DNA of 63,146 bases, the filler included, from Nemertoderma westbladi (Eukaryota; Animalia; Xenacoelomorpha): the NCBI GenBank assembly GCA_032718475.1. It is 4 parts of 4 records of this genome, joined end to end, with 100 filler letters (N's around TTAATTAATTAA, not from the genome) between each part and the next. Parts side by side here need not be neighbours in the genome. Positions count along the whole stretch, not along the records: positions 1 to 25,879 come from JAUCBJ010002276.1; 3 more parts are not named here. One strand, 5' to 3'. The position numbers and the translations under genes were made by a program. Below, one piece after another: positions 1-63,146 of the stretch; the first letter of the stretch is position 1; the number at the start of each line of letters is the position of its first letter. Under the pieces are notes generated by a model. That model had not been told where the DNA came from. It saw nothing but the letters and a program-made list of their open reading frames with translations, and ran no database searches.

Positions 1-329
1 AAGAATGAGGTTTATCTGCCACAATTCCCAATTTCCCTATTTTTAACAAAAAAAATTGCCCTATTTTTAATAGGGGTTTTACTCCGTCTCAAAATATTGG
101 AACTTTTTCTCTAGTATGCCTATACAAAATTTGGTTGAAAATGGTTAAAATCATCAAAAGTTATTTACGAATGAATTATTTATTACGCACGGACCGGCGG
201 ACGGACCGACAGACAGACGGACATGAAATTTTCACTCGGCCTAATTAACACGATCCCGTAAGCAGCAAGCCTAACTAAGAATTGGAAACATTTTGTAAAA
301 TAATTTATTAAAACTATTATGTACATTTA

Positions 330-945
330 TGTGACGGGATCAAGGGATCCCGATTTATCCGGTTGTTTGTTTACGCGTCCCCGCCGTGTGTAAAAGGAGT
401 TATTGTAGTTCTTCCGATGTTATTGATAGTATATGTCAGTATGTATATGATATATGAAATAATGAGATAACTGAGTTAGCACAATTGATGATGGTAATAG
501 GCCTAAGTATACAGCAACTGATGGATGATGGTGGCGACGACGGTAACAAAGTCACCGTCCTGCCCTAAACTGCACTGAGATAACTGAGTGAAATGACACA
601 AAGACTGGTGATAGTTTGTTGTTCCAACGTTCTTAATAATATAGGCTAGATAAATATGTGATAGCATATAGACATGAGATAACTGCACTGAGATAACCGG
701 TAATATAGGTGACGGCGGTGACGGTCTTAACTGTCACCGTACTGCCATGACTGTACTGGGTAAACTGAATGAATGACACGGTTACCGGTAATATATATAT
801 TGCACCGTTGACCATATTGCTCACATATATGGCCATATCCGCTTATTGGAGTGATACAAGGTTGATTGGTAATCAACCTTGTAGTTCCAATATTGCTTAA
901 CGCCAACTTTATGGGGTTAGTGAGGCGGAATTGAATACGCTCACA
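330..945 (-). repeat. 3' LTR of copy A
   Basis: TGTGACGGG...GCTCACA; about 330-825 nearly identical to 8320-8815; adjacent to the purine tract on the minus strand. Confidence 0.92.
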
Positions 946-954
946 CTCCCCCCC
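946..954 (-). other. Polypurine tract of copy A
   Basis: Minus strand GGGGGGGAG abuts the 3' LTR; same arrangement at 15023-15033 in copy B. Confidence 0.85.
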
Positions 955-1423
955 ATGCTATCTTCCCGGTGAGAAGATAGCATCAACCACTAAGTGCGCT
1001 ACAATTCCGCTGGAAACTCGATCTACTATCGGGTGTGGGGTGGAGTTATTTTCTTGGAGTCGGCTTTCCAGGCCGCTCCCTATGGGTATGATAACGCTAC
1101 CCATCTGACGTCTCGTGTCGAGCCAATTGTGGACTCTCACACAATTTTAAAAGCTCTCCACTATAACTCTAATCTCTCACTCTAACTCCGCTCTTACTCT
1201 CTCCCCACTCTAACTCTCTCCCCACACCTGAATCGCACTCTAACTTCTCTCTCGCCAACAGCTCTTCTCACTATCTCCTCTCTACTCTCTGCCACTCCCT
1301 AAGGCCCTAATCTCTAATGCTACCCCTGTGCTATCATACTATCTACCTACTACTTACTTGCTAACTATCTAACTCTCCTACTCTCTACTAACTCTCCGAC
1401 TCTAACTAGCTCTACTAAGTCTA

Positions 1424-3389
1424 CTACTACTACTACTAGGTCGATCGAACTCGGACAGTGGAAATGAGATCCTTCCAGGCTTCCCGATTCTCCATAGTTG
1501 TCGCAATTTCGTTTCTCCTAAGTTCAGTATCCCTTTCAAGTTGATCTATATATGTTATGGCAGGTCGTCCACGACTACGCTTTCCATGAGTTGGTTGCCA
1601 GAAAAGTAGATCTGGTATGACCTCGTCTTTACTTCGCCAGCAGTGCCCACTGAATCTTAATCTGCGTTCACGGAGGGTGGTTGATACAGGTGGTATTGTA
1701 CCATAAAGCTCGGCGTTTGTCATGTGTTGTCTCCAGCTGATGTTTAGGGCTGCCGTTAGTAGTCTTGTGTAGCAACCATCAATTCGTTGTTCAAGTGATT
1801 TAGTCAGTGTCCAGGTCTCACTCCCATATAAAAATACACTTTCCACTGTGGCTCGAAAGAACTTAGTCTTCAGGTGCCTGGAGAGATCCGATTTCCAGAT
1901 GGTATCCATTTTTGATAGAGCTACCCAAGCCTTTGCTTTCCTCTCTTCTATGTCCTTTTTCTACTCTCTATCCATGATCCAAGGTACTGGAAGTCATCGA
2001 CCTTCCTTAGTTGATTATTATCAATGGTTGTCAAGTTTCCATCAACATTAAAGGTCATGAATTCAGTCTTTGTAGAATTTATATGCAATCCAACCTCCTT
2101 AGCAGCCCTCTCCACTTTATTTACTAGAAGCTGTGCATCTGATAGGGTATTAGAGAGCAGGGCGATGTCATCCGCAAAGTCGGTGTCTGTGACTGTAATT
2201 GCCGGATATCTACTATTTCTGCGTTCTTGAAGTGTGAATCCCAGGTCTTCACCCTTTGTGGCCGTCCTCATTGCGTAATCCAGCACAATTACAAATAGTA
2301 ATGGTGCTAATGTGTCACCTTGCAGTACGCCAGCCAGGATTGAGAAAAACTCAGTTTCACCATCCGGTGAGAGTACCTGCGCTTCTGTGTCACAATATAA
2401 CAATCCAATGCCAGCAACAATTACTTCTGGTATTCCATAAGCTCTTAGGATTTCAAGCATTTTACCTCTATGAATGGAGTCGAATGCCTTCTTGAAGTCC
2501 ACAAAAGTCATGACAGCGGGGAGATTCTTTGACTTAATTCCTTCAATCAGTCTCCGTAGTGCAAGTATCTGAGCTATTGTTGATCTACTTGGTCGAAATC
2601 CGTTTTGGATCTTACGCAGTAGTTTCTCTATGTGAGGCCTAATCCTATATAGAATCATTTTATTGTATATTTTGGCAGCTACCACAAGCAGACAGATCCC
2701 ACGATAGTTCGTTGGTATGCCGAGGTCTCCTTTCTTGGGGAGAGGCTTTAGTTGACCTTTAGTCCAAATTGGTGGTGGCTTTTCCCCTTTTAACATCCGG
2801 TTGCAAACATTCAATAATGGTCTGTTTAGCACTCCGGTTTTCCATACCTCTGCTGGGATTTCATCTAATCCACTCGCTTTATTATTGGACATGTTTTTAA
2901 TGCTTCTTTGGAGTTCGGCAGGTGTGAAGTCCCCTGTTTCTATAGGTAGTGTCTTGTCATGTATTTTCTTTGTAGGGCTGACCTCGATGTTTGGTGGCTT
3001 CCCAAGCAAGTTGCTGAAGTGATTTTTCCACTTCCCAACACGTTCTTCAGGACTATCGGCTTATAGGCGCCCCTTTGCACAACTTTTCCGACCAGATACC
3101 TCATTTACAGTTTGCCAGGTAAGTCTTGATTGTTGCTGTATGTGAGCAGTTGAAATTGCTTCAGTTTTATCCTGTATATACTTTTCCTGGCTGATGTTGT
3201 AGGCCAATTTAAGATCGTCCTTAGCTTTCTCAACCTTGTTAATGTTTTCGGTTGTTGGTTGTTCGGTTTTAACTTTGTAGGTTATCTTAAGATCTTCTCT
3301 CTTACAAGTAACCTCATAGTTTTGCCATGGCACATATTGTTTTCGTTTGGGTTTCTGGGGGATATGCCTCTTAGCTGATTCCTTTTGGG
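1424..3389 (-). mobile_element. 5'-truncated RTE-clade LINE nested in copy A (RT pseudogene)
   Basis: ORFs 3061-3333, 1948-3009 (QNGFR, DFKKAFDS, GVLQGDTLAP, FADD) and 1436-1909 (LYGSETW, RRLRFSGHCWR); (TAG)n tail directly after the stop; 12-bp TSD CTACTAAGTCTA at 1412-1423 and 3390-3401. Confidence 0.92.
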
Positions 3390-4508
3390 CTACTAAGTCT
3401 AACTAACTCCTACTAACTCTCTACTTCTACTAACTCTCTCTAACTCTTACCAACTCTTCTATCTACGTGGCGCTTAGGGTGCCCACAACCCCTCTGCTAC
3501 TACCTCTATCTTGCTACTATCTCTAACTCTACTAACTCTACTTGACTCCTCTAAGTCTACCAACTCTCTAGCCCTTTAACTAGAACTCTTTAACTCTACC
3601 CACTCTTCTAACTACGTGGCGCTTGCGGTTCCCACAACCACTCTACTATCTGGCACCCATGTGCCCGTCTCTACTACTCTACTACCTGGCATCCTATGTG
3701 CCCTCTCTACTACTCTACTACCTGGCACCCTATGTGCCCTCTCTACTACTCTACTACCTCTAACTCTCTAACTCTACTACCTGGCACCCTATGTGCCCGT
3801 CTCTACTATTCTACTCTATCTACATCTTACCCCCTTTACGTCTCCTCGCCTGCACGTGACGCTCTGAGTGCCGGCAGAGTGGGTACGTTAATTATGTGAA
3901 CTACTACTAACTCTTACTAACTCTACTAACTCTCTACTAACTCAACTAATTCTACTACTAAATCTTACTAACTCAACTAACTCTACTACTAACTCTTACT
4001 AACTCAACTAACTCTACTACTAATTTCTTGTGCCCGGCACCTCTTGTGGCCGGCACCCACCCTAATTAACATACCCTGCTCTTACATCAAACACGTCATC
4101 ACGCGCGTGCCCCACTTAGTTCAACGCATCCCCTGTATCATGGCGCTTCCAGTGCCCACAACCTCTCTACTACTAACTCTAACTACGTGGCGCTTGCGGT
4201 GCCCACAACCACTCTACCACTACTTCCATCTATGTGGCGCTTCCGGTGCCCACAACCTCTCTCTGCTCTACTAACTCTACTACCTCTATCTACGTGGCGC
4301 TTTCGGTGCCCACAACCACTCTACTACCCGCCGACTTCTAATCTAACTGTACTAACTTCCTAACTACTACTTAATTTCTGACTTTCTATTTATTTTATTA
4401 TTTAATTATTTTTATTATTTATTTTAATTAAATAATTATTTTTGCGTGGGAAGGGCGTCTCACCCTCATTCCCACCCCCTCAGTCCAAAACATTGGACGA
4501 CTAAAACT

Positions 4509-5780
4509 CTAAGGTGCCCCTTCTTCCAGTAGGCACTCTCCTACTGCCCTCTTATACGTCCTCTTACTCTTCTCCACACTTTCTTCACCAATTCCAACTG
4601 ACCAGGAATTGGTTCTCCCTCTTCCGCCACCCTAAAATCGGGTCTCTCCGCCGCCTTCTTAACTTCCTCGCCTCTTGGCATCAAAATGCTACCTCTCAAC
4701 TTGTCGATCGGCGGTATAATGCCGCCCCTGTTTTCATCCTTAATCTTAGATACTGCCTCTGCTGGCCCCCTTAGTATATGCGCTGGCTTTAAAGGCCTCG
4801 ACGATCCCCGTTTGTTCTTCGGTATACACAACGTCTGCCCATGTAATGCCCCTTCGCACTCTGTCAGTCCCTCGTGCGTATGCAACACGCCTCCTACTTT
4901 CCTGACTCCTTTATTATGTCCACCCACGGGCCTCTCTGCCCCTGGTCTAATCCTCTCACATCCTCTCCCTTTCCATCTTGTCTTCTTACTCGACCTCCCC
5001 CTTGTCGGTATGCCTCTCAACCGGACCGGCGTCTATTCCGGACACTCCTCTGGACTATTGTCCTCCTGACACTCCACCGAACGCTCCTCCGGTTTGTCCT
5101 CCGGACATCTCGCCGTCCGCTCCCCTCCATCTCCATACCGACACTTGTTGGGATATCCATTCTCTCCCACCCACTCTCTAACTGTTACTTCCTCAGGTTG
5201 TACTTTTCTCTTCTTTCTTGCCACTGTCATGCTTATAGCCATTGTTTGGCCTCCAGTCTCAGACTCTCTAGCTGCTGTGTTCTACACTCTCCGGATCTGT
5301 GTCCTTCTACCACACATCGATGACATAGTCCATTTGTGTCTGTGTAGGCTATACGATCTTGTTTGGGCAACGCTTGCCAGTGCTTACAACTCATGGTCTT
5401 ATGGGTTCCGTCCCGATGTAATTGACATTCGAATCCTGGATTATAGCGTTTCCTGTATAGTCCTTCACGTATCGCGCGTAGGTTTATATCTACCGATTTA
5501 GTGTTTTGGTTGTCTGTACTCGGCCTACTGGGTATACTGGGATTGTGTTTATATGTGGTGTTATTTTCTTTCTGTCCCTGCCACGGTGTGGTCCTACTAC
5601 CAGCTAACTGTGGGCTTGTAGCCCCCTGTATGGCCGCGTGTGGTAGCGACTGTCCGCACAACCTGTTCTTGTCCAAGGGGTTCGATGTTCTTGCTCCTAT
5701 TGGGGTATATTGTTGATATTGTGATGGGGGAATGTAATCTTCGCGAATCTCGATTCTCCGCGCGACTACCACACTCTCGA
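4509..5780 (-). pseudogene. Degenerate gag-end, protease-start and integrase-C-terminal remnants of copy A
   Basis: CKHWQALPKQDRIAYTDTNGLCHRCVVEGHRSGEC resembles copy B CSYWQASPREDQVKYAARNDICSRCVMSGHRARQC; LTECEGALHGQTL...LKPAHIL resembles LAKCEGIINSRPL...LTPSHFL; both end in EGAP-stop. Confidence 0.75.
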
Positions 5781-6178
5781 TCGGCAGCTATATCCCGTCT
5801 GGAAGCTTCTCTTCGATCCCCACTGCTGTTCTCGACTTCGTATCGGTACGTCATGTACCCCTCTCTTGGTGTGCGGTGCGTTTCTCCGGGGCGACGGCAA
5901 CTAACTCCATCTCTACTATCGACGGCTCGCTATCCGTCCTCGCTCTCCAGTTGCTTCTAGCAACGACTCTTCTATTATCTTTGCTTCTTCTTTTTTCGAC
6001 CTCTCGGTTAAACTCTACTAATCTTCTCTCTTCTGACTGGGCTCGACGTTCCGTCGCCCGCCCTCTCACGACGTCGACCTGTCTCTCTCTGCTCGACCGC
6101 ACGCCGCTGGGGATACTCGCAATCCCCCTATTATTCTCCATCGCCGGGTGTTGCGGTTTACCTAATTCGGCCCGCGCA

Positions 6179-7864
6179 TTATCCGCCGACGCCTGTGGGA
6201 CACTCTCTGCCCTCCCCCCCCCCCCCCTTCTCGCCACTAATCTCTCGTGGTGGGGCGCCCGTAGCCCCTCCCCCCCACCTGCCGCATCTAACTTCACTAT
6301 CTCTTACTACGATTTTGCGTCCCTCTTGTCGGACACTCTCTACCCCCCCTCTCTCGCCACTAATCTTCCGTGGTGGGGCGCCCGTAGCCCCCCCCCCCCC
6401 CCCCCCCCACTCGCCACATCTAACTTCACTATCTCTTACTCCACTTCTACACCCCTCTCTAGTCGACGCACTGTCTCTACTGCGGTTGGGTCTATTCACC
6501 CCCGCCTCTCTCTCCACTACTGCATGGCCTATCAGGCCCCCCTCGGGTTGACTTAACCCCGCCACCTCCTGCCTACTAACTACGTGGCCTACCAGGCCGC
6601 ACCCTTTGGGTTGGCTCAACCCCGCCATTTCCTGCCTACTAACTACGTGGCCTACCAGGCCCCCGTTGGGGTTTCTCGCCCCCGCCACTCTCTGCGCACT
6701 AACTGCGTGGCCTGCCAGGCCCCCGTTGGGGTTATGCACGTCCGACACGTTCATATTAATAGCACCATTCCCAATATTATCTGTTAGATCAATTAAATCC
6801 CCAAAATCAATTAAATCATTAGAATTTGAAACGGGATTATTATTTAAATTATTATTATTTTCTAAATTTAAATTATTATTCGAATTATTTTGCGCGTTTG
6901 AATTGAAATTATTATTTAGATTATTTGTATTTAAATTTAAATTACTACTACCAGGTAAAATATTTCCTGTAATAAAGGGATTAGGGTTATCTACTACGGT
7001 ACTATTAATACCAACATTTCCTAACGTACTTCTACTACCCCCCCCCCCCCCCCCCCCCCCCCCGCCCGTACAGCTACACCAGTTCTGGTTCTCTCGCCCG
7101 GTGCCTGTAAGTGGGGTCTCACTCTCTGATAGTCCCAACTGCGCCAGTTCTAGTCGGCGCTGATTCAGTTTGGCTTGATATTGCGCAAGCCTCCCTAGCC
7201 GGGCATGCAAATCATCCCGCACGCGTCTACCCTCTATCTCTCTCTCTCGCATACTCTGCTCGGTCAACTCTGCCCCTCTCGCAACCATCTCAAACCGCCT
7301 TGCCAGCTCGCTCTCTACTCTCATCTCCCGCTCTCTACACTCCTCAGCTCTCTCTCCACACTCCTCGGCTCTCTCTCTATACTCCCTTGCCAACTCTCCT
7401 AACCTCTCTAATAATGCGGTTTCCTCTCTCAATTGTCTCTCTAATTCGTTCTGATCTAGCGCCGCACCTCTCAATTTATACGCCAGATTTATCTCCCGCA
7501 CCCTTCTTTCTTTTGCGGAGGATGTAGCAGACTTATCTGTTGCTACAAACTCCCGCCGCCCCTCCGTCCCACTAACTTTCCCCCGCCTCCCGGAACTTCC
7601 TCCGACCAACAAGACCGAATCCTCGGGGTTAACCTCGGATTCACCCTCCTGCGGTCTCCTCCAACCCACTAATTTTACTCCCCGGGCATCGACTGAGTAT
7701 GGCCCTATGTACACTACACTAGGCTGCATACCCCTACACTCCCATAGTTCAAACAGTTCGCTGGCAACCCCTCTCGCTCTCTCGCTGGCTAGTTCTGCCT
7801 GCCCAAAACGCTTTAAATGGTCAAAATATCTGTTCGACTCACCTAGCTGCCTCTTCAACTTCAC
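6179..7864 (-). CDS. Gag-like N-terminal ORF of copy A (coiled-coil, Asn-rich, short repeats); continues after a frameshift in 5851-6297
   Basis: Homologous to copy C ORF 57175-57939 (LFELWECRGM.P.VVYIGPY) and copy B ORF 24654-25733; start codon uncertain. Confidence 0.65.
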   Translation of the reverse strand: MKLKRQLGESNRYFDHLKRFGQAELASERARGVASELFELWECRGMQPSVVYIGPYSVDARGVKLVGWRRPQEGESEVNPEDSVLLVGGSSGRRGKVSGTEGRREFVATDKSATSSAKERRVREINLAYKLRGAALDQNELERQLREETALLERLGELAREYRERAEECGERAEECREREMRVESELARRFEMVARGAELTEQSMREREIEGRRVRDDLHARLGRLAQYQAKLNQRRLELAQLGLSESETPLTGTGRENQNWCSCTGGGGGGGGGGSRSTLGNVGINSTVVDNPNPFITGNILPGSSNLNLNTNNLNNNFNSNAQNNSNNNLNLENNNNLNNNPVSNSNDLIDFGDLIDLTDNIGNGAINMNVSDVHNPNGGLAGHAVSAQRVAGARNPNGGLVGHVVSRQEMAGLSQPKGCGLVGHVVSRQEVAGLSQPEGGLIGHAVVEREAGVNRPNRSRDSASTREGCRSGVRDSEVRCGEWGGGGGGATGAPPRKISGERGGVESVRQEGRKIVVRDSEVRCGRWGGGATGAPPREISGEKGGGGEGRECPTGVGG

Positions 7865-8319
7865 CTGGTCTATCTCGGCCCCTCCTTTCGCTTATCTTAA
7901 CTGCTCCCGGGTCGCGGCGTAGGCTTGTCGGAGCCGGTCTCTGACCCCGACGTCCTCGTCGCTGACATCTCATCTATCCCTCCGGGTCCGGCGTCGTACC
8001 GGCGGCCCCACCGTCGCCATTCCGGTGGGCCGTCCATCGCCCTCGGCCTGTGGCTGGCCGGCAACATCGGTATGTCGACCGCCGTCTTACGTCGACTCGT
8101 CTCTCCCTTCTCGTTGTAGACGGCCCCCCTTCTCTTGGATTGCCGGATCGCTCGTAGTCGACGGATCTAGCGTCGTGGGTCGATACCGTCTCGCCATGCC
8201 CTCGCGGATTGTTAGGTTGTCATCCGGGGTCCGCAGTGGTGTCGTCTCTCTCCCTTGACTCATCTTTACTCTGTCGGTGGCTAGCAGTCACAGTCTCAGG
8301 CAACTTGGGTGTTTGTTAC

Positions 8320-9067
8320 TGTGACGGGAACAAGGGATCCCGATTTATCCGGTTGTTTGTTTACGCGTCCCCGCCGTGTGTAAAAGGAGTTATTGTAGTT
8401 CTTCCGATGTTATTGATAGTATATGTCAGTATGTATATGATATATGAGATAATGAGATAACTGAGTTGGCACAATTGATGATAGTAATAGGCCTAAGTAT
8501 ACAGCAGTACTGATGGATGATGGTGGCGACGACGGTAACAAAGTCACCGTCCTGCCCTAAACTGCACTGAGATAACTGAGTAAAATGACACAAAGACTGG
8601 TAATAGTTCGTTGTTCCAACGTTCTTAATAATATAGGCTAGATAAATATGTGATAGCATATAGACATGAGATAACTGCACTGAGATAACCGGTAATATAG
8701 GTGACGGTGGTGATGGTCTTAACTGTCACCGTACTGCCGTGACTGTACTGGGTAAACTGAATAAATGACACGGTTACCGGTAATATATATATTGCACCGT
8801 TGGCCATATTGCTCACTCAGTCGATGCTTGCCCCCCATTGGCTGATAAACTAATTGTCGCCCTTTCACCTCCCTTGGAGTGTTTCCCCTCGGTGCTGTTA
8901 TTCCCTCTCTCTCAGGGGTGTAACCCCTATTGTGTGTGTGTTCTCTGGGGTTTCTCCGTCCCACTTTGTTGGGGTGACACGAGGTTGATTGATAGTCACC
9001 CTCGTGTTCCCCAATATTGCTTAAGGCTCACTTTATGGGGTGGTTAGCGGAATTGAATAAGCTAACA
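8320..9067 (-). repeat. 5' LTR of copy A
   Basis: TGTGACGGG...GCTAACA, followed by TSD ATTTA; on the minus strand a TATA-like run (about 8782-8792) lies upstream of an Inr-like TCAGTT. Confidence 0.92.
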
Positions 9068-9322
9068 ATTTAGATTAAATAATAATACAGCAAATAAGTA
9101 AGCTTACACAAATAATCACTTTTGTAAAACAATAATTTATTTCATTCATCATTTACTAAACTGATAAACACACACCTCAGGTTGTAGTGAATATTACTGT
9201 AGTATTAATTTTAATAATATTGATGTCTTTGACCGCATACCTAAACACACACATCTCCACCTACCGGATGGATAGGGAATGAATGAACTCCTACCAACAG
9301 TCTGCCTATCAATGCTGATTAA

Positions 9323-10479
9323 GGGGGGGGGGGGGGGGGGGTAGCGCATTTTCTGACCAAAAAGTCGAAATTTTGAAACATATCCTATCTAATGCAGAAT
9401 TTCATGGTGACTCCAAATATGGAATTCCATCAACTTCAGGACCCTCATAAACCCGTATAACGCAAGAAACAAGATGATACTATGAACTGATCAATTTGCT
9501 TATATTAAAAAATTTGGTGCTGGCACAACAATTTTCACCCACCGGCGAAAAATACAAGTTTGAAAACTCTTATGAAATTTTTACTGATTCCATTGAATTC
9601 AGAACCATCACAAACCCGTATAACGCAAGAAACAAGGTGACACAATCAATTGATATATTTGATGGTTTTCAAAATTTGGTGCTAGAACCTCATTTTGCAC
9701 CCACTTCCGAAAAATACAAGTTTGAGATGTCTAATTTGCACTACTTATTTTTTTCGTTCCCAGGGGGCACATTTCAAATTACCATTGTTTTGTATTACCC
9801 CCGTGAACTTTTTTATGGCTGTCAATTTGGGTTAAAGGTTAATAATATAATGATTTCATCATAGTCATTCACTACTGTACATGGAAAGCCAAATAGTCTC
9901 TATACAAAGATTATAAAATTAATCGCCTCCCGTTAGCGGCAGACAGCAGAATAAAGATTTCACTAAAAACATTACTACTCCCTCAATCTTAATCCAAATT
10001 TCAAGGAAACATTTTTTATACTCAGCGCCATCAAATCTATAAAAGTTATTGCCATTTTAATTTTGATTAATTTATTAGCTTTTTATTTAAAATAGGTAAA
10101 TTACACAAAAATACAAATATTTATCAAAATTTCATAAGATAACGTTTAAAGAACTGTTGAAACCACTTCCAATGAGACAAATTAAAGAAATTTGGTGGAA
10201 AAATAGCGGATGATTATTAATTTGAAAATGAAAAATGTTATTCCGAGAAAATTGACTTTGAAAAATATCTGGCTGTGGGGTCTGATTGGTTAATAACTAT
10301 TTCACCACCCATGGTGAAAATAATCATATAATATACTTTCAGTTTAAGATAACAAAGTGCACGCATATATAGTTTGTAAGTAAAGGGATGAACAGACCGA
10401 CAGACGAGGTACCGCAGTTTATTTCTGTTGATAAAACGGGATTGAAGTCGGTAATTTAAAGATTCCACCACCAGGAGCC
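9323..10479. mobile_element. Possible non-autonomous TTAA-targeting DNA transposon (Kolobok-like)
   Basis: TTAA|GG at 9319-9324 and CC|TTAA at 10478-10483; non-coding; TIRs weak. Confidence 0.35.
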
Positions 10480-12693
10480 TTAATTGGTATCTTTGTGAAC
10501 TGAGTGTTTGTGTGTCTTTAGATTCCCTTTTTGACTAAATTGTTTGTCACAATAAACGCATTTATACATGATACCTTTATGTACTGATTCCATGTGGGTT
10601 CTTAGATTTCCTTTTTGAATAAATTGTTTGTCACAAGAACCACAATTATGCTTGATACCTATATGTACTGATTCTATGTGTTTCTTCAGATTCCCTTTGA
10701 CACTAAATTGTTTGTCACAAGAACCGCAATTATACTTGATACCTTTATGTACTGATTCTATGTGTTTCTTTAGAACTCCTTTGTCACAAAATTGTTTGTC
10801 ACAAGAACCACAATTATACTTGATACCTTTATGTACTGATTCTATGTGTTTCTTCAGATTCCCTTTGACACTAAATTGTTTGTCACAAGAACCGCAATTA
10901 TACTTGATACCTTTATGTACTGATTCTATGTGTTTCTTTAGAACTCCTTTGTCACAAAATTGTTTGTCACAAGAACCACAATTATACTTGATACCTTTAT
11001 GTACTGATTCTATGTGTTTCTTCAGATTTCCTTTGTCACTGAATTGTTTGTCACAAGAACCGCAATTATACTTGATACCTTTATGTACTGATTCTATGTG
11101 TTTCTTTAGAACTCCTTTGTCACAAAATTGTTTGTCACAAGAACCGCAGTTATACTTGATACCTTTATGTACTGATTCCATGTGTTTCTTCAGATTCCCT
11201 TTGACACTAAATTGTTTGTCACAAGAACCGCAATTATACTTGATACCTTTATGTACTGATTCTATGTGTTTCTTTAGAACTCCTTTGTCACAAAATTGTT
11301 TGTCACAAGAACCACAATTATACTTGATACCTTTATGTACTGATTCTATGTGTTTCTTCAGATTTCCTTTGTCACTAAATTGTTTGTCACAAGAACCACA
11401 ATTATACTTGATACCTTTATGTACTGATTTTATGTGTTTCTTTAGAACTCCTTTGTCACTAAATTGTTTGTCACAAGAACCACAATTATACTTGATACCT
11501 TTATGTACTGATTCCATGTGTTTCTTAAGATTCTGTTTGCCACTAAATTGTTTGTCACAAGAACCACAATTATACTTGATACTTTTATGTACAGATTCCA
11601 TGTGTTTCTTAAGATTCTGTTTGTCACTAAATTGTTTGTCACAAGAACCACAATTATACTTGATGCCTTTATGTACTGATTCCATGTGTTTATTCAGATA
11701 TGCTTTGTCACTAAATTGTTTGTCACAAGAACCGCAATTATACTTGATACCTTTATGTACTGATTCCATGTGTTTCTTAAGATTCTGTTTGTCACTAAAT
11801 TGTTTGTCACAAGAACCACAATTATACTTGATGCCTTTATGTACTGATTCCATGTGTTTATTCAGATATGCTTTGTCACTAAATTGTTTGTCACAAGAGC
11901 CGCAATTATACTTGATACCTTTATGTACTGATTCCATGTGTTTCTTTAGATTTCCTTTCTGTGTGAACAATTTATTGCAATAAACGCATTTATACTTGAT
12001 ACATTTGTGAATTGATTCCACGTGTCTCTTCATAATCCATTTATTTCTAAATGGTTTGTCACATGACCCACAATTATACTTGATACCTTTATGCAATGAT
12101 TGTTTACGATTCTTTAAATTTACTTTGCGATTAATTCGCTTACACTTGAGAACGGATTTAGCAATAACTTCACAAGGAGATGGATTCCCAATACAGAAAT
12201 CTTGTCTTACAACTCGAAATTTATCTTCGGAAGTACCACAAATAGCTCCCGCTTCTGATTTAAATCTGATAACGTTTATACCGCTGTTTGTGTTGCCGAT
12301 TTGATTATTAGAATATTGTTCATCTGTACAGAAATCTTGTTTGATCTTTCGAGATTTACCTTCGGAAGTACCGCAAATAGATTCCGATTTAAAACTGATA
12401 ACGTTTATACCGCTGTTTGTGTTACCGATTTGTTTATTAGAATATTGTTCATCCGTACAGAACTCTTGTTTGATCTTTCGAGATTTATCTTCGGAAGTAC
12501 CGAAAATAGCTCCCGTTTCTGATTCAAAACTGATAACGTTTATACCGCTGTTTGTGTTGCTGATTTCGTTATTAACAGTTGGTGGAGTGACGCATTTCTC
12601 TTGTTCCTCCTCACCGGACTGAGAATCACTTTCATCTGCCATGATACGATCCAGTAAATCCCAAGCAGCGTCGCTCAAAGTATTTGAAGACAT
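10480..12693 (-). CDS. Tandem C2H2 zinc-finger protein with 19 fingers
   Basis: 737-aa ORF; 19 x 28-aa (84-bp) units CxxC-x12-Hx4H; N-terminus has about three 40-aa repeats. Confidence 0.92.
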   Translation of the reverse strand: MSSNTLSDAAWDLLDRIMADESDSQSGEEEQEKCVTPPTVNNEISNTNSGINVISFESETGAIFGTSEDKSRKIKQEFCTDEQYSNKQIGNTNSGINVISFKSESICGTSEGKSRKIKQDFCTDEQYSNNQIGNTNSGINVIRFKSEAGAICGTSEDKFRVVRQDFCIGNPSPCEVIAKSVLKCKRINRKVNLKNRKQSLHKGIKYNCGSCDKPFRNKWIMKRHVESIHKCIKYKCVYCNKLFTQKGNLKKHMESVHKGIKYNCGSCDKQFSDKAYLNKHMESVHKGIKYNCGSCDKQFSDKQNLKKHMESVHKGIKYNCGSCDKQFSDKAYLNKHMESVHKGIKYNCGSCDKQFSDKQNLKKHMESVHKSIKYNCGSCDKQFSGKQNLKKHMESVHKGIKYNCGSCDKQFSDKGVLKKHIKSVHKGIKYNCGSCDKQFSDKGNLKKHIESVHKGIKYNCGSCDKQFCDKGVLKKHIESVHKGIKYNCGSCDKQFSVKGNLKKHMESVHKGIKYNCGSCDKQFCDKGVLKKHIESVHKGIKYNCGSCDKQFSDKGNLKKHIESVHKGIKYNCGSCDKQFCDKGVLKKHIESVHKGIKYNCGSCDKQFSVKGNLKKHIESVHKGIKYNCGSCDKQFCDKGVLKKHIESVHKGIKYNCGSCDKQFSVKGNLKKHIESVHIGIKHNCGSCDKQFIQKGNLRTHMESVHKGIMYKCVYCDKQFSQKGNLKTHKHSVHKDTN

Positions 12694-14486
12694 ATTTAAT
12701 ACAATTCGGACTAACTGAAGTATAAATGTGACAGTCTAAATATTACCAATATAATTCAATTTAATGACACAAACTTCAACACTTTAATACATTCTGGGTT
12801 TGGCTGACTGTAATACCGAATGCAGCAGCTACAGTGCTTAGGGGAGTGGAGCGCCTTTAGAAGTGAACGTAGGAATATAATTGGGTACCTAAATTAGATC
12901 CAAATACAATAGATGTAACAGATGCACCGGTTGCTACTAAGAACATTTGGGCCTCTATCCCTACCAACATCGATGGGTAACTCTGCGAGTTTGATTCGGG
13001 GAATACTGGAACTTTACAATGAAAGGTTTGCGGCCTCGTCACTGTAGAAAATCGTAACAGAGGTTGTTTAACAATACCTCGCTACATTAGTTAGCGCCAA
13101 TTATTTATCATGGAACCAATTATCTATGTATTGTAGTTACGATGGTCCCCAACGGTCATCGTTTTAACTACGTAATATCCATCTATTGGAAGTATTTTCG
13201 GTGAATTTATGACGAATAAATTACCTTGTCGTCGACCCGCGGATGAGAATTACGTTTTTGACAATTCCGTTGTTGGATTTAATTTATTACGGGAGATCCG
13301 CGCCCAACCCATAAGCTAAACAAGGGTCTACAATTCTTTTGTGACAGGCGAAAATGTCCCGCCACCCCCGCATATTTTGACCGGGGGGGGGGGGGGGGGG
13401 GGTGCAAAATCCAACATAATTGCATAACATTTTGACCCCCAAGGACCAAATCTGCTACCAGATATTGTCCTTTCGTACAGATTTTGTCCGCCTTGAATCT
13501 AATGGAAACTAATATCTAGATTGATGAATAATCAGTCTTCCTTCACGAATTCTCTATGAGATTAAGAAGGTATATTAGAGAATCAATCATCGGTATATAA
13601 TGCTGACCAATTCAGTAGGTTAAACTATCAGTCTCCGAAGATTTACAACAGTTAATAAAAAATGTTAGGATTATATGTATAAAAGGAAGGCGGGTTTTCT
13701 AACCAAAACAATAAACGATATTGTTACCTAAGGAGGGAAAGGAACAGATTGCAGTGGGGGACTTTTCTAACCATAACAATAAACGATATTGTTACAAATT
13801 GAGGGAATGTTTACTAAATCGTAAGAACCTATGTTCCTAAATATTAATGTTCAACTGATACCTTCATCTCCATCAATAACGTTCCTTTCAATCGGACAAA
13901 TGGACATAAGAAAACCCACTCAATAATTATACAAATATTAGCAGCAACATCTCAAGCATTTCATAAAAGCGGCTGGACCACTCGATGGTATAACGTGGAT
14001 ACAGTAGCAGTGGCATGGAAAGCAACAGCACTACCATCAATCTTACACAAAGTAAAGTTCATGATTGGTAACCTCGGCCAAACTGATTTAAATATTATAT
14101 TTTTTAAATATTATTATATATTGATATTATAGAAAAATATTACGAGGATTATTAAATGTAGGATCATATTTTAGTAATCTAACAGGCACCAGAGATCTCA
14201 GCACAGAAATATACAGGGACATTATGTATCTGGACTGTCAGCCAGATAGTCTACCAACAGTTAAGGGCTTCAAATAATTTCCGACTATCTAAATAGGATT
14301 ACTTAAATTCGAAATAATCAAAGTTAATATCAGCATTAAAATATAATATCAAAATTATACTATCTGGCGGTGCTGGCGGTGGAGGCAGTGCTGGCGGTGC
14401 TGGCGCACCGCGAAAGAAACTCTCAATAGCTTCAGCGCGACTGTCCAATTGTCCACGTCTTCGTTCAAGGTTCACACAAAATATTT

Positions 14487-15022
14487 TGTGACGGGATCCA
14501 GGAAGGATCCCGGTTTATCCGGTTGTTTAGTTCACGCGTCCCCGCCGTGTGTGAAAGGTAAAAGATTTCCTGTCGTTCGTCGTATATAATAATCGGTATA
14601 TAAAATAGATATAGATATAGTGATAGATTGTTGTACACGGAAGGCGGGTTGACGGTAATTAAGTCCCGGCACTTCCCTAACTAAACCTACTAACCTAGCT
14701 AGCACCAATATGATACTGAGATAACTGAAATGGTACGATTACTGCTAACAGGTTATATCGCACGGGTGGCCTTATTGCTGTACTCATTCGGTGCCTTTCC
14801 CCCCTCTGATTGGTTGATACCCCTGTTGGCGCCCTCTGGAGTGTTCCCCTTCACTCCACCTATTCTCTCTCTGTTAGGGGTTTGGCCCCTGACCCTCATT
14901 GGGTGCTTCTCCTTCCCACTTTGTTGGGGTGACACGAGTTGGTTACTACCCAACCTCGTGGCCCCCAATATTGCTTATCGGCTTAACTTTATGGGGTGTT
15001 AGCGGGATTGAATAAGCTAACA
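14487..15022 (-). repeat. 3' LTR of copy B
   Basis: TGTGACGGGATC...GAATAAGCTAACA, homologous to the copy A and C LTRs. Confidence 0.9.
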
Positions 15023-15725
15023 CTCCCCCCCCCATGCTATCTTCCCGGTGACAAGATAGCATCAACCAGAAAGTGCGCTACAATCCCGCTGGATCCCGAT
15101 CTAGTATCGGGTGTGGGTGCAATTCTTTTCTCTCGGAGCCGGCTTTCCAGGCCACTCCCTATGGGTATGATAACGCTACCCTGTACGCCTGGCGTCCCAT
15201 GTCGGGCCGATCGTGCTTACCTCTCACACGACTTTTGTTTCCCCAACACTTTCGCCCTTGACTCTTCTCTTCTCTCGTACAGACTCTCCTCTCTCTCGCT
15301 CTAACTCTCGGACCTCTCTGTCCCTCACTCAGCCTCTTATTCCTTCCCCCCCCCCCCCACACTAGAATTGCAACCGCACTCTCTCCGCACTCCGCACTAT
15401 TACTTCTTCCCTCAACCCCTCTTTGACTATCTTATCCCTTCTGGCGAATGTCACTCCCCCTCCCGTGCCGTCGCACTCAAGAAGTGTGAAATCGTCTTGC
15501 GTCTCGTCCATAGTCCCATAGTCAGTTGTCCTCCCAGTCCCAGTAGCTAATTGAGAAAGGTTGTATGACTATAGTACTTACTCCGAACGTATGTATTTGT
15601 AGATTATTTATTATTACGTACGTACATACAAATTGCACTTATTTTGATTATTTACATTGATTAAATTTGTATTCAATAGTTTGCACATCTCACATGGCGC
15701 CTTCCAGGCGCACCACATCAAAGTC

Positions 15726-18287
15726 TCAGTCCATCCCTCCTGACCTTGGGAACCCTTCTGTCCCCCTCGAGATGGCTCCCTCCCTGGGTCGCTTCCTGGT
15801 TACTATTGCTCCCCTGGGATCTGCCTTGTGTCTTCGGACTCTCGCCGCCACTTCCTTACTAATCCCGGTGGTTGGCTCCTTGGGTGCCGGTGTTATAAGC
15901 TCCCGGTACCGCTTCGCGGGCGGCCCCTCCGAATGGCCCTGTTGTCTCCCCCTAGTGGCGTCCCATAAAATCGTCTTCATAGCCCGCGGCACATGCTCCG
16001 CCAAGAAATCCCTAAACTCTCCTCTGTTTTGTGGTGTCCACCTATCTAAATACCTCTGCGTATTTATCACCCCGGCAAATGATGCCGCCGTCGCCACTTC
16101 CTGGTAGGTAAACGGAAGTCTCCGTTTGATAATCTCCATGTGGGCCTCCTGATTGATTAGGAAGAAACCCCACTTAAACTCCTGGGCCTTCATACGTTGC
16201 CGAGTCATCGCCCCGACGTCGGCCCATTCTTCGAAGATCATAAACTTCTCTTCGTCGTCCATCCAGTCGCACTGGCGTCCGTAATGTCCCCGAAAGTTAC
16301 ATTTCGAACATCGGTTGTGCAACCGTGGACACGCCCCCATCCTGTGGTTCGACTCTCGGCAGTAGAGACAATAAGTTCCCTTCTGGAACCGATACAAGCA
16401 GTTCTTTTCCTGGTGGGTCTGTCTCCCACAGTAGTCGCAACCGAGTATCAATGTCTCCCGCCCTACATCGTCTTTCGTCCCTAGCGATCTCCGCGGTCTA
16501 TGGAGTCGCTGGTAGGCGAACTTTTGGACGTTAGTGTCCCTGTCTACGTCGATCTCCTCGCTCCTCCCGGGCATCGTCTCCCCAAACACTACCCGTGGTG
16601 CCGTCCCCGGTTGTTCGCCCAACCTGATGGTGCTCCCCGCGAAATCCATTGCCGGTTCCTCGTGCACCCAGGCCCGCTTGCCGGGTTTATTCCAGAAGGC
16701 CCTCGCCCCGCTGGCCGTCACCACTCTCCCGCCAACCCAGTCCGTGTCCGAGTGGCCTATCCTCGCAATAGGCAGCATCTCTCCGAACTCGTCGTCGTCT
16801 TCTTCCTCCTCTCGCAGTGGTTCCAACCCCGGTATCCCGGCGGATCCACTATGTCCCTTCCCGCCTTGGCTCTCGCCCGTAGCTCTCCATCCCTCTAGCT
16901 CCCCAAACTTCCTTAGTGGTTTGTCGCCCTCGGCGCCCGCTGGTATGGGCATCGTTTGCAACCCCAACGTCGACTGTTTCGGTGATCCCACCGTCCACCC
17001 CAACTCTCGCCATAGAGACTCCCCCGAACTCCCTGATGACGCCCAACGAAGTTCATCTAAGGCCGCTTGTTCCTCGAAGCCGTAGCCCTGCGCCCTGGCT
17101 TCCTCCTCTCTTTCCTCTGCTTCTATCCTCTCCCTTCTAGCGACTTCTTCCAGTCGCTTCGCCTCCCGTTTATCCGTCTCTAACTGCTCCCATCTCTGAT
17201 ATGGTGTATTTATCTCCCTGTCTACCAGATGTCGGCTATTGTAGTACACCGACTCGCCCTTCAGCCCCGGGTGGTCTACCAGACCCTTGAAAGCCGTCTT
17301 AAAGGCTCTTCTGTAGCTTAGGGGTAATCCCGATAATAGGAATGCCTTTGGTTCCCTCTTGATAACCACGGTCATGAATAGGTTAAGCAAACCTATCATT
17401 ATCCAGTCCTCTTGAAGGATATATCGCTTCTGATATATCTTTATGGCTGCTCTTTGGAACTGATACACCTCTTGTTTTCCTGGCCTCGCTCCCCACTTCA
17501 GCGAGTTTGCTAGCTCTGCTCCGTACTCTTCTCTGAACTTCCCCCAGTCCGTCGGTTTGTGACATACGAGCCTTAACAACTGGCCCATCGCCACCGCTCC
17601 GCACTGGCCCGTGTTCCTCACTAGTCCCAACCCGTCTGGCACTGTCATAGCCATGAAGACTGTCTGCGTGTCCAGAAGGTTGGGGGTGTCCGGACCGACG
17701 ATCCTCTCCGCGTCGTCGCAAATCGCCAATCCCACCTTCGTCGTCGACTTCTCTCTTACCAAGACTTGCACCGCTTTCGGCAACCGGTTCAACTTCGGCC
17801 CTTCCTTGTTCCCATACGTTCCTAGATCGAATAGGAAAATGTCCCCATTTGGCGCGGCCAAATGTAGGAGTATGGTCCTGGTCGACCCCGCTGATCCTCG
17901 TTTCGAACCCCCCTCGTCTTCCACGGTTCCCTCGTCGTCTAGGATCATATATCCTCCCCTGCTGACGGACTCTACGAACCTCTTCCAATCTTTCTTCGGC
18001 GATTCCCTCGCGTACTTTGGAATCCCGAATTTCTCCTCGTCCCCCTTTACTACGTAGTGGAAGTGCCCGAAGATTGCATTATCCAGCGACGGCGTCCCGT
18101 AGGTCCCGACCAGCCGCTGTTTGTGCGCTTCCCTGAAATGGTCTTGTAGCGGTCGCGCTGCGTGACCCCTCTCCAACCGCTTGTAGTATCCCCTTGTCTT
18201 ATCTTCCGGATGTCTCTTGGTGAAATCCACCAGTATCTCCTTTCCTCCTGACTCTGCCTTTCTCTTTCTGATCAGCTTACTTGCCAT
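15726..18287 (-). CDS. Retrotransposon ORF3: DEDDy/RNase D-like 3'-5' exonuclease domain plus three CCHC zinc knuckles
   Basis: Intact 853 aa; ExoI YMILDDEG, LLHLA..IFLFDL, LP..V..L.....KVG..I.DD (ExoII), LLDTQ, WGARP...QKRYILQED (ExoIII-like); knuckles CDYCGRQTHQEKNC, CLYCRESNHRMGAC, CSKCNFRGHYGRQC. Confidence 0.78.
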   Translation of the reverse strand: MASKLIRKRKAESGGKEILVDFTKRHPEDKTRGYYKRLERGHAARPLQDHFREAHKQRLVGTYGTPSLDNAIFGHFHYVVKGDEEKFGIPKYARESPKKDWKRFVESVSRGGYMILDDEGTVEDEGGSKRGSAGSTRTILLHLAAPNGDIFLFDLGTYGNKEGPKLNRLPKAVQVLVREKSTTKVGLAICDDAERIVGPDTPNLLDTQTVFMAMTVPDGLGLVRNTGQCGAVAMGQLLRLVCHKPTDWGKFREEYGAELANSLKWGARPGKQEVYQFQRAAIKIYQKRYILQEDWIMIGLLNLFMTVVIKREPKAFLLSGLPLSYRRAFKTAFKGLVDHPGLKGESVYYNSRHLVDREINTPYQRWEQLETDKREAKRLEEVARRERIEAEEREEEARAQGYGFEEQAALDELRWASSGSSGESLWRELGWTVGSPKQSTLGLQTMPIPAGAEGDKPLRKFGELEGWRATGESQGGKGHSGSAGIPGLEPLREEEEDDDEFGEMLPIARIGHSDTDWVGGRVVTASGARAFWNKPGKRAWVHEEPAMDFAGSTIRLGEQPGTAPRVVFGETMPGRSEEIDVDRDTNVQKFAYQRLHRPRRSLGTKDDVGRETLILGCDYCGRQTHQEKNCLYRFQKGTYCLYCRESNHRMGACPRLHNRCSKCNFRGHYGRQCDWMDDEEKFMIFEEWADVGAMTRQRMKAQEFKWGFFLINQEAHMEIIKRRLPFTYQEVATAASFAGVINTQRYLDRWTPQNRGEFRDFLAEHVPRAMKTILWDATRGRQQGHSEGPPAKRYRELITPAPKEPTTGISKEVAARVRRHKADPRGAIVTRKRPREGAISRGTEGFPRSGGMD

Positions 18288-18824
18288 TCCGAACTCCGTT
18301 GCTCGCTCACCTGTAAGGTGGTGCCTTACAAAGGCGCAATACAGATGAGTGACAAGTTAAGATGGTCTGTGTTGGTTCGACAATGGCCTATTCCTTACTT
18401 AACTGCGCCTTTCAGCCTAAATTATCACAACTTAATTCTGAAGCTAGTAAATACGCCCTAATTCCGATTTCTGTCAGTTACTTTTATTATGTTCCAGAAT
18501 AACTTTCCTAGTGTTGCCACAATTTGTAACTTTCAGCCCTATTCTATTTATTTTGATTTAATTTTAATCCTACTGTCCTACTACTTACTGTTGCCTATGG
18601 ATTACCTTACTCTCTAATCCACATTCTGGCCTACTCTGTGGGCCTGTCCAGTACAGCAGTATATGTCGCATGGCCTACACAATCTATCCAACTGTACTCA
18701 TATGCCCCCCTCTCACTACTAACTGCTAACTAATATCTATATCTTTAATACCCTTCTACCTCTTGCTCTTACTAACTAGTACTGCGTACTTTCTCACTAA
18801 CTCTTACTCTCTCTTTCTAACTAA

Positions 18825-19220
18825 CTGTCGGTACTACGTACCCTCTAACTACTTACTCTCTCTCTAACGGTACTACGTACCCTCTAACTCTTACTCTCTA
18901 ATGGTACCACGTACCCCTTAACTCCTACTCTCTAACGGTACTACGTACCCTTTAACTCTTACACTCTAATGGTACTACGTACCACCCTCTAACTCTTACT
19001 CTCTAACGGTACTACGTACCACCCTCTAACTCTTACTCTCTAACGGTACTACGTACCACCCTCTAACTCTTACTATCTAATGGTACTACGTACCACCCTC
19101 TAACTCTTACTCTCTAACGGTACTACGTACCCTTTAACTAATTAACTAACTAACTAACTAATGGTACTACGTACCTTCTAACTACTCTAGCTAACTAGCG
19201 GTACTACGTACCCTCTAACT
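18825..19220. repeat. About 33-36-bp tandem repeat between pol and ORF3
   Basis: Repeated CTCTAACGGTACTACGTACC(A)CCCTCTAACTCTTACT. Confidence 0.8.
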
Positions 19221-19356
19221 AATTAACTAACTAACCAACTAACTAACTCTTACTATTTTTTTTTATTTTATTATTTTGTGTGGGAAGGGCGTCTCGCCCT
19301 CAATCCCACCCCCCTCAGTCCAAACTTGGACGACTAAACTCTTCTCTAACTCTAAA

Positions 19357-22300
19357 CTAAGGTGCCCCTTCTAGCAGACAGCATTTCCCTACAGCTCTCC
19401 TATAGGTTTTTCTGTCCTTCGCACCTATCTTGCCACCTATCCGCACTTCTACCGATCGGACTCTTCCGTCTTCATCGGAGTAAGTGCCTACAACTCTCGC
19501 CAACCGCCACTAGTTGTTGATGATGGTATCATCCGTAACGATCACGAGATCTCCCTCTCTTAACTCCCTATTTGACTTCCTCCACTTACTTCTTTTGTGA
19601 AGTGTGGGAAGGTATTCTTCTACCCACCTCCTCCAATACTCTGCGCTTATTGCTTTAGTGACTTTCCAACTTTGACGGGAGTGTATGTCATCTGGGTCTA
19701 CACCCCGCATATCGATGGTCGCTGGCCTTTCCATTAGGAAATGGCTAGGCGTCAGCACGTCTAGTGACTCAGGCTCATCATTCTCTGGATATAGCGGTCT
19801 ACTATTAATGATACCCTCACACTTTGCAAGCACTGTCCTCAAGATGTCCTCCTTGACCATGTGGGTGTTCATTAACTTCGACATTAGACGCTTCGAACTG
19901 CCCACCAGTCTCTCGACGCATCCTAGTGTATGTGGTGCATACGGCGTCCTTCTCTCCCACTTTACTTGTCGTCGTCTCATGGCTGCCCTGACTTCCTCCC
20001 CTTCCAAGATGTCCAAGGCATCTGCCATCTCGTTCTCTGCCCCCACAAAGTTGGTTCCGCTGTTGGAGTACATTACTTTGATCGTCCCACCTTTGCGGTC
20101 TCTGAACCTTTCCAATGCATTTATAAATGCTGATGCGGATGCATCCTGGGCGAGTTCTATCCCTACCGCCCGCGTGTTGTTACAAACAAAGATAATACCG
20201 TAGCGTTTCTCCGTGTGCCGCATCACCTTAATCTTTATCGGCCCGAACATGTCCACACCGCAATGCGTAAATGGCGGGTCGTGCTGTCTTACTCTACTCG
20301 CCGGTAGTGGTGCCATCTCCTGTGTGGCTCGTTCCTTGTTCGCCCGTCTGCAGGTCTGGCACTGCCCCACTACCGCTTTTACCTTCTTCCTCAATTGCTT
20401 GACCCAATAGGTCCTCCTTATCTCCGCGAGGGTTCGGTTGGTGCCCCCGTGCAATATCGACTTGTGGGAGTCCCAGATAATCTGGTGGAGTATTGGCGAT
20501 CCTGTGGGGATGATGATGGGTTTCGGTGGTACCACGATGCTGTTGTTGTATCCCACCCTAGAGTTCATCACTAGAATCCCGTCATCGTTAAGTTGCGGTG
20601 ACAGCGTGATCAGCTCACTGTCTCGTCGAAGGTGCTGTTGCTTACTGACGCGTTCCACTTCGTCGCCATACTTCTTCTGTTGTTCATAGCAGATGACTGC
20701 TCTAGTCGCTCCTTCCAGATCTATGGTTGTCCTGATCTTCTTGTCTTCGCCAACTCCCGCGAGGAAATTCCTGAAGGCTCTCCAGTATGCTACTAATTTC
20801 TTGGTCTTGTACCAACTAGAGCTGTAGCTGAGGAGTTTATCCATTGGGTTATCGCACAGTTCTACGGTTTTGGGTCGCACGTCCCTTATCTCCCTCACCA
20901 TCTGGGAGTATATCTCTTCTCCCTCCGAATCTCCCTCTTCTCCCTCTGATACTACTTCTCCTGAGCCCGGGTCCACCTTTCTCATCGGCGGCCAGGCCTC
21001 CTTGTCGTTCAGAAATTGCGGCCCGTGTTGCCACAATACTTCCTTCTTTGAGAAAGTGTGGCGTGCCACGCCCCTTGATAACAAGTCCGCTGGGTTCTCG
21101 TCCGTTGGGCAGTAGTGCCACCTTTCTAGCTCTGTCGTCGCCCTTATTTCGTCCACTCTGTTTGCGACGAATATAGGATATCGCGTTTTCTTGTTATGTA
21201 GCCAGCCGAACACTACCATGGAGTCCGTCCAGTAGTGTGTCTCCACTATGTTGGGAATAGTGTCCATTATGTAGGCTGTGGCCCTAACTCCTAATCTCGC
21301 AGCTGTTAACTCTAATTTGGGAACTGACGCCGAATCTGGTGGCGTTGACTTTGCCTTGCTGAAGGCAAGTCTGCGTTTGTGAGACCCCTCTCGTTGTACT
21401 AAGTAGAGTGCCGCTCCATATGCCTCTAGTGACGCATCGGAGAACATGTGCAGATCCAGGTTCGTCATGTCCCCATCCGGGAAATACACTCGTGGCATGC
21501 TGTATGTTCCCATCTGCTCTAGACCTTCTGTCCACTTACACCACTGTTTCTTAATCTCTTCTGGTACCTCTTCGTCCCACTCATCTTTCAGCTTGTATAC
21601 TCTCTTGAGTATCTGTTTCCCCGTTACTAGTAGTGGGGATGCTAGGCCTAGGGGATCGTATATTCTTGCTATGTATGACACATAGCCTCTCTTTGTGTGG
21701 ATGTCTGCGCCCTCCTGGCTCAGCTGGTACTTCAGTTCGTCTGTCTCTTTGTTCCACACGATTCCCAGTGCCTTCTGTTGAGACTCTGTTCTCTTATTCG
21801 CCATGTCCTGCCCTTTGGCTGTTGTGGGATTATCCATGGTCGATTCTGGTCTCTCGTCCTCTATCGCTCTGATAAATTCCTGCGAACTGGATTGGAATTT
21901 GGTTAGGTTAAAGCCGGATCCTTTTAGGATGTCGCGAACCTCGCGCCCTGTATCCAGTATCTCTTTAACCGTATTTCCAGATTCCATTCCGTCGTCTAGG
22001 TAGAAGCCGCGTCGAATCATGTCGACGGCCCTATTACTGTATCTATCCTCCTTCCCTTTCACTGTGTCTCTTACCGCCATAGTCGTCGTGAAGGAAGACG
22101 ACTTGGCCCCCATGTTCTGTACTATCATCTTGTACATCGGTATAGTCGACGGTTCTTCGTCGCTGTTGTACCATAAGAAGCGTTGACTATCGCTATCTTC
22201 TTCCGTTACACGGACTTGGTTGAACATGCCTTCTATATCACAGGTGAAGGCGTGTTTCCCATTCCTAAATCTTAGTAGGACCTCGATCCACGAATTGTAG

Positions 22301-23535
22301 ATATTGGGACCCTCCAGTAGATAGTAGTTTAGGCATTTTCCGTTGGTTTTTGCCAACGCATCTACTACCATCCTTAGCTTACCCTTCTTTGGATCTAAAG
22401 CCACGTGGAGTGGCAGGTAATATGTCCTGTCCGTGTTTGGTTTGTCAACCGGTAACTCCACGGCCCATCCTCTCTCGACGTACTTCTTAATAGTTCTGTG
22501 GATGTACTCGTTCTTCTCGGGGCTCCGTTTTAGTGTCTGTTTCAACTTACGAAGCCTCGTGAGTACCATCCCTTTATTATCGGGTAACGGTAGCTTCGGT
22601 AGCTTCCATACAATCCCTATGGTATACCGCCACTCATCGCATGTCATGGACTCCTCTACGCTCCGTTGAGCCTGTTTGTCCTCCACCGAGGTCCCTACCC
22701 CGGTCTCCTTTAATCCCTCAAAATCTTGTTTGAGCAGTCTTTTAAGCTGCTCCTCTGCTCTCTCATCACCCATTTCCTGCATGGTTCCCGCAAACATGCA
22801 TCCTGATGTCTCCGACATCCTAAATGGTATCTTACTCTTGATTGGGCCACTCAGTGTCCACCCGAATGGTGTCAGTATCGCCACTGGGTCACACTCCCTG
22901 TCTTCACCGAAGACCGTTTGCATTCTTTCGTGGGCCATCGGGCAGTCCATTCCTACTATGATGGATACCTTCCTGACGTCCACCTCCGGGATTGAGAAGT
23001 CAATGCTGTCCAGGAATTTATATTGCTTGACCTCGATGTTGGTTGGCCGCCTGGCATTGATGTTAATAGACTCTATCACTTGGATGGGGTCGATGGTTGC
23101 CCCGTAGTCACATCCCGGTGCCACTGCTGCAATCGCGCACCGTCCAGTCCTCATCTCTAGGACCTCGTCTTTGCTAGAGATCGTTGTTACCGCCATTCTA
23201 CTTGGCCTCGTCCTCAATCCTATTTCTTCGGCCACCCAATCCTCAACTAATGTGAAGGCAGCTCCGCTATCAACCAGCATCAGTGTGGTTACCGATCGAT
23301 TGCCTTCCCCAATCACTCGCACTGGTACTACCCCAAGTAGCACCGTTCCTCTTTTCTTCGCCCCTACTGTGCTCGTTGCCATCGTTTGGCCTTTGTTTTG
23401 ACCGAATCTAATGGGGGTCTCCTTGCATTGCCTCGCTCGATGTCCACTCATCACACATCGCGAGCAGATATCATTTCTCGCCGCGTATTTCACCTGATCT
23501 TCCCTGGGTGACGCTTGCCAGTAGCTGCAGTTCAT
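19357..23535 (-). CDS. pol: BEL/Pao Pol polyprotein (protease, RT, RNase H, integrase); probably inactive
   Basis: LVDSGA; FYLDD; FSDAS, PKLEL, WTDS, NPAD; HHCC, VDMFGP, VERLV. Second integrase Asp reads SNSGTNF instead of SDNxTNF; an in-frame TAG at 19510-19512 precedes the natural end at 19357. Confidence 0.93.
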
Positions 23536-23538
23536 GGT

Positions 23539-25879
23539 TCAATGCTTTGCATTTGCATGTAGCTGGCATTTACTCTTTGGGTCGTAGCCGTCCTTGTACA
23601 GCGCATCGCGTATCGCGGTTGCACTTGCATTAAAGTCCCTACTGTTTGGGTTCGGCCTACTGGATGTATTGGGGTTATATTTATTCGTGTTGTTATTTTT
23701 CCCCTGTCCGGTTTCACCCTCGGCTACTTGTGGACTCGCAGTCCCCTGCGTTGCTGCATATGGCAGTGATTGCCTGAGCTTTGGTAATGCATTCGACGTG
23801 TTGTGCTCTGGTTTCGGTCTGTGGTAATCCGTCTTTGGTCCCTTTCCCAGACTATCCTCGCTATAGACTGGATCGGTTATTAATTCAGCTTCATAGCTCA
23901 AGAAGCTCGACATTTCCTATAAACCCGGTTCCGCACCCTTTCTATCTCTAGTGGAGAAAGCAACTCTCCTCCACTTATTGCGCAGCCAGATCAACAGTGC
24001 CTGCGCTATCGTGGTGATGTTGTTCGACGCGTTGAGCTCGTATGGTGCGTCTAGCGTCTTTAGCACGATCAGCATTAGATTAGCACGTCTTAATGCTAAT
24101 GGGATTATCCTGTAGGCCACCCGTCATTATGCCTCTCAGGGTTTGCCTGATGATCTTAGCTGGGTGTCCGTATTCCCAATCCAGTGCCCGCCATGCCGTC
24201 GTGAAGCCGCCTTCTATACCCTGGTATTGCCTCACGATGTCGTATGCTGGGCCTCCTGTGTATACTTGCAGATACTTTAGGCATTCCGCCTGCGTCAAGT
24301 TCTTCGTTAGTATTTTGTTACTATACATGCGCCGAAACTGTAGGTATTCTTCTGGCCTACTCCCATCGAATTTGAATGGTTCCACGGGTGGTAACTCGAT
24401 CCTGGTCTTTAACGCATCGATTAACGTGGCCATCCCCACCACCTGCGCCTCCAATGGGTTTGATGGATGTTGCATAGTTTCTCTTGTTTGGTGCGGTCCG
24501 TCCGTCCTATTTTCTGTCTTTCTCTGGCTTGGGTATATCATTGGGGGTAGCGGCCCCCTCCATATTTCTGTGTCGCACGACCTATTTTCATCCAAGGGGC
24601 TCGTTCCTCTCGCTCCTATTGGGGTATATTGTTGATATTGTGATGGGGGAATGTCACCCTGCCCCCCCCCCCCCCCCCACCGGTATGTTTGGTACTGGGG
24701 TTGATGTTAATATATTGGGGCCCATGCACCTATCCGCAATAATTCCCCCCTCCCCTGGGTATATGTTATATCCTTTGGTGCTGTAGTCATACTGCTGCAC
24801 TGGTACCGGTATAGGCCTATCAGCTTCTGGCCTACCTACCGGAATGTATTCCGCGACTTCAATGTTTAATCCCGGGGTCCGCGCTATCCTATCGCCTACA
24901 TTGCCTCTGTCAGGATGGCCTAAGGTATGTGCAGTAAGGCCTACAGTATGTCCTACAGTCTGTATGTGTTGCTCGGGATCGAAGTTTATTCTTCTCGAAT
25001 AATCCTCCCCGCGGCTACCGTATTCTCGATTGGCAGGTGCATCCCGTCGGAAAGTTTCTCTTCGACCCCCTCTATTGCTCTCATCTTCGTACCGGTACAT
25101 CATGTACCCCTCTCTCGACGCATAGTGTGCCTCGTCGGGTCGCGTCTCTCCGGGACGACGGCAATCTCCCGAAGCTCGACCCCACCGACTTTCTCCCTCT
25201 ACCTCAACTACCGACGGCTCGCTGTCCGTCCTCGCTCTTCTATCGTTCGCGGAGATACTCCTCCTACTGTCTTCTCTTCTTCTTCTTTCAGTGCAGTATT
25301 CCCGCTCATGAGATCTCTCGTCGACCTCCCGGTTAAACTCCACTGTTCTTCTTCCCTCTTCTGATCGGGCTCGACGCTTCGTCCGCCCTCTCGCGATGCC
25401 AACCTGCTTCTCTCTGCTCGATCGCACGCCGCTGCTGATACTCGCAATCCCCCTATTACTCTCCGTTGCCGGGTGTTGCGGTTTACCTAATTCGGCCCGC
25501 GCATTATCCGCCGACGCCTGTGGGACACTCTTTGCCCCCTCCCTCTCGCCACTAACCTGTTGCGGGGCTCCTGTAGCCCCCCCACACCCGCCACATATCA
25601 CGCCGCAGCTTCTTACTTCACTTCTATACCCCTCTCCAGTCGACACAATGTTTCTATTGCGGCTGGGTTCGCTTACCCCTGCCTCTCTCCCCACCATTAT
25701 TTGGCCTGTCGGGCCTATTCCGGGTTGGCTCAACCCCGCCGCCCCCGGCCTACTATCTACGTGGCCTACCAGGCCGACCGTCGGCTCGGCTCGACCCCGC
25801 CACCTCCGGCCTACCGACTACGTGGCCTACCAGGCCCTCTCCCGCCGGGCCACGCACGTCCGACGCGTTCACATTAATA
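23539..25879 (-). pseudogene. gag: BEL/Pao gag, interrupted by frameshifts and stops
   Basis: Fragments 24654-25733, 24080-24595 (LPPVEPFKFDG..EEYLQF, capsid/DUF1759-like), 23917-24120, 23539-23913. Confidence 0.85.
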
Positions 25880-25979
25880 NNNNNNNNNNNNNNNNNNNNN
25901 NNNNNNNNNNNNNNNNNNNNNNNTTAATTAATTAANNNNNNNNNNNNNNNNNNNNNNNNNNNNNNNNNNNNNNNNNNNN
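25880..25979. other. Artificial contig spacer (N-run, TTAATTAATTAA, N-run)
   Basis: Same 100-nt design at 50133-50232 and 58769-58868; stops in all six frames. Confidence 0.95.
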
Positions 25980-26155
25980 CAATATGTTATTAATAACTTT
26001 ATATTAATCATAGCAATATGTTATTAATAACTTTATAGTAATCACAGCAATATGTTATTAATAACTTTATATTAATCATAGCAATATGTTATTAATAACT
26101 TTATATTAATCACAGCAATATGTTACTGTATTAATAAGTTTATATTAATCATAGT
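25980..26155. repeat. 34-bp AT-rich tandem repeat
   Basis: CAATATGTTATTAATAACTTTATATTAATCATAG, about 4-5 copies. Confidence 0.85.
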
Positions 26156-26780
26156 TAAATCATGACCATGAAATACTGTATTTTGTTCTTGTTCATTACG
26201 CGTATTGGTCAGCATAAGTAGAAGGTTCAGTTTAGGCGATAGGCTAAGGCTATATATAATAGGTCTAGCCATATCATACAGTAGATATAATTTACCTACC
26301 GTTCACTGTAATATACAATAATGTGGTAGTCATACTACAGTAGCTGAAGAGGTTGACTGTGGCTGGGCACCAAACTGAAACTTTTTAGAATTTCAATTAG
26401 ATTTATGTCACAAACTGTCCCTATAAGTTTAAAACCCTACTCCACCCATCTTGCATTACGTAATTTAAGGATGACGCATAATTAACTATAAATAAATGGA
26501 AAAAAAAGACCAATATGAAACTGATATTAATACAAGTAGGCCTGCATAATAATGTACAGTTGTACATACATATTGGAAAATGTACCTACATTATAAAGGT
26601 AAGTCTGTTGGGTCTGATTCTGATTTACGTCTATCATTCCGGCTGTTTCGCACAAAAATGTTTACGGTATATTGTAATAGTGGTGAATGGTGTATCAAAG
26701 GAGGTTTAAAGATACTGTATTACTGTATATACAATAAAATAAAGCTATTACTGCAGTTAAATACAATATGAACGACCTAC

Positions 26781-29700
26781 CGATCTGGGTTAAACTCTTC
26801 TGGGTTGGGCCAATGTTCGGGATCTCTGTGCAACACGTATATCGACCCGTATACGACCATGCCCTCCCTCATCGGTACCCCTTCTATAACACAATCCTCT
26901 CCACAAGATCTCTCGATTCTCACGGCAGGGGAACACAGCCGGAGAGTCTCAGAAACAAAACGATCCAGGTATTCTAGTTTCTGAACTATTTCATATGTAA
27001 CTGGCTAGAATGGAATAGCAACATGTATTATTTACTGGGGAAATGGGCAAGTTAACAAAAGATTGTCCTTCACCTCTTTCTAAATCATCTTTCAGATCTT
27101 TCTCAGTCCAGCACAAAATAAGTGATTAAGGGCAGTGTGTGGTCAGTAGCTAAGGGGATTAATCAGTTCATTGAATACGAATCTCCACACGAGTTTGTGC
27201 TTATATGACATGATACGAAATACGAATGCAAGACAGACGATACATCAAAGATATGGTTCCATTCACAATATTTATTGTTAAATGTAGGCCTACAGCTGCA
27301 GCATAGCACAACAGTTCCTACCTTATCTTTATCAGTAAGTTCATCCAATTCATCAATGACCTTATCTTGAATATCTGGATTAAGTGCTAAATAGTAGCAG
27401 CACCAACATAATGTATTCGACGTTGTTTCATAACCTTTAAAATAAAGATTATATTATATTATTACAATTAGGCCCCTACCACCTTAAACTGCAAAATATT
27501 CTACTGCAGTTAGTTATTCATGGAATACCAAATATTTAGTGTCCCATCTAGTCATCGATGTTTACTTGCATCTACATGCACCTCTTTAATCTTTTCTTGG
27601 CGATCGGGCATCGAAGGAAGTTGAGTTTAAAATTTTGAAATAAGTGGTGGTAGCTCTTTGACGTTGTGCCGCCGCAGCGCAGGCGGCGGAAACCAAAAGC
27701 TTAAAACAAGTGAAGTTATAAATCATTCGCTAGGCGAGTTAGTTGTCGTTAAATATTGTATTAGTGATCAGTACGTATAACCCATGAACATTAAATATTG
27801 TTAGAGTGCGACAAAGTGCCACGTTTATTGACATTTAGTTGGTTGTGGATAGGTTTACATACCTGCAAGAAAGAATAGAAAACTCTGGGCAAACACCTCA
27901 TTATGAGTCATTCCGACTTTATTTAGAGCCGAGTGACCTGGTTGAATTTTCTCGTAAGAATTTAGCATTGTTTGCATAAAATCAACTCTCTAAAAAAATT
28001 GAAAATATTCTTCATTATTAAATTATTATTTACATCCATTAGTCTTATAATCTTTCACGTTATAAAAATTTTTCTCTGGCAAGAACGGTGGTTTTTAGAA
28101 AATGGAAATATTTAATTTTCTTTGGGCTTTGGGCAGAATACAGATGGTGCTGCTTAAAAGTACCGAACCAATAATTGCCGTTATATCGTTATTGTTTTGT
28201 TTACATTCCCTATCGACATAGGTACACAGATACTGTAAAACATGATAAAGTAATTGGTTCTCTACCTCAAAATTTTTCTCCAATGTTGTGCTGTAAACTG
28301 CCGTATAAAGTTATACTGTATAGTATTATATACATCTGTTCTACTGTAACTAGGGAATTATTTTACATAATGTATACAAATTTAACAGTGTTATTAGCCA
28401 TGTTAGACAATAATTACTTAATAAGTTATAACTTACCCCTTTGAATTCTTCCGAATTGTGTCTCTTTTTAATAATATCATCTATTAAGTTATTGAAAAAC
28501 CCAAAAGAGTCTTTTGGAAAAAATGAAAAACTTAGTTTACCGAGTGTAAGTTCAGCTGCGCGCGGAAACATAACTGTAATAAAAACAAAATAACTGTAAT
28601 ATAAACAACATCAATGTAATATAAACAAAATAACTGTAATATAAACAAAATAACTGTAATATAAACAAAATACGGACCGGTAAAAGTTGTAAAAATTACA
28701 GTAAAGAGTTGGGTGTAATGTTGATCGTCTGTAGTCTGTATGTCAATTAATTTCTATGTTGATCTGTCGCATGTCTCAACTTTAGTCTGCCTTTGACTCT
28801 TTGTCAGTCGGCGTTATTCTTTCTGTATGTCAGTATGTCTCATATGTCCCTATGTCTCTATTATACCAGCCGGCCTCTATTCCAGTCTGCCTCTTCCCGT
28901 TCTCAATTATTATGAGGAACAGTATTCTAACAGTTCGCCAAAGTGCGCCAGTTAGGAACGGACTGAAACATGCGGAAGATAACTCACGGACAAATAGAAG
29001 GAACGGGTTAAAGAAGTTAGTAATAAAGGATTTCCGGACGTGGTATATGAAAGGGTCTTTCTCATCTGCACCAGCATCAACTCTAACACTAAATCCGCAT
29101 TCCGCTATAACGTTGATACTAAAAGACCCAAATAAGGATTTAACCTCAACTGATTCATCGTTTACGGCCGCCTTCGCAAGAATTGTGTTGAGACTCCCAG
29201 CGCAGTGGTCTACCAGCGAACTCATCTACAAATATAAAAACATTGTTTTTGTTTCAGGTTATTCCAACTACCAACCTGTTTCAGTTTATTCCAACTACCA
29301 ACCTGTTTCAGTTTATTCCAACTACCAACCTGTTACAGTTTTTTCCAAATAATGTTTCACTTTATTCCAACTACCAACCTGTTTCAGTTTATTCCAACTA
29401 CCAACCTGTAACAGTTTATTCTATCCAACTACCAACCTGTTTCAGTTTATTCCAACTAATGTTTCAGTTTATTCCAACTACCAACCTGTTTCAGTTTATT
29501 CCAACTACCAACCTGTAACAGTTTATTCTATCCAACTACCAACCTGTTTCAGTTTATTCCAACTAATGTTTCAGTTTATTCCAACTACCAACCTGTTACA
29601 GTTTATTCCAACTACCAACCTGTTACAGTTTTTTCCAAATAATGTTTCACTTTATTCCAACTACCAACCTGTTTCAGTTTATTCCAACTACCAACCTGTA

Positions 29701-32700
29701 ACAGTTTATTCTATCCAACTACCAACCTGTTTCAGTTTATTCCAACTAATGTTTCAGTTTATTCCAACTACCAACCTGTTACAGTTTTTTCCAAATAATG
29801 TTTCACTTTATTCCAACTACCAACCTGTTTCAGTTTATTCCAACTACCAACCTGTAACAGTTTATTCTATCCAACTACCAACCTGTTTCAGTTTATTCCA
29901 ACTAATGTTTCAGTTTATTCCAACTACCAACCTGTTTCAGTTTATTCCAACTACCAACCTGTAACAGTTTATTCTATCCAACTACCAACCTGTTTCAGTT
30001 TATTCCAACTAATGTTTCAGTTTATTCCAACTACCAACCTGTTACAGTTTATTCCAACTAATGTTACAGTTTATTCCAACTACCAACCTGTTACAGTTTA
30101 TTCCAAATAATGTTTCAGTTTATTCCAACTACCAACCTGTTTCAGTTTATTCCAACTACCAACCTGTTTCAGTTTATTCCAACTACCAACCTGTTACAGT
30201 TTTTTCCAAATAATGTTTCACTTTATTCCAACTACCAACCTGTTTCAGTTTATTCCAACTACCAACCTGTAACAGTTTATTCTATCCAACTACCAACCTG
30301 TTTCAGTTTATTCCAACTAATGTTTCAGTTTATTCCAACTACCAACCTGTTTCAGTTTATTCCAACTACCAACCTGTAAAAGTTTATTCTATCCAACTAC
30401 CAACCTGTTTCAGTTTATTCCAACTAATGTTTCAGTTTATTCCAACTACCAACCTGTTACAGTTTATTCCAACTACCAACCTGTTACAGTTTTTTCCAAA
30501 TAATGTTTCACTTTATTCCAACTACCAACCTGTTTCAGTTTATTCCAACTACCAACCTGTAACAGTTTATTCTATCCAACTACCAACCTGTTTCAGTTTA
30601 TTCCAACTAATGTTTCAGTTTATTCCAACTACCAACCTGTTACAGTTTTTTCCAAATAATGTTTCACTTTATTCCAACTACCAACCTGTTTCAGTTTATT
30701 CCAACTACCAACCTGTAACAGTTTATTCTATCCAACTACCAACCTGTTTCAGTTTATTCCAACTAATGTTTCAGTTTATTCCAACTACCAACCTGTTTCA
30801 GTTTATTCCAACTACCAACCTGTAACAGTTTATTCTATCCAACTACCAACCTGTTTCAGTTTATTCCAACTAATGTTTCAGTTTATTCCAACTACCAACC
30901 TGTTACAGTTTATTCCAACTAATGTTACAGTTTATTCCAACTACCAACCTGTTACAGTTTATTCCAAATAATGTTTCAGTTTATTCCAACTACCAACCTG
31001 TTTCAGTTTATTCCAACTACCAACCTGTATCAGTTTATTCTATCCAACTACCAACCTGTTTCAGTTTATTCCAACTACCAAACTGTTTCAGTTTATTCAA
31101 ACCTCCAACCTGTTTCAGTTTATTCCAACTACCAACATGTTACCGTTTATTCAAACTACCAACCTGTTTCAGTTTATTCCAACTACCAACCTGTTTCAGT
31201 TTATTCCAACTACCAACCTGTTTCAGTTTATTCCATCTACCAAGCTGTTACAGTTTATTCCAAATAATGTTTCAGTTTATTCCAACTACCAACCTGTTAC
31301 AGTTTATTCCAAATAATGTCTCAGTTTATTCCAACTACCAACCTGTATCAGTTTATTCTATCCAACTACCAACCTGTTTCAGTTTATTCCAACTACCAAA
31401 CTGTTTCAGTTTATTCAAACTACCAACCTGTTTCAGTTTATTCCAACTACCAACCTGTTACAGTTTATTCAAACTACCAACCTGTTTCAGTTTATTCCAA
31501 CTACCAACCTGTTTCAGTTTATTCCAACTACCAACCTGTTTCAGTTTATTCCATCTACCAAGCTGTTACAGTTTATTCCAAATAATGTTTCAGTTTATTC
31601 CAAGTACCAACCTGTTTCAGTTTATTCCAAATAATGTTTCAGTTTATTACAACACCAACCTGTTTCAGTTTATTCCATCTACCAACCTGTTTCAGTTTAT
31701 TCCAACTACCAACCTGTTACAGTTTATTCAAACTACCAACCTGTTTCAGTTTATTCCAACTACCAACCTGTTTCAGTTTATTCCAACTACCAACCTGTTT
31801 CAGTTTATTCCATCTACCAAGCTGTTATAGTTTATTCAAACTACCAACCTGTTTCAGTTTATTCCAAATAATGTTTCAGTTTATTACAACACCAACCTGT
31901 TTCAGTTTATTCCATCTACCAACCTGTTACAGTTTATTCAAACTACCAACCTGTTTCAGTTTATTCCAAATAATGTTTCAGTTTATTCCAACTACCAACC
32001 TGTTTCAGTTTATTCCAAATAATGTTTCAGTTTATTACAACACCAACCTGTTTCAGTTTATTCCATCTACCAACCTGTTTCAGTTTATTCCAACTACCAA
32101 CCTGTTACAGTTTATTCAAACTACCAACCTGTTTCAGTTTATTCCAAATAATGTTTCAGTTTATTCCAACTACCAACCTGTTTCAGTTTATTCCATCTAC
32201 CAAGCTGTTTCAGTTTATTCCAACTACCAACCTGTTTCAGTTTATTCCAACTACCAACCTGTTTCAGTTTATTCCAACTACCAACCTGTTTCAGTTTATT
32301 CCAACTACCAACCTGTTTCAGTTTATTCCAACTACCAACCTGTTTCAGTTTATTCCAACTACCAACCTGTTACAGTTTATTCAAACTACCAACCTGTTTC
32401 AGTTTATTCCAAATAATGTTTCAGTTTATTCCAACTACCAACCTGTTTCAGTTTATTCCATCTACCAAGCTGTTACAGTTTATTCCAAATAATGTTTCAG
32501 TTTATTCCAACTACCAACCTGTTTCAGTTTATTCCAAATAATGTTTCAGTTTATTACAACACCAACCTGTTTCAGTTTATTCCATCTACCAACCTGTTTC
32601 AGTTTATTCCAACTACCAACCTGTTACAGTTTATTCAAACTACCAACCTGTTTCAGTTTATTCCAAATAATGTTTCAGTTTATTCCAACTACCAACCTGT

Positions 32701-35700
32701 TTCAGTTTATTCCATCTACCAAGCTGTTTCAGTTTATTCCAACTACCAACCTGTTTCAGTTTATTCCAACTACCAACCTGTTTCAGTTTATTCCATCTAC
32801 CAAGCTGTTATAGTTTATTCAAACTACCAACCTGTTTCAGTTTATTCCAAATAATGTTTCAGTTTATTACAACACCAACCTGTTTCAGTTTATTCCATCT
32901 ACCAACCTGTTACAGTTTATTCAAACTACCAACCTGTTTCAGTTTATTCCAAATAATGTTTCAGTTTATTCTAACTACCAACCTGTTTCAGTTTATTCCA
33001 AATAATGTTTCAGTTTATTACAACACCAACCTGTTTCAGTTTATTCCATCTACCAACCTGTTTCAGTTTATTCCAACTACCAACCTGTTACAGTTTATTC
33101 AAACTACCAACCTGTTTCAGTTTATTCCAAATAATGTTTCAGTTTATTCCAACTACCAACCTGTTTCAGTTTATTCCATCTACCAAGCTGTTTCAGTTTA
33201 TTCCAACTACCAACCTGTTTCAGTTTATTCCAACTACCAACCTGTTTCAGTTTATTCCAACTACCAACCTGTTTCAGTTTATTCCAACTACCAACCTGTT
33301 TCAGTTTATTCCATCTACCAAGCTGTTACAGTTTATTCCAAATAATGTTTCAGTTTATTCCAACTACCAACCTGTTTCAGTTTATTCCAAATAATGTTTC
33401 AGTTTATTACAACACCAACCTGTTTCAGTTTATTCAAACTACCAACCTGTTTCAGTTTATTCCAACTACCAACCTGTTACAGTTTATTCAAACTACCAAC
33501 CTGTTTCAGTTTATTCCAACTACCAACCTGTTTCAGTTTATTCCATCTACCAAGCTGTTACAGTTTATTCCAAATAATGTTTCAGTTTATTCCAACTACC
33601 AACCTGTTTCAGTTTATTCCAAATAATGTTTCAGTTTATTACAACACCAACCTGTTTCAGTTTATTCAAACTACCAACCTGTTTCAGTTTATTCCAACTA
33701 CCAACCTGTTACAGTTTATTCCAACTACCAACCTGCTTCAGTTTATTCCAACTACCAACCTGTTTCAGTTTATTCCATCTACCAAGCTGTTACAGTTTAT
33801 TCCAAATAATGTTTCAGTTTATTCCAACTACCAACCTGTTTCAGTTTATTCCAAATAATGTTTCAGTTTATTCCAACACCAACCTGTTTCAGTTTATTCC
33901 ATCTACCAACCTGTTTCAGTTTATTCCAACTACCAACCTGTTACAGTTTATTCCAAATAATGTTTCAGTTTCTTCCAACTACCAACCTGTTTCAGTTTAT
34001 TCCCGCTCATGGCAGGCGTTAGTGTTGTTCTCAGTCTGTGCCATTTCTCATCCTGAGCAACTGATATCATTGATTCGAAGTACTTCTCTACGCCAGCTTT
34101 AATCAGCTTTATGTAATAAAGAAATATTAAGGGTATATAATATTACTTGTAAGTTACAAACGGACGCTGTAAGTTACGGCGGACAATAACTACAGCATTA
34201 AGGGGGGGGGGGGGGGGTACACCCCCTATGGAACTTTTTTGCAAATGGCTATAATTTCTGCTTGTGGATAGTTTTGTTATACCTTTAGGGGGATTAACAT
34301 ATGGCCAGAGATTGGGTTTAAATGAAAAATTTTCAAATTTGCGTCGCCCTCTAGCGGCCACCAGCGAAATTCTTAATTTCACTAAAAAGACTACTATCTC
34401 ACAATTTTGGGCGAAAATTTTCGAAACCTGATTTTCCTGAATCAGCATCCTCGGCTCCACAAAACTTATCGGTTACATTTTTTGTTTAGGTCTTAAATAT
34501 TTTTTAAATATTATTAACTAATATTAGGTAATTATTATTTAATAGATATTAACTAATTTCAAGAAATTACTATGGCACAATTCAAAATTCTAACCGATAA
34601 CTTTTGATCAAAACCCGAAAAGAAATCAAACAAAAAAAAATTTCGAAAATTGGTTAAGAAATGGCTGAGTAGTAGTATTTTGAATGTGAAAAATACAATT
34701 CCGAGATAAACGCAATTTAAAGTTTGAGAACAATATATTTCAAATGTTCCCGCTATTTCACGTACTGGTATCTCCTTTTCTTTTCCCATTGGTTATCCCC
34801 TATCCATTTTGTGATTTCTCAATGGATTTTATGAAATTTGGTTCAAATAAACCCCTACCCACATTTAACAACCTGTTAAAATATTTTTTGAGTGCTTGCC
34901 AAAAAACACTTCGCGCAGCACGTGAACAAATTTCATTGTGGCATATTGATTTGATTGCATACCATTTCGTCATTTAGTAAGAAATAGTCAGTCATGGAAT
35001 AATGAGGCAACCTTAACAAACTTTCAAAATTATATAAAAATTTCCATATTTTTTATAATAAGCCTTTACACAGAACATTAAGCTTTGCGCAGCACGTGAA
35101 ACCTTCGCGCACCACGTGAGACATTCGCGCAGCACGTGAATGTTTCACGTAGCACTTGATGACTTCTCACAGCACGTTAATTAATCGAGCACCTCGGAAA
35201 GCTTTTTTGATCAGAATGAGAAGCCTTCATGCGGTACATGAAATGTTCATGCGGTACATGAAGACTTCGCGCAGCACGTGAATTATTCTCAGAGCCTGTG
35301 GAATTTAAAAAATAATAAGTTTATGGTTGTTTCCCAGAATTATTATTACCAGCTATTGTTATATGATGGTTCACATTTGTTATTACTAGTAGACAACTAG
35401 TCCATTAGACAACTGTTCAATATGTAATACAAAACTCACAAATATCTATTAATTATATATTAATTAAAATTTGACGGACATGTTGACAGACAGACAGACA
35501 TACAAACAGACAGGCAGACAAACTGAGAGACAGACTGACATACAGACATATTGATTAGATAATTCCAAACATGAAAACAGACATCGACATTAAAAAAAAT
35601 CCCAACAGCAAACATTTCAGATTGCTTATTTTATGCTCTTTTTAATATTTCGATGGACAGACAGACAGACATACAGACGGAAAACCAGTTATTACTCGAG

Positions 35701-37082
35701 AAGTAAAAGAGATCTCGCTAATCTGTTTCCAGATTTGAAATCCTCTTTAAATTCTACTCTAGATGAAATAAAAAAAAACAAAAATTTTGACCTGAGGGGG
35801 GGGGGGGGGGGGGGGGTGTGTAACCACCCCCCCCCCCCCCCCCCCACCTTAAAAGCCTAATCAAATAACAATTATAAATATTTGTGTCATAATAACCTAC
35901 TGTAGACATCAATAAAGTGGGTCTAGAATTATAAGTTTCATATTATCTGATTCACACTAAAGGTATTCTTATTAAGCTGTAATATTATTATCACTTCCCT
36001 ATTAAATATAGATGTACAGCAGTACATTCAGCTTGTTACTCACTCACCCGTCGGTTAGAAAATTTAGAAAATTCTTTGATACAGACGGCTTTAAGAATAT
36101 CCGGATCAGAAGTTATCAAAGAGCTGTAAGCTCCTTCGTAAATCCTATAAAGTACAATAAAGTTACATAAAGTACCAACGAAGATATCCTGGTAAATATA
36201 TTACTTTATAGTCATTACTAACGATATTCATCTCATACCATCCGTTAACCTTTCAGTTAATACAGTAAGTAGTAAAACCCACCCGAATGTTTTTCCGTAT
36301 TTTTTCGTTGTTTCCGTATCGAATACATGCAACCCTTTACGATAGGAGATTATATTACCGATCAGCGGGAACGGTCGCGGTCCAGGTATCCCTAAACTGG
36401 TAAACAACTGCTGCTTCCGCCAAGACCAGCTGGAACGTAAATAATATTTAAAGTATTATATAAATAAAAGTAAATATTAATATAAAGTAAAGTAAATATT
36501 AATATAAAGTAAAGTAAATATTAATATAAAGTAAAGTAAATATTAATATAAAGTAAAGTAAATATTAATATAAAGTAAAGTAAATATTAATATAAAGTAA
36601 AGTAAATATTAATATAAAGTAAAGTAAATATTAATATAAAGTAAAGTAAATATTAATATAAAGTAAAGTAAATATTAATATAAAGTAAAGTAAATATTAA
36701 TATAAAGTAAAGTAAATATTAATATAAAGTAAAGTAAATATTAATATAAAGTAAAGTAAATATTAATATAAAGTAAAGTAAATATTAATATAAAGTAAAG
36801 TAAATATTAATATAAAGTAAAGTAAATATTAATATAAAGTATTATATAATTCACTTGAGTGATTTGATTTACTCATTGACTATACGTGAAACAAGTCGTC
36901 AGACTTTGTGCGCAAATCTCTGGGATAACGGCGGAAAAATGTATACTTTTAGAAGCATGTATGGTTGAGAGGCCACATGACTTAAAAAAAAAATAATATA
37001 TTATAAAAAATACTTACAAAATCACTGAAGCAAAGAACACCAGCCCTATAAGAGAAACATCAACAAACAACATCCACCACAT
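26781..37082 (-). CDS. Cytochrome P450, CYP3-clan-like, multi-exon; 3' exon(s) not found
   Basis: GT-AG exons in consistent phase: 37082-37018, 36429-36283, 36144-36048, 34106-33987, 29225-28988, 28573-28437, 27989-27863, 27434-27322, 27004-26781. Motifs: N-terminal [36 protein letters not shown]. Confidence 0.9.
29245..34003. repeat. About 4.7-kb satellite, 27-bp unit with 22-bp variants, filling P450 intron 4
   Basis: Unit AACTACCAACCTGTTTCAGTTTATTCC; higher-order blocks visible. Confidence 0.97.
34202..35848. mobile_element. Possible non-autonomous TTAA-flanked DNA transposon in P450 intron 3
   Basis: TTAA|GGGG...GTACAC at left and GTGTAACCACCC...CC|TTAA at right; internal CGCGCAGCACGTGA repeats and (GACA)n. 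Confidence 0.5.
36464..36843. repeat. 22-bp AT-rich minisatellite in P450 intron 1
   Basis: TATAAAGTAAAGTAAATATTAA, about 17 near-perfect copies. Confidence 0.95.
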
Positions 37083-39066
37083 GTTTATTGTAAAATTAGT
37101 TGGTTTAGAATAATTTCAGATGTGGAAACTAATCCTGGTCTGGCTGGTCACGCTGTCCTGTATGCGGTCGATAATTTCTCCGCTGTGATGAACTGATGAT
37201 GCAGTCGGTGGCACCTCAATATATTTAATTAAATTATGGTTGGTAATTTGAATTATAATTACTTGTAATTCTACTTTTAGATACTTTTTAATACTTTTAG
37301 AGTTATTACTGTAATACTGAAGGCCTATCATTTAAGTTTATAATAAAATCAGATTGATAAAACGCCAGATACGTGCCAGATAACTGCTATAGTTTATCCT
37401 ACACTGACAAGACAACTGAGAACAGTAGCCCTAAGTGCACAGTAATTATAATTAATTATGAACTGAACACGTATTGTGTTGGAATGACGTGGACGTTGGC
37501 CGGTCTTAAAATAAACAATGACGCATCATTGTGTATATAAATAAATAGACAGTATGAATGTAGCCTGTCCTAAATGTGATGTAGATAATTCTGTATTACT
37601 GAATTATTATTATTATTGCGGATTTGGTAGGCGGTGTGTTGTGGTGGGGACCGCCTAGCGCTACCACAGTGCCTACTGTTTGTTACATTGCCATGGCATG
37701 CAGTTATCATCATGATAATGAAATGCAACCAATGAAATGCATCGAAAACGTTGTACTGTTTAACAGGAGGCCCATCCTTGCATCATGAAACTAAATGACA
37801 TTCAGAAACGCCAGTGGGTGTGGTTGCGCTGGGGTTAAAAGAATCATGTACTTTTTAGTTGTAAAAATTACTGAAATTAAAGTATTGTACAGTACCGCTT
37901 TCAAATAACGTCGTATGGTTCCTAATAGGATCCTATTAGGATCCACTGATTCACTACTATTGGAGTTAGGATTTAATTGGAAATGAAATTTAGCCTAAAT
38001 TCCAGACTTGGAGGCACTTAGGATTTGACTTGGATTTCATTAGGAATTTACTTGGAAATCGGCGCTTACTTTGATGTCTGGAAGGTGGACTGACTCAGAC
38101 TATGCTTGTGCTGGTCTACTTCTTCTCTGTCCTGTCAATCATTAAGATGTATAGAATGGACTAGACTCAGCATAAAGTTTGCGTAGTGTTCAGTTCATCA
38201 TTACATAGAGGTATGGATATCGATGGAAGATTACACTCCTCCTACTGTACCTTGTATTGCCAGCCTCTGACCTAAATAATATTTAAAATATAAACTCTAA
38301 TAGATTAAATCCACACACACCCGCACATAGTTAACGTCCGTGGGCTGCTGGTGGGCTCTGGAATAATTTAAAATCGTATTGAACTTACAAATAAATGTAG
38401 GATCACACAGTGTATTTATTACTATTGAACATATTTAGAGTAATAAAGAGTTTGTGTTTGTGTAATTATTAATAGAATAAATATTAGTTAATTTTCATTT
38501 ATTAGTTTAATTAATAATTAGACAGGGGCTAAAACTGGGCGACTAAATAAATGTATGTAATATTGAATGCTATATTTGCTACACCCACAAAGCACATTAC
38601 CCTCTCCAAGCAGATTCCGCAACATATCACAATCCGTATCGCTACCACTACGAAAAATAAATGACATAACATCCTACAGGAATTAACAGACCCTTATGAG
38701 TTTAGTGGCGGTTTGTAACAAACTTATCCTCTTTGGCATAATGATATTAATATTAATTATAAATTATATTTATTATACCATGGAAATGGTAAAATCGCCA
38801 GATCTAAAAAGTTCGCACAATAATTTAAATAAAATTATTAAAAGTTTGATGTCCGATTATAATCAGATTACGCTTTAGCAGTCCAACTACTTGTTGAGGC
38901 GCACTCAACGTGTTGGCGGGCCTATTTTACACAATCGGCGATACCTTTACCGTATTGTAGTTAATTTGTCCAGATGTTGAGTTACAGCCAGTAGTGTGTA
39001 CTTTGCATATTTAACATTAGCCTATGGGAAGTATCGTTGTTGTAAGAAAGTCAGGGGAAGGGAAAT

Positions 39067-41775
39067 ACACGAAGTGGGGCCTTCGCGCAGCACGTGACTT
39101 AAATTTAATTTAAGTACTAATTCGAAAGTATTACTGTATTAGCAAATTTTAAGCAGATTTCGCCTAATCACTTTTTACCTCTTTCATTTCTATTCAGACA
39201 TTTCTAACTCTAGCGGTATAGTGAGAACTGAAGATGGATTAGGGTCTCCAGCCCCACAAAGACACAGCCTATGGATGAATAGTACATACGTACATCGGCC
39301 AAGTTTCATCTTGAATAACGGATAACGAAATGTGTTCGCGCTTTCAGACCTTTGGCAGTTTAACCCGCCAAATTAGGATGTCTTCTAGATAATAAATCAC
39401 CTTTAGTCTATGACAAGTATTTAATTCACTACACTAGTCGAAACCAATCTGTGCGCGATCATTCACCCGCTGGATATACCCGGGAGATTGGGTTCGACGG
39501 CTTAATTTTATTGCTATGTAAGCCTAATGTATTATTCGACTGACAGTATTATATAATCTCTGACAATATTATTCACCTTCGGGAAATATTAACAGTTCCT
39601 TTAGGACGTGGCGCTCTATCTATACAAACAGAGTTATGACTTAAACTACTCACAACGATATGGCTTAGTTACAATTCACATATATGGCGCATTCTTTAGG
39701 AAATGCTTCGTTATCAGTCTCACTCATACACAATGCTGCACAATACTGCACACTGATCTGCCGATCTTCACTGATTTTAGTCACATATAAAAGGAACACG
39801 GACCGAATCATGTAGGGTCTATCAAATAACATTAGATTCACTTCAAACCACTCAACATAGGTCGCAATCATTTATCTGTAACCTTTCTCTCTTACCTTCG
39901 GTATATCAAGAATATATTGGGTTTCGGGGTTATTTGTCGTTATTCCAAATATAATAATTCATCAACCATATTATGAAGAACTGACAGTAAATAGCAGTAT
40001 AACAATATAAAAGTATGCACAGTGTTACACAGTATGCAGTGTATGCAGTACTACAGTATGCAGTATGCAGTATGCAGACATCAGTCATCAGACATCAGAT
40101 AACGGATATATGTCCTTATAATTAAGCCTACTAGTGTAGGACTAAAAACTGAAAACACGGAGGTGCCAAAAGCCGGTTCTTAGGCTCTGGGCAAAACATA
40201 ACACTGAACTACTGAGTTTCTGTATACACCTCCAACACAGAGACAACAAACGCTCTGATTGGTCAACCTGAACAACGAGAGAACAAAGAAACAAAGAAAC
40301 GTCGACGTGGCAATATCAGCTGCTAGCCGTCGTCATGGTAGCGACACTGTTTTCAAGAGTATCGAGCTTTTACGTCACGGAATTACGGATTATGTCCTCT
40401 AAAGTACAAATACAGAAGAAATAGCTTTTATGTCCGCTAAAACACCAGTACAGCACGGACACGGCCTTTTTATGCCTGGTAAACCAACTACAGAGTATTT
40501 TACGGGAAAAATAAGGAAAAATAACCGGACAATTCAGCAAAAGCTTTTACAAAATGAGAGACGGATCTCACTTTCAGAAATTTCGTCGTATAGCGGAAGA
40601 CCGATTAAATCTCCCCCCCCCCCCCCCCCCCTCAAAGACGCAGCATGTGGTCCAGAATATATGGCAAGATTCAGCTTAAACTGATTAAAATCAATGAGAC
40701 GGGAGAATCTATTCACTTTCAGGCATAAAGTAGTCCTATAGCGGGTGACTGTTGAACTGATTTTCAACAAAACAAATTTTCAACTTGGCAGCTTTAAATT
40801 CGACAAAGTTATAAGCATGTCAATATCATAACGATGACAACGATTTCACTTTCAGACATTTGGCCCTCTAGCGGCAGACTGGAGAACTGCAGATGGATTC
40901 GCCTCCTTTGAAAGTCACAGCTAATGGTCTAATACATATCTGCCAAGTTTCAGCTTAAACGGATTAAAAGCAAAGAAATGGGAGGGCATTTAATGTTTAG
41001 ACATGTGGCCCTCTAGCGGGAGACCATTGCACTGATGGTGTCTGAAAGTCTCTCAAAAATCTCAACTTTAGCTCATATTGATACCTACAAATTTTCAACT
41101 TGGCAGCTTTAAATCCGACAAAGTTATTAGCATGTCAAAATCGTAACGACGACAACGATTTCACTTTCAGACCTTTGGCCCTCTAGCGGCAGACTGGAGA
41201 ACTGCAGATGGATTCGCCTCCTTTGAAAGTCACAGCTAATGGTCTAATACATATCTGCCAAGTTTCAGCTTAAACGGATTAAAAGCAAAGAAATGGGAGG
41301 GCATTTAATGTTTAGACATGTGGCCCTCTAGCGGGAGACCATTGCACTGATGGTGTCTGAAAGTCTCTCAAAAATCTCAACTTTTGCTCATATTGATACC
41401 TACAAATTTTCAACTTGGCAGCTTTAAATCCGACAAAGTTATTAGCATGTCAAAATCGTAACGACGACAACGATTTCACTTTCAGACCTTTGGCCCTCCT
41501 GCGGCAGACTGGAGAACTGCAGATGGATTCGCCTCCTTTGAAAGTCACAGCTAATGGTCTAATACATATCTGCCAAGTTTCAGCTTAAACGGATTAAAAG
41601 CAAAGAAATGGGAGGGCATTTAATGTTTAGACATGTGGCCCTCTAGCGGGAGACCATTGCACTGATGGTGTCTGAAAGTCTCTCAAAATTCTCAACTTTA
41701 GCTCATATTGATACCTACAAATTTTCAACTTGGCAGCTTTAAATCCGACAAAGTTATTAGCATGTCAAAATCGTA

Positions 41776-41807
<32 letters not shown>

Positions 41808-41987
41808 AACGACGACGACGACGACAACGACGACGACGACAACTATTTGCATAAATCGACCCACCCCCTAACAGTGTCAATTCGCTAAGGCTCCGCCAAC
41901 TTCGTGGCTCGCCATTTGCATAAATTGACCCACCCCCTAACAGTGTCAATTCGCTAAGGCTCCGCCAACTTCGTGGCTCGCCCCACA
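39067..41987. mobile_element. Helentron/DINE-like non-autonomous element with an internal 315-bp tandem array (copy 1)
   Basis: Short subterminal IRs CACGAAGT/ACTTCGTG and GTGGGGC/GCCCCAC; 315-bp period (40801, 41116, 41431, 41746); (GAC)n microsatellite; second copy at 42214-43832. Confidence 0.65.
39333..40551. mobile_element. 1.2-kb TGT...ACA insertion (solo-LTR-like)
   Basis: Absent from the sister copy at about 42478; 5-bp TSD AAATG at 39328-39332 and 40552-40556. Confidence 0.7.
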
Positions 41988-42213
41988 ACTCAACCACTAG
42001 ACAAAGGGGCTCTCTTTACTACATTCAGCTATCCCTCGAGGTTGATTGACAGACACTTCTAAGCTTTGATATTTAGCCGCTCTAGGTAGACTTACATTAG
42101 GCAAATTCCAAGTGATTTCCTAAAGGTTATTTATTTCCTATTAGGTTCCTATTAGGATCCTATTAGGATCCAATAGGACGTTATTTGAAAGCGTTACTGT
42201 AGTTTATATTGTT

Positions 42214-43832
42214 ACACGAAGTGGGGCCTTCGCGCAGCACGTGACTTAAATTTAATTTAAGTACTAATTCGAAAGTATTACTGTATTAGCAAATTTTAAG
42301 CAGATTTCGCCTAATCACTTTTTACCTCTTTCATTTCTATTCAGACATTTCTGACTCTAGCGGTATAGTGAGAACTGAAGATGGATTAGGGTCTCCAGCC
42401 CCACAAAGACACAGCCTATGGATGAATAGTACATACGTACATCGGCCAAGTTTCATCTTGAATAACGGATAACGAAATGAGAGACGGATCTCACTTTCAG
42501 AAATTTCGTCGTATAGCGGCAGACCGATTAAATCTCCCCCCCCCCCCCCCCCCCCACAAAGACGCAGCATGTGGTCCAGAATATATGGCAAGATTCAGCT
42601 TAAACTGATTAAAATCAATGAGACGGGAGAATCTATTCACTTTCAGGCATAAAGTAGTCCTATAGCGGGTGACTGTTGAACTGATTTTCAACAAAACAAA
42701 TTTTCAACTTGGCAGCTTTAAATTCGACAAAGTTATAAGCATGTCAATATCATAACGACGACAACGATTTCACTTTCAGACATTTGGCCCTCTAGCGGCA
42801 GACTGGAGAACTGCAGATGGATTCGCCTCCTTTGAAAGTCACAGCTAATGGTCTAATACATATCTGCCAAGTTTCAGCTTAAACGGATTAAAAGCAAAGA
42901 AATTGGAGGGCATTTAATGTTTAGACATGTGGCCCTCTAGCGGGAGACCATTGCACTGATGGTGTCTGAAAGTCTCTCAAAAATCTCAACTTTTGCTCAT
43001 ATTGATACCTACAAATTTTCAACTTGGCAGCTTTAAATCCGACAAAGTTATTAGCATGTCAAAATCGTAACGACGACAACGATTTCACTTTCAGACCTTT
43101 GGCCCTCTAGCGGCAGACTGGAGAACTGCAGATGGATTCGCCTCCTTTGAAAGTCACAGCTAATGGTCTAATACATATCTGCCAAGTTTCAGCTTAAACG
43201 GATTAAAAGCAAAGAAATGGGAGGGCATTTAATGTTTAGACATGTGGCCCTCTAGCGGGAGACCATTGCACTGATGGTGTCTGAAAGTCTCTCAAAAATC
43301 TCAACTTTTGCTCATATTGATACCTACAAATTTTCAACTTGGCAGCTTTAAATCCGACAAAGTTATTAGCATGTCAAAATCGTAACGACGACAACGATTT
43401 CACTTTCAGACCTTTGGCCCTCTAGCGGCAGACTGGAGAACTGCAGATGGATTCGCCTCCTTTGAAAGTCACAGCTAATGGTCTAATACATATCTGCCAA
43501 GTTTCAGCTTAAACGGATTAAAAGCAAAGAAATGGGAGGGCATTTAATGTTTAGACATGTGGCCCTCTAGCGGGAGACCATTGCACTGATGGTGTCTGAA
43601 AGTCTCTCAAAAATCTCAACTTTTGCTCATATTGATACCTACAAATTTTCAACTTGGCAGCTTTAAATCCGACAAAGTTATTAGCATGTCAAAATCGTAA
43701 CGACGACGACAACGACGACGACGACAACGACGACGACGACGACGACGACAACTATTTGCATAAATTGACCCACCCCCTGCCCTAACAGTGTCAATTCGCT
43801 AAGGCTCCGCCAACTTCGTGGCTCGCCCCACA
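42214..43832. mobile_element. Helentron/DINE-like element (copy 2)
   Basis: Near-identical to 39067-41987 without the 1.2-kb insertion. Confidence 0.65.
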
Positions 43833-44564
43833 AACATGATTTATTAGCGAATGTTAATTAACCCGTTAGGTGGGTTAATTAGTATTTGAGTATTTATTCA
43901 TTCTGAAACCCTCAGCCAATTGAGGCTATATAGGCCTAATTGTTATTAATTAATAATTTTATATAATTATATAATTAATTAATTAATTATATACTAATTA
44001 TTAACGATTTTGACATGCATGGATCATGTCAATGGAGACAGCAGGGAAAGTAGACGCAAAACCCGCCTTGGCGAATTAATATCCCGCTTCAATGTTGAAT
44101 TCTCAATTTAGGGTAAGGAGCAGGTTACAGTGGCACGATATTTTAACCAAAACAATATACTATTTTTGAGAGTAATCAGCTGTTATTTGCCCCCCCCCCC
44201 CCCCCCCCCCCCCCTATCTGTGTCAATGAGAGAGTTTTACTGCCCAGACCGAGTGGCAGTGTTTCCGTGAGAGCCGGGTTCGTCCGGGATTGTCGAGACA
44301 ATGACACAAACCTGTCTAGTCGCGATTCGATTTGTATATTTCCAAGGAGCATCCGAAGAGATCTCGGATGTTGCTCGGAACAGCGTTAAATAGTTGCGGT
44401 CCAAACACAGTAAAGCTCGATTCTACTATCGGTTTTACTTTTAGTGCTGGTATTTCCATGGCTACACACACAACCCAACCCCCCTATCTGCTATCTGCAA
44501 CTACTAGTAGAGTTGTTGTCCTTGGCAGGTTTGGATTGATTGCTAAAATACTAATACAATACTG

Positions 44565-45752
44565 GGGTAAATCTTTTCGACCTACGCGTAGGCCTACGCG
44601 TAGCTACGCGTAGCTACGCGTAGCTACGCGTAGTTTGTAACTTCCATTCCTGTCATTTACCGGTAGGGCCAGACTTACTGCCTTTTTAACAACTACGCGT
44701 AGGTGTTTTAAAACTACGCGTAGTTATTTTGGAACTACGCGTAGGTATTTTGAAACTACGCGTAGGTGCTACGCGTAGCTACGCGTAGGTGCTACGCGTA
44801 GCAGTCCTGATAACAATGATTTTTCATTTCAGGTCCGGTAGGGTTGAGTTGTTAGGCAAGTATCGGTATATGTCAGGTATCTGATTATCAGATAAATGTA
44901 ATAACAGAATCGGAAACTCATATCTCTACATACAGCACTGGTAATAAATAATATTCGGCTCTTTCACATACAAACACAGAGGATGAATAAAAAGTAAACT
45001 TAAAATTCACGTCTCATGATTCAAGTATCTTTGTTTCCATTGGATTATTTAAATATTGAACAGTAGTAAATAAAGCGACCAGTCTACCGGTGAAGAGGTT
45101 AAGCGAAAGCTGATTAATACTGCATATAATCAAATTGTTTGGTCAAATAACAAGTGCAACCAATCATGGTAGACAATTTAGTCTCCCCCTTCCCTTGTCA
45201 AGGGGTTAACATATTAAATACAGTATATCCTTGCCCTATCGTGAACAAAGGCAATAAAAAGCATAGAGAATCGATAAGAACCATCGGCCTATTTCCTTTG
45301 TAAACTATTTTTGAACTCTAAACATTAATTATTAACACATTTTACCGCCCGCAACGCATGAAGTGAAGAATATGTAGTCTTCGCGTATTCCTCTATATAG
45401 AGTATACAGGTATAGGATAAATTACTGTTGAAAGCATTTGATGGTTGTGGGTTGTTTATTGAACATACCGTATTGTGTCTTATTTTAGTACTGACTCGCT
45501 TGGAATACGTAAGCCTACTAATGATAAACGACGTATAGGCATAGTTATGGGTAGCACCTATGCGTAGGTCGCGTAGGACCTACGCGTAGCTACGCGTAGC
45601 ACCTACGCGTAGCTACGCGTAGCACCTACGCGTAGTTATTGTTAAAACTCTGAAACTGGTGATATATGACCCAATGTTGACAACTACGCGTAGCTACGCG
45701 TAGCTACGCGTAGCTACGCGTAGGCCTACGCGTAGGTCGAAAAGATTTACCC
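44565..45752. mobile_element. MITE with long TIRs built from CTACGCGTAG palindromes; 8-bp TSD (Merlin- or hAT-like)
   Basis: GGGTAAATCTTTTCGACCTACGCG... and ...CGCGTAGGTCGAAAAGATTTACCC; TSD CAATACTG at 44557-44564 and 45753-45760. Confidence 0.88.
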
Positions 45753-45976
45753 CAATACTGCAATAATCAATCATATATGCCTCCCGTCAGCCCAGCACTG
45801 TGTTTTTGCAGTTGATACCAACAAGAACAACACATGAACACATCAATCACAATCGCAAATACACAAATAATAGTATTGTAACAGGTCTGTTCTGGTCTTA
45901 CTTCTGTCATCTGCCACTTTATTAAAATTTATTTTCCTCCTGTGTCAGTTAATAATTACGTGCTATTTCTTGCAAG

Positions 45977-47557
45977 ATGAGCAATTCGAAAAAATCAGCG
46001 AACCGTGATCCTTCAGAATCCGGTCACTCGAAGAAGGAATCCATCGATCGACTTACCGAGCAATATTTGTTAGATCCGACAAAAGTCAACCTAATCGCGG
46101 ACATTATCGCATTCTCGCGAAGCCAACGGCGATCCATTCAGTTGGCCTTAATATCATCTTTCAATCGAATATTCGTGAAACAGTTAAAGAGACGTGTTTC
46201 TATATCCTTAGATGGAGACAACGGACGATTAAATGAACTATACTTGGAGGCAATAAACGTACTCAAGTTATTCGTTAAGGGAAACCAAAATAAAGTTGTA
46301 TCAGCCTTGGCTTTAACATGTCTAATAAAGTTCTTATCTATCGAATCTTCGAAAACAGTTCGAAATTCAGATGAATTTAAATTCCCCACCGATATATTAA
46401 ACGTTATTATTGATGCTTTACTCGGAAGAGGTGATGATACCGGGGAACTTTTAAATCAATTCGAGGAATATTTAGTTTATGATGATGTTCGGTACTTTAC
46501 CATGTTGCACATTTTTCATTTATTACAAAACGGGGAACCCGACGTCGAACGAAATATTTTTCAAATTCTAAAATCCCTCCAAAAAACTTTTTCAGCCGCC
46601 GTTACCCTGGAGAATAAACTCCACTTTATTAACTTCCTATGCCGCCATAATCATACGGAGGAACTAAAACCCGGCAAAGTTCGCGAACACCGACGTCTGT
46701 TCGGGAACTTATGGGCCAAATTCCTCTCTAGTTTCCGGGACTCGGGTCTCCACAAACCGATTCTCCTGCACATAAACCTTGTGATCCCTCTCGTCAGCTC
46801 CCCAGCGCTGTTCGCCGACTTCCTTACCAACTCGTTCGACCGGGGCGGCGCCATCGCGCTGCTCTCGCTCCGAAGTCTCTTCGTCCTCCTCAACCGACAC
46901 AACGTTAACTACCCCGACTTCTACGCCAAACTCTACTCCCTGTTCCTCCCGACTGTCCTCCGCTCCTCCTATCGCTCGCGATTCTTTCATCTCGCCGATC
47001 TCTTCCTCTCCTCCTCCCATCTCCCGGCCTACGTGGTAGCCGCATTCGCTAAACGCCTCGCCCGACTCGCTCTCGTCGCCCCCACCGACGCCGTCTCTCT
47101 CATCGTCACCTTCATTCTCAACCTCATCCGTCGACATCCCGCCTGTCGGCCGCTCCTAAATCGCTGCGACGTCACCAACAACAATGTGGCTGACACTAAC
47201 GGCGAGGTCACTGACCCCGGCGACCACCGAATTCTTCCCAACCTCGAGGTCATTGACCCCTATCTTCCCAACGAACCCGATCTAAGTAAATGTGAAGCTT
47301 TAAACTCGTCGCTATGGGAACTACAGACCCTCCGTCAGCACTGCAATCACTCGGTTGCCAAGGCAACCCGACACATCCTCCAACCCCTGGGACTCAAGGA
47401 GGATGACATTTCAGAGCTGTTGGATTTAACTTCGGAAACGAATCTCGATAGGGAACTGGCGGTAAAGAGGTTGAAGGTTGTAGATGTGCCTATCAACATG
47501 AACCCACCTAACGGGTTGTTTGATAGCAACGATGTTTACTCCTTTACTAATACTTAA
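45977..47557 (+). CDS. NOC4L: Nucleolar complex protein 4 homolog (CBF/Mak21 domain), single-exon ORF
   Basis: 526 aa; YPDFYAKLYSL, RFFHLADLFLSSSHLPAYVVAAFAKRLARLAL, NLIRRHP, ALNSSLWEL. Confidence 0.93.
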   Translation: MSNSKKSANRDPSESGHSKKESIDRLTEQYLLDPTKVNLIADIIAFSRSQRRSIQLALISSFNRIFVKQLKRRVSISLDGDNGRLNELYLEAINVLKLFVKGNQNKVVSALALTCLIKFLSIESSKTVRNSDEFKFPTDILNVIIDALLGRGDDTGELLNQFEEYLVYDDVRYFTMLHIFHLLQNGEPDVERNIFQILKSLQKTFSAAVTLENKLHFINFLCRHNHTEELKPGKVREHRRLFGNLWAKFLSSFRDSGLHKPILLHINLVIPLVSSPALFADFLTNSFDRGGAIALLSLRSLFVLLNRHNVNYPDFYAKLYSLFLPTVLRSSYRSRFFHLADLFLSSSHLPAYVVAAFAKRLARLALVAPTDAVSLIVTFILNLIRRHPACRPLLNRCDVTNNNVADTNGEVTDPGDHRILPNLEVIDPYLPNEPDLSKCEALNSSLWELQTLRQHCNHSVAKATRHILQPLGLKEDDISELLDLTSETNLDRELAVKRLKVVDVPINMNPPNGLFDSNDVYSFTNT

Positions 47558-47675
47558 ACTCCACTGTAATATTCTGGTGAGGAATGAGTTTGGAATTGGA
47601 ATATGAATATGAATCAAATTTAATATCTTAAATATTAACAACATCATGAATTCCTTTTAAGTTTTTAAATTAAAT

Positions 47676-48199
47676 TAACGGGCGTAATTGAAGACTCCTC
47701 GTTTTAAGCAAGATACTAAATTTTATTAGGTAGGTAAAGCTATTAATATCAAGACTGATTCCGACAACCTACTTCCCTCTATAAATATTTTGTAGTAGTT
47801 AGTTCTTATTACTATTTGTATAGAAAATGTTCCAGAGCATGTTAGCTATTAAAGTAAGGAACAATTATTTTTTGTTCTAGAACATTTTTTAGAAAAAAAT
47901 CTGGATTCTATTTAAAACGCTTGGAATCGTTTTAAAACGTGTTTAAAAACTAGTTTCTAGAACCAAAAATATTCGTTCTACGATTCTAGAACGTGATTTT
48001 TTCTTAAAATTAAAAGCCAACATCTTCTGGAACATTTTCTATACAAATAGTAACAAGAACTAGCTACTACAAAATATTTATAGAAGGAAGTAGGATTTCG
48101 GAACCAGTGTCGAAATTACTAGCTAAACCTATCTAAAACACTAGCTACCGTAAAATTTTGTATCTTACTTAACGAGGTTGCTTCAATTACGTCCATTGA
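47676..48199. mobile_element. Foldback/MITE, imperfect 520-bp palindrome
   Basis: CGTAATTGAAG/CTTCAATTACG ends; inner arms TACTATTTGTATAGAAAATGTTCCAGA/TCTGGAACATTTTCTATACAAATAGTA. Confidence 0.8.
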
Positions 48200-48564
48200 T
48201 CAAATTGCAGCAAATGGAAATTTATAGAACTCTCCCCATATCAAAATAGTGTAAAAAAAAACTGGCCTCTTTTTTTAAGCCTCTCTCTTAGGCCGTATAT
48301 GGCATAACTACATCCCCACAAATAAATAAAATTATATTCGCCATTGTTCATAATTATCACTTTGAAGCTTTTACGGCCGTGAGGTATTCGCGTTAGCAGT
48401 TAGTCGCCATGGTATGTAAAGATGGACAGACATGACGGATGTTATGCACGGCACCACCACCTCACGTCCAATCGCGACCGGTGGGAGTTGGAAAATATTG
48501 GCGTGCCAATCGACAACTATATCATATATTTTAGTAAATTGAGTAGAAATGTCTATTGACGATT

Positions 48565-50132
48565 CCAGAGGGGGCCAGTGGTCCAGCACCAATACCAGAA
48601 GGGGCCCGGGGTCCAGCACCAATACCAGAGGGGGCCGTGGTCCAGCACCACTACCAGAGGGGGCCGTGGTCCAGCACCAATACCAGAGGGTGCCGGGGTC
48701 CAGCACCAACCAGGGTGGGGCCTGGGGGCCAGCACCACTACCAGAGGGGGCCGTGGTCCAGTACCAATACCAGAGGGTGCCGGGCTCCAGCACCATTACC
48801 AGAGGGGGCCGGGGTCCAGCACCAATACCAGAGGGGGCCGGTGGTCCAGCACCATTACCAGAGGGGCCGGGGTCCAGCACCATTACCAGAGGGGGCCGTG
48901 GTCCAGCACCAATACCAGAGGGTGCCGGGGTCCAGCACCAACAGGGTGGGGCCTGGGGGCCAGCACCACTACCAGAGGGGGCCGTGGTCCAGCACCAATA
49001 CCAGAGGGTGCCGGGGTCCAGCACCATTACCAGAGGGGGCCGGGGTCCAGCACCAATACCAGAGGGGCGCTCGGGGGTCCAGCACCAATACCAGAGGGGG
49101 CCGGGGTCCAGCACCACTACCAGAGGGGGCCGTGGTCCAGCACCAATACCAGAGGGGGCCTGGGTCCAGCACCAACAGGGTGGGGCCCGGGGTCCAGCAC
49201 CACTACCAGAGGGGGCCGTGGTCCAGCACCAATACCAGAGGGTGCCGGGGTCCAGCACCATTACCAGAGGGGGCCGGGGTCCAGCACCAATACCAGAGGG
49301 GGCCGGGGTCCAGCACCAATACCAGAGGGGGGCGGGGTCCAGCACCATTACCAGAGGGGGCCGTGGTCCAGCACCAATACCAGAGGGGGCCGGGGTCCAG
49401 CACCATTACCAGAGGGGACCGGGGTCCAGCACCAATACCAGAGGGGGCCGGGGTCCAGCACCACTACCAGAGGGGGCCGGGGTCCAGCACCATTACCAGA
49501 GGGGGCCGGGGTCCAGCACCAATATCAGAGGGGGCCGGGGTCCAGCACCAATACCAGAGGGGGCCGGGGTCCAGCACCACTACCAGAGGGGGCCGGGGTT
49601 CAGCACCAATACCAGAGGGGGCCGGGGTCCAGCACCATTACCAGAGGGGGCCGGGGTCCAGCACCAATACCAGAGGGGGCCGGGGTCCAGCACCACTACC
49701 AGAGGGGGCCGGGGTCCAGCACCATTACCAGAGGGGGCCGGGGTCCAGCACCAATACCTGAGGGGGCCTGGGTCCAGCACCACTACCAGAGGGGGCCGGG
49801 GTCCAGCACCACTACCAGAGGGGGCCGGGGTCCAGCACCAATACCTGAGGGGGCCGGGGTCCAGCACCATTTCCAGAGGGGGCCGGGGTCCAGCACCAAT
49901 ACCTGATGGGGCCGGGGTCCAGCACCATTACCAGAGGGGGCCGGGGTCCAGCACCACATACCAGAGGGGGCCGGGGTCCAGCACCACTACAAGAGGGGGC
50001 CGGGGTCCAGCACCATTACCAGAGGGGGCCGTGGTCCAGCACCAATACCTGAGGGGGCCGGGGTCCAGCACCACTACCAGAGGGGGCCGGGGTCCAGCAC
50101 CACTACCAGATGGGGCCGGGGTCCAGCACCAA
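48565..50132. repeat. GC-rich 29-bp minisatellite running into the gap
   Basis: CCAGAGGGGGCCGGGGTCCAGCACCAATA, about 54 copies by length. Confidence 0.95.
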
Positions 50133-50569
50133 NNNNNNNNNNNNNNNNNNNNNNNNNNNNNNNNNNNNNNNNNNNNTTAATTAATTAANNNNNNNNNNNN
50201 NNNNNNNNNNNNNNNNNNNNNNNNNNNNNNNNCGAAACAATTTATAAGAAATATTATAACTTACCTTATGACGTTTTAGTATATTGATACTGAAATATTA
50301 ATTTACCATGTTGATGTCACAACAAAATTATTTAGCTATATTTATTCTAAAGAATCTCCATTAAATACTCAGCCAATCTATTTTGCGAGATAAACCATAA
50401 GCAAGCTGTCTTATTACTCTAGGGCCTAAACACTATTGCATGTCCTATATAATTATTACACCTAGCTGGAATAGTGGTGAGGTGGAACTGGTCGGACTGA
50501 TTCCTAGCCCGGCAAACACACCGGACTTGTTCTAGCACATATCCGATGTTTCAGCTAAATCAGTGATTG

Positions 50570-51410
50570 CACTTTGAGACATTTTGCCCTCTAGCAGCAG
50601 ACTAGAGAACTGCAGACAGATGAGCCTCCTTTGAATGACACAGTTAATGGTCTAGTACAATGGTTCATACAGTACATGCACTAGAACGGGTTTAAAGCAA
50701 AGAAAATGTGAGAATATATAATATCTAGACATGTAGCCCTCTAGCGAGAGACTGAGGATTTGATGGTGTCTGGAAGTCCCTAAAAAACAAAACTTATGGT
50801 CTTATCGATGCCTACTAATTTTAGACTCGAAAGCTTTAAATCCAACGAAGATATAAGTAAGTCAAAATCGTAGTGACGATGATGACATACAGTATAATTA
50901 GTGAATGAACTATTTGCCATAATTGACCTACCCCCCTAAGAGATAGCGCCAGTTCGCAAAGGCTCCGCCAACTTCGTGGCTCGGACAGTACAGTACAGCA
51001 GTACCGTACCGGTAGGCCTATGTCATTACTTCGGAGTCTCTAGCCGATCCCCATTTAAATCTCTTAACTTTTCAATTTCGTAGAAGATAGACTTTATGAT
51101 TCTCTACAAGCAACCAAAATTTTAGCTCTGGAAAATGAGGCGTTCCCGAGATATTTAAAATTTCCTAAAAACCACATAATCTGTCGTAGCTGACGTCAGA
51201 CTGCATGATTTTTCACCAAACTTTACAAATTTTCTAAACTTTCCCTCTACTACTTACCTACTAAGTTTGGTTCAATTTCAAATCAGCGATGCCGAGAAAT
51301 TTGCGTTCAAAGATTTACCAGACAGACAGACGGACGGACAGACGGACATGCCCCAATTGCCCTATATGAACCGTATGCCAAGGCTCGCCGACTACGTATC
51401 TCGCCCCACA
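50570..51410. mobile_element. Partial Helentron/DINE-like elements
   Basis: 50570-50985 is a diverged version of the 315-bp unit and its 3' end; 50990-51410 matches 51780-52203. Confidence 0.55.
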
Positions 51411-54410
51411 AGCCATGGTACACCACTAAGTTAAGACGCCTCTCTCGTATAAAGGACAGAGTACACAGGACTGCAAAATCTACTAACAATGACAACTTCT
51501 GGACCAGTTTCCGCCTAGCCAGAAACAAGTACATTCTTGAATGCCATAAAGCAAAAAAGGAGTATTTCTCAAACCTGTCAGACACGTTCGTGGGGACTTC
51601 GCGCAGCACGTAGTCGGCAAGCCTTGGCATACGGTTCATATAGAGCAAATGGGGCATGTCTAGTTTGAACCCCATATCCCATGCTATAAATGTATTCATT
51701 CGATATACAATCATATGTTAATCCGCTAGGTGGTGTCAAATTGTTATTCTGCAATTTTGTACTTACCAGTGCAGCACTGTACAGCAGTACCGTACCGGTA
51801 GGCCTATGTCATTACTTCTGAGTCTCTAGCGGATCCCCAATTAAATGTCTTAACTTTTCAATTTCGTAAAAGATAGACTTCATGATTCTCTACAGGCCAC
51901 CAAAATTTCAGCTCAGGAAAATGAGGCCTTCCCAAGAAATTTAACATTTTCTAAAAACCACAAAATCTGTCGTAGCTGACGTCAGACTGCATGATTTTTC
52001 ACCAAACTTTCTAAACTTTCTCTCTACTACTTGCCTACTAAGTTTGGTTCAATTCCGAACCAGCGATGCCGAGAAATTCGCGTTCAAACATTTACCAGAC
52101 AGACGGACAGACAGACAGACGGACAGACAGACAGACGGACATGCCCCATTTACCCTATATGAACCGTATGCCAAGGCTCGCCGACTACGTGTCTCGCCCC
52201 ACAAACTCATTTCAACCAGATTTTCCAGTAAATGCTGTCACTCCAAAAGAGAAAGCAGACCTCTTCAAATCCTTTTTCATCGACTAGTACTCATTGGATG
52301 AATCAAACTTTATTATGCCCCATAGTGCTTTTCCAGAACCTTTGTTAACTGAGATTGTCTTTCATATGCCCGAAATTTTCTGTGACATAAAAACTTTAGT
52401 CCCTGACAGTGCTACCTGTGCGGCTGAGGGGATTTCCAAAAAAATGATTAAAGACGGGAATCTGTAATCATAATCATGAATCATAAATCACCTTTCTAAA
52501 CTGTTTCAGTTCATATTTCGAACTGGAAATTGCGTTATTTTTGCCACTCCTAAAAAATATTCAAAACTATATTTGCAACAACTTCCGTCCTGTGGCCCTT
52601 ACCAGTAAACTCGGCAAGCTGTCTGTCTGAACATTACATCCACAGAATAATCGTTTCTCATGTTAAAAACTAGAGACGGGCCTAGCGGCCCGTGAAGCAA
52701 GTTGTAGGTGACAGTACGAGTAAAGTAAAAGCTTTTTGTTCTGTCTGATAATAAATTAGTGTAAGGGAAGGGTAGTCCTGGTGGTGTACGAAAAATGTTA
52801 TAGACAACTTCAAACTATAATTATTATGTTGTAATCATCTAATGAATTATAAAAGCTCTTGTGGTTATAGGATAGAGAGCAGTTAGCGAAATGATTATTT
52901 TATTCTATCGGATAGAGTAGTCGGAGTCTCAGAGAGGAGTCGAGGTGTCAATTGATTAAAAATAACAACACCAGTTGTCATGAATTCAATACAATCGCGC
53001 ACAAGAAGTGATAAGACAAATTCGTTCTTATTATTGTAATAAATAAAACAAGTTGAGATGTTTCAATGTAAACCGCGATTAACAATTTACACTGTTCTTA
53101 AACCACGATATTAATTAAATATAACAATTATATTAATATTATAACAGATTTTTATATTTCAAACTATAATGTTAGCCTTATGTAGAATCATTATGAGGCT
53201 GAGTAAACATTCAGCCTTATAAGCATACAGCCTCCACAGTATTAATGTTGGCACAAAGATTTCAAAATAAAACAATAATTCGATGAGAGCATAGTACAAT
53301 ACACTGTGTAGCCAACACACTGTGTAACTAACAGTCATTTAGCTTGAACGCCAATTAATTAACTTTAGGAACAATTAACATTTAACTGAGACTGTAATAG
53401 CCAGCTAAACTAGTTAATGTTTGCTTACTGTCTGGGTTGTACAGTAGAGGGATAATACTTGGCACAGTAAGTACATCTTTGTTATTTGGCCCTTCATATT
53501 GAATGCTTTACCAGGCCATCTCTATACATTTTTATAAGTGCCAGCTGGTGTTTTTATAGTTGCGCCTATGGCAATTTTCGTGTTTTGGGGCTATTTTTCG
53601 AAATAAAACAAGTTGAGATGTTTCATTTTAAACTGCGATTTCATCAAAATCGTTAGAGCCGTTTTTGCTCTAGGTCAATAGCCAGTAGTCAGTAGCCAGT
53701 AGCCAGTAGCTTTTTTTCTTACAGTAATCAAGTATAACGACTTGCTACTAATTACATTTCAAAATTTCAGTCTGACTTCAAAAGTGGCGATGGCACCATT
53801 TACCAATTGATTTCTCTCAACAACGCCCTCGTTAATGCCTTAGACAAAGGAAAAGAGGTGCGCGCGCATAGTTTTCCTGGATATTAGCCACGCATTTGAT
53901 AAAGTCCACCACAAAAGTCTTCTATATAAAATCGAAAACATGGGTATTGCAAGAAAGCTTCTTGAATGGCTTCATAACTATTTAAAAGATAATTTTCAAT
54001 GCGTCATTGTGAATGGTCAACAGTCATCATGGGTTAAGGTCTTGTTCCACAAGGTTCTGTGTTGGGCCCGTTACTGATTTTGATTTTTATCAATGACATA
54101 GTAGACGTAGTCACTGGTAATATTAGTCTCTATGCTGACGACACAGCTCTTTACATAGAAGTCAACTCTAGGTCGAATTGTATCCTTGCCGCATCCGCAC
54201 TTAATGCGGATCTCAACTCAATTTCCAATTGGGGAGCAAGATGGTTGGTCAAATTTAACCCTGCTAAATCTGAGTGTATACTTTTTCTCACCGCAGATCG
54301 CGCGATCCAAATCACCTCCCCTTATTTCTCAATGGTATTCCTATCCCAGAAGTCTCAGAGCATAAGCATCTCGGCCTCATCTTCTCATCCTCCTTAAAAT
54401 GGCATTCACA
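51411..54410 (+). pseudogene. Fragmented CR1/L2-type LINE ORF2, interrupted by later insertions
   Basis: PWYTTKLRRL..KDR near 51412; FLDISHAFDKVHH near 53875; PQGSVLGPLLILIFINDI...LYADDT, WLVKFNPAKS at 54047-54275. Confidence 0.8.
51581..52203. mobile_element. Helentron/DINE-like element with about 45-bp subterminal inverted repeats
   Basis: ACGTAGTCGGCAAGCCTTGGCATACGGTTCATATA versus its reverse complement near 52157-52190; ends shared with the 39067 family; (GACA/GACG)n. Confidence 0.65.
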
Positions 54411-54419
54411 GGTTGCAAA

Positions 54420-55892
54420 AATGCTGGACTTCTTCCAAGCGAGGGAAACAGCAGCTAAGGACGTTAAGCTGCTTAGAAACCAGCGAGTCTTTCCAATCAA
54501 CAGAAGGGAGGACCAGGCTGGTAACTCTGGGCGCGCCACTGGAAATCAAACTCGAAGTCCGTGATATCATAGCAGCAGTTATAAATGCGGGAAAAGCGAC
54601 GGATGCAATCGGTCGCCATCAACCACCTGTTCTAACTCGAACAACAGGGAGTCGGTTATGAAAACTATACGCCACGCCAAGGAGCGGGGCCTCTGTCTAT
54701 ACTGTGGAGGTGACTGGCCCCATGGTGGACATAAACCGTGCAAGGCCAGTGGTCACAACTGTAAAAACTGTGGAAAATCCGGCCACTTCGCCTCAGTGTT
54801 CAAAAGTCACAAAACTGGTGCTATCCAAATAGCAGACATTGGTGGGTACACCAAGGATCGTTACAAGCCTCTTATCGTCATTGATTTCTTCAAATCCAGT
54901 GAATATATAGGATACAAATGCTGCATAGCAGACACTGGCGCTCAGGTGACTGCAGCGGGAACCAACGTTATGAATGTACTGGATCTCCCAAAATGTGCGA
55001 AAATTATTAAACCCGATTTACCGCTGGAATCTGTAAATAGCAACCATATTAACTGCGATGGAATGCTCCTGTTGGAGCTATCTATTGAAAATAAACTCCA
55101 CAAGGAGTGGGTTTATCTGTCCGGATCTGGGGAGTGACATCTACCTGTCACTAACTGCCTGTAAGGGTCTCAGGGTCGTCCATCCAGATTTCCCCACACC
55201 AATCTCTATGACTGCGGCTATAAACTCGATAACCACACAATGGGATGACACTGAAACGATTAAAGTTAAACTCATGGAGGAATTCGATGATGTATTCGCC
55301 AAGGATGGTCGCCGCCTTCAAACAAAGGTTGGGCCTCCGAGGATGATCGAACTCGTCAATAAAGCGACTCCATTCTGCCTTTATGCTGCGAGACCAATTC
55401 CCTTTCCCTATCGGGAGAAGGCATATCGAGAACTACTCAACATGGGGTCAAAAGGCGTCATTGACCGGGTAGGTGACAGACCGATGGCTTGGTGCCATCC
55501 AATCGTGGTCAGTCCCAAACTGAACCACCTGGGGGAGATCCGCATGACAGTGGATCTTACCAAACTCAACTCACAGGTCCGGAGAACGGTACACAACTCC
55601 CGGACTCCCCTCGACGTAGTCTTGGATCAAACACCCGGTGCAAAATTCTACACTACCCTCTATGCTAAAAGTGGGTATTGGCAGGTAGAACTCGACGAGG
55701 AATCCTGGGACTACACTACATTCCTGACCCCGTGGGGAAGGTTCCGCTACTGCAGGGCGCCCATGGGCTTTATATCGGCGGGTGACTCCTATAACTTCCG
55801 TGGTGATATGGCCCTCGACAGCAATCCTTGTGTCCATAAAATCATGGATGATATCCTCATTGAAGACGAAACTCTCGAGGACCACGTACAGT
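54420..55892 (+). pseudogene. Ty3/Gypsy gag-protease-RT fragment
   Basis: CKNCGKSGHFA, ADTGAQVT, WCHPIVVSPK, IRMTVDLTKLN, GYWQV, TTFLTPWGRFRYCRAPMG, MDDILI. Confidence 0.85.
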
Positions 55893-55894
55893 GA

Positions 55895-56283
55895 GTTCGG
55901 ACGCTTTACGCGAGCTTTACGCTTGCGCAGGAATTGTAGTTTAGATTCAGATCTTTTTTCTAGTCTCATTGAGTATGGTTCTGCATTTGTCGTGAGAGGC
56001 TGGGATGAGAAAATTGTTGCTCAACAATTTGCTTCTGCAGCAGTCAGTACGCAGTTTCAAGCCCTTAAAGTAAAAAAAGACAAGCCTAGAAAGAATAAAA
56101 AGAAACAACTTTTCTATGTACACAATAATGACCCTCTATTACCTAACCCCAAGGTGATTATTTCAAAACATTCCACAATTCTAGATGAACATTCAATGAC
56201 AACATCTTTTTGGAATAGTCATAAATGGGAAGTTGTAACTCGCCGCGCACCAACCTTAAAGAATATCCTTGCGCCATCCTGAC
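55895..56283 (+). pseudogene. Probable Penelope-like RT C-terminal fragment
   Basis: RALRLRRNCS...RRAPTLKNILAPS resembles the PLE thumb/linker region. Confidence 0.55.
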
Positions 56284-56863
56284 TGTTAGCGAATTCAATT
56301 CCGCTAACCACCCCACAAAGTTAGCTTTAAGCAATATTGGGAGTACGAGGTTGATTGCCAATCAACCTCGTATCACCCCAATAAGCGGGGACGACGAACC
56401 CCAAAGGAACAAACAATCGGGGTCAGAGGTTCTACCTCCGAGAGAGAGAGAATGACAGTAGCAAGGGGAAAACACTCCCAGAGAGATTGGAGGGCGAGAA
56501 TTAGGTTATCAACCAATGGGGGGCAGGCATCCGCTGCGTAATATGGCCAAACCAGAGCAGTATATTACCGGTTGGTGTTCATTCATTCATTCACTCAATT
56601 AGTCAGTTCAGTTAGGGCAGAACGGTAACTCTTATCACCGTCCACTGCCGCCATCATCGATCATCATTCAACTATCTTACCGGTACTCAGTTACACTTAT
56701 CAACCAACTGTGCTTATACTTTATCTTATATATACTTATACATGCCAACAATAGTCAGAGTAACTCAATAACACCAGAACTCTTTTCACATACACACGGC
56801 GGGGACGCGTAGATAAGATAACCACACAACCAGGATAAACAGGGATTCTCGGATCCCGTCACA
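56284..56863 (+). repeat. 5' LTR of copy C
   Basis: TGTTAGCG...GGATCCCGTCACA; TATA-like near 56560, Inr-like TCATTC near 56579-56592. Confidence 0.9.
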
Positions 56864-57174
56864 GTGATAAGATACCCAAACTCTAACTGCCAGCTCAGAG
56901 ACTAAAGATGAGTCGAGAAAGAGAGACGACGCCGCCGCGGACCCCAGACGGCGATCTAACAATCCGCGAGGCCGCGACGCGACAGTACCGACCCACGACG
57001 CCGGATCTGTCGACCAAAGGCGATCCGGCAATCCAAGCGGAGGGGGGCCGTCTACAATGAGAGGACGAGTCGAGAGAGGAGAGAGACGAGTCGACACACG
57101 ACGGCGGTCGACCTGCCGATGTCGCTGGCCAGCCACAGGCCAAGGGCGACGGACGGCCCACCGGAACAGCAACG

Positions 57175-57939
57175 GTGGGGCCGCCGGTACGACGCCAGAC
57201 ACGGAGGGATAGAGGAGACGTCGGCGACGAGAACGTCGGGGTCAGCGACTGGCACCGACGAGCCTACAACGCGACCCGGAAGCAACTAAGGGAAGCCAAA
57301 GGAGGGGCCAAGATAGACGAGGTAAAGCTAGAGAAGTGGCTAGGTGAGTCGAATAAACATTGGGATTATTTAGTGCGCTTTGGGCAGGGAGAACTGGCCC
57401 ACGAGAGAGCGAGAGGGGTTGCCATGGAACTGTTTGAACTATGGGAATGTAGGGGTATGGAGCCTGGTGTAGTGTACATAGGGCCATACTTAGTCGATGC
57501 CCGGGGAATCAAATTAGTGGGTTGGAGAGGGCCGCAGGAGGGCAAACCCGAGGTTAACCCCGAGGATTCGGTCTCCTCGGTCAGCGAAAGTTCCAGGAAG
57601 CGGGGGAAAGTTAGTAGGACGGAAAGGCGACGGGAGTCCGTCGCGACCGATAAGTCTGCTACATCCTCCGCAAAAGAAAGATGGGTGTTAGAAATAAATC
57701 TGGCGTGTCAGCTCGATCTGGTAGCGCTGGAGCAGAGAGAATTAGAGAGGCAGTTGGAAGAAGGGAGTGCGTTACTAGAGAAAGAGAAAAAGCTGGCCAG
57801 AGAGAATGAAAAGAGGGCCGAGAGGGTCGCGAGAAGCTTTAGGGAGTATGAGGAGATAGGAAGGAAGGAAAGGAAGGAGCAAGAAGGCGGCGAGAGAGGC
57901 GAGAGGGGAGAGAGCGGAGAACGAACGCAAAGAGTGTGA
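57175..57939 (+). CDS. Gag-like N-terminal fragment of copy C
   Basis: Homologous to copy A ORF 6179-7864; disrupted downstream. Confidence 0.55.
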   Translation: MGPPVRRQTRRDRGDVGDENVGVSDWHRRAYNATRKQLREAKGGAKIDEVKLEKWLGESNKHWDYLVRFGQGELAHERARGVAMELFELWECRGMEPGVVYIGPYLVDARGIKLVGWRGPQEGKPEVNPEDSVSSVSESSRKRGKVSRTERRRESVATDKSATSSAKERWVLEINLACQLDLVALEQRELERQLEEGSALLEKEKKLARENEKRAERVARSFREYEEIGRKERKEQEGGERGERGESGERTQRV

Positions 57940-60900
57940 GGCAGGAGAGCAGAGTGAATGAAAAAAGCGCGAGGCGGCGAGGGAGGCGAGAGAAGAGAGT
58001 GAGCGAAAAGAGCGCGAGGCGAGACGACTTGAGAGAGTTGTGAGAGAGGCGGAGTTAGCCGATCAGAGTTCACGAGAGGATAAAGAGAGGGAGAGAGAGG
58101 GAAAACGTATGCGGGATGGTATGCATGCCCGGCTAAGGGGGCTTATGCAGTATCAGGCGAAACAGAAGCGCCGACTAGAACTGGCGCAGATGGGGCTGTC
58201 AGAGAGCGAGGCTGGCTCGGGTAGTATTTACGAGGAGCCAGAAGTTAGGGAAACATTTATTAATACCCCACTTACAGGGACCGGACAACAGACCCAAGAC
58301 TGGTGTGACCGTACGGGGGGGGGGGGGGGGGGGGGGTAATAATAATAATACTGTAGAAAACGTTAATATTAATAGTACCATAGTGGACAACCCTAATTAA
58401 ACTTTTATTGCAGCAAGTAGTATTTTATCCGGTGATTCTAATTTAAATTTAAATATAAATAATTCAAATAATGTAATCACGCAAAATAATCCAAATAATT
58501 TAGACAATAATCTAAACCCGAATATACAAAATAATCCAAATAACATAATTACGCAAAATAATTTAAATAATAACCTTAATTCGAACGAACAAAATAATCC
58601 CGTTTCTGATTTAAACATAGAAAATAATTTAATTAATTTGGAAAGTGATGTTGATAATGGTGCTATTAATATAAACGCAGCAAACGCGGGTGGCCCGGCA
58701 AATGAGAGCCTGGTAGGCCACGTAGTCAGTAGGCAGGAGGTGTCGGGGGCGAGAGACCCCAATGAGAGNNNNNNNNNNNNNNNNNNNNNNNNNNNNNNNN
58801 NNNNNNNNNNNNTTAATTAATTAANNNNNNNNNNNNNNNNNNNNNNNNNNNNNNNNNNNNNNNNNNNNATAATATAATATAATATATGTTTATTGAGTAA
58901 GAGTAACCTAAACAAGAATAACAGCCATCATCGCGGGGACTATAGTCTACCAGAAACCCTGACCCCCCTCTGCCCCTTTTTACTATAGGGGCTGTTGCGC
59001 TGTCAGTCAGAGAGGTAACGGCCCGTGGGGTAAGGATTTACCCATGGGGCGCTAACTATCAGATAGTCTGATACCAACTGTCAGACAGTCTTTTTCAACT
59101 ATCAGATAGATGATCGCCCAGTTACAAGTTACCGATAATAGTTGTATTTTTTAAACCCCGAGTGTTGTTGACGGAGTCTGTTACTTCCGAAATCGTTGGT
59201 CGTGGTGCCGGTGCCGGAATTCTGGCTTTGATTAAAAACACTGAACTGCTGAACGATGGCGGAATCTACGAAACCCGGCCGGATTCCTAATCCATAATCC
59301 GAGGAGGCGACGGAGTCAATTAGGCCTAAACGTAAACAATGAAACGATCGAGATGGACAATGGAGTCTATTCAATGTATCCAGAACGATACGATGGCGAC
59401 GGAGTCTATTACAGTATTAAACACGCAACCAAAGCGATCAGATGATGGCGAAGTAATCTACAAAACAGAGAACGACAGGAAGGCGATGGAGTTTATTAAA
59501 CCCAGTAAGATGATGCATAGCGAAGCGATCGAGACGGATAACGGAGTCTATTACAGTATTAAACCTGGAACGAAGACGGTGGAATCTATAGGCCTAAACC
59601 TGGAACAATGCGAACAAGGCTACTCGAAAGTTAGACTAGACTGGTTTGTGAGATTAACTTGCCAATACTAACACAATACAATTTGCTTTCTTCGAATTCC
59701 TAATAATATATTTTAATCTTAATAATAATTATTCAACATCAATTATTTTATTTTAATCTTAATAATAATTATTCAACATCAATTATTTTATAAGTCTTGT
59801 CAATGTATAACAGTATAAGATTGCTAAAGACTAAAGAGCTAATTTTAGGAAAATCTGCCTTATATTTTTAGAATTATTATAATTAATTTTGTTATGTTTA
59901 TAATGAATTGTATCTTTTGACAGACTACTTGATGTGCGACCGTGATAATAAAATTAAATGGTGCCGAAATATTTTCACTTAAATGCAGGTAGGGGGGGGG
60001 GGGGGGGGCAATCAATATTCTTCCCTCTCCAGGTGAAAATCGACGCAAATAGCAGCTTGTTTACTACTGAAATAAAACTGCATCCTGTTCTATAGGAAAA
60101 AACATTATAGGGGAAACTTTAGCAAGTTGTGTTTCTTTTAACCGATAGACAAGATTACATGTTTACCAAGTTTGGTATAATTTAGTCAAAGATTGAATGA
60201 GTTACGATTTTAAATTATCAGTGGAGGGTGAAGGCGGTGGGCCAGGATTCAGTTATATTTGAATAAAGAATAGTGATTAAACCAAGGGATACGCGATATA
60301 TGACACTGCTGTATAAGTTCATTGAATGACTGTTGATTTCGAAACATTTAATTCAAAACTATATAAATGTTAATATAATGTTGGATTTTTTTGTAATAAT
60401 TAACAGATGAATTATATTTCATTAATTTATTTTTTTATCTAATCACATTATTAAATAACGAAGCACAGAAATAATACAGCTTTTACAGCTTTATGGGGTC
60501 GAAGTCGAACCAAGGACTATGGACTACTGAAGAAAGGACTTGGCTTCCCAGGCTGATTTACTAGTACTACTATTTTTATTCTATTTCGTACTAATTGATT
60601 AATTTGGTGAGTTTCCACCCGTAAACTAGCGTTGCTATCACGGATGGGAACTCACAATGGTAATAATTATTTCATATTTATCGTTAATTAAAAGACCGGG
60701 CCATTCCCGGATTTCCGTCGGTCAGTTCAGTCAGGACTGGCACACGGTAAATCCAGACTTCGCTAGCGAAGGCAATGTTGTTTTTGTTACTCATAACCAG
60801 TTTGAAAATATGGAGAAGGAGAATCTATTTCTGGTAATAGTTTTTCAATTATCTGTTTCTTCCATGAATTATTTTCTATATTTTTTGTGTTTATAAATTA

Positions 60901-61299
60901 TGTAGTCCCTTTCGTTACTACGATACGACTACGTCGTTTAGTCCTTAATCTTTTGAAGTCGTTCGTTATCAGGTGGCGTTATTTAGTTTCTATGTATTAT
61001 TTTATAAAGATGCACAACAAATTTCATTATTTTATAATTACTTTATATTTATACTACACTGTACTATAGGCCTATTATTTATGTATTTTATATTATCACT
61101 TGATATAATACCGTACTTTGTATTACTATCAGGTACTTCTACTTATTATTACAGTATTATGTATTATGTTATTATGTTATTACATTATTATTTATATTAT
61201 TTATTATTATTAAAATGATTGCCGACCAAATATTCCCAATCCAGAAAACACATCAATGGCCCGGATATGCAGGCAGCGATATGGGCTCTTCATTTAATG

Positions 61300-62616
61300 C
61301 GTAATGTCGCATTCTCCGAGTGGATACGGCGCCTGAACTGTTTACACAATAGTGTTTGTTGGTGCAGGTTCGAATCCGACTAAAGGCTGTAGAAATTTCG
61401 TACTGTTGTGTCCCTAGGCAAGACACTTTAGACATTAGTGCCTACGCCAACCCAGCGGTATAATGGGAACCTGGCTTTGCTGGGGTAATGATAATAAAAT
61501 CGCTTTGAGTATGCTGAGCGTTTTAATGTTGATGGTGACACAGAACCATTTGAAGTGTTATGGGGCGTCCTCCAGGGAGACACACTTGCACCATTCTTGT
61601 TCATAATTGTGGTTGACTATGTTCTACGCATGTCCTTAGATCATCATAATGATGATGGGGTGATGATAACTCCACCTACTGGCTCCAGAAGTCGAGGAAA
61701 TCCTGCCAAGTACCTAACTGATCTAAACTTTGCTGATGACTTAGGAGTACTCTCAGAATCACTAGAGGGAGCCCAACGGCTCCTCAGCTCATTAGAACAT
61801 GCTGCTTCTAGTGTTGGTCTTTTTATTAACTCCAGAAAGACCAATATTTTGACAGTTAACCTTGAAAGTCCTCAGCAAGTCTCTGATCGGATGAGCATAA
61901 GCTCAAAGGATGGTATGCTTGAGCATGTGGACGACTTCTGTTACCTGGGATCATGGATCGGAAGTCAGGTGAGGACCTTCGAATACGTAAGGGAAAGGCA
62001 TGGGCAGCCTTGAATAGGCTTTCCAGGATTTGGAAGTCACCTAGAATTAATCGGAAACTTAAGGTCCGATTATTTAGAGCAGCAGTAGTTCCAGTACTCC
62101 TCTATGGGAGTCCATGCTGGGCTCTAACTGCTGAGGACACCAAATCTCTGGATGGCACATTCACAAGAATGCTACGCCGGGTTCATTGTGTCAAGTACAA
62201 TGCACACATCTCCAACCAGACACTATATAACATTGGAGGTTTCTCATTGGTTCCCCCAAGCTTGACACTAGAACAAAATCGCCTCCGCTTTGCAGGACAT
62301 TGCTTTCGCCGTGAGGACCAGCCAGTGCATAATCTTGTACTTTGGCAGCCTCATGGAGTGAATAAGCATGGTGGACAGCCCATGACTTTCTTGAGACGCA
62401 TCTTAAAGGACACTGGCCTTGAAGATGCGGATGATCTAGCAAATGTCATGGGTGATAGGGAGTTGTGGCGGCGCAATTTTGTCGACAAGCCGGCACAGCA
62501 TTCTTAAAAATGCAGCTGCAATGCAGCATGCCGATACTACTAGTAGTAGTAGTAGTAGTAGAGCGTAGAAAGGCGCTATATAAATAACCAATATTATTAT
62601 TATTATTATTATTTAT
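61300..62616 (+). mobile_element. tRNA-derived SINE split by an RTE insertion
   Basis: B-box GGTTCGAATCC near 61367; TGTTGTGTCCCTAGGCAAGACACTT core; tail CGCTTTGAG...AAAGGCGCTATATAAAT(ATT)n resumes after 62566. Confidence 0.7.
61522..62560 (+). mobile_element. 5'-truncated RTE-clade LINE
   Basis: GVLQGDTLAP, FADD, YLGS, LLYGS..W, RLRFAGHC; one frameshift; (TAG)n tail 62541-62560; TSD GAGCGT at 61516-61521 and 62561-62566. Confidence 0.9.
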
Positions 62617-63146
62617 TTAATAGATTAAGTAACTTTGCTTTAGGTTATATAATACTGAGAGCGTGTATTATGTAATAACGAAACAAATAAATGAACCCTT
62701 ACGGGTTCCTTTGATTGATTGATTGATTGAAATGGTAATTTTGAATGTGCCCTCTGCGGCACGAAAAAAAAACAAGTAGTGCAAATATGATAATGAAGAA
62801 TCACCACAAAATCTGATCTGATCTGACAGCATCTGATCCTATAACCAATCAGGAGAAAGAGATATAATATTTAGGTACCTAACTGTCTGTTAGGTAAATA
62901 GCCAATAGCTGAATAGGGGATCACGTTTCATGTTGCCCTGTTACGTATCAGTATCATCATATGACGTAGCAATACAGGAATACCGGTATGCATCTAATGC
63001 ACAAAGGCATGTTATTATTTATTAAAAATGCGATATAGGATGAAGGTTTGTTACGTACGCTAAAGGCAGAAAGGGAAGGCAGGAAGGGGTATATCTCTAG
63101 GCCTACTGTGTAGTGTACAGTATATATGCAGAAACACTTACCTTAC

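Follow-up and report, generated by a model that had tools for sequence, protein, structure and literature searches.

We identified in Nemertoderma westbladi a BEL/Pao-type family of LTR retrotransposons that probably primes reverse transcription with a piece of RNA from its own LTR, freed by a cut at a predicted three-way RNA junction. It is likely that the primer is element RNA, while the further step of an RNase H cut in cis, drawn by analogy with the yeast element Tf1, is somewhat favoured. The preliminary description of this DNA had proposed that the lineage primes with its own RNA, and self-priming stands as the best reading because the 5′ LTRs are not followed by a tRNA-type site, the variable sequence found in that position tracks a segment of the LTR, the duplex between the two ends at the LTR boundary, and TATA-like and initiator-like motifs lie upstream of the segment. 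That proposal was incomplete in two respects, as the primer is probably longer than the 11 nt used by Tf1 and a second partner, located within the LTR, competes for the segment.

The window, by which we mean the whole 63,146-nt stretch of DNA that was analysed, carries three related LTR elements (copies A, B and C), none of them intact. Copy A (330-9067, minus strand) is flanked by a 5-bp target duplication, ATTTA, at 325-329 and 9068-9072. Its orientation is fixed by a gag-like ORF on the minus strand (6179..7891), which is similar to the gag of copy B and 70 % identical over 187 aa to the start of the copy C gag. The 5′ LTR of copy A (8320..9067, minus strand, 748 nt) has TG...CA ends, and the 3′ LTR (330..945, minus strand, 616 nt), with a purine tract directly before it, is 97 % identical to the 5′ LTR over 497 nt, its outer part being diverged and ~130 nt shorter. 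The outer parts (843-945 and 8817-9067) share ~80 % identity, differ by 130 nt in length and have the target duplication in common; by eye, the outer part of the 5′ LTR resembles that of copy B and the outer part of the 3′ LTR that of copy C, and the differing ends reflect either recombination between subfamilies or misassembly. Most of pol is missing from copy A, and a fragment of a non-LTR reverse transcriptase, presumably RTE-like, lies inside it (1436-3402, minus strand; RVT_1, E 4e-35); a similar fragment is found at 61498-62507 (plus strand).

Copy B retains a 3′ LTR (14487..15022, minus strand), a purine tract and a pol gene (19510..23538, minus strand) encoding protease, reverse transcriptase (RT), RNase H and integrase; its 5′ LTR falls outside the window, lost at a gap. 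Copy C, which is also cut by a gap, has a 5′ LTR (56284..56863, plus strand, 580 nt) inserted in a Gypsy-like pol fragment, and copies A and C are tied to B through the similarity of their gag and LTR sequences. Three identical 100-nt spacers (Ns around TTAATTAATTAA) occur at 25880-25979, 50133-50232 and 58769-58868, copies B and C each being cut at one of them. These spacers look like artificial joins, and the pieces that neighbour each other across them may be unrelated.

By its proteins the family is of BEL/Pao type, since copy B matches the Pao-specific domains Peptidase_A17 (PF05380, E 1e-41) and DUF5641 (PF18701) and has a gag piece matching DUF1759 (PF03564). Sequence motifs of RT and RNase H were found in its pol, and the best 120 of 607 relatives of its RT-RNase H region show 32-38 % identity, with PF05380 present in every one of these 120. 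Compared with the characters of the Belpaoviridae, the TG...CA ends, 5-bp duplication and purine tract of copy A and the purine tract of copy B are as expected, as are the pol order protease-RT-RNase H-integrase and the Pao-specific domains of copy B, whereas the 18-nt site for tRNA-Arg or tRNA-Gly is absent, the leaders of A and C containing no TGG and the post-LTR site varying among contigs. A Penelope-like or tyrosine-recombinase element had been considered on account of homology extending past the 497-nt repeat, and this reading was dropped once the full LTR, the target duplication and the purine tract had been located.

Other features of the window include an uninterrupted ORF of 533 aa belonging to the CBF/Mak21 family (45956-47557, plus strand), which has no intron and which we take to be NOC4-like, with an 84-nt inverted repeat upstream of it (44552-44635 and 45682-45765). 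A long ORF encoding a C2H2 zinc-finger array, with a repeat unit of 84 nt, is present at 10480-12735 (minus strand), and tandem arrays at 28786-34102, 36361-36929, 40613-43713 and 48371-50132 have units of ~27, 22, 315 and 29 nt, respectively.

The first 12-13 nt after the LTR in copies A and C are complementary to a segment of the same element's own LTR. In copy A the candidate primer 3′ segment (8535..8548, minus strand) reads GGTG-AC-TTTGTTAC, with the predicted cut directly after it, and is complementary to the post-LTR site that occupies the primer-binding position (8308..8319, minus strand). In copy C the candidate segment (56624..56638, plus strand) reads GGTA-AC-TCTTATCAC and is complementary to the site at 56864..56876 (plus strand). 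The segment is contiguous in all four LTRs of the window, no GTRAG occurs in the 81 nt that surround it in each of the three copies, and a primer split by an intron need not be invoked. The preliminary description had given the coordinates and letters of these elements for both copies, all of which are correct, and what it had claimed of the duplex was borne out as well. Neither 5′ LTR is followed by TGG, both leaders beginning with GT and containing no TGG over the scanned lengths of 65 nt (A) and 55 nt (C); the duplex stops exactly at the LTR boundary, which is fixed by the target duplication; an AC bulge is retained in both copies; and the two sides have changed together, with the pairing reaching beyond the core helix.

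Aligned with MAFFT, the 13 pairs comprise nine that are shared, three double changes and one paired indel, with none broken. The pair involved in the indel is found only in copy C, copy A being gapped at both partner columns of the unedited alignment. As a control the partner was slid by 1-3 columns, upon which pairing fell to 19-64 %. The comparison draws on two linked LTR/post-LTR pairs, A and C, and a covariation shuffle control, which with two sequences has low power, gave 58/500; the chance of the four coinciding changes is roughly estimated at ~1e-5 to 1e-4 if independence is assumed. Against shuffled LTRs the 14-nt duplex is significant in copy C (2/300) and not in copy A (21/300), while the 30-nt duplex was equalled in 1/300 shuffles for A and 3/300 for C. 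Copying of the last bases of the primer into the site during plus-strand synthesis could yield the match of the first 8-9 pairs. Such copying would be expected to stop at the retained AC bulge, and a matched change past the bulge would need selection or another route.

In the predicted folds the 60 nt ending at the segment pair along the leader as far as the gag AUG. The upstream arm of copy A (8549..8593, minus strand) is predicted to pair with the leader at 8257-8303, through the gag AUG at 8261-8263, and that of copy C (56586..56617, plus strand) with the leader at 56881-56917, including the UG of the gag AUG at 56908-56910. The 60-nt duplex with the leader has a predicted energy of -43.7 kcal/mol in copy A (z -3.4, 3/1000 shuffles) and -37.0 kcal/mol in copy C (z -4.8, 0/1000 shuffles), and the same 60-nt stretch from the 3′ LTR of copy A gives -41.6 (z -2.8, 7/1000 shuffles); seven other LTR/leader combinations range from z -0.2 to -2.2. 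These windows were chosen after the folds had been seen, and among the 230 and 174 windows tested along the two LTRs the best-scoring ones sit at the segment site.

Besides the post-LTR site the segment has a second covarying partner, an inner copy of the site that lies within the LTR itself. In copy A (8351..8364, minus strand) it is a near-duplicate of the post-LTR site with extra bases, one after GT and one in the 4-bp part, and in copy C (56809..56823, plus strand) it carries all four of the changes that separate the post-LTR site of C from that of A. In each LTR the inner copy directly follows an invariant GGCGGGGACGC, lies 46-56 nt before the LTR end and has the extra base after GT. Compared with the segment over eight countable columns, 31 of the 32 cells pair, with two double changes and one mismatch, which is in copy B (segment 14655-14668, inner copy 14519-14535, minus strand).

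The LTR motif GGCGGGGACG (8366..8375, minus strand, in A; 14537-14546, minus strand, in B) is identical in A, B and C and forms one strand of a predicted stem whose other strand, CGTC and the bases next to it, lies immediately 3′ of the segment. This strand is at 8525..8534 (minus strand) in copy A, where it is predicted to pair with 8366-8375 with a probability of ~0.65, at 14643-14654 (minus strand) in copy B, with probabilities of 0.92-0.94, and at 56639..56652 (plus strand) in copy C, where it is predicted to pair with 56798-56807 with probabilities of 0.95-0.99. In the form of the fold that engages the post-LTR site, the stem is predicted to adjoin the segment helix directly, leaving no base unpaired on the strand of the segment. 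A small predicted hairpin near the LTR end (8326..8341, minus strand, in A) is looped out at this point, and the stem, the segment helix and the looped-out LTR end together make up a predicted three-way junction at the likely cut site.

Once the folded RNA takes in the AUG, copies A and C both have the post-LTR form as their minimum-energy fold. Blocking the post-LTR site costs 1.0 (A) or 1.6 (C) kcal/mol, and the two folds lie within ~2 kcal/mol of each other. Ensemble folds of RNA ending short of the AUG favour the inner partner, at 0.58 versus 0.41 for the post-LTR site in copy C and at 0.53 versus 0.14 in copy A, in which a local hairpin accounts for 0.32; when copy A is folded from near its first TATA, the post-LTR form reaches only 0.02. 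Folding of the region as a whole is unremarkable (z -1.23 and -0.52). The predictions thereby describe two near-equal states, and dominance of the priming state is not proved by them alone.

Motif scans place a TATA-like box at LTR position 264-281 in the 5′ LTR of A (8782..8791, minus strand, with an initiator-like TCAKT 23-31 nt downstream) and in B and C. In all three copies an initiator-like motif lies ~28-33 nt downstream of the box and upstream of the segment. Taken at face value, these motif matches would put the end of the segment 46-50 nt into the RNA in copy C and 72 nt in copy B, and in copy A either 224 nt from the first or ~52 nt from the second of two units. Both LTRs of copy A contain a 181-nt duplicated unit (8535-8790, minus strand), which provides a pair of promoter-like regions and a pair of segments; the segments differ, and only one matches the post-LTR site of this copy. 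The second, non-matching segment (8716..8730, minus strand) looks like the primer of a sibling subfamily, and a variant among the contigs described below matches it in part. None of the four LTRs contains AATAAA. Each has a conserved GATAAA 30-33 nt short of its end, which may serve as the poly(A) signal, and the R/U5 border is thus not fixed. If GATAAA is the signal, the segment, the stem and the inner copy would all be found at each end of the RNA, which is the basis for the protective role that we propose for the inner copy.

Variation within the family was examined in contigs from five of seven public runs, none of the seven being recorded as RNA, with four runs, derived from at most three samples, at the copy A junction; none of the contigs spans the 228 nt between segment and site. 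The family is abundant, as 1804 contigs in run X1, 818 in run X2 and 84 and 9 in further runs match the LTR region of copy B; contigs at the copy A junction number 116, 107, 10 and 75. Variants were recorded at post-LTR positions 3, 4, 5, 7, 9 and 10, six of the first ten, and none at positions 1-2 (GT), although a missing variant does not prove a position invariant. Variation of this kind would be hard to reconcile with a single host tRNA.

Two predictions had been set before the contigs were checked, a sibling site derived from the second segment of copy A and a site for copy B derived from its segment. For the sibling site, changes were expected at positions 3-5, and all three letters appear in run X3, two of them at a depth equal to that of a single contig (37.6) and the third, which was pooled from three contigs, at an adjacent end distance; the three changes probably share one contig. 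Position 8, at which another change was predicted, shows none among the variants listed, to which 35 indel variants are additional. For copy B, the loose end of a contig from run X4 can pair with all eight positions of the segment (one as G-U), and a 13-nt arm of the same contig fits the tract upstream of the segment in B with three G-U pairs, both matches being read by eye. A contig from run X2 (depth 886) pairs with seven of the eight positions of the segment of B as it stands in the window, is identical at eight of eight to the inner copy of B minus its extra base, and includes 9 nt that are complementary to the TTAGGGCAG tract found in A and C. At the mismatched position of B, one X4 contig over its LTR carries a different letter, which does pair. 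The loose-end matches, again judged by eye, are two of the 24 listed, there being 82 more; none of these contigs showed the precise site expected for B, and neither loose end has the predicted 4-bp second helix. The contig variation partly matches both predictions, no single contig joining a site with the segment of the same element.

A further contig from run X2 (depth 10.6), with a joint at 8320/8312, carries 27 additional letters at the LTR boundary, similar to the upstream arm, and is possibly a rearranged copy. The LTR-end pattern had no match in viral contigs or in prokaryote genomes, and the pol alignment gave no loci in viral contigs. Nine metagenome matches to the LTR-end pattern showed no blastn or tblastx similarity to the window and were taken as chance.

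Copy B has an extra ORF between pol and the purine tract (15726..18356, minus strand, 876 aa), which likely encodes a 3′-5′ exonuclease-like domain and three CCHC knuckles. The assignment is based on language-model features (Atlas score 0.94, with PF01612 on 34-60 % of the members of the top clusters) together with motifs read by eye. Pfam, PDB and sequence-homologue searches lent it no support, four representative matches covering only a stretch of 22-34 residues in repetitive proteins; tblastn found no copy of the ORF in element A, and its single-sequence fold was unusable (pLDDT 37). According to the available text of PMC5408684, the bdelloid elements Juno and Vesta carry a DEDDy exonuclease as ORF3, and the ORF of copy B would resemble it as a non-env third ORF with exonuclease features, differing in its location in a BEL/Pao-type element, its length of 876 aa and its three zinc knuckles.

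Such an ORF bears on an alternative in which element RNA primes in trans. A small RNA or short transcript from the LTR, its end placed at the AC of the segment through cutting or trimming by either a host nuclease or the exonuclease-like protein of the element, would anneal to the site of another genome. A trans-acting primer would explain the same covariation, and both the abundance of the family and the exonuclease-like features of the ORF are in keeping with it. However, A and C each match their own LTR, the stem and the three-way junction are predicted within one molecule, and the ORF itself is unsupported by Pfam, PDB or homologues and has no tblastn match in A. We therefore consider priming in trans to be unlikely.

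It is likewise improbable that the pairings represent a regulatory structure of the leader, acting in translation, packaging or dimerisation and kept matched by selection or repeat copying, with some other molecule as the primer. The predicted duplex does cover the gag AUG and the two partners are of nearly equal energy, as might be expected of such a structure, and since post-LTR site and inner copy are near-direct repeats of each other, they could change in concert without any role in priming. A different primer would nonetheless have to pair at a site that varies at six of its first ten positions, and the helix ends exactly at an LTR boundary that is fixed by the target duplication. The use of a different host tRNA half or internal tRNA fragment by each subfamily, with the LTR segment merely mirroring the site, is very improbable, for although half-tRNA priming without TGG exists in Ty1/copia lineages according to the available text of PMC6317226 and PMC10886601, it would here need several tRNA fragments, each mirrored twice in the LTR down to a paired one-base indel, and Rfam gave no matches in 8200-9100 at E values up to 5 and ARAGORN no tRNA in the window.

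Self-priming by element RNA in cis, which we favour, would proceed as follows. Transcription would start ~30 nt past the TATA-like box, with the segment ending 45-70 nt into the RNA in C and B, and the primer would probably be this 45-70-nt 5′ fragment, not the first 11 nt as in Tf1. Between the LTR boundary and the gag AUG the 5′ stretch is predicted to form a duplex with the leader, a stem between the invariant GGCGGGGACG and the bases immediately following the segment is likewise predicted, and the last 46-56 nt of the LTR would loop out. By analogy with Tf1, the RNase H of the element would cut after the final AC of the segment, or 2 nt earlier, for which the constant GT/AC leaves room. 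The cut would leave a paired 3′ end from which RT could copy the LTR end. The inner copy would form an alternative closed hairpin of near-equal energy, and at the 3′ end of the RNA, where no post-LTR partner follows, only this closed form would be available in cis and would keep that copy uncut or from competing.

Taken further, the data can be fitted to a scheme that we put forward tentatively and that is, in its entirety, rather doubtful. A BEL/Pao lineage would have independently swapped tRNA priming for a two-state RNA device, in which a capped 45-70-nt fragment clamps the leader and gag AUG and is cut at the three-way junction to become the primer. A covarying decoy would lock the segment in the 3′ repeat and toggle between translation and reverse transcription, and subfamilies would hold private primer/site/decoy codes that can be swapped by LTR recombination.

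If self-priming holds true, BEL/Pao would be the third LTR superfamily to employ it, after gypsy, in which it has been shown for Tf1, and copia, in which it has been predicted, which would imply that it either arose more than once or reflects an ancient capacity common to RT/RNase H. Elements able to do without host tRNA would also escape one means of host control, and would be overlooked by annotation tools that rely on a tRNA site. The inner copy, in turn, suggests a testable answer to a problem faced by any self-primer located in the repeated region, that of cutting the 5′ copy while sparing the 3′ copy.

BEL/Pao elements had been described beforehand as normally tRNA-primed, with no known case of self-priming among them, and the literature that we searched agrees on both counts. 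ICTV lists the replication of Belpaoviridae as tRNA-primed, from an 18-nt site for host tRNA-Arg or tRNA-Gly, and as poorly understood (PMC8742986). Our search, with most subscription papers and Repbase outside its scope, found no report of self-priming in BEL/Pao. No such mention occurs in the available text of PMC5443660, PMC6934838, PMC3601003 and PMC10886601, and that of the BEL/Pao surveys PMC3118150, PMC554778, PMC8556966 and PMC6238403 makes no mention of a PBS or tRNA and has none of the primer-related terms looked for; two motifs of the family were absent from nine supplements of PMC3118150 in their available form, in which long files may be incomplete. The present family shares with the Belpaoviridae of ICTV the LTRs, purine tract, gag and pol and the same domain order, and differs from them in showing no 18-nt tRNA site.

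In Tf1 the site at which the primer binds is complementary to 5′ RNA derived from the LTR of the same element, and a cut has been proposed at the end of the duplex, as given in the available text of PMC7175516, PMC4600332 and PMC5341516. A site of this kind is what the present family has in common with Tf1 and Tf2 of Schizosaccharomyces pombe, Tj1 of S. japonicus and the Tf1/sushi group. So far as that text describes them, the primer of Tf1 is the first 11 nt of the RNA, compared with a predicted 45-70 nt here, and the bulged 12-13-bp end helix with predicted arms reaching the AUG sets the present family apart, as does the inner duplicate of the site, of which the same text makes no mention for the Tf1 group. 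Tf1/sushi elements have a Ty3/gypsy chromovirus-type pol and the present family a Pao-type pol, so it is not a member of that group. A larger RNA structure around U5 is reportedly also needed in Tf1, to go by the titles of work by Lin and Levin from 1997 and 1998.

Outside yeast, the available text of PMC6317226 gives self-priming as predicted for the plant elements Tcn1 (gypsy) and TAR/Houba/Osr-1 (copia), where, as here, it was deduced from LTR complementarity; these elements are not BEL/Pao, and three-way covariation is not described for them in that text. Fungal GalEa copia elements, with their Conserved Hairpin Site, resemble the present family in having no tRNA site after the 5′ LTR, but according to the available text of PMC5445492 their hairpin is situated downstream of the LTR, in which a complementary sequence was not found, whereas here the partner lies inside the LTR. 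The feature described here is real, and it likely works like that of Tf1 and departs from the ICTV description of its own family.

Follow-up and report, generated by a model that had tools for sequence, protein, structure and literature searches.

The window analysed here (63,146 nucleotides of Nemertoderma westbladi DNA, filler included) holds a BEL/Pao LTR retrotransposon that carries, between pol and the polypurine tract (PPT), a third gene, ORF3 (Table 1). A preliminary description of the window had placed an open sense-strand frame of 853 residues there, and both the ORF call and the layout of the element confirm it: ORF3 has the same sense as pol and is read from 18287 to 15726, 3' of pol and 5' of the PPT. 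Assignment of the element to the Belpaoviridae agrees with the order of its pol domains (protease, RT, RNase H, integrase), with the presence of Peptidase_A17 (E 1e-41), DUF5641, DUF1759 and an integrase zinc domain, and with a 3' LTR and a PPT of the sizes given for the family (0.2–1.2 kb and ~10 nt, respectively). A metagenome search for relatives of pol returned none.

Table 1. Features discussed in the text, with positions counted along the window
Feature	Position	Strand	Remarks
Sister element	330..9067	-	Both LTRs, 5-bp target duplication, LINE inserted; ORF3 missing entirely, pol for the most part
3' LTR	14487..15022	-	TG...CA, 536 bp
Focal-LTR site homologous to the sisters' predicted self-primer	14655..14668	-	Third sequence variant; partner site lost in gap
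Polypurine tract	15023..15033	-	11 nt
ORF3, non-env accessory gene	15726..18287	-	Open, 853 aa; basis: ORF call, purifying selection between copies
Three CX2CX4HX4C zinc knuckles	16269..16439	-	ORF3 aa 617-673
Highly charged segment	17043..17225	-	ORF3 aa 355-415, 51% K/R/D/E
Segment spanning ExoI-ExoIII motifs	17334..18014	-	Basis: remote exonuclease-fold evidence and motif columns
ExoIII region Y289-ILQ-E293-D294 (YILQED)	17406..17423	-	Glu on conserved Asp column, Asp next
ExoII D192	17712..17714	-	Invariant column; sole variant among copies silent
ExoI motif D117-x-E119	17931..17939	-	Columns invariant in 55/55 references; copies differ only silently
Tandem repeat, spacer between pol and ORF3	18767..19248	.	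34-37 bp units
End of gag and pol (protease, RT, RNase H/Peptidase_A17, integrase, DUF5641)	19357..23538	-	One stop at 19512
gag	23539..25817	-	At least 3 pieces; DUF1759 in 24706-24080
Assembly gap	25880..25979	.	Takes out 5' LTR and primer-binding site of focal copy
Second sister element	56284..58768	+	5' LTR and gag start; ends at gap

ORF3 and its copies

Downstream of the motif-bearing segment, ORF3 continues through a highly charged segment and a low-complexity linker, reaching ~aa 610, into three exact CCHC knuckles (16439–16398, 16370–16329 and 16310–16269), which the preliminary description had put at about 16440–16270. These match zf-CCHC_4 weakly (E 0.046), and the region falls with CCHC clusters of the ESM Atlas at 0.83–0.88, which we treat as a lead only. 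Hallmarks of Env (a signal peptide, glycosylation sites, a Cys-rich ectodomain and a C-terminal membrane anchor) were sought in ORF3 and were not found: its N-terminus is basic, 9 of its 12 cysteines lie inside the knuckles, and its peak hydropathy (1.46 in a 19-residue window) coincides with the predicted ExoIII helix. Because there are 0 N-glycosylation sequons and the top hydropathy window lies inside an exonuclease-domain helix, nothing about ORF3 is env-like, and the earlier statement that it has no obvious signal peptide or fusion-protein features stands. An AT-rich stretch with AATAAA at 15612–15607 follows the stop codon. As a splice acceptor before the ATG, the CAG at ~18313–18311 is a guess only, since it stood out from no others of the spacer. 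No RNA run was among the listed matches of sequencing runs to the ORF3 element.

Contigs from four runs in three studies fill 30 of 30 bins of a stretch that runs from the LTR across ORF3 and reaches the spacer upstream of it, with thousands of contigs of the ORF3 region at 90–99% identity. Variants between these other copies comprise 28 silent and 4 replacement changes in 331 bases, against a silent share of 34% expected by chance (p 6e-10, omega ~0.07); no stop or indel is among the variants listed, and codons D117, D118, E119 and D192 vary solely by silent changes. The dN/dS comparison called for earlier shows directly that the gene is under selection; its function is therefore real, and ORF3 is no passenger. 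The window copy is open but probably decaying, since over codons ~107–216 (~110 codons) it shows 7 private replacements and 0 silent differences from at least 90% of the other copies. It had also been described as intact beside a disrupted gag and pol. ORF3 is indeed open, gag is fragmented and a stop interrupts pol, but pol of the same copy is itself open over 1342 codons; preferential preservation of ORF3 is not supported, because the chance of 0 lesions in 2.56 kb, given at least 4 in 6.46 kb, is 0.26.

A one-off insertion, which the preliminary description had named as fatal to its own reading, or a recent capture of a host gene by the window copy, could be argued from a tblastn search that found no ORF3 in the two sister elements of the window, from the AT-rich stretch and AATAAA after the stop, and from the short contigs of the other copies, which leave the linkage of pol and ORF3 beyond their reach. 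Yet one sister arose by deletion and is short of most of pol as well, and the other breaks off at a gap; contigs of all three studies cover ORF3, the variation among copies is mostly silent, and the base composition of ORF3 (A 0.28, G 0.35) matches that of pol (A 0.32, G 0.29); we regard such an origin as extremely improbable. The captured host gene proposed earlier fared no better, with no donor, no relative found and this pol-like composition. Protein searches gave 0 homologues among 1510 candidates for aa 90–330 and 0 among 688 for aa 80–336, no relatives were found in metagenome or viral contigs, plasmids or phages, and exact look-up found 0 of 3 proteins. Three matches of aa 1–360 to representative proteins, each of 32–34 residues to repeats, were set aside; two of the three were inspected and are repeat proteins. 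Because the searched collections hold few animal transposons, these blanks do not show absence.

Evidence for an exonuclease fold

Searches against families gave no sign of the exonuclease domain that the preliminary description had read in ORF3. In the Pfam check proposed there, PF01612 had no match up to E 10, let alone at the gathering score; NCBIfam, PHROGs and a PDB sequence search did not detect the domain; HMMER profiles found nothing significant (best E 0.11), nor did a WRN-like-only profile (z 0.6). An NCBIfam match to RimP scored 17.5 bits where the cut-off is 159 and was discarded. The ESM Atlas, by comparison, gave best matches of 0.93–0.95 for the exonuclease region, with 24 of 30 matches in PF01612-bearing clusters (PF01612 being on 34% of the members of the cluster displayed). 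With hhalign, ORF3 aligned to 22 bacterial and viral PF01612 sequences at E 1e-4 (probability 57%) and to 55 of them at E 3e-5 (probability 73%), at z ~11 against 60 and 80 shuffles. Reversed and shuffled controls scored far below ORF3 in the profile comparison. Counting against the fold, one natural decoy, taken from pol, reached 27.8 where the ORF3 query had 35.6. The significant local alignment spans only ~102 columns (ExoI–ExoII), ExoIII being placed by global alignment, and identity to the PF01612 references is ~16–22%.

The unaided AlphaFold model of ORF3 was uninformative (pLDDT 37.6), and structure searches with it were empty (best Z 4.8). A second model, partly circular in that an alignment to DEDDy enzymes served as its guide, reached pLDDT 72.7 and pTM 0.70 and matched DnaQ-like folds only (Z up to 13.9, rmsd 3.0, 161 aligned). 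Scores within the fold were tied (Nibbler Z 13.2, EXD1 Z 11.9), Egalitarian as well as EXD1 was among the matches, and the top Foldseek match was T. brucei RNase D (E 8e-5). The proposed check by AlphaFold and Foldseek therefore came out DnaQ-like for the guided model and failed for the unaided one.

At the level of single residues, D117, E119, D192, W265 and Y289 occupy, in preserved order, five columns that are invariant in 55 of 55 references, and K184, D206 and Q286 lie on near-invariant ones. ORF3 thus has the ExoI D-x-E and the ExoII D of DEDDy (PF01612) enzymes. ExoIII departs from the expected Y-x3-D: as described earlier, the window copy reads YILQED at 17423–17406, which puts Glu293 four residues after Y289 on a column held by Asp in 55 of 55 references. 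His142 occupies the column of an invariant Gln, and insertions of ~14–20, 17–20 and 12 residues separate the motifs. A literature search for what becomes of such enzymes when the ExoIII Asp is replaced by Glu found no paper. Because of Glu293, the sequence does not support a catalytically intact enzyme.

The N-terminal region of ORF3 is very probably a DnaQ-like (DEDDy) exonuclease fold, as predicted from profile comparison and modelling. The earlier domain call is upheld by ESM, hhalign and the five invariant residues, and not by Pfam, HMMER, the unaided fold or the ExoIII Asp; the outcome named as refuting it, no DnaQ-like fold in profile or structure searches, did not occur. The domain might instead match these motifs by chance, ORF3 then being a knuckle-bearing RNA-binding accessory protein of other origin. 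The blank searches of Pfam, NCBIfam, PHROGs and PDB sequences, the low pLDDT of the unaided model and the low identity to references would suit such a protein, but two independent remote methods agree, the five invariant residues stand in order and the controls score far lower, which makes it very unlikely.

Predicted self-priming in sister elements

In both sister elements, the sequence that begins directly 3' of the 5' LTR is complementary to a homologous site within the LTR, at 12 of 12 positions in one and 13 of 13 in the other: the predicted self-primer at 8548–8535 pairs with 8319–8308 in the first, and that at 56624–56638 pairs with 56864–56876 in the second. The helix covaries between the sisters, with three compensatory substitutions and one compensated insertion, and its perfect pairs from the first base (8 and 9) were matched by 5 of 500 and 3 of 500 shuffles. 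Judged by the missing TGG start, neither sister has a tRNA-type primer site. Complementarity between the primer site and a segment of the element's own LTR is seen in the two sisters only. In minimum-energy folding of the R-U5-primer region the helix has pair probabilities of 0.04 and 0.42 in the sister copies, and the duplex energy of the copy with 0.04 was reached by 20 of 300 shuffles; because of these values, the case for self-priming rests on the covariation. The lineage appears, from sequence, to use a self-primer in place of a tRNA. This signature of the sisters was overlooked in the preliminary description, and the accessible literature yielded no BEL/Pao self-priming case.

Possible functions of ORF3 and known systems

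The preliminary description had suggested that the enzyme may trim or degrade small RNAs, proofread, or process the genomic RNA. We favour, at a probability of roughly 0.4, the reading that this multi-copy BEL/Pao family has in ORF3 a conserved accessory gene whose product, with its predicted DEDDy fold and its CCHC knuckles, shortens RNA of the element from the 3' end. The knuckles would bind single-stranded RNA and feed the nuclease, as in trypanosome RNase D, and the trimming would take place during replication. The protein would act in trans, given that one of the sisters transposed and has no ORF3. The most specific substrate on offer would be the self-primer, whose 3' end needs an exact stop at the duplex edge; DEDDy-type nucleases stall at such an edge. 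That the lineage dropped tRNA priming for self-priming and matures its primer with its own exonuclease-knuckle protein nevertheless seems improbable. The self-priming helix is seen in sisters without ORF3, and the focal primer site lies in the gap. The primer end of Tf1 is made by RNase H. The accessible texts on self-priming elements mention no exonuclease ORF (PMC4600332, PMC6317226), so that an exonuclease is not required for self-priming. Against trimming in general stand Glu293 and His142, as well as the ~300 residues between nuclease and knuckles, compared with fewer than 30 in RNase D. Nor does the type of ORF3 show a clear link to copy number in rotifers, as far as the accessible part of PMC5408684 goes.

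The same fold and knuckles would serve an active counter-silencing nuclease that degrades or mis-trims host piRNAs or siRNAs aimed at the element, as the fold relatives include small-RNA trimmers (Nibbler, EXD1) and a sister that transposed without ORF3 fits a trans-acting helper. We find this doubtful: an omega of ~0.07, measured on the core, suits a fixed biochemical task over an arms race, and piRNAs, usually methylated at the 3' end, resist trimming. A weakened or dead nuclease acting with the knuckles as an RNA-binding scaffold, in the manner of Egalitarian or EXD1, for export, localisation or packaging of genomic RNA is a questionable alternative too. Glu293 in ExoIII, His142 in the place of Gln, the inter-motif insertions and the presence of Egalitarian and EXD1 among the fold matches speak for it, and inactive DEDD derivatives occur in piRNA pathways (accessible text of PMC5408684); yet three of the four acids and the Tyr are retained, copies differ at the ExoI and ExoII codons by silent changes alone, D294 could serve one residue after E293, and rotifer ORF3s with a D-to-E variant (DEED) were judged intact (same text).

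The knuckles point to RNA as the likely substrate and open the way to a clean test in vitro; if self-priming holds, it would be a departure from the tRNA priming of BEL/Pao elements and would give the enzyme a concrete job. More broadly, exonuclease cargo in the env slot, known from gypsy-type elements of rotifers, is extended to a second family of LTR elements, although the surprise is limited because DEDDy ORF3s are, as a general idea, already published.

The rotifer precedent cited in the preliminary description was borne out by the accessible text of PMC5408684. A family-wide, selected, non-env ORF3 with a predicted DnaQ-like domain and CCHC knuckles is supported by the present data. The nematode precedent cited beside the rotifer one was not found in the literature searched, the Cer1 CERV paper (PMC10309623) containing 0 mentions of 'exonuclease', and a literature search covering sources outside Repbase and subscription journals for an exonuclease ORF in BEL/Pao turned up nothing beyond the study on rotifers and reviews that refer to it. 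As described in that study (PMC5408684), ORF3s of Juno and Vesta, which are LTR retrotransposons of bdelloids, and of Athena/Terminon are likewise enzyme-derived, non-env, in the env position and equipped with an RNase D-like DEDDy domain in which one catalytic Asp has become Glu, function being predicted in both cases. Their hosts are gypsy-type, as compared by description, whereas ours is BEL/Pao; Glu replaces the last acid here, in contrast to their DEED; CCHC knuckles go unmentioned in the accessible text, against three here; and strong purifying selection is shown for the present ORF3.

The T. brucei RNase D TbRND (PDB 7c42 series) also joins a DEDDy exonuclease to tandem CCHC knuckles, on which both its binding of RNA and its efficiency in cleavage depend (PMC7797062, accessible part), and the knuckles of ORF3 match it weakly in sequence (E 0.15). 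It is, however, a cellular enzyme of the mitochondrion, its knuckles number four and its linker has 28 residues, whereas ORF3 has three knuckles, a ~300-residue linker and ~19% identity; the joining is probably convergent. Belpaoviridae with an env-like third gene share the order LTR-gag-pol-third gene-PPT-LTR and an identical pol domain order (PMC8742986), but the focal element exceeds 11 kb against 4.2–10 kb in that profile, its third gene is without env features, and the 18-nt site for tRNA-Arg or tRNA-Gly contrasts with the self-complementary site of the sisters. Dada DNA transposons also bear a DEDDy exonuclease, with proposed 3'-end processing, inside a DDE transposase and with all four acids kept (PMC3706591), whereas here it would be a separate retroelement ORF. 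The sisters have in common with the self-priming Tf1/Sushi, Tj1, Tcn1 and TAR a primer site that matches, as its complement, LTR sequence of the same element; those, by the accessible texts (PMC4600332, PMC6317226), are gypsy or copia elements, unlike the BEL/Pao sisters described here.

Layout of the BEL/Pao element and its relatives

The focal element is assigned to BEL/Pao by Pfam matches to Peptidase_A17 (E 1e-41), DUF5641, DUF1759, the protease, the reverse transcriptase and the integrase zinc domain, which follow one another in the expected order. Its 5' LTR is missing, falling in the gap, its gag is broken into at least three pieces, a stop codon lies at 23541, and pol has 1342 open codons before it meets a stop at 19512, 51 codons short of its end. 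About 690 bases separate ORF3, the open frame in the env position, from a purine tract of 11 bases, behind which comes the LTR. The preliminary description had stressed that ORF3 is intact in a copy with disrupted gag and pol, but an open ORF3 next to a disrupted gag is no surprise (p 0.26 given four lesions).

Positions and strands of the principal features
Feature	Position	Strand	Basis or remark
Focal LTR retrotransposon	gap 25880-25979 down to 14487	minus	Pfam domains of pol/gag, LTR
pol-ORF3 spacer	~1.07 kb		contains tandem repeat
ORF3	18287-15726	minus	853 aa, open
3' LTR	ends 14487	minus	536 bp, TG...CA
Sister element 1	9067-330	minus	both LTRs, 5-bp target duplication
Sister element 2	from 56284	plus	truncated by assembly gap
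Candidate self-primer pairing, sister 1	8548-8535 with 8319-8308	minus	complementarity
Candidate self-primer pairing, sister 2	56624-56638 with 56864-56876	plus	complementarity

Two related (sister) elements, 70-80% alike, lie in the window. Sister 1 lacks most of pol, apart from its end, and has no ORF3, but retains the 3' untranslated part; since it nevertheless has a target duplication, ORF3 is dispensable in cis. Comparison of its two LTRs gives 97% likeness for the last 496 bases but only about 81% for the first 102; the 3' LTR also falls about 130 bases short of the 5' LTR in length, and these differences suggest that an LTR is recombinant. Inserted in the purine-rich spacer of sister 1 is a fragment of a LINE-type reverse transcriptase (1436-3380, minus).

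Several smaller features accompany these elements. The unit of the focal tandem repeat (18767-19248) contains a short palindrome, so that the stretch from pol to ORF3 could fold into successive hairpins, and sister 1 carries a different repeat at the equivalent place (about 3400-4400). A possible internal polyadenylation signal, AATAAA at 15607-15612 (minus), lies about 115 bases past the ORF3 stop in AT-rich sequence, and a short inverted repeat (hairpin) directly precedes the terminal CACA of all LTRs (14487-14515, 8320-8345, 56838-56863). Elsewhere, the window, whose gene content is eukaryotic, holds an intronless host C2H2 zinc-finger gene (10480-12690, minus; about 19 repeats of 28 residues), an intronless NOC4 (CBF/Mak21) homologue (45977-47557, plus), LINE pieces, a broken gypsy-like gag-protease-RT fragment (54565-56282, plus) that the LTR of sister 2 abuts, a possible foldback element or MITE (44552-45765) with long inverted repeats of 10-base units at its borders (84 nt, 95%), and satellite arrays at 29200-34100 (27-base unit), 40613-43713 (315) and 48485-50130 (29).

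Domain composition of ORF3

The non-env character of ORF3 stands: its N-terminus is basic, it has no N-glycosylation sequon, and its highest hydropathy window is 1.46. Three exact CX2CX4HX4C knuckles occupy aa 617-673, as had been described.

The exonuclease assignment fared less evenly. Searches of Pfam, NCBIfam, PHROGs and PDB sequences gave no exonuclease match, and no sequence relative of ORF3 was found in the protein, metagenome/viral contig or plasmid/phage collections searched. In its favor, an ESM Atlas query with aa 85-345 gave top scores of 0.93-0.95, with 24 of 30 matches in PF01612-bearing clusters and six in unnamed ones. Against PF01612 proteins of bacterial genomes, hhalign returned E 1e-4 (22 sequences) and E 3e-5 with 73% probability (55 sequences from 88 loci, the remainder being redundant or unparsed), about 11 SD over shuffled controls (60 and 80 shuffles); one of 13 natural decoy windows scored 27.8, versus 35.6 for the ORF3 domain. 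With two broad HMMER profiles the domain ranked top among 1102 decoys, yet at E 2.4 and 0.11; it was only third with a WRN-like profile, with which alone hhalign was flat. D117 and E119 (ExoI), D192 (ExoII), W265 and Y289 (ExoIII region) align to columns invariant in all 55 references, whereas E293 and H142 fall on columns that are Asp and Gln, respectively, in every reference, and the inter-motif gaps (75, 73 and 24) are longer than in any reference (57-61, 53-56 and 12). Unaided, AlphaFold was uninformative (pLDDT 37.6); guided by the reference alignment it reached 72.7 and matched exclusively DnaQ-like folds, a partly circular test. A DEDDy-type fold is thus predicted with high confidence for the N-terminal domain, and catalytic activity with distinctly less, though we lean towards it. 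A Mollyvirus exonuclease domain (BTJB01000001.1, 244580-245803) has Drosophila Egalitarian as its closest solved relative (E 3e-19).

Spread and selection among copies

About one fifth of ORF3 words are present in three sequencing runs from two studies, and at 80% likeness four runs (three studies) yield 8473, 5691, 5033 and 149 matching contigs, which cover all 30 bins of the region that starts in the LTR, includes ORF3 and reaches the spacer; as these contigs are short, we infer the linkage to pol in other copies. The 12 indels listed of 109 all lie outside ORF3. Across 17640-17970, where the variant table is complete, there are 39 variants and no indel. Classed one at a time, the 32 that segregate among other copies comprise 28 silent and four replacement changes (p 6e-10 against an expected 34% silent; omega about 0.07), so ORF3 is under purifying selection across the family, a family trait rather than a one-off insertion. 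At the remaining seven, at least 90% of copies disagree with the window copy; each is a replacement, and none lies at a candidate catalytic residue. The window copy is therefore probably decaying, albeit open. This split is biased, since silent sites vary within the family and rarely reach 90%; all 39 variants pooled still give omega about 0.2 (p 2e-6). The best-supported 29 ORF3 variants, a choice that favors private changes, comprise 14 silent and 15 replacement. The family has a real, selected, non-env ORF3 with CCHC knuckles and a probable DEDDy fold.

Candidate self-priming and a proposed role for ORF3

A TGG start is absent after the 5' LTR in both sisters. Instead, the bases there, from base 1 onwards, exactly complement a segment of the LTR lying 215-225 bases upstream, with 8 and 9 perfect initial pairs (equalled by 5 and 3 of 500 shuffles), a 2-base bulge and four further pairs. 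The segment is homologously placed in both, and every pair holds through three compensatory substitutions and one compensated insertion, crossed pairings failing, a covariation between two sequences. Whole-region folding favors the helix no more than weakly, and the focal LTR (14668-14655) carries a third variant of the site. These sequences make the sisters candidates for self-priming like that of Tf1-like elements.

We favor, at roughly 40%, a predicted nuclease acting on the element's own RNA: the knuckles would hold single-stranded RNA and present its 3' end to the nuclease, the self-primer being the most specific candidate substrate. DEDDy-type nucleases typically stop at duplex edges, and Tf1 cuts its primer with RNase H. 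That ORF3 is instead a counter-silencing nuclease is less likely; it would share the predicted fold and the knuckles. A dead-nuclease scaffold, given the same odds, would fit the Glu at the ExoIII Asp column, while the three other acids and the Tyr match invariant columns. If confirmed, a link between self-priming and ORF3 would make the finding more significant than an exonuclease alone.

Among precedents, the accessible text of PMC5408684 describes DEDDy ORF3s in gypsy-type Juno and Vesta elements and Terminons of bdelloid rotifers, including a DEED variant, with activity not shown there; this is the sole case repeated in the available parts of three reviews (PMC5718144, PMC6431247, PMC6338049). 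The nematode case also named in the preliminary description was not found in our literature search, and 'exonuclease' does not occur in the main text of a BEL/Pao survey (PMC3118150). Dada transposons carry a DEDDy domain, according to the portion available (PMC3706591). Our search found no description of self-priming in BEL/Pao, and the accessible part of PMC3601003 adds nothing further on its priming. Whereas the ICTV profile gives tRNA-Arg or tRNA-Gly for the BEL/Pao primer site (PMC8742986), that of the sisters is self-complementary, the signature described for Tf1-like elements in the excerpts available (PMC4600332, PMC6317226). ORF3 in turn shares its predicted exonuclease and its knuckle modules with T. 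brucei RNase D, for which the accessible text reports knuckle binding and delivery of RNA to the nuclease (PMC7797062).
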